Positions 1 through 32,376 of a stretch of DNA of 32,376 nt are shown here, piece after piece (the stretch's first letter is position 1; every line of letters begins with the position of its first letter). The stretch lies in the NCBI GenBank assembly GCA_016926985.1, contig JAFGNO010000131.1:1-32376 (forward strand). Reading direction: 5' to 3'. Both the position numbers and the translations under genes were made by a program. The stretch comes from Anaerolineae bacterium. Its GTDB lineage: Bacteria > Chloroflexota > Anaerolineae > Aggregatilineales > UBA3940. The notes below the pieces were generated by a model. It saw only the letters and a list, made by a program, of their open reading frames with translations, was not told where the DNA came from and ran no database searches.

Positions 1-52
1 ACCCGAAGGCAACCAGACCCATCCGAGCCGAAAATCTGATATACTTTTGCAT
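1..52 (-). CDS. 5' fragment of a gene running off the window (MQKYIRFSARMGLVAFG...), possibly a signal peptide
   Basis: ATG at 52-50 on the minus strand, preceded by an AAAGGA RBS; open to the window edge; basic then hydrophobic N-terminus. Confidence 0.55.
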   Translation of the reverse strand, partial: MQKYIRFSARMGLVAFG

Positions 53-222
53 AGCGACGGTTTCCTTTCGCAAGTTGTTTCTCTCATTATGAGTCTTGCT
101 CAGGAAGCTGTCGCTGTCACTTTTTGATGTCACTTCCGATGATTTGTAGGCTAATTGGCACGAAATTTAGGTATGTAAGCACTGCATACAGTTCTGCAGT
201 GTTCCTCCGTAACCTTCCCTAA

Positions 223-948
223 TCAATGCCTCAGGATTGCTGTGCCAACAATCGACATAATCATGATCAGCAGCACCAGCAATACAAAACCACTGAAAAG
301 CCAATCTCCTATCAAGGCAAGGACAACCATGACGGCAACAAGCACCGCTATAATCAACAGCGCAGATAAGCTAATAAAGCCAGGATTGATCCCCGAACGC
401 CCCACTCTGGCATACAGCACTATCCCGGCTGCCATCAACAGCCCGCCGATCAACAGCGCAGCAATCACAACCTGCCGCCCTGTCAAAAACGGCAGCTGCA
501 CCACAAAAATACCGCAGGTGCCGGTACGTTCAGGAAGCGGGTAGTTACGACCCACGTAAACTCTGACAAATACAAACCTATTCCAAGCAGCATTGCTGGC
601 CGAGACGTCCCAGGTCAGTGTTTGCGTTTCTCCAGGCGTAAGATAAACCATCTCATCGTTCTGCTGTAACAGCGTCACGAATCCATCAGAAATGCGCGTG
701 TGAACGATAAGCGTTTTGTCGACATCCGCAGGGTTGTCGAAGGTAGCTGAGACCGTTGAAACCTCGTCAGCTACCAAGATAGCAGGGCATCTGAGGGTCT
801 TCAGCTTGGTTTTGGCGCCAATTGAAGCATTAAACAGGGTCGACTCGAGGTCGGCCCAGGCCGTAACACCGGCCAGCAGGATGCCTACAAGTGCCCCCAG
901 CGCAAAGACAACAAGACTGATAACCAAAACCGCTCGATGTTTATTCAT
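223..948 (-). CDS. Hypothetical membrane protein: N-terminal TM/signal, beta-rich soluble domain with two Cys, ~3 C-terminal TM helices
   Basis: 241-aa ORF with a clear hydrophobic pattern; Cys in LRCP and GTCG; no recognised family. Confidence 0.8.
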   Translation of the reverse strand: MNKHRAVLVISLVVFALGALVGILLAGVTAWADLESTLFNASIGAKTKLKTLRCPAILVADEVSTVSATFDNPADVDKTLIVHTRISDGFVTLLQQNDEMVYLTPGETQTLTWDVSASNAAWNRFVFVRVYVGRNYPLPERTGTCGIFVVQLPFLTGRQVVIAALLIGGLLMAAGIVLYARVGRSGINPGFISLSALLIIAVLVAVMVVLALIGDWLFSGFVLLVLLIMIMSIVGTAILRH

Positions 949-1024
949 AGGATTCTTTCACAATTTCTAATAAGAGAGAAAAGCAGACCAGAATATACCC
1001 GGCTTCGCAGCGCTGCAGACAAGC

Positions 1025-1051
1025 ATAAAAAAGGAACATCCTGATTGTTCC
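1025..1051 (-). terminator. Probable intrinsic terminator closing the hdr-met operon
   Basis: Minus strand reads GGAACA-ATCAGGA-TGTTCC followed by TTTTTTATG. Confidence 0.55.
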
Positions 1052-1218
1052 CTTCTATACATAAATATACGTCATTGATGCAAAAAGGTGACTCCCAGCA
1101 GCCTGCACAGGACAGTCCACACCAATATGAAGGCTGAGCATCCGGTCAGAACAGAGGCAGGCTTAACAGCCAGCCGCTTGAGAGCGAGCCAAACAACCTG
1201 ATGCAGTGATTGCGCCTG

Positions 1219-1755
1219 TCAGTCCGTTTCGATGCGAAAGGGCCTGTTGCAATATCTGCAGATTGCCGCTTCCGCCAGAAGCGATGACTGGTTGATCAGG
1301 ATATAGCGAGGCGGCAGACATTCGCAAGCCGCCTTAACGCAAGGATCATCTAGCGGCACCCTCCTGACAAGTTCACCCACATACTGAGTTGCCTGCAATA
1401 AGCCTGAGTTACGCTCAATTGCTTCCGCCAGAGAAAACAGCAGGTTGGCCCACTGCGTCTCGGCATCAGGAGCCAGAATCCACCTGACACATTGTGTCAC
1501 AGAATCCCGGATACTCATCAATCCATAAGCTCTGGCAGGCAGTTTGTACCAGGGCGAAAAACGGTCAACCAGTTCAATCATCTCCAGGAGGATGTTAACC
1601 AGGACCGTTTTTGCTGCCTCCTCTGCATCAATAAGCACTACTCCTTCAAAGAGCGCCTCCAGGTCTGGCATTCCCGAATTGACGCCAAAATATCCACAGA
1701 CATCGCGCCAGAGCTTCTCAAGCGTAGCGTCCATGACCTCCACTGAAACCACCAT
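1219..1755 (-). CDS. Hypothetical protein with a C-terminal Cys cluster (CVKAACEC...CRYC), possibly a metal-binding ribbon
   Basis: 178-aa ORF, strong AGGAGG RBS, 60 bp downstream of hdrCB on the same strand. Confidence 0.75.
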   Translation of the reverse strand: MVVSVEVMDATLEKLWRDVCGYFGVNSGMPDLEALFEGVVLIDAEEAAKTVLVNILLEMIELVDRFSPWYKLPARAYGLMSIRDSVTQCVRWILAPDAETQWANLLFSLAEAIERNSGLLQATQYVGELVRRVPLDDPCVKAACECLPPRYILINQSSLLAEAAICRYCNRPFRIETD

Positions 1756-1815
1756 ACCAGCCCCTCCTGCCCCCCCTAACCGGGTGGCTCTGGTATTAAC
1801 GAATGCCCCTCCCTA

Positions 1816-3240
1816 TTAATGCTCGGATAACAGCCCCTTGCTCTTCAGCAGGGGCACCGGGTTGACCAGATTTTTGCTCAACGCTGCCGACTTTTCCGGC
1901 AGGCCCAGCGCAATTGCCAGCAACTGCGTGAAATACAGGACGGGCATTTCAAAGTCCAGCTTCATCTGGAACTGCCGCGCATCCAGATTCATATGGCAAA
2001 GCGGACACGCCACAGCAATGGCGTCAGCGCCTACCTCCCGTGCCCGTTTGAGTAAATTGCCGCTTAAGTCTAAAACAATATCGGTGCGGGTAAGCGAATG
2101 GGCTGCGCCACAACAGCAGGTTTTATAGGACCAATCCAGCACCTCCGCACCCGCTGCGCAGAGCAGATCGTCCATATCCGTGGGATTTTCCGGGTGCAGC
2201 GCCCCGGTCACTTCCGATGGTCGGGTTAACAGACACCCGTAATAGGTTACGAGTTTCAAGGAATTCAACGGTTGTTGAACTTTTTTCGTTATCTTCTTAA
2301 GTCCCACATGCTGGTGAATGGCTTCAATCAAGGTGCTCACATGCACGCGGTCCTGGTAGGTATATCCGGTTTCTTTTGCGACATCGTCCACGACCTGCCG
2401 ATGTTCATTCAGGTCGTGCACGGCAAACTTGTGTCGGCTGTAGCAGGCGGCGCAGGGCATGGTCACTTCAGAAAAGCCACCCTGCTCAATCAGCACCAGG
2501 TTATCAAATGGCAGCCGGAAAGCCGCTTCAGGATCCATTTTATGAGCCGCTGAACTTCCACAACATCCCCAGCCATCAGGTTCAATCAGGTTAAGGTCAA
2601 GGGCCTCACAGACAGACACTGTTGATGTGTTGTACTCAGCTGCCGTGCCATGCAGTGAGCAACCCGGATAGTAAGCAACGGAACGTGAAGCACCGGCAAC
2701 CGGTTTGACATGCCTGGGCTTACGTGTAGGCGCCGGCATAATGGGTATCTTGTTGCGCTGGAACATGCGTAAGGCCAGGTCGAGATCGGCCATAATATTC
2801 ATGGTGCGCAGTTTTAGCTCCGCCATGAGGCCCGCTTCATAATTGCGCCGCCACAGGCTGACCTCGCGAAGAAAAGCCTGATTGAAGATATTCACTTCTT
2901 TAACAGGGGGCTTGTACCCCCGTGCCACTGACTCCTGGGTGAGAAAATCCATGATCCCTGCAATATCAAGGCCCTGCGGACAGCGAGTAGTACAGGTCTG
3001 GCAGGATGCACATAACCAGGGAGTCTTAGCTTTTAGCGCAATGTCCTCCTGTCCCAGTTGAAGGGCGCGCATGATCTGGTTGGGCTGCCAGTCAAAATAC
3101 TCGGCAACCGGACAGCCCGCCGTGCACTTGATGCACTGGTAGCACAAGTACACGTTTTGTCCCAACTCCTCCTGAACGCGCCGGGCCAGTTCATGAGAGA
3201 TTACAATTGATTCCCCGGGCGATTGGCGTTCGCTGGCCAT
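1816..3240 (-). CDS. hdrCB: Fused heterodisulfide reductase-like HdrC-HdrB protein
   Basis: N-terminal 2x[4Fe-4S] motifs CYQCIKCTAGCP and CASCQTCTTRCP (HdrC), then two CCG domains: YYPGC..GCCG..CAAC and YYGC..CCCG..ACPLCH (HdrB). Confidence 0.92.
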   Translation of the reverse strand: MASERQSPGESIVISHELARRVQEELGQNVYLCYQCIKCTAGCPVAEYFDWQPNQIMRALQLGQEDIALKAKTPWLCASCQTCTTRCPQGLDIAGIMDFLTQESVARGYKPPVKEVNIFNQAFLREVSLWRRNYEAGLMAELKLRTMNIMADLDLALRMFQRNKIPIMPAPTRKPRHVKPVAGASRSVAYYPGCSLHGTAAEYNTSTVSVCEALDLNLIEPDGWGCCGSSAAHKMDPEAAFRLPFDNLVLIEQGGFSEVTMPCAACYSRHKFAVHDLNEHRQVVDDVAKETGYTYQDRVHVSTLIEAIHQHVGLKKITKKVQQPLNSLKLVTYYGCLLTRPSEVTGALHPENPTDMDDLLCAAGAEVLDWSYKTCCCGAAHSLTRTDIVLDLSGNLLKRAREVGADAIAVACPLCHMNLDARQFQMKLDFEMPVLYFTQLLAIALGLPEKSAALSKNLVNPVPLLKSKGLLSEH

Positions 3241-3252
3241 ATTCCACCTCCG

Positions 3253-4269
3253 CTAGGTTGCAACTACCGGTCTGGGCAACAGACCAGCGCCTTCCACAAT
3301 TGGCTGAACAGCTTCTTCCCACTCGATGGCCATGATATGAACACCCGCAACACCCTTGATTTCCTTGAGTTCGTTGATCAGGTCGATGCAAATCCTGATG
3401 CCCTCATCTTTCCAGGCCTGAGACCGCGCCTTTTTGTCCTCAGTTGTCAATTCTTCTTTGGGAATATCTGCCCAGGGGGCGCTGGCCCGATTCATCCGGT
3501 CTATGACTTTGTCGGGCACAAGAATGCCGGGAACCTGGTTTTTCATATAGCGCGCCATCCCGGGGCTTTTCAATGGCCCAACCCCGGCAAGGATATATGC
3601 CTGCTCATGAAGTCCCATTGAACGGACCTTTTCCATGTAAACGGCAAAGGCCGGGATATCATAAACCAGCTGGGTCTGGATAAAGTTAGCCCCCGCAGCA
3701 ATTTTCTTGGCCAGCCGGTAGGGACGAAACTCGGTCGGGTCGGCAAATGGCGCAGCAGCAGCCCCTACAAAGAACCGGGCTTCAGGGCCTTTAAAAGCCT
3801 CACCGCTCGCAAAAACAGCCGAATCGCGCATATCAGAGACAAGCTTGACCAACTGAAGCGAATCGATATCAAAGACATTCTTTGCCGTCGGGTGGTTACC
3901 AAAACTCTGGTGATCGCCCGTTAAACACAGCAAGTTACGCATGCCTAATGCGTATGCCCCTAACAGGTCACTTTGTATAGCCAGCCGATTGCGATCGCGA
4001 CAGGTCATCTGGATGATCGGTTCAAGACCTTCCTGAACAACTATTGTCCCCGCACCAATGCTGGACATCCGGACAATCGCAGTCTGGTTGTCGGTAATAT
4101 TAACCGCGTCGCAGTTGCCTTTTAGAATGGCAGCCTTATGCCGGATTTCCTGCCCATCAGCACTCTGAGGCGGGCCGAGTTCTCCGGTCACCGCGAAATG
4201 TCCCGCTTTCAGAACCTTTTCAAGATTAGAGCCAACCAGATAGCCATTTGAGGAAGTGGCATTGCTCAT
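3253..4269 (-). CDS. metF: 5,10-methylenetetrahydrofolate reductase, catalytic flavin subunit
   Basis: Motifs VTGELGPP, NITDNQ, QMTCRDRNRLAIQSDLLGA, LCLTGDH, FIQTQ, GVHIMA. Start moved from 4482 to the ATG at 4269 (MSNATSS, GGAGGA RBS), which removes the overlap with metV. Confidence 0.93.
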   Translation of the reverse strand: MSNATSSNGYLVGSNLEKVLKAGHFAVTGELGPPQSADGQEIRHKAAILKGNCDAVNITDNQTAIVRMSSIGAGTIVVQEGLEPIIQMTCRDRNRLAIQSDLLGAYALGMRNLLCLTGDHQSFGNHPTAKNVFDIDSLQLVKLVSDMRDSAVFASGEAFKGPEARFFVGAAAAPFADPTEFRPYRLAKKIAAGANFIQTQLVYDIPAFAVYMEKVRSMGLHEQAYILAGVGPLKSPGMARYMKNQVPGILVPDKVIDRMNRASAPWADIPKEELTTEDKKARSQAWKDEGIRICIDLINELKEIKGVAGVHIMAIEWEEAVQPIVEGAGLLPRPVVAT

Positions 4270-4270
4270 T

Positions 4271-4954
4271 CTATTCCTCCTCTGCTGCCAATCGCAGATC
4301 ATCACGCGTGATTTTTCGGGGCCCACCATCTCGGGAGGTGCTCCAATTCTTGGGTGGCTGAAGCTCCAGAAGCGCATCGAGACGCCCCAAACGACTGAGC
4401 CGGTCATATATGAGCTGCCAGGCACAGTCAATATCCGGGTTGATCTCGCAGTGCCCATCTTCCGAGCCTCCGCAGGGCCCATTTAGCAGCGACTTCGAGC
4501 ACCGGGCAATCGGGCAGATACCGCCGGTGATGCCCAGCACACAATCTCCGCATGCTGCGCATCGTTCTATCCATACACCCTGTTCCGTTGGCATCCCAAG
4601 AAAGGTGGTATTCAATCCGGGGACAACCCATTTATCTGGGAAGCGTTCAGCTATTGCCTGAACACCGATCCCACAACCAAGCGAAAGGATAATATCGGCA
4701 TCACTGATCTGCTCTTTTATCTCATCCAGGTATTCCCATTCGCACTGGCGCTGAACCGTCACGTCAGTCACCTCTCTGGGCACGCTGTTCAGTTTGCTGG
4801 TCATTCTGACCGAGGCGGCAACAATCGCCGCTTCACGCGCCCCCCCGGCAAAGCAGACCGTGACGCAGGTGCCACACCCGACAACCAGGACACGTTCATC
4901 GCTGCCCAAAAGCCCCATAATCTCGTCCAGCGGTTTCTGTTCTGCAATGATCAT
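4271..4954 (-). CDS. metV: MetV, Fe-S/Zn subunit of methylene-THF reductase
   Basis: GCGTCVTVCFAGG, RQCE, CAACGDC..GGICPIARCSKSLLNGPCGG..CE..CAWQLIY; directly upstream of metF. Confidence 0.93.
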   Translation of the reverse strand: MIIAEQKPLDEIMGLLGSDERVLVVGCGTCVTVCFAGGAREAAIVAASVRMTSKLNSVPREVTDVTVQRQCEWEYLDEIKEQISDADIILSLGCGIGVQAIAERFPDKWVVPGLNTTFLGMPTEQGVWIERCAACGDCVLGITGGICPIARCSKSLLNGPCGGSEDGHCEINPDIDCAWQLIYDRLSRLGRLDALLELQPPKNWSTSRDGGPRKITRDDLRLAAEEE

Positions 4955-4957
4955 TGG

Positions 4958-5419
4958 TCACTCTCCAGTCGACGTCTCTGTCGTGTATAACGGGTCTTTT
5001 CGCAGTGGGTTTGGCCCCAGCTGCCGGATCTCTTCAGTTAACTTAGCAGCATATTCGGCAAACTGTCCTCCCATGGCAGATGACAAATTGAACATCTGGA
5101 CACGGCTCGCCTCCAGACCAATTTCCAACAGGAGATTCCTGACAAATTCAACCCGCCGCCTAGCGTTGATATTACCTAACAGGTAATGACAGTCGCCTTC
5201 CATTCAACCAGCGACCATAACGCCATCAGCGCCATCCTCAAGCGCCTTGAGAATATGCACCACATCCACTTTGCCTGTACATGGCAGCCCGATTATTCTA
5301 AGCGATTCAGGATAGTTCAAACGCAACGAACCAGCCAAGTCGGCTGCCGCGTAAGCACAATGATGGCAGCAAAATGCGACGATTGTTGGCTCAAAAGCAA
5401 ACTCATCATTTCCTGTCAT
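4958..5419 (-). CDS. mvhD: MvhD/FlpD-family [2Fe-2S] subunit, selenoprotein (in-frame UGA at 5206-5204 read as Sec), ~153 aa
   Basis: Track ORFs 5204..5419 and 4958..5203 are in the same frame and joined by one TGA: GADGVMVAG-U-MEGDCHY. The TGA aligns with the Cys of the paralog (GADGVYVVA-C-PIGNCHH). SECIS-like hairpin downstream. Confidence 0.92.
5171..5187 (-). promoter_or_regulatory. Bacterial SECIS-like hairpin for the mvhD Sec codon
   Basis: mRNA AUUACCU-GUU-AGGUAAU, a perfect 7-bp stem with a G-first loop starting 23 nt after the UGA. Confidence 0.75.
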
Positions 5420-8400
5420 AATTTCTCCCGTTTGTCTGCCAGATCAGACTCGCAGAGCGCAATAAGGTCAAACCTATCCATAAACCGCCCTTTGCCAAAC
5501 AATGCATCAATCTTGGCAATGACCTGAACATCACTGTAGTGCCTCAACTGTATTGCCTGGGCAGGGCACTCACTGGCGCACGTCCCACAACCCTGGCAGA
5601 CAGCAGGTTCAATATACGCGGCCCCCATGATGTTGCCTGTTCCAACCAGAGAAGATTTCACCCGGGGGACACCAAACGGGCACACACGCACACAGGTCAA
5701 GCAACCAGTGCAGCGCGTTTCATCCACAACAGCAATGCTGCCACCCGCGGTCATTGTCTCATAGACAAGCACCTTGGCGGCCTGTGAAGCAGCGGCCTGG
5801 GCCTGAACGATGGTTTCATCGAGCAGTTTGGGATAGTGAGCCATCCCGGCCATAAACAAGCCATCGGTCGAAAAGTCAATCGGCCTGAGCTTGACATGCA
5901 CCTCAAGAAAGAACCCGTCATTGTCGAGATTGGCCTTAAATAAACGGGCTATCTCACGGGATTCTGGCCGGGGAACAACGGGCATACTGAGCACCAGCAG
6001 GTCTGGCTCCAGCCTGACTGTCTGACTGAAAGCCGAATCCCAGGCTGAAACAACCAGGCCGTCGTCGCTCTGCACGTCCGGGGGGTGGTCATCATCATAA
6101 CGAACAAAAACCACTCCCAGTTCACGGGCCTGCGTATACAGCCGCTCTTTGAATCCATAGGCGCGAATATCTTTGTAGATAATGACCACCCGGGCATCGG
6201 ACTTGCGCTGCTTGAGCGCAATGGCGTTCTTGAGCGCAACCGTGCAGCAGATACGGGAACAGTACTGTTCGGCGGGGCCAACACACTGGATCATCACAAC
6301 GGAATCAGGAAGCTCGCCGCCATGCAGGACAGCCTCAAACTGCTGCTGGGTCACGATCCGCGGGTTGGTCCCATACCCGTATTCCGGCCCGCGATATTCG
6401 ATGCCGCCAATCGCCAGTATGGTCGCACCATGCTCCAAGACGGTCCGCTCACCGGTGTTGGTCTCAATGGTGGTGGAGAAATTCCCTCGGAAACCACTGG
6501 CATCCACCACCTGGCTGTTGAGATGAACCGTTACGGCTGGATTCTCCTCCACCTGGTCAACAAGGTGCCGCAGAAATGCGGCGGGGTCCTGACCGTCGGG
6601 CAGGGTATAGGTGTATCGCAGGTTGCCCCCCAGCGCCTCTTCCTTTTCGATCAGATTGACCGGGAATCCCTGCTCGGCAAGGGACAGCGCGGCTGTCATC
6701 CCGGCCACCCCGCCACCGACAACAAGCGCACGCTGCTGGACAGGAACAGTGATCGGCGTCTGCGGGAGCAACTCGGCAGCGCGTCCAACCGCCATCCGGA
6801 CCAGGTCTTTTGACTTGGCGGTTGCTTTATCCCAGTTATGTGAGTGAACCCACGAACACTGGTTGCGGATATTGGCCATCTCAAACAGGTAGGGGTTCAA
6901 ACTGGCGGTGCGCAGGCAGTCGCGGAACAGGGGCTCATGCGTCAGGGGTGTGCAGCTTGCCACCACCACACGGTTAAGGCCACGTTCCCGGATTTCCTCA
7001 GCAATATGGGCGATGCTATCCTGCGAACAGGTATAGAGATTGGATTCCGCGTGTGCCACGCCCGGAAGCGTGGCGGCGTATTCAGCCACCTCAGGCACAT
7101 CCAGATACCCCCCGATATTGGAGCCGCAATGACAGACAAATACGCCAATTCGCAGTTCTTCGCCTGAGACGTCGCGCTCTTCTGGATACTCCGTTTGTTT
7201 GGTCAGGGTAAATCGCGAGTTGCTTAACAGCCCGGCAGCAGCACCTGCCGCCCCGCTGGCCTCAATAACCGATTCGGAAATATCTTTAGGCTCCCGGAAG
7301 GGGCCAACTGCGTATATCCCTTTTCGGCTGGTTTCCAGCGGATCAAACAGGGTGGTATGGCAGAACCCATATTCATCCAGCTCGATTCCAAGCCTGTGAC
7401 CCAGCGCTTTCACCGACTCGGAAATCTCCATACCGACGGAAAGCACTACCAGGTCAAACTGCTCATCATGGGGCGCGCCCTGATCATCGACATAGTGGAT
7501 CAGCAGGTTTCGTGTGTCAGGATCTTCATGAAGCTGGCTGATCCGGCAGCGCGTATACTGCACGCCATAGCGGTTCCGAGCGCGCTCAAAATATCCCCAG
7601 TATCCCTTGGAAAAAGCCCGCATATCCATCATGAATACGTGGATATCCAGGTCCGGCTCGTGCTCTTTGGTGATGATAGCTTCCTTTGTGGCGTACATGC
7701 AGCACACGGCAGAGCAGTAATCGTGGGACTGGTCGCGGGAGCCCACACACTGGAGAAAAGCAATCTTCTGCGGCTTCTGCCCATCAGATGGGCGCTGGAT
7801 ATGCCCCATTGTTGGACCTGAGGCAGACAGAATCCGCTCGTATTGCAAAGCGGTGATCACATTGGGATACCGGCCAAAGCCGTACTCTTCAGACAATTCG
7901 GCACGATACACCTGGTAACCAGGAGCCAGGATAACCGCCCCCACCTGGATCATTTCTTCGGTCGCCGCCATATCATGGTTAATAGCATCCCGCCCGCAGG
8001 CAAAGGTACAGCTCATGCACTCAGAACACACACCACAGGCCAGGCAACGAGCGGCTTCCGCCATGGCGGATTCGTCGTCATAGCCGCCTTCCACCTCGGC
8101 AAAATTGCCTATCCGCTTGCTTACCGGAAGCTCAGGCAGGGGAACCCGCCTCTGCGGTGTAATCTCACCCCGGGCAATACGCTCATCAATCTCCTGCTGG
8201 GTCAGTTTAACCACCGGCAGCTCCGGCTTGGGCGGCGGCTCCAGATGATCCCCCTGCAAATAGCGGATAATCGACCGTGCAGCAGTATGTCCACTGTCAA
8301 CAGCTTCAATGACAAAAGCCGTCCCCGATACGCTGTCGCCCGCTGCAAAAACACCCTCGCGTGTTGCTGCCAGCGTGTTGGGATTGACGGCTATGGTCCT

Positions 8401-9969
8401 TTTGCCAGTCAGCCCGACGCCGGCATCATCGGGGATGAAGGCAAGACCGGCCCGTTGCCCAACCGAAAAGATCACCGTGTCGCACTCAATCAGGTGGGCC
8501 GAGCCCGGAATTTTCTCAACGATCAGCCGACCCATCTCATCAAAGTGAAACGACTCAACCCGATCGCAGCAGACGCCGGACACATGCCCGGACGCATCAC
8601 CGACAATCTCTTCAAATGTACGTCCGGCGTGAATGACGACCCCTTCTTCCTCCGCCGCTAACACCTCCCAGTCATGCGCAGGCATTTCTTCGCGGCTCTC
8701 CAGGCAGGCCAGGTGAACCTCTCTGCCCAGCCGGATGGCAGAGCGCGCCACATCAATCGCCACGTTGCCTCCGCCCAGCACCAGCACGCGCCTGCCAAGC
8801 GGTGGGGCGTCGCCGCTGCCATTTTCATAGCGTCCCAGCCGCACATCACGCAGGAAATGGGTGTTGATCAGCACACCCTCGCGGTTGGCGCCGGGTATGG
8901 GTAGCCGGATGCCTTCATGAGCACCGACAGCAATCAAGACAGCATCAAATCCCTCATCGAACAGGTCGTCGAGGTTATTCACCTGCGCGTTGAGTTTCAA
9001 GGTTACGCCGAGATCAACAATATCCTGAATTTCACGCTCGATGATGTATGTGGGGAGCCGGTATTCCGGCACCCCCAGCCGCAGCATTCCCCCGGCAACC
9101 GGCATCGCCTCAAACACGGTGACCGGATACCCTTCCATTGCCAGGTCCTGGGCGGCGGTCAGTCCGCAGGGGCCCGCGCCGATGATCGCCACTTGTTTTT
9201 CATGGGCAACAGGGACAGGCTCTACAGGCTGCCGTTCTTCTGCGTAGACCTTATCGGTAACAAATCGCTTGAGAGCGCGAATATTCACCGGCTCATCCAC
9301 CAACCCACGGTTGCAGGCTGTTTCACAGCGATGGTTGCAAATACGCCCGCAGATACCGGGGAACGGGTTATCCATCTTGATGACGCGCATCGCGTCATGC
9401 CAGCGCCCTTCACGGATCAACGCAATATAGCCCTGGGCACGCTGTCCAGCTGGACAGGCATCACGGCATGGCGCTATGCCCCGTTTTTCAATGGCAAAGG
9501 CGTTGGGTACAGCCTGTGGATAGAGCTGGTAAACCGCTCGATGTTCGGACAGCCCCTCATTGAAATGATCGGTTATAATAACCGGGCAGACCTCAGCGCA
9601 GTCACCGCATCCAACACATTTTTCCACATCGATATAACGCGGCGCCTGGTGAATGCGAACCGCGAAATCGCCCGCCTCCCCGGAAATGTCCTGCACCTCA
9701 GCCTGGGTGATAATTTTAATATTGGGATGGTTGCCTGTTTCTACCAGCTTGGGAGATATGGTACACATCGCACAGTCATTGGTCGGGAACGTCTTGTCAA
9801 GCTGGGCCATTTTCCCGCCAATTGCCGGCTGCGCCTCGATCAGGTAGACCATAAAGCCCTGATCAGCCAGGTCCAGCGAAGCCTGCATGCCGGCAATGCC
9901 GCCACCGACAACCATGACTGCGCCGGTTGGTCTGAGCTCCTGCTGCCCGGTATTTTCGTTTCCCCTCAT
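5416..9969 (-). CDS. hdrL: HdrL-type large flavoprotein: HdrA module interrupted by a GltD/SudA-like NAD(P)H-oxidoreductase module, then a second HdrA module and a C-terminal ferredoxin
   Basis: GGGIAG and LDKTFPTNDCAMC; insert with PCRDACP, CGRICNHRCETAC, GAGPCG, GGGNVAID, GVFAAGD, EAARCLAC; then QCVGSR..CSAVCC, GVFVCHCG, GGGVAG, CSRICC and two C-terminal CxxCxxCxxxCP motifs. Likely start is the ATG at 9969 (GAGGGG RBS) rather than 10014. Confidence 0.9.
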   Translation of the reverse strand: MRGNENTGQQELRPTGAVMVVGGGIAGMQASLDLADQGFMVYLIEAQPAIGGKMAQLDKTFPTNDCAMCTISPKLVETGNHPNIKIITQAEVQDISGEAGDFAVRIHQAPRYIDVEKCVGCGDCAEVCPVIITDHFNEGLSEHRAVYQLYPQAVPNAFAIEKRGIAPCRDACPAGQRAQGYIALIREGRWHDAMRVIKMDNPFPGICGRICNHRCETACNRGLVDEPVNIRALKRFVTDKVYAEERQPVEPVPVAHEKQVAIIGAGPCGLTAAQDLAMEGYPVTVFEAMPVAGGMLRLGVPEYRLPTYIIEREIQDIVDLGVTLKLNAQVNNLDDLFDEGFDAVLIAVGAHEGIRLPIPGANREGVLINTHFLRDVRLGRYENGSGDAPPLGRRVLVLGGGNVAIDVARSAIRLGREVHLACLESREEMPAHDWEVLAAEEEGVVIHAGRTFEEIVGDASGHVSGVCCDRVESFHFDEMGRLIVEKIPGSAHLIECDTVIFSVGQRAGLAFIPDDAGVGLTGKRTIAVNPNTLAATREGVFAAGDSVSGTAFVIEAVDSGHTAARSIIRYLQGDHLEPPPKPELPVVKLTQQEIDERIARGEITPQRRVPLPELPVSKRIGNFAEVEGGYDDESAMAEAARCLACGVCSECMSCTFACGRDAINHDMAATEEMIQVGAVILAPGYQVYRAELSEEYGFGRYPNVITALQYERILSASGPTMGHIQRPSDGQKPQKIAFLQCVGSRDQSHDYCSAVCCMYATKEAIITKEHEPDLDIHVFMMDMRAFSKGYWGYFERARNRYGVQYTRCRISQLHEDPDTRNLLIHYVDDQGAPHDEQFDLVVLSVGMEISESVKALGHRLGIELDEYGFCHTTLFDPLETSRKGIYAVGPFREPKDISESVIEASGAAGAAAGLLSNSRFTLTKQTEYPEERDVSGEELRIGVFVCHCGSNIGGYLDVPEVAEYAATLPGVAHAESNLYTCSQDSIAHIAEEIRERGLNRVVVASCTPLTHEPLFRDCLRTASLNPYLFEMANIRNQCSWVHSHNWDKATAKSKDLVRMAVGRAAELLPQTPITVPVQQRALVVGGGVAGMTAALSLAEQGFPVNLIEKEEALGGNLRYTYTLPDGQDPAAFLRHLVDQVEENPAVTVHLNSQVVDASGFRGNFSTTIETNTGERTVLEHGATILAIGGIEYRGPEYGYGTNPRIVTQQQFEAVLHGGELPDSVVMIQCVGPAEQYCSRICCTVALKNAIALKQRKSDARVVIIYKDIRAYGFKERLYTQARELGVVFVRYDDDHPPDVQSDDGLVVSAWDSAFSQTVRLEPDLLVLSMPVVPRPESREIARLFKANLDNDGFFLEVHVKLRPIDFSTDGLFMAGMAHYPKLLDETIVQAQAAASQAAKVLVYETMTAGGSIAVVDETRCTGCLTCVRVCPFGVPRVKSSLVGTGNIMGAAYIEPAVCQGCGTCASECPAQAIQLRHYSDVQVIAKIDALFGKGRFMDRFDLIALCESDLADKREKL

Positions 9970-10049
9970 GAACCCCCTCACGGATGCTGCCCGATCAAAC
10001 AAAGCAGCGTTCAACCAATGCGTGCCCTCGAAAAGCTCCCTCCTGAGGC

Positions 10050-10568
10050 TTATTCTGTGGCATGCGGCCTGCGCCCACGCCAGCCAACCTCCTCATCCGG
10101 CCCCTCAATTCGCCCGGTATCTGGTACGCCAACATCTGATTTCTGGGGTTTGATGGGGTTAGGGCCAAGTTTTCGGATACGCTCAGTCATCTCATGTGCT
10201 GCCATCGCAAAGGAATGGCCCTGGCTGCCTGACATGAAGAACATCTCAAGCCTGTCACCCCCAATGCCAATCTCGTCAAGAATCGCCTTTGCGCGATTCA
10301 GGCGAGCCAGCCCCCGTTCATTTCCCCTGACATGATGGCAGTTGCCAATCGGGCAGGCAACAACGTAAACGCCGTCAGCGCCCTGTTCAAACGCTTCAAG
10401 CAAATAGCGGACATCCGTTTTACCGGTGCAGGGCATCCGGATGAATTTGATATTTGCGGGGTATTGAATCTGCTGGATTCCGGCTGTATCTGCAGCCATG
10501 TATCCACAATAAATACAGTAAAACGCGGTAATTTCTGGCTCGAAATTGCTGGATTGCTGGGAGTTCAT
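10050..10568 (-). CDS. mvhD: MvhD/FlpD-family [2Fe-2S] subunit, Cys-type, with a C-terminal extension
   Basis: FYCIYCGYMAAD, RMPCTGK, GADGV..ACPIGNCHH, LGPNP; ATGA overlap with the upstream hdrA. Confidence 0.92.
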   Translation of the reverse strand: MNSQQSSNFEPEITAFYCIYCGYMAADTAGIQQIQYPANIKFIRMPCTGKTDVRYLLEAFEQGADGVYVVACPIGNCHHVRGNERGLARLNRAKAILDEIGIGGDRLEMFFMSGSQGHSFAMAAHEMTERIRKLGPNPIKPQKSDVGVPDTGRIEGPDEEVGWRGRRPHATE

Positions 10569-13500
10569 TTAGCCACCTCAGCGCTGATATGGGTCTGCCA
10601 GCTTCCTAACCCACCAATGGAATGAAGCATCATCTGTTCGTCAGTGTAATGCACCAACTGGATTGCATTGGCCGGACATTCGCCAGCGCAGGTCCCACAG
10701 CCCTGGCACTGCGCAGTGTCAATATACGCCGGGCTGCCCAATCCCCCCACCCCAGTCATGTCATCGCGTGGGACAATCTGCGGGATGGCAAACGGGCAGG
10801 TCCGGGTGCAGGTCAGACACCCGACACATTTCTCCGGATCCACAACCGCGACAATGCCTCCCAGATGCAGCGCCTGCTGGGACAGCAAAGGTAAAGCCCT
10901 TGCGGCAGCAGCCAGCGCATGACTGATGCTCTCCTCAATAAACTTTGGATAATGCGCCATACCAGCAAGGAATATACCCTCGCGCATGAAGTCCATGGGA
11001 CGCAGCTTCATCTGGGCTTCTGTGAAAAACCCCTCAGTAGACAGCGGAACCCTCAGTATCTCAGCCAACGCATTGGCCCCTTTGGCGGGCCCAATTGCCA
11101 TACTGATCGGGACCAGATCAGCAGGCAGGTCCAGCCAGCGTTTAATCGTCATATCATAGACGCGGACATGCAGACGGTTGCCATGCCTCACCAGCAAGGG
11201 CGGTTGGCTGTCCTCATAGCGAACAAACAACACACCTAGCTTCCGTGCAGCTTCGTAAAACTCCTCCCGGAACCCATAGGTTACGATATTTTTATAAACT
11301 ATTGTGAGTTGACAATCCGGGTTGAATAATTTGAGGCGAATGGCGTTTTTCATCGTATTGGTACAACAAACCCGCGAACAATATTCCGGGCTGCCGGGAG
11401 GACGAACACACTGTATCATGACAACTTCGCGCAAGGAAGCAATCTGGCCCGGTTCGTGGATAATCATCTCCTCAAGACGCTGCTGTGTGATCACTTCGGG
11501 ATAGACCTCAGCGTTGGTGAGCCACGGATGTTCCTGCGTTTCCCTGCCCCCTGTTGCCACAATCGTCACACCATGCTCGATCTCGGTGTTCGTAAATGAA
11601 CCATCCAGATGACGAGTGTGCAGAACCGCCTGGAAAAATCCCACATGGCCCCGGTGATCGATCACCTCAGTCCGGGTATGGGCCACGATCCGCTGGTGGG
11701 ATCGAACCCGGTTGACCAGGTCCCTCAGCAGACGCTGCGGCTGGTAGCCCTCTGCCACATAATACAGGTTCAAAAGGTTGCCGCCGAGCATATCCTCTCG
11801 CTCGACCAGGTGGACATCGCACCCACTGTCAGCAATGGCCAGCGCCGCCGACATCCCTGATACTCCCCCCCCAATAACCAGAGCCGTTGGGTGACAACTA
11901 TGCATATCTTTGTGAACCGGTTGCGCCAGCACAACACGTCCGGTAGCTGTACGCATGAGTTCAATTGCCTTCTGTGTCACTCTGCCCGGTTGCGCCCTAT
12001 GCACATTGGCACACTGCTCACGAATGTTAACCAGTTCGATAAGGTAGGGATTCAGCCCGACTTCCCGTATGGTGCGCTGGAATAATGGATCATGCGTCCG
12101 GTTGCTGCATGCTCCAATCACCACGCGGTTCAAGTTATACTCGTTGATTTTTTGTTTGATATGATCTGTCCCCGCCATAAAACAGGCATAGTCAATCACT
12201 TCTGATACGACTACATTCGGCCAGTGCGCAGCCTGCCTGAGCACCTCAGGGAGGTCGATTACCTCACTGATCACCTCACCGCATGAACAGGCAAAAATCC
12301 CCACTCTCGGAGACTGGGCGGTAATATCCCTCTCCGGTGGCAGCGTTTCATTGGCAAGGAAGGGCCATTCCCGTGTGAACTGGAAAGTGTTCAACCGGTC
12401 ATTGAGCAGCCGCATGACTTCTGCGGCTGCGCCGCTGGCATCGATGATCGTTTCAGAAATCTCCTTGGGAGAAGAAAAGGCGCCGCAGACAAAAACCCCT
12501 GGACGCGAGGTTTGCAAGGGCGTGAACTTATCTGTCTGGCAAAAGCCATACTCATTCAACTCGATATCCAGCATCTCAGCCAGTTCCCCGGCCGAGTCGG
12601 GTGGTTGAAGCCCGGTTGCCAGCACAACCATCTCATATCGTTCGTGAATTAGTTCACCCCGCTCATTGGCATACTGAAGAATCAAATCACCCGTAAGTGG
12701 ATCCTCCTGAACAGCCGATACCCTGCACCGGACATAGTTGATATGGTGGGTTTCTCGGGCCTGCTCAAAATACTTGCTGTATTCCTTGTTAAACGCGCGT
12801 TCATCCATAATGAAGACGGTACAGACAGCATCTTCACCCATCCGCTGTTTGGCCAGAATAGCCTCTTTGGTGGCGTACATACAGCAGATGGATGAACAGT
12901 ATTTATTTTCCCTGTCCCTGGAGCCAATACATTGCAGCCAGGCAATTGACCGGGGTTTCCGTTGGTCAGATAGACGACTTATCACGCCTTCGGTCGGGCC
13001 GGACCGGCTGGCAAGTCGCTCATAGGTCATGGCATGCAAGACATTTCGGAAACGTCCATAGCCCAGTTCATCCAGGCTGGAGGGGTCATAAGTCTGAAAG
13101 CCCAGCGCCAGGATAATGGCGCCCACATTGATGCCGATCAGTCTTGGTTGTTCGCTCAGGTTGATGGCCCCTGTCGGGCAGATTTCCTGACATTTGCCAC
13201 AGTCGTCACAATAATCACCTTTATCAATCGCATACGAATCCGGTGCAGCTCGCCCGGCTAATTTGAAGGCTGCCTTTCGTGTCGCCAGGTTATCCTGGTA
13301 GGAATCGGGGAGTTCAACCGGGCAGACACGAGCACAGTCTCCACAGTTGGTGCATAACTCAGGGTCGACATAGCGAGGATTCTGGCGCACTGAAACGCTG
13401 AAGTCCCCTGCCTGTCCTTCCACACCAACTATCCGTGAGTTGGTCAATATCTCGATATTGGGATGTCGGTTGTGATCGATATATGCCGGAGACAAAGAGG

Positions 13501-13738
13501 GGCGGGTGCATCCAAACCCATGATCTGCAGTTCCACGACAAAGCACACAGTCATGCTGGGGAAACATATATCCCAGTTGAGCCACCCGCCCACCCAGACA
13601 GGGCGTTTGTTCAACAAGATATACCTGCAATCCGGCATCGGCCAGGTCAAGAGCGGCTCGCATACCGCCGATGCCACCACCGACAACAAGTGCTGCTGCT
13701 GGCTGCCCTTTTGCAGTGCGGGAGCGAAGTGGTTCCAT
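10565..13738 (-). CDS. hdrA: Tandem (double-module) HdrA-like flavoprotein
   Basis: Two GGGxxG FAD motifs (GGGIGG, GGGVSG), two QC..CS..CC cluster motifs, internal and C-terminal ferredoxin motifs. Likely start is the ATG at 13738 (GAGGA RBS). Confidence 0.9.
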   Translation of the reverse strand: MEPLRSRTAKGQPAAALVVGGGIGGMRAALDLADAGLQVYLVEQTPCLGGRVAQLGYMFPQHDCVLCRGTADHGFGCTRPSLSPAYIDHNRHPNIEILTNSRIVGVEGQAGDFSVSVRQNPRYVDPELCTNCGDCARVCPVELPDSYQDNLATRKAAFKLAGRAAPDSYAIDKGDYCDDCGKCQEICPTGAINLSEQPRLIGINVGAIILALGFQTYDPSSLDELGYGRFRNVLHAMTYERLASRSGPTEGVISRLSDQRKPRSIAWLQCIGSRDRENKYCSSICCMYATKEAILAKQRMGEDAVCTVFIMDERAFNKEYSKYFEQARETHHINYVRCRVSAVQEDPLTGDLILQYANERGELIHERYEMVVLATGLQPPDSAGELAEMLDIELNEYGFCQTDKFTPLQTSRPGVFVCGAFSSPKEISETIIDASGAAAEVMRLLNDRLNTFQFTREWPFLANETLPPERDITAQSPRVGIFACSCGEVISEVIDLPEVLRQAAHWPNVVVSEVIDYACFMAGTDHIKQKINEYNLNRVVIGACSNRTHDPLFQRTIREVGLNPYLIELVNIREQCANVHRAQPGRVTQKAIELMRTATGRVVLAQPVHKDMHSCHPTALVIGGGVSGMSAALAIADSGCDVHLVEREDMLGGNLLNLYYVAEGYQPQRLLRDLVNRVRSHQRIVAHTRTEVIDHRGHVGFFQAVLHTRHLDGSFTNTEIEHGVTIVATGGRETQEHPWLTNAEVYPEVITQQRLEEMIIHEPGQIASLREVVMIQCVRPPGSPEYCSRVCCTNTMKNAIRLKLFNPDCQLTIVYKNIVTYGFREEFYEAARKLGVLFVRYEDSQPPLLVRHGNRLHVRVYDMTIKRWLDLPADLVPISMAIGPAKGANALAEILRVPLSTEGFFTEAQMKLRPMDFMREGIFLAGMAHYPKFIEESISHALAAAARALPLLSQQALHLGGIVAVVDPEKCVGCLTCTRTCPFAIPQIVPRDDMTGVGGLGSPAYIDTAQCQGCGTCAGECPANAIQLVHYTDEQMMLHSIGGLGSWQTHISAEVAK

Positions 13739-13907
13739 AGAGCATTCCTCGACGTTGAAAACCACGTACAACTAACGGAAATACACCATTAACAAATGGA
13801 CGTGTGAATAGGACTATGAAGTCTGAGTGGTAGGCGGGAGAAGGTGAACGTGGAGTAGTTAGCGTGATTGTGTGTGAGAGTTCTGTTTTATGCAGCTATT
13901 TAAATGC

Positions 13908-13937
13908 ATTATACGAGATGGGCTTATTCACAGTCAA
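13908..13937 (-). promoter_or_regulatory. Sigma70-type promoter of the hdr-met operon
   Basis: Minus strand TTGACT (13937-13932), 18-nt spacer, TATAAT (13913-13908). Confidence 0.75.
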
Positions 13938-13940
13938 TTA

Positions 13941-13958
13941 TTGTGATAATTTGCACAA
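13941..13958. promoter_or_regulatory. Rex-like operator (NADH/NAD+ sensing repressor)
   Basis: TTGTGATAATTTGCACAA versus Rex consensus TTGTGAA-N4-TTCACAA (2 mismatches), 3 bp upstream of the -35. Confidence 0.7.
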
Positions 13959-14115
13959 AACCTGGTGCGAAGATTCAGCATCAGCCTGTATGTCGCAGGG
14001 GTCTCACATCAGCAATCCCCGCCTAGCAAAGGACCCGCACTGTTGCAAAAGGCTGTGCGGAAGCGGAGATGCTTTCCACACAGCCAATATCGTGTAAACG
14101 AAGTTTCTGACCCTG

Positions 14116-15357
14116 TTAGTGCTCCGCTGGTACACTGTCAGCCGCAGGATAGATAGGCAGATAGCGCACTCCCAGTGTCAGGCCCAGCAACGCATAAGCA
14201 ATGATTCCCAGAAACGCGCCAATTTCAATCAGCGTAGGCGTATAGGACAATCGGGGGAAAAGAAAGGCCGTTCCAGGAGACCAATCGAGCGGCACAACCA
14301 GGCCGGAGATAGTTGTATTCCAGCGGAGCATAACAACGCCAACAATGGTCAAGGCAGCGGCCAGCATAAGCATCCAATCATTCTCACGCAGACGTCGCCA
14401 CATATAAATGATAGCAGGCAGAATTCCCCCGATCAGAACCTCAACCCACCAGAAAGTCGCCCCATAGGGAGATGTCTGGTATAGAAGCTCCAGGCCCGCC
14501 TCGGTAGCAGGAAGACTGCTGTAGTAGTTAGTGGCTGCCCAGTTCCACACCTTTAAATAGAGATAAAAGAGCAAGGCTGCGCCAGCAATCAGCGCCAGAT
14601 CGCGTAAAACGCCCGGCTTAACCACATATTTTCCCCGCAAGAGGCTGACAACCAGGGTAACCAGCAAGGTCGCCGACAGGCCGCCAGCCACAGCCGACAG
14701 GATAAATTGGACCGGCAGCGAGGGGTTATACCAGAGCGGTCGGGCAGCAATAATACCATACGTTGCACCAAGAGAAGATTGGTGCAGGAGTGATAGGACA
14801 AGACCAATCAGCGCAAATATCGGCGTGAAGCGATGAAGCTGGTGGGCCGCTTTCGGTGCAGCCGCCCAGCGCGCCTTGACAACGTCGCTCTCCAAAACAA
14901 CAACCGCGATCTCAAGCGCCAGCACTGTGAAGTAAAACACCACGCACATCGTGATTTCCCACAACACCGAGTGGACATTCCAGTAAACCAGTGGATGCCA
15001 GAACCGATCCGGGCGGCCAATGTCCAGGGCAAGGGCCAGCATCGCAGAGGAGTATCCCAGAAACCCACCAAGCACAGCGATCCGGGCAACCCCCTCAAAC
15101 CGCTTGATGTTCAGCAGGTAAACAACCGCCGATAGAACAAACGCGCCTGCTCCCAGACTGATTGCTGAGAGGTCCAGGGCAATCCACAATCCCCACGGTA
15201 TCTGGTGTGACAGCCCGGTAACACCCAACCCTTTAGCAAATACCACCACTCCACACACAACGCCAATCACCAGCAGAATCCCCAGGAGGCCAATCCAAAT
15301 TTTCAGGCCCAGAGGCATGTCAAGCCATGGTAGCTTTTTCATAACGGCGCCTGTCAT
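14116..15357 (-). CDS. NrfD/PsrC-family (HmcC/HybB-like, ~10 TM) quinone-interacting membrane subunit
   Basis: PWGLWIA, LALDIGRPDRFWH, SVLWEI, LSLLHQSSLG, RPLWY motifs; many hydrophobic helices. Confidence 0.9.
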   Translation of the reverse strand: MTGAVMKKLPWLDMPLGLKIWIGLLGILLVIGVVCGVVVFAKGLGVTGLSHQIPWGLWIALDLSAISLGAGAFVLSAVVYLLNIKRFEGVARIAVLGGFLGYSSAMLALALDIGRPDRFWHPLVYWNVHSVLWEITMCVVFYFTVLALEIAVVVLESDVVKARWAAAPKAAHQLHRFTPIFALIGLVLSLLHQSSLGATYGIIAARPLWYNPSLPVQFILSAVAGGLSATLLVTLVVSLLRGKYVVKPGVLRDLALIAGAALLFYLYLKVWNWAATNYYSSLPATEAGLELLYQTSPYGATFWWVEVLIGGILPAIIYMWRRLRENDWMLMLAAALTIVGVVMLRWNTTISGLVVPLDWSPGTAFLFPRLSYTPTLIEIGAFLGIIAYALLGLTLGVRYLPIYPAADSVPAEH

Positions 15358-16145
15358 GAGATCACCATCCCTTCAGCCGGGATATAGTAGACGTTAGGCT
15401 CCGTGCCCAGGTCTTCTTTCAGCTTAAAAGTAGGCGTACTGGCAATGAGTTTCGCCACTTCTGATTCCGGGTCATTCAGATCGCCAAACAGCCGGGCCTG
15501 AACCGGGCAGATATTGACACAGGCAGGTGTTGCAGAACGATCAACACCGGGCATCAATCCCTGTTCCAACCCGCGATCGATCCGGTGCACACAGAAAGTA
15601 CACTTTTCAACCACCCCACGCGGGCGGCGCTCGATTTCAGCAACGCCATATTCTGGCTGATAGGGATTTACATCGCTCCGGGGGGAGTAGTTGAAACGCC
15701 GCGCATCATAAGGGCAGGCCACCATGCAATACCGGCAGCCAATACAGCGGTCATAATCCATCACCACCACGCCATCCCCTCGCTGATAGGTGGCATGCAC
15801 CGGGCATACGTCAGCGCATGGCGGGTCCTGGCAGTGCAGGCAGGGACGAGTCATGTGGAAAATCTGACCCGTGACCGTCCGGTCCGGCGTGTAGACATTC
15901 CACAGCATATCTTCAGCAGTATCGTTTACTGCCCGGCATGCATAAACACAATACTGGCATCCAATACACTTACTCAGGTCGATCACCATCACCCAGCGGT
16001 GATTTCCTTCTGCCGTTTCTTCAGCATTGACCCGGTGAGCAATCCCCGGTGAGGCCAGCGCCGCGGCAACTGCTGTGGAGAAACCAGCAATGCCAAGCGC
16101 TTCCAGGAACTTCCGCCTGCTAACAGGCTTTACGTTTTCTGTCAT
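15354..16145 (-). CDS. NrfC/DsrO-like 4x[4Fe-4S] protein with a Tat signal
   Basis: SRRKFL twin-arginine motif; CIGCQYCVYAC, CLHCQDPPCADVCP, CIGCRYCMVACP, CTFC..CVNICP. Likely start is the ATG at 16145 (GAGGAG RBS). Confidence 0.9.
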   Translation of the reverse strand: MTENVKPVSRRKFLEALGIAGFSTAVAAALASPGIAHRVNAEETAEGNHRWVMVIDLSKCIGCQYCVYACRAVNDTAEDMLWNVYTPDRTVTGQIFHMTRPCLHCQDPPCADVCPVHATYQRGDGVVVMDYDRCIGCRYCMVACPYDARRFNYSPRSDVNPYQPEYGVAEIERRPRGVVEKCTFCVHRIDRGLEQGLMPGVDRSATPACVNICPVQARLFGDLNDPESEVAKLIASTPTFKLKEDLGTEPNVYYIPAEGMVIS

Positions 16146-16146
16146 G

Positions 16147-18573
16147 CTACTCTGTCTCCTCATCGACCCGTTCATCGTCCCACTTACCAAACCTGGCAGT
16201 AATGAAGGAGCGATTCCGGCAAATGAAGACCCCTATTCCGCCAACAACCAGACCAATCGCCGCGCCTTTTATAATATTCAGAATAGTTCTGTTGCGGTCT
16301 TCATGCATAAGGGTCTCGACCTCTGCCTGAAGCTCACTGATCAGAAGCTCTTCTTCTGTTCCCAGCAGAATAGACTCTTCGGTATCCGTTCGGGAGAATC
16401 CATCATCCACATTGCTGGGAACCAGTTCAATATCCTGATGGCAATCCAGGCAACTGGTCACATTGACCCGGAAGTCGTGTCCGGTGGGTTTCTGCCCATC
16501 CGGGCGCTGTGTATAAGAGTCGGGATTCACATAGCCATGGCAGTCGCGGCAGACCAGGCCCGCCTCCACATGCGACTGGTGAGCAAAATCATCAAGCTGG
16601 TGGCTGTGGCAATTCAGGCACTGCGTGACCTGGTCTTCGAAGCGCAGGCCATTTGTATGGGCATAGTGGCAGCTTGTACAGGTCATACCTGCAACCTCAT
16701 GCAAACTGGCGCGGAACTCGGCTTCTGACACTGTGTGACAGTCTGCACAGGCGGTGATCGCATCATTCAGTCCGGCAGCCACAGCAGGATGGCCCTCAGG
16801 GACCTGTCCATGGCAGGCTTCACAGGCAACGCCTTCGGCATGGTAGCTTTCCAGCGCAGGGCTGTAACCAGTGGTATGGCAGTCCAGACAGTCAGGATCG
16901 TAATTGCGCTCTCCCCAGGATTCCTGGAACCCATTATTAGAATAGGCATGGGCATGAGGCGTTTCGACCCAGTCGTTGACTATAGCACTGTGGCACTCAA
17001 CACAGGTAGATGGAATCTGATCAATTGGATTGGAGGGCGCAGCAGATGGAGGCTCACCGGTCGGTTCTTCAGTCAGTTCTGGCTCCGGCTCCGCTGGAAC
17101 AGGCGGGAAGGTCGACAATACCTGGACCTCTTCAGAAGAGTAGCCAAGCGCGATAAAATCGAGCCGCCCGTTCTCAGTGTGGCAATCCATGCAGCCAAGG
17201 GCTTCCTCGGCAGGGGCCACCTGGTGGGTAATCGGCCAGTACATAACGCTTTCGATCTGCTCATACGAACCGCTGTATTCGACATCGCGCTGGGCCAGCC
17301 CTTCCTGCAAAGCCAGGTCCATATCCCATACTTTCCAGAAAGCTGTTGTATCATCCGCGTTGTAGGGAAACAGGTGAGGGATGCCAATGACGTTGTTCAC
17401 CGGGTCGTAGGGTTGGATACCGGTGAACACCTTGAAGGGCCATATCTTGCCATCTTCCCGGCTCCCAAGAATGGCATTTACTGTGAAATTGGTATCAGGG
17501 TCAACGCCCTCCTCAAACAGCGCATAGTCATATACGCCATTTGACCAGAAATACTCGGGCTGCACATCCATTTCCCAGGTGAATGACCCCTTGCGCGAGT
17601 CATAAACATGGACCTCAAAACCGTTGACCTCCTCGCTGACAATCCAGGGATATCCCCCTTCAGGATTGGGCTGTCCTGCTTGTGACCAGTCCCAGGTCAT
17701 CATTGACGGCGCACCGCGAGCAAACTCCGGAATATGGCAGGTCTGGCAGGCGATAAACCCTGCATGGGTATTCAAAGCAGCAACATCTGCATGTGGCTCT
17801 GCTGTGTGGCAGTTCTCACAGGTAGCCCCTTCGCCCGTATAAGCATCTGCCACATAGCGCCCACCGGAGATATTGTGGTTTTCGGTGATGTGGCAATCGG
17901 TGCAGGAGAAATCAAGTCCATCGGAACTCATGTGAACATCTTCCTCCCAGGCAGGATCAAGCAGAGACGTGTCCAGGTCGCCGTGTTTCACACCATCTCC
18001 CCCGCCGCCTGTGAAGTGACAGGAACCACAGGTCTGGCGGCTGGTTGCCCCGACATTTTGCGCCACATAAGCCAGGTCTACCGGCGGCCATTCCACGCCG
18101 CTCAGGATTATTGGCTCTCCCAGCACCGGGTTACCGGCTGCTGTGGGGAACTTGGCATAAGTGCCAGTTGTATCATGGCAGACCAGGCAGTCTATCAACT
18201 CCGGGTTCTCGAAATCGAACGTGTCATCACGCCAGCCATAGCCAATATGGCAGCTCGTGCAACGCGGTTCATTTGAGTCTATTGCAATGCAGTAGTTGTT
18301 GATGACATACCGTTTACCCACGGTCTCGCCAATCACCTCATTCTCATATTCCCAGGTCCAGTGGACAGTGCTCATAATATCGCTGGCGACATTGGCATGG
18401 CAGGTCAGACAGGCCGCAGTCACCTCAGGGCCAGATTCAAATGGCCCTTCTAACAACGTAAAAGTTGAGTGATCCATCCCCTGCTGGGCAACAGCCTCAT
18501 CTTGCGTAAGCAAAATCAGGCCCAGCGCAGCGCTCAGTGAAATCACTATTGCGACAACATGCGTACGTTTCAT
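16147..18573 (-). CDS. 16-heme cytochrome c: octaheme tetrathionate reductase (OTR)-family domain, Pro/Glu linker, second 8-heme domain, C-terminal TM anchor
   Basis: 16 CxxCH motifs counted (8+8); OTR signatures HWTW, GK..INNYC, CTSCHIGYGW, GGGDGVKHGD, WDWSQAG, PITHQVAP; N-terminal Sec signal. Confidence 0.88.
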   Translation of the reverse strand: MKRTHVVAIVISLSAALGLILLTQDEAVAQQGMDHSTFTLLEGPFESGPEVTAACLTCHANVASDIMSTVHWTWEYENEVIGETVGKRYVINNYCIAIDSNEPRCTSCHIGYGWRDDTFDFENPELIDCLVCHDTTGTYAKFPTAAGNPVLGEPIILSGVEWPPVDLAYVAQNVGATSRQTCGSCHFTGGGGDGVKHGDLDTSLLDPAWEEDVHMSSDGLDFSCTDCHITENHNISGGRYVADAYTGEGATCENCHTAEPHADVAALNTHAGFIACQTCHIPEFARGAPSMMTWDWSQAGQPNPEGGYPWIVSEEVNGFEVHVYDSRKGSFTWEMDVQPEYFWSNGVYDYALFEEGVDPDTNFTVNAILGSREDGKIWPFKVFTGIQPYDPVNNVIGIPHLFPYNADDTTAFWKVWDMDLALQEGLAQRDVEYSGSYEQIESVMYWPITHQVAPAEEALGCMDCHTENGRLDFIALGYSSEEVQVLSTFPPVPAEPEPELTEEPTGEPPSAAPSNPIDQIPSTCVECHSAIVNDWVETPHAHAYSNNGFQESWGERNYDPDCLDCHTTGYSPALESYHAEGVACEACHGQVPEGHPAVAAGLNDAITACADCHTVSEAEFRASLHEVAGMTCTSCHYAHTNGLRFEDQVTQCLNCHSHQLDDFAHQSHVEAGLVCRDCHGYVNPDSYTQRPDGQKPTGHDFRVNVTSCLDCHQDIELVPSNVDDGFSRTDTEESILLGTEEELLISELQAEVETLMHEDRNRTILNIIKGAAIGLVVGGIGVFICRNRSFITARFGKWDDERVDEETE

Positions 18574-18750
18574 AATGGTTTATCCTGCGCAAAGTATATT
18601 GATTTAACTCGACCGTGATACAAGTATCTGTAAGGCTCAACAAATCAGCCAGTGCCAGGCACGGTTACCTGTTAACAATGATATGATCTTCTCTCTGGCC
18701 ATCGCAGTGTCATACATCACGCCCCCTCAGCCAATCAGCGCAATAACAGG

Positions 18751-18764
18751 ATGACATTTGTCAT
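18751..18764. promoter_or_regulatory. Palindromic candidate operator in the divergent cytochrome/rpoB intergenic region
   Basis: ATGACA-TT-TGTCAT perfect inverted repeat, next to a minus-strand TACAAT -10-like hexamer. Confidence 0.45.
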
Positions 18765-18856
18765 ATTGTATACAGATTTTCCATAACAGGAAGTTGTCCG
18801 GGCAAGAGCATGAGCAGAAAAGGGTAATAAATAAAGGGGGAAAGGGGGAAAAATAT

Positions 18857-18885
18857 TTGGAGTTGGCATGATTTTATGGTATGAT
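18857..18885 (+). promoter_or_regulatory. Sigma70-type promoter of rpoB
   Basis: TTGGAG, 17-nt spacer, TATGAT, with an extended -10 TG (TGgTATGAT). Confidence 0.6.
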
Positions 18886-19020
18886 ATCAGGTCTGATGAA
18901 CCGAGAGGTCGTGAGATGACAGGCAACCCAACTCAGGCAAAAGCCGGGAAGGCGGGTGCCTTATTTTGTGTTGTCTGGCAGATTGTGCCATAACAACGTT
19001 CGCGTTTGAGGAGATGTTGA

Positions 19021-22950
<3,930 letters not shown>

Positions 22951-22967
22951 TAATCTGACCGGCGATT

Positions 22968-23008
22968 ACAGGGCACCGCAGCACAGTTTCTGCGGTGCCC
23001 TGTTTGTT
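22968..23008 (+). terminator. Intrinsic terminator after rpoB
   Basis: 14-bp stem ACAGGGCACCGCAG / CTGCGGTGCCCTGT followed by TTGTT. Confidence 0.85.
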
Positions 23009-23010
23009 GA

Positions 23011-23039
23011 TTGCCCTGAATCCTCGCTTTATTTATACT
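23011..23039 (+). promoter_or_regulatory. Candidate sigma70 promoter for the zinc-ribbon gene
   Basis: TTGCCC, 17-nt spacer, TATACT. Confidence 0.5.
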
Positions 23040-23077
23040 GCCATAGAATATTATGATGGAAGCTGAGAGGAAATGAC

Positions 23078-23668
23078 ATGCAAAGACGCACGTTTCGAGG
23101 CCCCATTACCGCCAGAGGACTGGCCCAGGCATTGATAACCCGGTTTAATACCGGGCATCTTGAGGCGCTTGCAAATGGGGCAGAGGACCACGTTGTAGTC
23201 CAGATTGTCGCCCGTGATCGCAGATGGAGACAATCCGGGAGAGCAGCACTCACGATCAGCATAATCCAGCAGAACGAGGCTGTCGAAGTCTCCCTGGGAG
23301 AGCACCAGTGGCTTGGCCCGGCTGCGGACCTTCTCCAGACCGGACTGCGCGGCTGGTTTCGTCCTATGACCCTGCTTGGGGAACTGACGGATATCGCTGA
23401 CGATCTGCATACACTGCAGCTTCCTGAACAGGTATGGGAAGCGGTTGAGCATTATGCGGAAAGTGTCAACGCAAAGCTGGGACTTGCAGAGGAAGACCGG
23501 CTGGTTGCCTGCCCTTACTGCGGTGTGGGCAACCCGGTCGGTGAAGGGCAGTGTTCAGCCTGCGGGGCAGGGTTATCGGAGGTTCAGCCAATAGCCTGCC
23601 CGTCATGCGGTAAGATTTCACCGCGATCTGCCCGTTATTGCAGCCGCTGCGGGACTGTACTGAACTGA
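23078..23668 (+). CDS. Double zinc-ribbon domain protein
   Basis: C-terminal CPYC, CSAC, CPSC, CSRC; GAGG RBS. Confidence 0.85.
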   Translation: MQRRTFRGPITARGLAQALITRFNTGHLEALANGAEDHVVVQIVARDRRWRQSGRAALTISIIQQNEAVEVSLGEHQWLGPAADLLQTGLRGWFRPMTLLGELTDIADDLHTLQLPEQVWEAVEHYAESVNAKLGLAEEDRLVACPYCGVGNPVGEGQCSACGAGLSEVQPIACPSCGKISPRSARYCSRCGTVLN

Positions 23669-23685
23669 GGGACAGCCACCAGCGC

Positions 23686-24828
23686 TCAGTGCGACAGATT
23701 CAGCCGTTCAGTAACTGCCATAATGGCATCAGTCGCTGCCCCCTGAACCGCACCAACCGTCCTGCGGGCCAGGTATTTTGCCCTCGCCAGAATAAACAAC
23801 TCATCAGTCAGAGAGACAGATACTGAGTCGTCCGCTCCACCCAGATGCACTACGGCTGATGCCCAGGTCAACCCGGCGCCAAATCCGACCAAACCAAGTA
23901 TATCACCTGGTTTGCAGCGCCCCTCTTCGATAGCTTCACAAAGCGCAACCGGTATTGATGCAGCAGATGTGTTTCCATAGCGCTGGATATTCATATAGAA
24001 GCGGTCTTCAGGGACATGCATCAGGCGCGCAGCCGCCTCCACTATGCGATGGTTGGCCTGATGGGGAATGAAGAGGTCGATCTCCTGTGCTGACATCCCT
24101 GCCTCAGCCAGAACACGGTTCAGCGAGCGCCCCAAAGTCCGGGCTGCAAATTTGAATATCTCCGGGCCATTCATCCTGAGGTAGTGTTCGCCTTTTTCAA
24201 TCGTCTCGTGCGTGATGGGCCTGGCCACACCGATACCCGGCACTATCAGGTGCTCAGCCCCAGAGCCATCCGAGCCAAGCTCAAATGACAGCACACCGGT
24301 GGGTGTTGTAGAACGCTGCATGATCACCGCTCCAGCCGCATCCCCAAACAAAACACAGGTTGTGCGATCCGACCAGTCAACATTGCGGCTAATGGTTTCC
24401 GCGCCTACAACCAAAATGGTTTCGTATGCGCCACTCTGAATAAACTGCTGGGCAACAACTAATCCGTATACCCAACCGGTGCAGCCTGCTACCAGCGTGA
24501 AAGCGCCGCAGCGGGCACCCAGCATATCCTGGACCAAGCTGGATACCGGCGGAACAACGTGGTCGGGTGTCGAGGTGGCAATAATAATCAGGTCAAGATC
24601 AGACTCCGAGATACCAGCAACCCGCATAGCTTCCCTTGCTGCGCCAACAGACATGGTCGCAGTTGTTTCCCCTGGCCCGGCAATCCGGCGTTCAACAATG
24701 CCGGTCCGAGTCCGGATCCACTCGTCGCTGGTTTCCACCATCTGCTCAAGCTCAAAATTGTCCACAACCCGCCGGGGAACACATTTCCCCCAGCCCGTTA
24801 TCCGACCGTAATATTGTGGTGACATCAC
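23686..24828 (-). CDS. fabH: 3-oxoacyl-ACP synthase III (FabH family) with a ~50-aa C-terminal extension
   Basis: ETSDEWIRTRTGI, catalytic triad AGC / PHQAN / GNTSAAS, LFGDAAGA, GFGAGLTW. Confidence 0.92.
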   Translation of the reverse strand: MMSPQYYGRITGWGKCVPRRVVDNFELEQMVETSDEWIRTRTGIVERRIAGPGETTATMSVGAAREAMRVAGISESDLDLIIIATSTPDHVVPPVSSLVQDMLGARCGAFTLVAGCTGWVYGLVVAQQFIQSGAYETILVVGAETISRNVDWSDRTTCVLFGDAAGAVIMQRSTTPTGVLSFELGSDGSGAEHLIVPGIGVARPITHETIEKGEHYLRMNGPEIFKFAARTLGRSLNRVLAEAGMSAQEIDLFIPHQANHRIVEAAARLMHVPEDRFYMNIQRYGNTSAASIPVALCEAIEEGRCKPGDILGLVGFGAGLTWASAVVHLGGADDSVSVSLTDELFILARAKYLARRTVGAVQGAATDAIMAVTERLNLSH

Positions 24829-24886
24829 TCCCCCTCACCAGGCAGCAAACAACAACCCGGGCACGATAGACACAGGTATTATGTTA

Positions 24887-25318
24887 CTAAGCTGAGGCTA
24901 AACGGCGTTTCCTACCAGCAAGAAATGTAAACAGCAGGATCAGGGAACCGGTGAACCGGAAGATCACCAGCACCAGGGCCGCTAATGACAGGGCCCATCC
25001 CACTAACTGAGGCAGCTTTGTGGAGCGGTATCCGAGGGAAGGCCAGGGTCTCCGGCGCCATGCCGGACGCTCCTGTATTTGTGCCAGCCGGGTGCGAAGA
25101 TCCTCAACAAATTCCTCTGATGGCTCGGTTGGAACTAAGGTATAGTACAGTCGGCGTGTCAACCCCATCAGCGACTCAAGCTCAGGGTGAGTCTGCCCGT
25201 ACTTATCTATCAGATCTGCATCTGCCGGTTCTCCGCCCATGATAACCGCCGCAGCATGCTGATCCAGGATTGTGGCCAGTTCTTCTTTATGTTCGCGCCT
25301 CTTCAATTTTCTGAACAT
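24887..25318 (-). CDS. Small membrane protein, candidate anti-sigma factor
   Basis: Downstream of the ECF sigma; helical N-terminus with PSEEFVEDLRTRL and a C-terminal hydrophobic segment. Likely start is the ATG at 25318. Confidence 0.65.
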   Translation of the reverse strand: MFRKLKRREHKEELATILDQHAAAVIMGGEPADADLIDKYGQTHPELESLMGLTRRLYYTLVPTEPSEEFVEDLRTRLAQIQERPAWRRRPWPSLGYRSTKLPQLVGWALSLAALVLVIFRFTGSLILLFTFLAGRKRRLASA

Positions 25319-25359
25319 ACCCCACTCAAGTTTTATTGGCGATGCCAATTCTTAACCAT

Positions 25360-25385
25360 AAAAACCCCCTGACAGTCAGAGAGTT
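25360..25385 (-). terminator. Terminator-like hairpin between the ECF sigma and the downstream gene
   Basis: Minus strand AACTCTCTGA-CTG-TCAGGGGGTT followed by TTTAT. Confidence 0.45.
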
Positions 25386-25422
25386 ACTCAATTGTGCCTT
25401 GGAATTTCATGGATCTTCAGGG

Positions 25423-26043
25423 TCAACTGCGGTCGAAACCCAGATGTTTGAGAACATCCGACCGGCGTTTCTGCCCTTTTTGTATGCGGTTCAACTCGGC
25501 TCGCAGAGCAATCAGGGTGCGATGGTAGAGGGATTTGATCGCCCCTTCGCTGCGTCCCATAATCTCACCAATTTCAGCATTGGACATCCGCTCAATATAC
25601 TTCAAAATGAGCATTTGCTGGCGGTCTTCGGGCAGGTTTCGGATGGCTTGAAGTAATTCCTCATGCTCTTCACGCTGTTGAGTGACAAATTCTGGGGCCT
25701 CGCTGCTTTTGGCGGTAATGACCAGATCTTCAATTGGCACAATCTGCCGACGTTTTCGGTCTCTGTGGTAGTTTACAACCAGGTTGTGAGCAATCCGATA
25801 AAGCCAGGCTGAAAAGGGAACGCCACGATCCTCATAACCTGATATATGCCGCATGGCACGCTGAAAAACCCGGGATGTCAAGTCTTCTGCATCGTATTTG
25901 TTACCTGTCCGGTAGTAGATGTAGTTATATATGCGGTCTATATAGCGCTCATAGATCACGCCAAACGCACGCTGGTCGGTTTTAGCGAGCCGAACCAATT
26001 CAGCATCATCAAGATGGTCAAGAGAATGAGACACGTCGGTCAA
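25423..26043 (-). CDS. ECF-family RNA polymerase sigma-70 factor
   Basis: Region 2 DAEDLTSRVF..FSAWLYRIAHN; region 4 LPEDRQQMLIL..SNAEIGEIMGRSEGAIKSLYHR; TTG start. Confidence 0.93.
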   Translation of the reverse strand: MTDVSHSLDHLDDAELVRLAKTDQRAFGVIYERYIDRIYNYIYYRTGNKYDAEDLTSRVFQRAMRHISGYEDRGVPFSAWLYRIAHNLVVNYHRDRKRRQIVPIEDLVITAKSSEAPEFVTQQREEHEELLQAIRNLPEDRQQMLILKYIERMSNAEIGEIMGRSEGAIKSLYHRTLIALRAELNRIQKGQKRRSDVLKHLGFDRS

Positions 26044-26148
26044 TCGAGAGTCCTGATTTGAAAGCTAAGGGCTTACCATGTTGGAGTATACCAGTGCCCT
26101 GTACTGCGGGCAATGAAGTACCATGCCCGTATTCGCAGGTTCAAAACG

Positions 26149-26177
26149 TGGACGGCAGCCCTGAATTCGCGTATAAT
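26149..26177 (+). promoter_or_regulatory. Promoter of ssrA
   Basis: TGGACG, 17-nt spacer, TATAAT, ending 11 nt upstream of the mature tmRNA 5' end. Confidence 0.7.
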
Positions 26178-26188
26178 ATAGATAGTTC

Positions 26189-26573
26189 GGGGCCGTAATG
26201 GTTTCGACAGGGAGGGGTGTGAACTCACTGCGAGCCGGGGAAGCATCGCCCCGTTAACAAGATGCAACACAAATAACTGCCAACGAGCAGACACCCGCTC
26301 TCGCAATGGCTGCATAACAGCCATTAGAGAGCCGGTTCCCTGAGGGGAACCACGTCCGCCTGACTTTGCCCGGACCGGGTCAGATTGCGGGCGTCATGAA
26401 GGCCCGGGTGCAGTTCTGTATGACGCTGGCCAGAGCCTAAGACCAAACAGCGCCTAGCCTGAACCGAGCCTGTCGGACGGCGTTGGGGACGGCGAAGATC
26501 CAATAGCCCGACTACGCTCGTAGACGTGGGGAATCTATCTTTCTGGACGGGAGTTCGACTCTCCCCGGCTCCA
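26189..26573 (+). ncRNA. ssrA: tmRNA; tag ORF 26279-26317 encodes (A)ANEQTPALAMAA; CCA not encoded
   Basis: 5' GGGGCCG-TAATGGTTTCGAC; 3' T-arm GGGAG-TTCGACT-CTCCC then CGGCTCC-A with the G3:U70 Ala identity pair; ATAACT before the GCC resume codon; tag ends in AA-stop. Confidence 0.97.
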
Positions 26574-26579
26574 TGCCTT

Positions 26580-26612
26580 GGCAAAAACTGCTCATTTCGA
26601 GCAGTTTTTGCC
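26580..26612. terminator. Bidirectional intrinsic terminator between ssrA and the convergent methyltransferase operon
   Basis: GGCAAAAACTGCTC-ATTTC-GAGCAGTTTTTGCC perfect 14-bp stem with A/T tracts in both arms. Confidence 0.88.
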
Positions 26613-26615
26613 TTA

Positions 26616-27512
26616 TTACGAACCTGTTCGGCGGCGGGTTCGCCGTTCCCGGCGGCGGCCATCGTGTTCTTCGCCGCTGCGGTTTGCAGCCAGCCAACTG
26701 GCACAGTTCTCGTCACGCCCCATCATCACATCTGCTGCAAGGATGGTCATTCTGATATCCTCTTCAAGCGGGTTGGCAATCGCGCAGGGCATCCCTAATG
26801 CAATTGCCATCGCCAGAAAGGTGGCGTTCAGCCGGATGCGCCCGGGCAGGCCAAATGACACATTGCTGGCCCCGCAAACAGTGTTCACGCCCAGTTCATC
26901 CCGGCAGCGACCGACCAGTTTAAAAACCGCTCTACCGGCCATAGGGACGGCACCAACAGGCATAACGAGCGGATCGACCAGCACATTTTCGCGGGAAATA
27001 CCGTGATCTTCAGCCCGTCGCACGATTTTCCTGGCGATCTCAAACCGCATATCAGGGTCCTCTGAAATGCCGGTTTCGTCGTTGCAGATTGCGATGACAG
27101 CAGCGCCGTATTTTTTTATCAGCGGCAAAACTGCCTCCAGCCGTTCTTCTTCCCCCGTAACCGAGTTGACAAGCGCTTTCCCTTCATAGGCCTCCAGACC
27201 AGACTGCAAAGCAGCGATGATTGAGGAGTCGATTGAAAGTGGGACATCAGTCACCGCCTGCACCCGCCTGACAGCTTCAGCAAGAATGGCAGGCTCATCG
27301 GCAAGAGGAATGCCTGCGTTGACATCCAGCATCTGCGCCCCGGCGCTGACCTGAGCTGCCGCATCCGACTCCACCCGGCTGTAGTCTCCCGCCGCCATCT
27401 CAGCGGCCAGCATCTTCCGCCCGGTTGGGTTAATCCGTTCCCCAATGATGACAAAAGGATGGTCTGGGCCAATCACAACAATTTTAGTCTTCGAGCTCAA
27501 AGTTGTCTTCAT
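26616..27512 (-). CDS. Pterin-binding methyltetrahydrofolate:corrinoid methyltransferase (MeTr/AcsE-like; stand-alone MetH folate domain)
   Basis: IIGERINPTGRK, LDVNAG, PLSIDSS, LVNSVTGE, LVDPLV, GASNVSFGLPGR. Confidence 0.9.
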   Translation of the reverse strand: MKTTLSSKTKIVVIGPDHPFVIIGERINPTGRKMLAAEMAAGDYSRVESDAAAQVSAGAQMLDVNAGIPLADEPAILAEAVRRVQAVTDVPLSIDSSIIAALQSGLEAYEGKALVNSVTGEEERLEAVLPLIKKYGAAVIAICNDETGISEDPDMRFEIARKIVRRAEDHGISRENVLVDPLVMPVGAVPMAGRAVFKLVGRCRDELGVNTVCGASNVSFGLPGRIRLNATFLAMAIALGMPCAIANPLEEDIRMTILAADVMMGRDENCASWLAANRSGEEHDGRRRERRTRRRTGS

Positions 27513-27515
27513 AAC

Positions 27516-28124
27516 CTAGTCTCCAATGCGGCTCTTATCGCTGCATTTCATCAAATTGACAAGTCGCGTCTCTAGTGTGCCGTATCCGGTATCCCACACC
27601 TCAAAATCAAGCTCCAACTGCGCTGCCGCCCTGGATGCTTTTGCCAACAGGCTGGGATCATCAGTCTGCTTCAGGTAAACGACCCGTCTGTAATTTGCAA
27701 AGTAAGTATCCCTGAGCTCCGGGGCCCGGTCCAATCCGAGTCCTTCAATAACAAGGTGATCGAATGAGCGAACCAGGAAGTCTGTGAGAAAAAACGTGCC
27801 CGGCTCATCGACCATGGCCGCCTCAAACGCGTCTTTGCCAAGATACTGCTCATAACAGTGCGGGCCGCTGATCCGCTCAACAGACAGGGAATCCAACATA
27901 TCATCCAGGGCGCCGGCTGTACCGCAGTCGCCATAAATAACAATCGTATGCTCATACCGATCGGCGGTATCCACAATACGCTTCCTGACAGCCTCCGGTA
28001 TGCGGGAGGGATCGTTATGCAAAAGCGCGGGGACTGCCAGCACTTCTGCATCCCAGCCATATCGATTCCGTATGGCGATCACCTCGCGGGCAAGTGCCCC
28101 ACAGGTAAGCAGCAGAACTGTCAC
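27516..28124 (-). CDS. DUF1638-family protein (associated with corrinoid enzymes)
   Basis: CGALARE, LHNDP, YGDCGT, GPHCYE, FFLTDFL motifs; operon context. Confidence 0.82.
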   Translation of the reverse strand: MTVLLLTCGALAREVIAIRNRYGWDAEVLAVPALLHNDPSRIPEAVRKRIVDTADRYEHTIVIYGDCGTAGALDDMLDSLSVERISGPHCYEQYLGKDAFEAAMVDEPGTFFLTDFLVRSFDHLVIEGLGLDRAPELRDTYFANYRRVVYLKQTDDPSLLAKASRAAAQLELDFEVWDTGYGTLETRLVNLMKCSDKSRIGD

Positions 28125-28136
28125 CGAACTGGCATC

Positions 28137-29024
28137 CTATTTAAGCGCCTCTGCAATAGCGCGGATATGATCAGGGGTGCTCCCGCAGCAAGCGCCAATG
28201 ATGGTTGCACCCAGGTTCCGCACCCGCACCGCATAGCGCCCCATATCTGAGGGGGCTGCATCATACACTGGCACGCCAGCTTCCAGGTGGGGCACACCTG
28301 CATTTGCCTTGGCGATCAGGACAGCGTTCTTGCCAAGTGCATGCATTTTGCTGACCACAGTCTCAATTTCCTCAATACCGTTCCCGCAGTTGCCACCCAG
28401 CGCCACGACATCGAACCCTATGAGGACTTCAAAGGCTCTCTCAGGTGTCACCCCAAACATTGTCCGCCCATTTGTATCAAAGGTCATGGTTGTGACCAGG
28501 GGCAGTTGGGGTGCTGCACGCCGGGCGCCCTCTACCGCAGCACGCACCTCCTCAAGATCGGACATCGTCTCAATCCAAAGGATATCAACGCCGCCTTCTG
28601 CCAGTGCGCCCGCCTGCTCCGCAAATGCAGAGACCGCATCGTCAAACTCCATGTCTCCATATGGCTTCAAAAGACTGCCGGTTGGGCCCATATCCCCCGC
28701 CACAATCACCGGTTGAGGAGCCTCATCAGCTTCGGTCCTGGCCAGGCTGGCCGCCGCCTGATTAAACTCAATGGCTCTATCAGACAACTTGTGCAGCTTG
28801 AGACGATATCTGTTACATCCAAACGTGTTGGTCAGGATAATCTGTGCGCCGGCTTCAATATAAGCCCGGTGAACATTGCGTATCCTGTCTGGATGCTCAA
28901 CATTCCACAATTCCGGCGAGTCTCCCTGAGTCAGGCCCAGCTCAAACAGGATGGTGCCCATCGCGCCATCGGCAATCACCGGTTTGCCGGAAGATATAAG
29001 GTCCTGGAATGTGGTTTTCATCAA
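28137..29024 (-). CDS. Stand-alone homocysteine S-methyltransferase (MetH Hcy domain / Bmt-like)
   Basis: ADGAMGT, TNTFG, GDMGPTG, IETMSD, Zn ligands GNC and GACCGS. Confidence 0.92.
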   Translation of the reverse strand: MMKTTFQDLISSGKPVIADGAMGTILFELGLTQGDSPELWNVEHPDRIRNVHRAYIEAGAQIILTNTFGCNRYRLKLHKLSDRAIEFNQAAASLARTEADEAPQPVIVAGDMGPTGSLLKPYGDMEFDDAVSAFAEQAGALAEGGVDILWIETMSDLEEVRAAVEGARRAAPQLPLVTTMTFDTNGRTMFGVTPERAFEVLIGFDVVALGGNCGNGIEEIETVVSKMHALGKNAVLIAKANAGVPHLEAGVPVYDAAPSDMGRYAVRVRNLGATIIGACCGSTPDHIRAIAEALK

Positions 29025-29081
29025 TTACCTTTCATAAGCAATCAGCGTTTGCAATGAATGGGAGGATTTTACCATACTCCC

Positions 29082-31112
29082 CTACCCTGTTCTACGCGAC
29101 CGCGATGATCTGTCTTTTCGCCTGTCACCAGGACTATTTCGAGGCGGCAGAATCCCCGCAAGATGAGGAAATTTGTCTTCAGCATGTGGCAGGGCCATGG
29201 CAGCAACAAAGAATTCCTGGAAATGTGGAGCAATGGCGGTCTCAACATATTCAACACTGCGAGCTGCCTCCTGCGCTTCCTTCCGGCTCTCAGCGTTGAG
29301 AAGCGCGATCCGCGCCCCATCCCCGGCAGAATTGCCAACTGCTGTTACGTTTATGAGATCGCAATCTGGTATCAGCCCAATGACCATGGCATAGGTTGGA
29401 TCAATATAACTGCCAAAAGCGCCCGCCAGTTTGATCCGGTCGACCCTGTCTGTCCCAAACCTTTCCATAAGCAGCCGAATCCCTGCATAGAGCGCACCTT
29501 TTGCAAGCTGTATCTGACGTATATCATTTTGAGTAACGACGATATCATGACCGGTGGATGTTTGCTCGCTGTCAGCAATCACTACCTCATAGGTGCGACC
29601 ATTCGGCTGCAGCCTGACCGCAGGGTGCAGACTTTCAGCATCCTTTACAAATCGACCGCTACGATCAATTAGCCTATGAATGAATAACTCCCCCACCACT
29701 TCGATAATGCCCGATCCACAAATCCCGGTTGGCTTGAGCGACTGGTCCGCATCGATCTCGCCGCTCCAGCGCTGATCTCCCACGACCTTATAGTGCATCT
29801 GGCCTTGACCAGTATCGATCCGAAACCGCTCAATTGCCCCCGGTGTGGCTCGCTGACCGTGGGTAATCTGCGCGCCTTCAAAGGCCGGCCCTGTCGGGCT
29901 TGAGGCTGACAGCATCCGCGTGCGGTTCCCAAGCAGAATCTCAGCATTTGTGCCGATATCTACAACAAGTGTGATCTGGTCATCAAGCTGGGGCTGTTCA
30001 GCCAGAAGTACTGCTGCATTATCTGCTCCAACATGCCCAGCAATGCATGGCAAAATGTGCGCATACGCGCCTTTGCTGACAGAGGTCAAACCCAGATCAC
30101 GGGCTTTGATATCAACCGGATCGCTGACTGCCAGCGCAAATGGCGCCCCACCCAATTCAACGGGGTCAATACCCAGCAAGATATGATGCATGACGGTGTT
30201 ACCAACCAGCACAACATCGACAATATCATCCTGATGTAAATCGACACTTGCTGCGGCTTCAACCGCCAGGTCGTTTACTGCCTTCAACACAGCCCGGTGC
30301 ATCCGGGCAAGTCCCTCTGGCTCAGTGATACCATACGACACGCGGCTCATCAGGTCCTCACCATATCGGACCTGCGGGTTCATCATTGACCGGGTAGCCA
30401 GTACCTGGCCTGTCAGCAGATCAACCAGATGCCCGGCAAGAGTTGTCGATCCAACGTCAACGGCAAACCCGGCCATCCTTTCAACATACCCCGGCTCAAT
30501 ACGGATTACCTCAGCATTGTTCCAGAGCGTCAGGGTTATTGCCCAATTGCCCTGGCGCAAAGCCGATTGGAGTCGTGGAAACAATACCGGATCGAGTTGA
30601 ATATCGCTGGCATGCCATTGATTGGAAACGGCGCGTTGCACTCGCTCCCAATCAGCAGTGCCTTCTAAAATCGCCGGTTCAACGGTGATATACATAAGCC
30701 TGACAGCGGGATTGACCGCTATTTGCAGGTCGCTGGCCTCTTTGCGAATAACCTGCTTGCGTGCGAGGCTGCTTTCCGGCACAAAAATAAGCGCGTCACC
30801 CTTGAGCCTGGCAGAACATGATAGGCGATATTTGCTGAGGTCAAGCCCGTGTTCTTCTGCATAGGCTTGTTCCTCCGCTTCTGGTGGGGTGAGGTGCGAG
30901 TTTTTTGACTCGATACCGTGCTTTTGAAAAATACCAGTCTCGTGAGCGATCAGACACTTTCCGCAGGTCTGCCGCCCACCACAGATTGACTCGATGCCCA
31001 CTCCAAGCTGCCGGGCGGCATCAAGCACAGTCTGTCCACATTCAACCTTACCCTGCCTTCCTGAAGGCATAAGGATCAGCCTACACAGGATAGTGCTATC
31101 TTGATGGCTCAT
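29082..31112 (-). CDS. ATP-dependent reductive activator of corrinoid proteins (RACo/RamA-type ASKHA ATPase with an N-terminal [2Fe-2S] domain)
   Basis: ICGGRQTCGKC..RLSC; DVGSTT, NPQVRYGEDLMSR, GNTVMHH, DIGTNAE, GPAFEG, GICGSG, AGAFG. Likely start is the ATG at 31112. Confidence 0.92.
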   Translation of the reverse strand: MSHQDSTILCRLILMPSGRQGKVECGQTVLDAARQLGVGIESICGGRQTCGKCLIAHETGIFQKHGIESKNSHLTPPEAEEQAYAEEHGLDLSKYRLSCSARLKGDALIFVPESSLARKQVIRKEASDLQIAVNPAVRLMYITVEPAILEGTADWERVQRAVSNQWHASDIQLDPVLFPRLQSALRQGNWAITLTLWNNAEVIRIEPGYVERMAGFAVDVGSTTLAGHLVDLLTGQVLATRSMMNPQVRYGEDLMSRVSYGITEPEGLARMHRAVLKAVNDLAVEAAASVDLHQDDIVDVVLVGNTVMHHILLGIDPVELGGAPFALAVSDPVDIKARDLGLTSVSKGAYAHILPCIAGHVGADNAAVLLAEQPQLDDQITLVVDIGTNAEILLGNRTRMLSASSPTGPAFEGAQITHGQRATPGAIERFRIDTGQGQMHYKVVGDQRWSGEIDADQSLKPTGICGSGIIEVVGELFIHRLIDRSGRFVKDAESLHPAVRLQPNGRTYEVVIADSEQTSTGHDIVVTQNDIRQIQLAKGALYAGIRLLMERFGTDRVDRIKLAGAFGSYIDPTYAMVIGLIPDCDLINVTAVGNSAGDGARIALLNAESRKEAQEAARSVEYVETAIAPHFQEFFVAAMALPHAEDKFPHLAGILPPRNSPGDRRKDRSSRSRRTG

Positions 31113-31190
31113 CTTCCTCGCTCGCATCAGTCAGACAACAGTCAATTGCCTGATAAGTGTACCAGCACACAGATCGGCATTCAACGAGAG

Positions 31191-32102
31191 TTAAGGGGAG
31201 ACAAGTGGGGGCAATCGATACATCCTGTAGCGCAGTCGCCTCAGGGGCTTGTTGGCTCGTTTGAGCAGGATTTGAAGATCGTGGAGGTGCTGTCGGGCAG
31301 CACACTCACCAACTGAAACCAGATCTATCGCATGCTTCAGGTCGAGAAGCCCAACCTGCTGCGTCCCCGCTCGTATCAAAACATCTGGCGGGTAGACATT
31401 CATTTCGTACGCTGTAAGCATTTGTTGGCTCAGCATAGTTGAATACAGCAGCGTGTTAAATACTTCCTCCCGGCGAGACAAATTCAGGAGCCAATATAGC
31501 GCACGCTGTAGCTGTTTATTGAAACTGGCAATATCATTCATCACCAACTTGACATCCAGGTCGTTGCCAAGATCCACAGCAACCAGGTATTTTGCACCTA
31601 ACTGGTAGGCTGCCTGTGTCGGCACATTGCTGACAACGCCACCATCTACCAGCTTGCGATGACTCCATGTTACAGAAGGGAATATACCGGGCAGAGCTGT
31701 TGTAGCCAGCAGCGCATCCACTACTGGCCCTCGCTCAATGAGTATCCGATCACCACTGACAATGTCAGCGGCCACCACCGCAATCTTAGGTGATAAATCC
31801 CTCAAATCAATGTCTGCAAAATGCGCGGCAAGTATTTCCTTCAGCGGCCCGACAGATAACAAACCCCGACCCGTTCTGTCAATCTTTATCAGTTCATCAA
31901 AATCAACGGCAGCAAGCAATTCAGTCATGTGCTGGGGAAGCCAACCCATGCCAACCATGGTCGCCACAATCCCACCAATACTCGTACCCACAACAATATC
32001 AGGCTTATAACCAATCTCTTCCAGGACCCTCAAAACGCCAATGTGAGCGCCTCCTCGAGCTCCCCCACCGCCAAGCGCCAATCCGATTTTTGGTAAAAAC
32101 AC
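31191..32102 (-). CDS. Patatin-like phospholipase (RssA-like)
   Basis: GGGGARG oxyanion motif, GTSIG catalytic Ser, DGG catalytic Asp; AAAGGAG RBS before the GTG. Confidence 0.92.
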   Translation of the reverse strand: MFLPKIGLALGGGGARGGAHIGVLRVLEEIGYKPDIVVGTSIGGIVATMVGMGWLPQHMTELLAAVDFDELIKIDRTGRGLLSVGPLKEILAAHFADIDLRDLSPKIAVVAADIVSGDRILIERGPVVDALLATTALPGIFPSVTWSHRKLVDGGVVSNVPTQAAYQLGAKYLVAVDLGNDLDVKLVMNDIASFNKQLQRALYWLLNLSRREEVFNTLLYSTMLSQQMLTAYEMNVYPPDVLIRAGTQQVGLLDLKHAIDLVSVGECAARQHLHDLQILLKRANKPLRRLRYRMYRLPPLVSP

Positions 32103-32211
32103 AGGGTCTCCTTTTAGTTTGGCTTCCAGAATGCGTCTATCAAGTACTGTCCTTGTAATTCAGTGGATTGGCAAATCACGTTTACGGCTTGCGCCAGCAA
32201 AATCCCCAACA

Positions 32212-32345
32212 GAATCAAAAAGCCTGCTGGCAAGATGGCGTGTCAGTGGCTGCGCCACTGCCCTGGCAGAAACGCTGCGCCTTTCTGCACGTCTGGGATG
32301 ACTGTCCTGTCTGTCAGGTGGGGGGGAATCAAAAAGCCTGCTGGC
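32212..32345. repeat. 20-bp direct repeat GAATCAAAAAGCCTGCTGGC at 32212-32231 and 32326-32345, both continuing into (AA)GATGGC
   Basis: Read directly from the sequence; period 114 bp. Confidence 0.9.
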
Positions 32346-32376
32346 GATGGCCTAGGTTCCCACCGGGCTGCCCCGG
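32341..32376 (-). rRNA. rrf: 3' end of a probable 5S rRNA, truncated by the window edge
   Basis: Minus strand CCGGG-GCAG-CCCGG-TGGGAACCTAGG-CCATCGCCAG resembles the 5S helix IV hairpin, loop E strand and 3' helix I strand, followed by a T tract; only 36 nt visible. Confidence 0.6.

Follow-up and report, generated by a model that had tools for sequence, protein, structure and literature searches.

In the 2006 census of Zhang et al., FrhD/MvhD proteins ranked third in size among the bacterial selenoprotein families, and the census counted 19 genes and described conversions between selenocysteine (Sec) and cysteine (Cys) in both directions (PMC1794560). In the part of that census available to us, the Chloroflexi are credited with three selenoproteins in three families, which are not specified there, and a figure legend describes SECIS-like remnants in Cys forms (PMC1794560). 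The family PF02662 also appears among the selenoprotein families in a 2026 review (PMC13188914). In Desulfobacterium autotrophicum HRM2, MvhD1, MvhD2, MvhD3 and MvhD5 are reported to be Sec proteins, each encoded downstream of hdrA or hdrL (PMC2702500). BamF, which belongs to the class II benzoyl-CoA reductase of Geobacter metallireducens, is reported to contain Sec19 in an N-terminal motif, where it lies near the cluster as a non-ligand (bioRxiv 10.64898/2026.04.10.717634).

With respect to function, VhuD is described as an adaptor that links HdrA to a module for electron input (PMC13518236, PMC6019823). Genes for MvhD are further known from the hdrABC-mvhD-metVF clusters of marine Anaerolineae and from the HdrCBA-MvhD-MetVF methylene-tetrahydrofolate (methylene-THF) reductase of Moorella thermoacetica; the available text of the paper concerned makes no mention of Sec in MvhD (PMC5736913). 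Sec-containing formate dehydrogenases and selB have been reported from single cells of Anaerolineales (PMC4959059). In our literature search, no publication was found in which a Sec-MvhD is named for Anaerolineae, although supplementary tables may list one.

The locus described here lies in a window of 32,376 nucleotides (contig JAFGNO010000131.1 of assembly GCA_016926985.1) from an Anaerolineae bacterium. Positions 4958-5419 on the reverse strand very probably constitute one gene for a 153-residue MvhD-type [2Fe-2S] electron-transfer protein, in which the UGA at codon 72 stands for Sec. The gene is found next to genes of the Hdr type, and its nearest named homologues are records from Anaerolineae, Anaerolineales and Promineifilaceae metagenome-assembled genomes (MAGs; Chloroflexota).

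Results

An mvhD gene with an in-frame TGA

The list of open reading frames (ORFs) contained two abutting entries in the same frame of the reverse strand, 5204..5419 with 71 aa and 4958..5203 with 81 aa. Between their coding parts (5419-5207 and 5203-4961) stands a single TGA at 5206-5204, located in the context ...GTC GCT GGT TGA ATG GAA GGC GAC TGT CAT TAC CTG TTA GGT AAT...; the actual stop codon, again TGA, lies at 4960-4958. When the first TGA (5204..5206), which occupies a Cys column of the homologues, was translated as Sec (U), a complete gene was obtained (mvhD-Sec; 4958..5419, reverse strand) with 153 aa plus stop, U as residue 72 and no frame defect other than that TGA.

The joined protein matched PF02662 (MvhD/FlpD) over the entire profile (1-123/123) with an E value of 1.1e-47 and 161.5 bits (cut-off 22.3). 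Six distinct solved MvhD/VhuD-type chains matched it across the break (E 2.5e-37 to 1.2e-31), aligning to query residues 9-141, and Cys-type homologues with 58-68% identity to the joined protein continued unbroken through the split point. In public gene calls mvhD-Sec is filed as two proteins, one of 71 aa and one of 81 aa. The original prediction had seen in the two ORFs an intact selenoprotein MvhD, made by UGA recoding, which pipelines would split at the single TGA. The split was found exactly so, in the ORF list and in the public proteins, and the core of the prediction is upheld by the full PF02662 match together with the Sec/Cys alternation and the conserved hairpin presented below.

The stretch was found in one DNA sequencing run (X1); no RNA run was listed for it. 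A separately assembled X1 contig of 6387 nt covers positions 4300-6300 with two differing letters (4331 and 4424). TGC or TGT in the data would have pointed to an assembly error, as had been proposed beforehand; the contig has no listed difference at 5204-5206, with the qualification that X1 is probably the source sample and hence gives no independent support for the codon. Summed contig depth in X1 was 36.5 in the bin 5171-5237, which includes the TGA and the hairpin, versus 7.9 in most other bins. Short X1 contigs of other organisms have matches of at least 90% here, in keeping with the conservation of the nucleotide sequence. Nothing matching the stretch was present in two metatranscriptome runs from this study, a result that has no bearing on expression.

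Sec and Cys at the codon 72 column

In an alignment of 18 sequences, residues C18, C21, C47 and C77 were invariant. Column 72, with U in the query, was nearly invariant Cys (16 of the 17 other sequences). In the public homologue P0007 the Sec column is occupied by W (...VAGWLEGDC...), a gene caller having most likely translated a TGA under another genetic code. The solved VhuD-type chain 9sfi_K contains X at exactly two places, and these align with C21 and U72 of the query. Given that an example of the FrhD/MvhD/VhuD family is listed with two Sec in the 2026 review (PMC13188914), we infer that both X residues of 9sfi_K are Sec. The alignment of one of them with U72 agrees with the initial claim that Sec is known at this MvhD/VhuD column.

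The literature on MvhD-type proteins that was searched yielded no statement on which Cys residues ligate the [2Fe-2S] cluster. There are five conserved Cys/Sec columns, and if the N-terminal one is a non-ligand as in BamF, column 72 would supply one of the cluster's four ligands. By this elimination, residue 72 is a putative [2Fe-2S] ligand.

Relatives were searched in a total of 41 genomes, namely that of the window and 40 others. Of the best 13 places outside the own genome (at least 170 bits), 12 had one in-frame TGA and one (in G017) had none. The TGA was located at the motif column in all 11 TGA loci inspected, a set that does not include the second TGA place in G010 and one in G012; in G017 the column is occupied by TGC. 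A larger set of 80 loci was drawn from genome contigs. The motif was present in 77 of them and absent in three, and among the 77 the motif column was TGA in 47 and TGC or TGT in 30, counts that overstate independence because the loci are kin, the 80-locus set and the relatives being overlapping parts of the same species-representative collection. The alternation of Cys and UGA that was to be looked for in an ortholog alignment was hence evident in the motif-bearing loci.

A conserved hairpin downstream of the UGA codon

Sixteen nucleotides past the UGA begins a hairpin, AUUACCU-GUU-AGGUAAU (5171..5187, reverse strand), which has a stem of 7 bp and a G-first loop of 3 nt and encodes H-Y-L-L-G-N. 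The first base of the loop, G, lies 23 nt after the A of the UGA, in agreement with what had been noted beforehand for the hairpin at 5187-5171. A weaker lower stem (GGCG...CGCU) extends the structure to an element of 36 nt (5162..5197, reverse strand) with a folding energy of -10.4 kcal/mol (z -2.35); 4 of 200 shuffled sequences folded as well. While the 60-nt stretch after the UGA was no more stable than its shuffles (z -0.22), the 36-nt and 17-nt elements were.

Published constraints for bacterial SECIS (bSECIS) elements, as far as given in the available part of the review, are (i) a loop of 3-9 nt with G in its first two positions; (ii) a stem of 4-16 bp; (iii) a distance of 16-37 nt from the UGA to the loop; (iv) a minimum free energy of -7.5 kcal/mol or lower. 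The first loop positions are stated to be mostly G, followed by G or U (PMC13188914). The element of the window lies within all four, having the loop GUU, 7 bp, 23 nt and, for the 36-nt element, -10.4 kcal/mol. An Rfam scan of positions 4800-5500 with E values up to 10 gave five matches at chance level and no SECIS family.

Conservation is a stronger argument than folding that the hairpin exceeds chance. The 6-bp core stem was complementary in 47 of 47 TGA loci versus one of 30 Cys loci (L041). In the upper helix, 98.8% of the cells were paired in the 47 distinct Sec rows, as opposed to 64.3% in the same columns of the 30 Cys rows; the corresponding values for the lower helix were 83% and 61.7%, and slid controls for the pair counting, taken over the whole structure, did not exceed 58%. 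Two pairs were changed on both sides among the Sec rows (AU to UA and UA to GC). The former change occurred in three Desulfobacteria loci, where Tyr TAC is replaced by Phe TTC together with Gly GGT by GGA, turning an A-U pair into U-A; in L112 the closing U-A pair has become G-C. Synonymous sites were fixed as well: His was encoded by CAT in 47/47 TGA loci but in only 13/30 Cys loci, and Asn by AAT in 47/47 versus 9/30. The Gly codon of the TGA loci was GGT in 44 cases and GGA in three. The GUU loop of the window is unique among 48 Sec rows, all others having GGA or GGU.

Two Cys-type orthologues with TGC at the column (L022:1678-1743 and L041:3190-3249) have kept a full hairpin of the SECIS type. 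They look like recent conversions from Sec to Cys with a remnant SECIS.

Genes for selenocysteine synthesis and insertion

The genome to which the window belongs is a MAG of 2.28 Mb in 249 contigs with a completeness of 80%. It contains a tRNA-Sec (72.5 bits, cut-off 47), to which ARAGORN assigned the anticodon tca, and selB (323.5 bits, cut-off 242). The gene selA was found in two pieces at contig ends, G000:C166:2824-3432 (model positions 1-196) and G000:C96:3520-4287 (193-454), which together cover the model from 1 to 454; the split is an assembly break and not a broken gene. The assembly, which is 80% complete, yielded no selD gene above the cut-off. Its only selD match (76.5 bits, cut-off 125) was dropped as a candidate, being a generic protein of the AIRS fold that scored equally for hypE and thiL. 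The search for the Sec machinery, which had been suggested as a check, was therefore positive for tRNA-Sec, selB and selA and negative for selD.

Among 24 relatives, selD above the cut-off was present in 21, and 18 of these 21 genes had one in-frame TGA (for example L119-L121), so that SelD itself is a selenoprotein in this lineage. As the presence of selD in relatives indicates that the lineage decodes Sec, the gap in the own genome is most simply explained by missing assembly. In the families FdhA (TIGR01591) and HdrA/HdrA2 (NF040770), no further in-frame TGA was seen in the own genome.

Genes surrounding mvhD-Sec

All genes described in this section are located on the reverse strand. Directly upstream of mvhD-Sec lies an hdrL-type gene (5416..10014; 1532-aa ORF) in whose product Pfam and NCBIfam show HdrA-like modules joined to a GltD/NfnB-like NAD(P)H module. 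The stop codon TGA of this gene (ending at 5416) overlaps the ATG of mvhD-Sec (starting at 5419) in the form of ATGA. Further upstream, a paralog termed mvhD-Cys (10050..10568; 172 aa; PF02662 E 6e-42) shares 42% identity with the Sec copy. It has Cys at the aligned column within ACPIGNCH and no hairpin after the Cys codon. The ATG of the paralog (starting at 10568) overlaps the stop of an hdrA-type gene (10565..13771, ending at 10565; Pfam/NCBIfam), again as ATGA. The Cys paralog with its ACPIGNCH motif and the coupling of each mvhD to a different HdrA-type gene, by overlaps at 5416/5419 and 10565/10568, were among the features originally predicted and were recovered without change.

On the other side, metV (DUF5981; 4271..4954; PF12225 E 3e-38) starts 3 nt after the stop of mvhD-Sec. 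A GGAG of its own precedes the metV ATG by about 9 nt; polarity on metV, as had been considered, is therefore not obligatory. There follow metF for methylene-THF reductase (3253..4269; PF02219 E 9.3e-36), with its ATG at 4269 one base after the metV stop, and an hdrCB fusion with 4Fe-4S dicluster and CCG domains (1816..3240; PF02754 and Fer4, with TIGR03288/TIGR03290 below cut-off). Genes of hdrA type, mvhD, metV, metF and hdrC/hdrB thus occur in one string, which is the composition of an Hdr-MvhD-MetVF cluster.

The mechanically assigned ORF starts are probably too long. For metF, the ATG at 4269, preceded by GGAGGA, is the most likely start; likely starts of hdrL and hdrA are ATG 9969 (preceded by GAGGGGG) and ATG 13738 (the first ATG), respectively. 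The possibility that either of the latter genes extends across an in-frame TGA was rejected, as there are stop codons throughout the region preceding hdrA, and hdrL starts at least 36 nt after the stop of the paralog.

Immediately upstream of hdrA, genes for an NrfD-type membrane protein (14116-15357), a 4Fe-4S protein (15354-16190) and a multihaem cytochrome c of 808 aa (16147-18573) may represent a membrane module (14116-18573) linked to the Hdr string. At a greater distance (26616-31127), the window contains genes for a pterin-binding methyltransferase, a DUF1638 protein, a homocysteine-S-methyltransferase-like protein and a RACo corrinoid activator, that is, methyl-branch and corrinoid genes near the metVF module.

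In those loci of the larger set that had room downstream of mvhD, metV followed in 55 of 75, made up of 31 of the 46 loci with a Sec form and 24 of the 29 with a Cys form. Another hdrL-type gene took the place of metV after the Sec-type mvhD in 15 of the 46 Sec loci (L038, L040, L042 and 12 more). Two Sec-type copies about 6.8 kb apart on one contig (G010:C1) point to tandem hdrL-mvhD(Sec) modules. A Cys-type copy was located about 5 kb from a Sec-type copy on the same contig in G005, G010, G018, G028 and G032; the Cys form of G017 likewise has a second Cys-type copy about 5 kb away on the same contig. The ATGA couplings and the paired copies of relatives fit a predicted arrangement in which each MvhD would have a dedicated HdrA-type partner.

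Phylogeny of Sec and Cys forms

A quick tree was calculated from only 129 columns of 79 sequences, comprising the 77 motif-bearing loci, the Sec copy of the window and, as outgroup, its Cys paralog; the three loci lacking the motif were left out. Of its 74 inner branches, 37 were unresolved. The window protein was placed in a group of 55 rows (SH-aLRT 85) consisting of 44 Sec and 11 Cys forms with labels almost entirely from Chloroflexota. The Sec/Cys label changed 10 times by parsimony, with at least four changes forced by well-supported branches; the mean for shuffled labels was 24.8. Three Cys-type sequences (L061, L109 and L111) from MAGs labelled Alphaproteobacteria or Flavobacteriia formed a group (SH-aLRT 99) inside the Chloroflexota part, and this placement could reflect either transfer or mis-binned contigs.

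Alternative explanations for the TGA codon

A real stop at UGA72 with a restart at the adjacent ATG, giving an MvhD assembled from chains of 71 and 81 residues, would be compatible with the ATG that follows the TGA in the window and with the separate listing of both halves in public gene calls. However, the codon next to the TGA was ATG in only 5 of 48 Sec rows, the others having TTG (3) or CTG (40), so the restart is not conserved. The cluster-binding Cys residues would be divided over two chains, a split form is seen in none of the solved homologues, and the covarying hairpin present in 47 of 47 loci would be left unexplained. We regard this possibility as very improbable. Even less credit is given to a pseudogene with a nonsense mutation, or to a Cys codon that was altered by a mistake in sequencing or assembly. 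Only one base separates TGA from TGC or TGT, and the MAG is fragmented, but the same codon occurs at the same column in 47 other loci from separate genomes, and the PF02662 match is of full length with the frame otherwise intact. The X1 assembly, although probably derived from the same sample, has no listed difference at the codon.

The TGA might also be read as Trp, Gly or Cys, by a variant code or by near-cognate read-through, and the protein would then be made without selenium. The W at the column in P0007 would be in line with this, although it probably stems from a gene call under another code, and so would the failure to find selD in the own genome. Against it stands that TGA terminates hdrL, hdrA and mvhD in the window, each time with the start of the next gene following, that the genome keeps tRNA-Sec (tca), selB and selA, and that the recoded TGA is tied to a hairpin of the SECIS type. 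We judge it as improbable as a mutation or an error. The preferred reading is that of one intact gene in which codon 72 specifies Sec.

Discussion

Direct observations were the gene anatomy, the family assignment, the alternation of Sec and Cys, the conservation and covariation of the hairpin and the genes for tRNA-Sec, SelB and SelA; from these, actual insertion of Sec at codon 72 of the predicted selenoprotein is deduced. On this basis, we propose that the ribosome would reach the UGA at codon 72 and that the 7-bp stem with its G-first triloop, located 16 nt further on within the coding sequence for H-Y-L-L-G-N, would recruit SelB carrying Sec-tRNA(Sec). Sec would be inserted at codon 72, and translation would continue to the stop at 4958-4960. 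MvhD-Sec would thereby be made just after HdrL, the HdrA-like protein with an NAD(P)H module, and just before MetV, MetF and HdrCB. Its most likely role is that of single-electron adaptor in a Moorella-type methylene-tetrahydrofolate reductase complex (Hdr-MvhD-MetVF) belonging to the Wood-Ljungdahl pathway, while the Cys-type MvhD presumably serves the HdrA encoded upstream. We infer that Sec72 has its place at the [2Fe-2S] cluster or next to it, and the presumed partners in the complex are those suggested by the gene string.

A more far-reaching scenario combines two ideas and is, taken as a whole, rather unlikely. In the MvhD clade, the sequence coding for H-[Y/F]-L-E-G-N after the cluster motif might be a ready-made SECIS site that becomes a SelB-binding hairpin by synonymous codon choice alone. 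If this were true, lineages could switch the column between Cys and Sec repeatedly, for which the tree of 79 rows gives at least four and by parsimony 10 changes. At the same time, Anaerolineae might have a selenium-dependent HdrL-MvhD-MetVF-HdrCB reductase alongside a selenium-independent Cys-MvhD/HdrA pair; the output of the former would then track the selenium supply, whereas the pair encoded in the same operon would be independent of it.

The window gene is in all probability a genuine Sec-encoding mvhD, yet the selenoprotein family has been known for two decades (PMC1794560, PMC2702500, PMC13188914), and the finding opens no new kind of biology. The use of selenocysteine by Anaerolineales has been published before, and Sec-MvhD proteins next to hdrA or hdrL have been described for bacteria since 2006-2009 (PMC1794560, PMC2702500). 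The value of the finding lies in annotation. The gene of the window and 47 alike in species-representative genomes, mostly Chloroflexota MAGs, encode complete selenoproteins where gene callers report two fragments, and these split calls give the impression that the Wood-Ljungdahl pathway of such genomes has a broken methylene-THF reductase module. The near-invariant hairpin provides a simple DNA signature by which split mvhD calls can be found and mended. In addition, the carbon metabolism of sediment Anaerolineae would include a selenium requirement.

When compared with archaeal VhuD (9sfi_K), the window protein is similar in having a non-standard residue at the U72 column. It differs in that the second X of the archaeal chain falls on the column of C21, which is Cys in the window protein. 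SECIS elements of archaea are typically located in untranslated regions and not in the coding sequence. With the FrhD/MvhD/VhuD family in general, as far as described in the census, the clade shares frequent exchange of Sec and Cys and SECIS remnants in Cys forms, exemplified here by L022 and L041 (PMC1794560). BamF resembles the window protein in that both are MvhD-like adaptors of bacterial origin with a single Sec; BamF contains a [2Fe-2S] cluster, as is predicted for the window protein. According to its published description, however, the column of Sec19 is not that of U72, and BamF is more than 100 residues longer (bioRxiv 10.64898/2026.04.10.717634).

Gene set and order around mvhD-metV-metF, including the fusion of hdrC to hdrB, are like those reported for the clusters of Moorella and marine Anaerolineae (PMC5736913). 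In contrast to these, two HdrA-type genes are present in the window. Each is paired with an mvhD of its own, and it is the Sec form that lies next to metV. Features reported for D. autotrophicum HRM2 that recur in the window are a bacterial PF02662 Sec protein encoded directly after HdrA or a large HdrL (a glutamate-synthase-like fusion) and the co-occurrence of Sec and Cys paralogs in one genome (PMC2702500). Unlike HRM2, the window originates from another phylum (Chloroflexota/Anaerolineae), and neither of its HdrA-type genes has an in-frame TGA, both being Cys forms.

Follow-up and report, generated by a model that had tools for sequence, protein, structure and literature searches.

A sixteen-heme OTR fusion ahead of NrfC- and NrfD-like genes in an Anaerolineae bacterium, and its likely origin by a recent graft

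A single open reading frame in a contig of an Anaerolineae bacterium (assembly GCA_016926985.1, contig JAFGNO010000131.1; the whole stretch of 32,376 nucleotides that was analysed is referred to as the window) appears to join an octaheme OTR enzyme to a second octaheme domain and a membrane anchor. A sequence-only reading of the window had described eight plus eight CxxCH motifs with an intervening linker, a helical stalk, and a C-terminal transmembrane segment. The locus raises the question whether this is a genuine protein and, if so, what the additional hemes are connected to, which reaction they serve, and how the gene arose. Motif counts, hydropathy, and AlphaFold2 structure prediction confirm the layout, the parts of which are as follows.

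16147..18573, minus strand: 16-heme fusion gene, 808 aa; single open reading frame, junction bridged by a sequencing-run contig
18487..18573, minus strand: predicted Sec-type signal peptide, aa 1-29, hydrophobic at aa 4-22; from hydropathy, cleavage site placed by eye
17107..18474, minus strand: OTR domain, aa 34-489, hemes 1-8, with K87, C95, D193, and K196; from TIGR04315, 1SP3 alignment, fold match, and residue conservation
17032..17106, minus strand: acidic Pro-rich linker, the fusion junction, aa 490-514; from sequence, resemblance to the stalk-like tails of anchored stand-alone OTRs (P0043-P0045), and pLDDT <50 at aa 502-510
16414..17031, minus strand: second octaheme domain, aa 515-720, hemes 9-16; from motifs and from nesting among stand-alone octahemes in a tree
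16276..16392, minus strand: predicted helical stalk, aa 728-766; from an AlphaFold2 helix at aa 728-794
16219..16275, minus strand: predicted C-terminal membrane anchor, aa 767-785, with a short charged tail behind it; from hydropathy

The 16 CxxCH motifs comprise eight at aa 55-465 and eight at aa 524-712, and only two Cys residues lie outside these regular motifs; in 20,000 shuffles of the protein, motifs averaged 0.06 per shuffle and never exceeded two. The hydrophobic segments are the signal-like one and that of the anchor. The AlphaFold2 model used (107-row alignment, pLDDT 83; a single-sequence model with pLDDT 35 was discarded) has one long C-terminal helix, and its confidence is low in the linker and at aa 540-581. 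GC3 is 0.61 for one half and 0.55 for the other, which gives no useful separation.

By every sequence test the first domain is OTR. An HMM search, proposed as a check by the sequence-only reading, yields 564 bits for the TIGR04315 (OTR) profile over aa 34-478, above the cut-off of 375, and the sequence matches that of Shewanella oneidensis OTR (PDB 1SP3) at E 1e-125. Structure prediction, likewise proposed there, superposes the OTR half on 1SP3 (TM 0.88, target-normalised; Z 41.7, rmsd 2.3, 421 residues aligned), with eight CxxCH motifs within the OTR fold. The Lys/Cys active-site pattern reported as retained is borne out by the alignment: K87, C95, D193, and K196 correspond to 1SP3 chain positions 56, 64, 150, and 153. 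Positions D150 and K153 of 1SP3, and with them D193 and K196, are presumably active-site residues. K87 is the predicted ligand of catalytic heme 2, a Lys ligand of OTR heme 2 with a nearby Cys having been described (excerpts of bioRxiv 2023.04.20.537704 and PMC12285233), and it is kept in 53/53 fifteen-heme rows and 30/30 eight-heme rows of a family alignment (A2). The fusion thus shares with Shewanella OTR the fold, the eight motifs, the catalytic-site Lys and Cys, and a profile score over the cut-off; it differs in that Shewanella OTR is soluble, single-domain, and fed by STC/CymA, whereas the fusion has eight additional hemes, a stalk, and a putative anchor and is encoded at the head of an NrfC-NrfD operon.

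The second domain contains seven non-motif His residues that are invariant in 20/20 stand-alone homologues and are predicted to be distal heme ligands: seven for the eight hemes of the wire, enough for seven bis-His hemes. Fold searches with the model matched the OTR half alone and gave no clear match for the second domain (MtrA, E 0.03); the results of a wide fold search were filled by the stalk helix. Homologues of the wire also cap 16-17-heme proteins that have no OTR.

Directly behind the fusion gene lie two genes on the same strand.

15354..16145, minus strand: NrfC/DsrO/QrcC-like iron-sulfur subunit with twin-arginine motif and 16 Cys; NF045797 (DsrO) 223.7 bits vs. cut-off 200
14116..15357, minus strand: NrfD-family membrane subunit with 10 predicted helices; PF03916 115 bits, start overlapping the nrfC-like stop

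The likely start of the nrfC-like gene is the ATG at 16145, 1 nt past the fusion stop (the longest open reading frame starts at 16190), and its 16 Cys are predicted to hold four 4Fe-4S clusters. A PF03916 membrane subunit adjoining a predicted four-cluster iron-sulfur subunit is the pairing by which NrfD-like quinone modules are recognised. The closest NCBIfam models for the membrane subunit, all below cut-off, are QrcD (270 vs. 570 bits) and HmcC (179 bits), and comparison with PDB sequences gave no match. Residues D112, S130, and R345 are invariant or nearly so across 27 aligned rows (one row has E at 112), and D112 and S130, matched by spacing only, are separated by 18 residues, as are the quinone-site Asp and Ser of QrcD and NhcC (excerpts of PMC8076601). 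Since NrfC- and NrfD-like genes follow directly, the heme wire has a destination. The proposal of a tethered enzyme with its own heme wire stands as regards the fusion and its predicted anchor; the operon had been overlooked. A link to a downstream Hdr cluster was considered and rejected: that cluster has its own 11-of-12 promoter-like site (such scans being near chance overall), and the 20 flanks of octaheme loci described below contain no HdrA match.

The operon also bears on why the enzyme is anchored. Chloroflexota are monoderm (one preprint passage gives indirect support), and the tether had been read as suited to a cell without a classical periplasm. However, a C-terminal hydrophobic segment occurs in 20/28 eight-heme OTRs among the best 119 matches, and in diderms such as Marinobacter and Azoarcus the OTRs have two hydrophobic segments. 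Because anchors are ordinary in OTRs, those of diderms included, the missing-periplasm argument is unsupported. Coupling to a quinol module accounts better for the fusion than compensation for a missing periplasm does, though a tether may be more important in cells that lack one.

Comparison with known systems places the locus among complexes of a multiheme cytochrome with NrfC- and NrfD-like subunits. E. coli NrfABCD has the same order, namely catalytic cytochrome, multiheme shuttle, 4Fe-4S subunit, and NrfD quinol site, with NrfB shuttling electrons from NrfCD to NrfA (excerpts of PMC12285233); here, in contrast, OTR takes the place of NrfA as catalytic domain, and the shuttle is eight-heme, anchored, and covalently fused. 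Pentaheme NrfA (PF02335) is not among the Pfam matches of the fusion protein, and the NrfC-like and NrfD-like subunits score below the cut-offs of TIGR03149 (143 vs. 378) and TIGR03148 (37 vs. 348 bits). MccACD/SirACD likewise couples an octaheme catalytic cytochrome to 4Fe-4S and NrfD-like subunits, but its catalytic cytochrome is copper-heme MccA rather than OTR, MccD has 8 helices, and there is no fused wire. HmcABC, NhcABCD, and QrcABCD (Desulfovibrio) likewise combine a multiheme cytochrome, an Fe-S protein, and a 10-helix NrfD-like subunit; the cytochromes of these three complexes are not known to be catalytic. HmcA also has 16 hemes, yet the HmcA model (NF045713) is not among the matches of the fusion protein at E 0.001, the HmcB and HmcC models are below cut-off at the operon, QrcC scores 171 against a cut-off of 400, and a search of the operon for a QrcB-like gene found none. 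The system would work like NrfABCD or MccACD but falls outside both by these scores, and outside Hmc and Qrc as well.

We infer co-transcription of the three genes, complex formation, heme loading, and quinone use, together with the direction and substrate of electron transfer, and we give about an even chance to the specific proposal that the fusion and the NrfC- and NrfD-like subunits form a membrane complex that passes electrons from quinol to OTR, most likely reducing nitrite or hydroxylamine to ammonium. According to this proposal, quinol would be oxidised at the NrfD-like subunit; electrons would pass to the 4Fe-4S clusters of the NrfC-like subunit, then through hemes 16 to 9 of the anchored wire, and then into the OTR heme chain, entering probably near heme 8, which adjoins the linker; and reduction would take place at Lys87-ligated heme 2. 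In function the arrangement would resemble E. coli NrfA and NrfB fused onto NrfCD. The covalent linker would replace the weak diffusive donor of Shewanella OTR, STC, which binds OTR with a Kd of 1.6 mM, a positive patch lying near heme VIII (excerpts of PMC4484225). Heme VIII of OTR is the heme that precedes the linker in the fusion.

The structure of OTR is solved, but its physiological function has never been established (excerpts of PMC12949373). The reported substrates of OTR, as given in the sequence-only reading, hold in part: the prevailing activities in vitro are the reduction of nitrite and of hydroxylamine, whereas tetrathionate is doubtful, its in vitro activity being very low and otr being dispensable for tetrathionate respiration in the 2026 mutant study of Shewanella ANA-3 (same excerpts). 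These observations are the reason for favouring nitrite or hydroxylamine. Searches of the assembly (2.3 Mb, 80% complete) found no NrfA, a point in favour of the proposal; on the other side, none of its three molybdopterin matches scores as Nap or Nar over the cut-off, so a nitrite source is not evident in this assembly. A further point against the proposal is that searches of the same 80%-complete assembly found no cytochrome c maturation genes (PF01578, PF03100) and no UbiA-family, MqnA, or menA genes. The first absence is likely to reflect missing sequence, because the assembly is incomplete, it encodes six other proteins with at least six heme motifs, and CcmC/F is present in 21/23 genomes of the family; for the quinone-synthesis genes, with menA over the cut-off in 13/23, we are less sure that missing sequence is the explanation.

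The same wiring and direction could serve a sulfur oxyanion, either sulfite, as in MccACD/SirACD, or tetrathionate, a reading that we regard as possible but on the unlikely side. Deletion of otr in ANA-3 led to more sulfite accumulation, on the strength of which the authors propose sulfite reduction (excerpts of PMC12949373), otr transcripts of sediment Acidobacteriota rose 36-fold with tetrathionate (excerpts of PMC8528874), MccACD pairs an octaheme sulfite reductase with an NrfD-like subunit, and the sequencing run that best matches the window is a sediment metagenome. These points must be set against the ANA-3 mutant and the in vitro tetrathionate activity already cited, against the lack in OTR of the copper of MccA (excerpts of PMC12949373), and against a match between MccA and the fusion model at E 2.7 only.

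The direction of electron flow is itself not fixed, because the models that come closest to the NrfD-like subunit are those of QrcD and HmcC, and electrons in Qrc flow from cytochrome c3 to quinone, which is thereby reduced (excerpts of PMC8076601). OTR might then oxidise an external donor such as thiosulfate or hydroxylamine, or accept electrons from other cytochromes, with the NrfD-like subunit reducing menaquinone. The two hydrogenases found in the assembly look cytoplasmic, so a donor to the quinone pool is not obvious, which would suit such reverse flow. We nevertheless judge it unlikely: the operon has no QrcB-like subunit, the thiosulfate oxidase activity reported for OTR is very low (excerpts of PMC12949373), and OTR heme potentials span about the low range of those of MmcA (excerpts of bioRxiv 2023.04.20.537704).

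Equally improbable, in our view, is that the 16 hemes are mainly an outward conduit or electron store, for metals, humics, or partners, with OTR catalysis incidental. The parent operon, described below, consists of an octaheme cytochrome and NrfCD with no catalytic subunit, 16-17-heme proteins that lack OTR are capped by the same wire, the second domain bears a weak resemblance to DmsE/MtrA (E 0.03), and MmcA, a relative of OTR, functions as a conduit (excerpts of bioRxiv 2023.04.20.537704); one member of the fifteen-heme family, P0181, has lost the equivalents of C95 and K196. MmcA, however, has lost the Lys-ligated heme (same excerpts), whereas the fusion retains heme 2, K87, C95, D193, and K196, and C95 and K196 are retained in 52/53 fifteen-heme rows, P0181 being the exception.

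All of these readings presuppose a genuine junction. A 1688-bp contig of a public sequencing run (X1) covers window positions 15733-17420 with four differences and no gaps. It runs from OTR heme 8 across the linker and on to the following gene, and where the linker lies it has neither a joint nor a loose end; its depth is 8.3, vs. 7.6 and 8.5 for its neighbours, and it carries its own alleles. Three long contigs of the same run differ from the window at 13 places, and the run carries fixed differences from it. The differences suggest another strain, but the run may still be the source sample of the window assembly. A run from a second study (X2) contains near-identical short pieces of both halves, none crossing the junction; two RNA runs (X3, X4) match in short distant pieces only; and a search of the assembly for a second copy of either half found none. 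An assembly error, which the sequence-only reading had named as the finding that would undo the fusion, is unlikely because a run contig bridges the junction. A chimeric assembly, or a chance read-through with no function, is a very improbable explanation of the fusion: in its favour are the occurrence of the fusion in one genome, a bridging run that may be the source sample, a second study with no bridging piece, and RNA runs that lend no support, but against it are the gap-free bridging contig at the depth of its neighbours and with its own alleles, the single copy of each half, an open frame with the conserved residues of both parents retained, and the appearance of a like layout in P0212 and in the fifteen-heme family described below.

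To what, then, does each half correspond in relatives? A search of 60 relatives listed no match that covers both halves. The OTR half matches stand-alone OTRs, the nearest of which (60-68% identity) carry their own acidic stalk and anchor; on this comparison the linker is the stalk of the anchored OTR parent. The second half matches octahemes of 326-366 aa with signal and anchor, at 31-57% identity. At 20 octaheme loci, hand-picked from the 60-relative search as the best second-domain matches, NrfC and NrfD follow directly in 19/20, the exception (L060) having no NrfCD in 5 kb downstream, and OTR is present in the fetched flank of 0/20. Two genomes of the same family (G001 and G007) each encode both unfused parents, on separate contigs.

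Trees give the same picture. The OTR half falls within a group of anchored OTRs that are unfused (support 100/96 and 100/98), the second half within one of octahemes that are likewise unfused and come from the same family (98/82 and 100/91), and the NrfD of the fusion locus nests among NrfDs of octaheme operons. Because both halves nest among unfused relatives, we infer a recent graft, in which the signal peptide of an octaheme gene would have given way to the 5' portion of an otr gene encoding an anchored enzyme. The octaheme-NrfC-NrfD operon would be older than the graft, which is the simplest history. The locus shows a recent multiheme graft with both parents still unfused within the same family, and grafting of heme modules is an established theme (excerpts of PMC9250108).

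One further feature may concern the parentage of the promoter.

18751..18764, no strand: perfect 6-2-6 palindrome, candidate regulator site, 191 nt upstream of the fusion start

The assembly contains no other exact copy (0.09 expected, for a motif picked after the fact). Looser copies precede 2/7 anchored or near OTR loci, and none occurs at up to one mismatch before the 20 octaheme operons, which weakly suggests, for a motif so chosen, that the promoter may have come along with the OTR parent.

We looked for a second 8+8 fusion with this OTR and found none: among the 60 relatives, in 400 genomes of the class (E 1e-60, two candidates scored per genome), among 7999 scored candidates of 444-1414 aa, among 150 listed representatives, or at seven metagenome loci, one of which (L148) is a stand-alone OTR. 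The fusion gene is a one-lineage graft. As to the distribution of full-length homologues, a check that had been proposed, the exact 8+8 fusion was seen in one genome only across these samples, but the layout of OTR followed by a wire recurs in a fifteen-heme family. A protein search with the second domain missed this family, so the reach of that search is limited.

Among the best 119 matches, 86 have 15 motifs, 28 have 8, two have 14, two have 16, and one has 10; the two 16-motif proteins are tandem OTRs. One 15-motif protein (P0080, at locus L086) consists of OTR and a second OTR-like domain and was dropped, leaving 85 family members. A C-terminal hydrophobic segment is present in 82/86 (P0080 counted). 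The wire of the family has seven hemes, corresponding to hemes 10-16 of the fusion, and there is no long linker, the distance from heme 8 to heme 9 being 46-51 aa vs. 63 aa in the fusion. Common to both are OTR, a homologous wire, an anchor, and then NrfC and NrfD, which follow in 6/6 fifteen-heme loci for which downstream sequence is available (five of them bear the labels Anaerolineales, Ardenticatenaceae, or Anaerolinea, and the sixth is labelled no more closely than Chloroflexota). Approximately-unbiased (AU) tests reject a clade of the fusion with the fifteen-heme family for the wire (p 0.016), for NrfD (p 0.0004), and for OTR (p 0.0014; a test that took in two unfused OTRs nesting in the fifteen-heme clade and is approximate, a quick tree search having overlooked a better tree). 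From rejection on all three we conclude that the fusion and the fifteen-heme family have separate origins; by these tests, OTR was joined to the same NrfCD lineage a second time, independently, in the fifteen-heme family. The two unfused OTRs inside the fifteen-heme clade of the tree indicate that wire losses occur too. The family was not found in 400 genomes of the phylum at E 1e-150 and is, by its absence from this sample, patchy. A 5'-truncated protein (P0212, 35% identical) has a divergent OTR-like domain, a Pro/Glu linker, an eight-heme wire, and an anchor, and does not group with the fusion in a tree.

The results show that the fusion is real, intact, and, as far as the literature searched extends, uncharacterised, and that it belongs to the cytochrome-NrfC-NrfD kind. 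The sequence-only reading had not recognised it as a characterised protein, and the open literature searched yielded no description of an OTR fused to a heme wire ahead of NrfCD; the supplements of PMC8528874 and of the Chloroflexi preprint could bear on novelty. A bolder reading, which we hold less likely than not, is that OTR-wire-NrfCD is an undescribed class of respiratory complex of Anaerolineae, built at least two or three times out of the same parts. If so, sediment Chloroflexota would respire nitrite or a sulfur oxyanion along a route that surveys of the nrfA and dsr markers miss, and the built-in quinol module would reveal the physiological reaction of OTR. What makes the locus valuable is that OTR has been wired to a quinol module repeatedly and that the unit can be assayed: with enzyme, wire, and quinol module in three genes, the role of OTR can be followed experimentally from quinol all the way to product. 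In databases, some 85 protein clusters belonging to the convergent fifteen-heme family are labelled plainly as OTR. Further OTRs have NrfD, cytochrome b561, or NapC domains fused to them (eight proteins scanned), and still others precede HmcB/HybB-like genes.

The eight-heme domain (the wire) that follows the OTR domain in the 808-aa fusion protein is also found in proteins from which OTR is absent. In particular, 16-17-heme proteins of 690-820 aa (P0002-P0017) share with the fusion protein, at their C-terminal end, the same eight-heme wire and anchor, and these proteins form a single clade (100/100), some members of which are labelled Chloroflexi/Anaerolineae. At a further locus, L089, an octaheme-NrfC operon and an anchored OTR gene lie divergently, approximately 4 kb apart (139-1819 and 5953-7665); that is, L089 is the unfused state, with both components at one locus. 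In the related genome G001, ccmC- and ccmF-like matches occur directly 5' of a stand-alone octaheme-NrfCD operon (C10).

The separately derived 15-heme clade, in which OTR is fused to a seven-heme wire, contains variants. Two anchored stand-alone OTRs (L073:5977-9726 and L074:5022-7979) are nested inside this clade and are followed downstream by HmcB/HybA-like and HybB-like genes, an apparent loss of the wire together with a swap of the module. In a third variant, the 15-heme member P0181, the equivalents of the active-site residues C95 and K196 are replaced, and P0181 is possibly a non-catalytic conduit form.

OTR domains also occur in other architectures. Tandem arrangements, OTR-OTR or OTR plus OTR-like, account for 16-24 hemes (P0041, P0042, L082, L136, L086, P0160, P0241), with a NapC-like domain as well in P0160. 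A second OTR clade, common in the class, comprises proteins of about 480 aa without anchor (L007-L009, L011-L018, L020, L027-L047); directly 3' of the OTR gene there comes a long gene, whose heme motifs number 4-6 or more. In P0183 and P0189 such a pair is apparently fused, together with cytochrome b561. Two genes in relatives are interrupted: the OTR gene of G007 is divided over two frames (L003:740-2539), and the NrfC gene of G022 has an in-frame stop (L051:6091-6903). These genes are either broken or the product of assembly errors.

The fusion gene's own assembly contains other multiheme genes, including three around a DmsABC-like operon (L155:7281-11320) and an NrfH-like 7-heme gene and a 10-heme gene that face each other (L158:5770-9804). 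In the window, the surroundings of the fusion gene include:

1816-13771, Hdr cluster: two large HdrA, two MvhD, MetV/MetF and fused HdrBC
18751-18764, perfect 6-2-6 palindrome, 5' of the fusion gene
19021-22950, rpoB, divergent from the fusion gene
26616-31127, split methionine-synthase-like and corrinoid activation genes (pterin-binding, DUF1638, homocysteine methyltransferase, RACo/AcsV-like)

No rpoC adjoins rpoB within the window. The Hdr cluster has a promoter-like site at 13937-13908 (11/12 positions matched). The palindrome has no other exact copy in the assembly; upstream of the nearest stand-alone OTR (L148) there are two copies with 2 mismatches, and at L023 there is an upstream copy with 1 mismatch.
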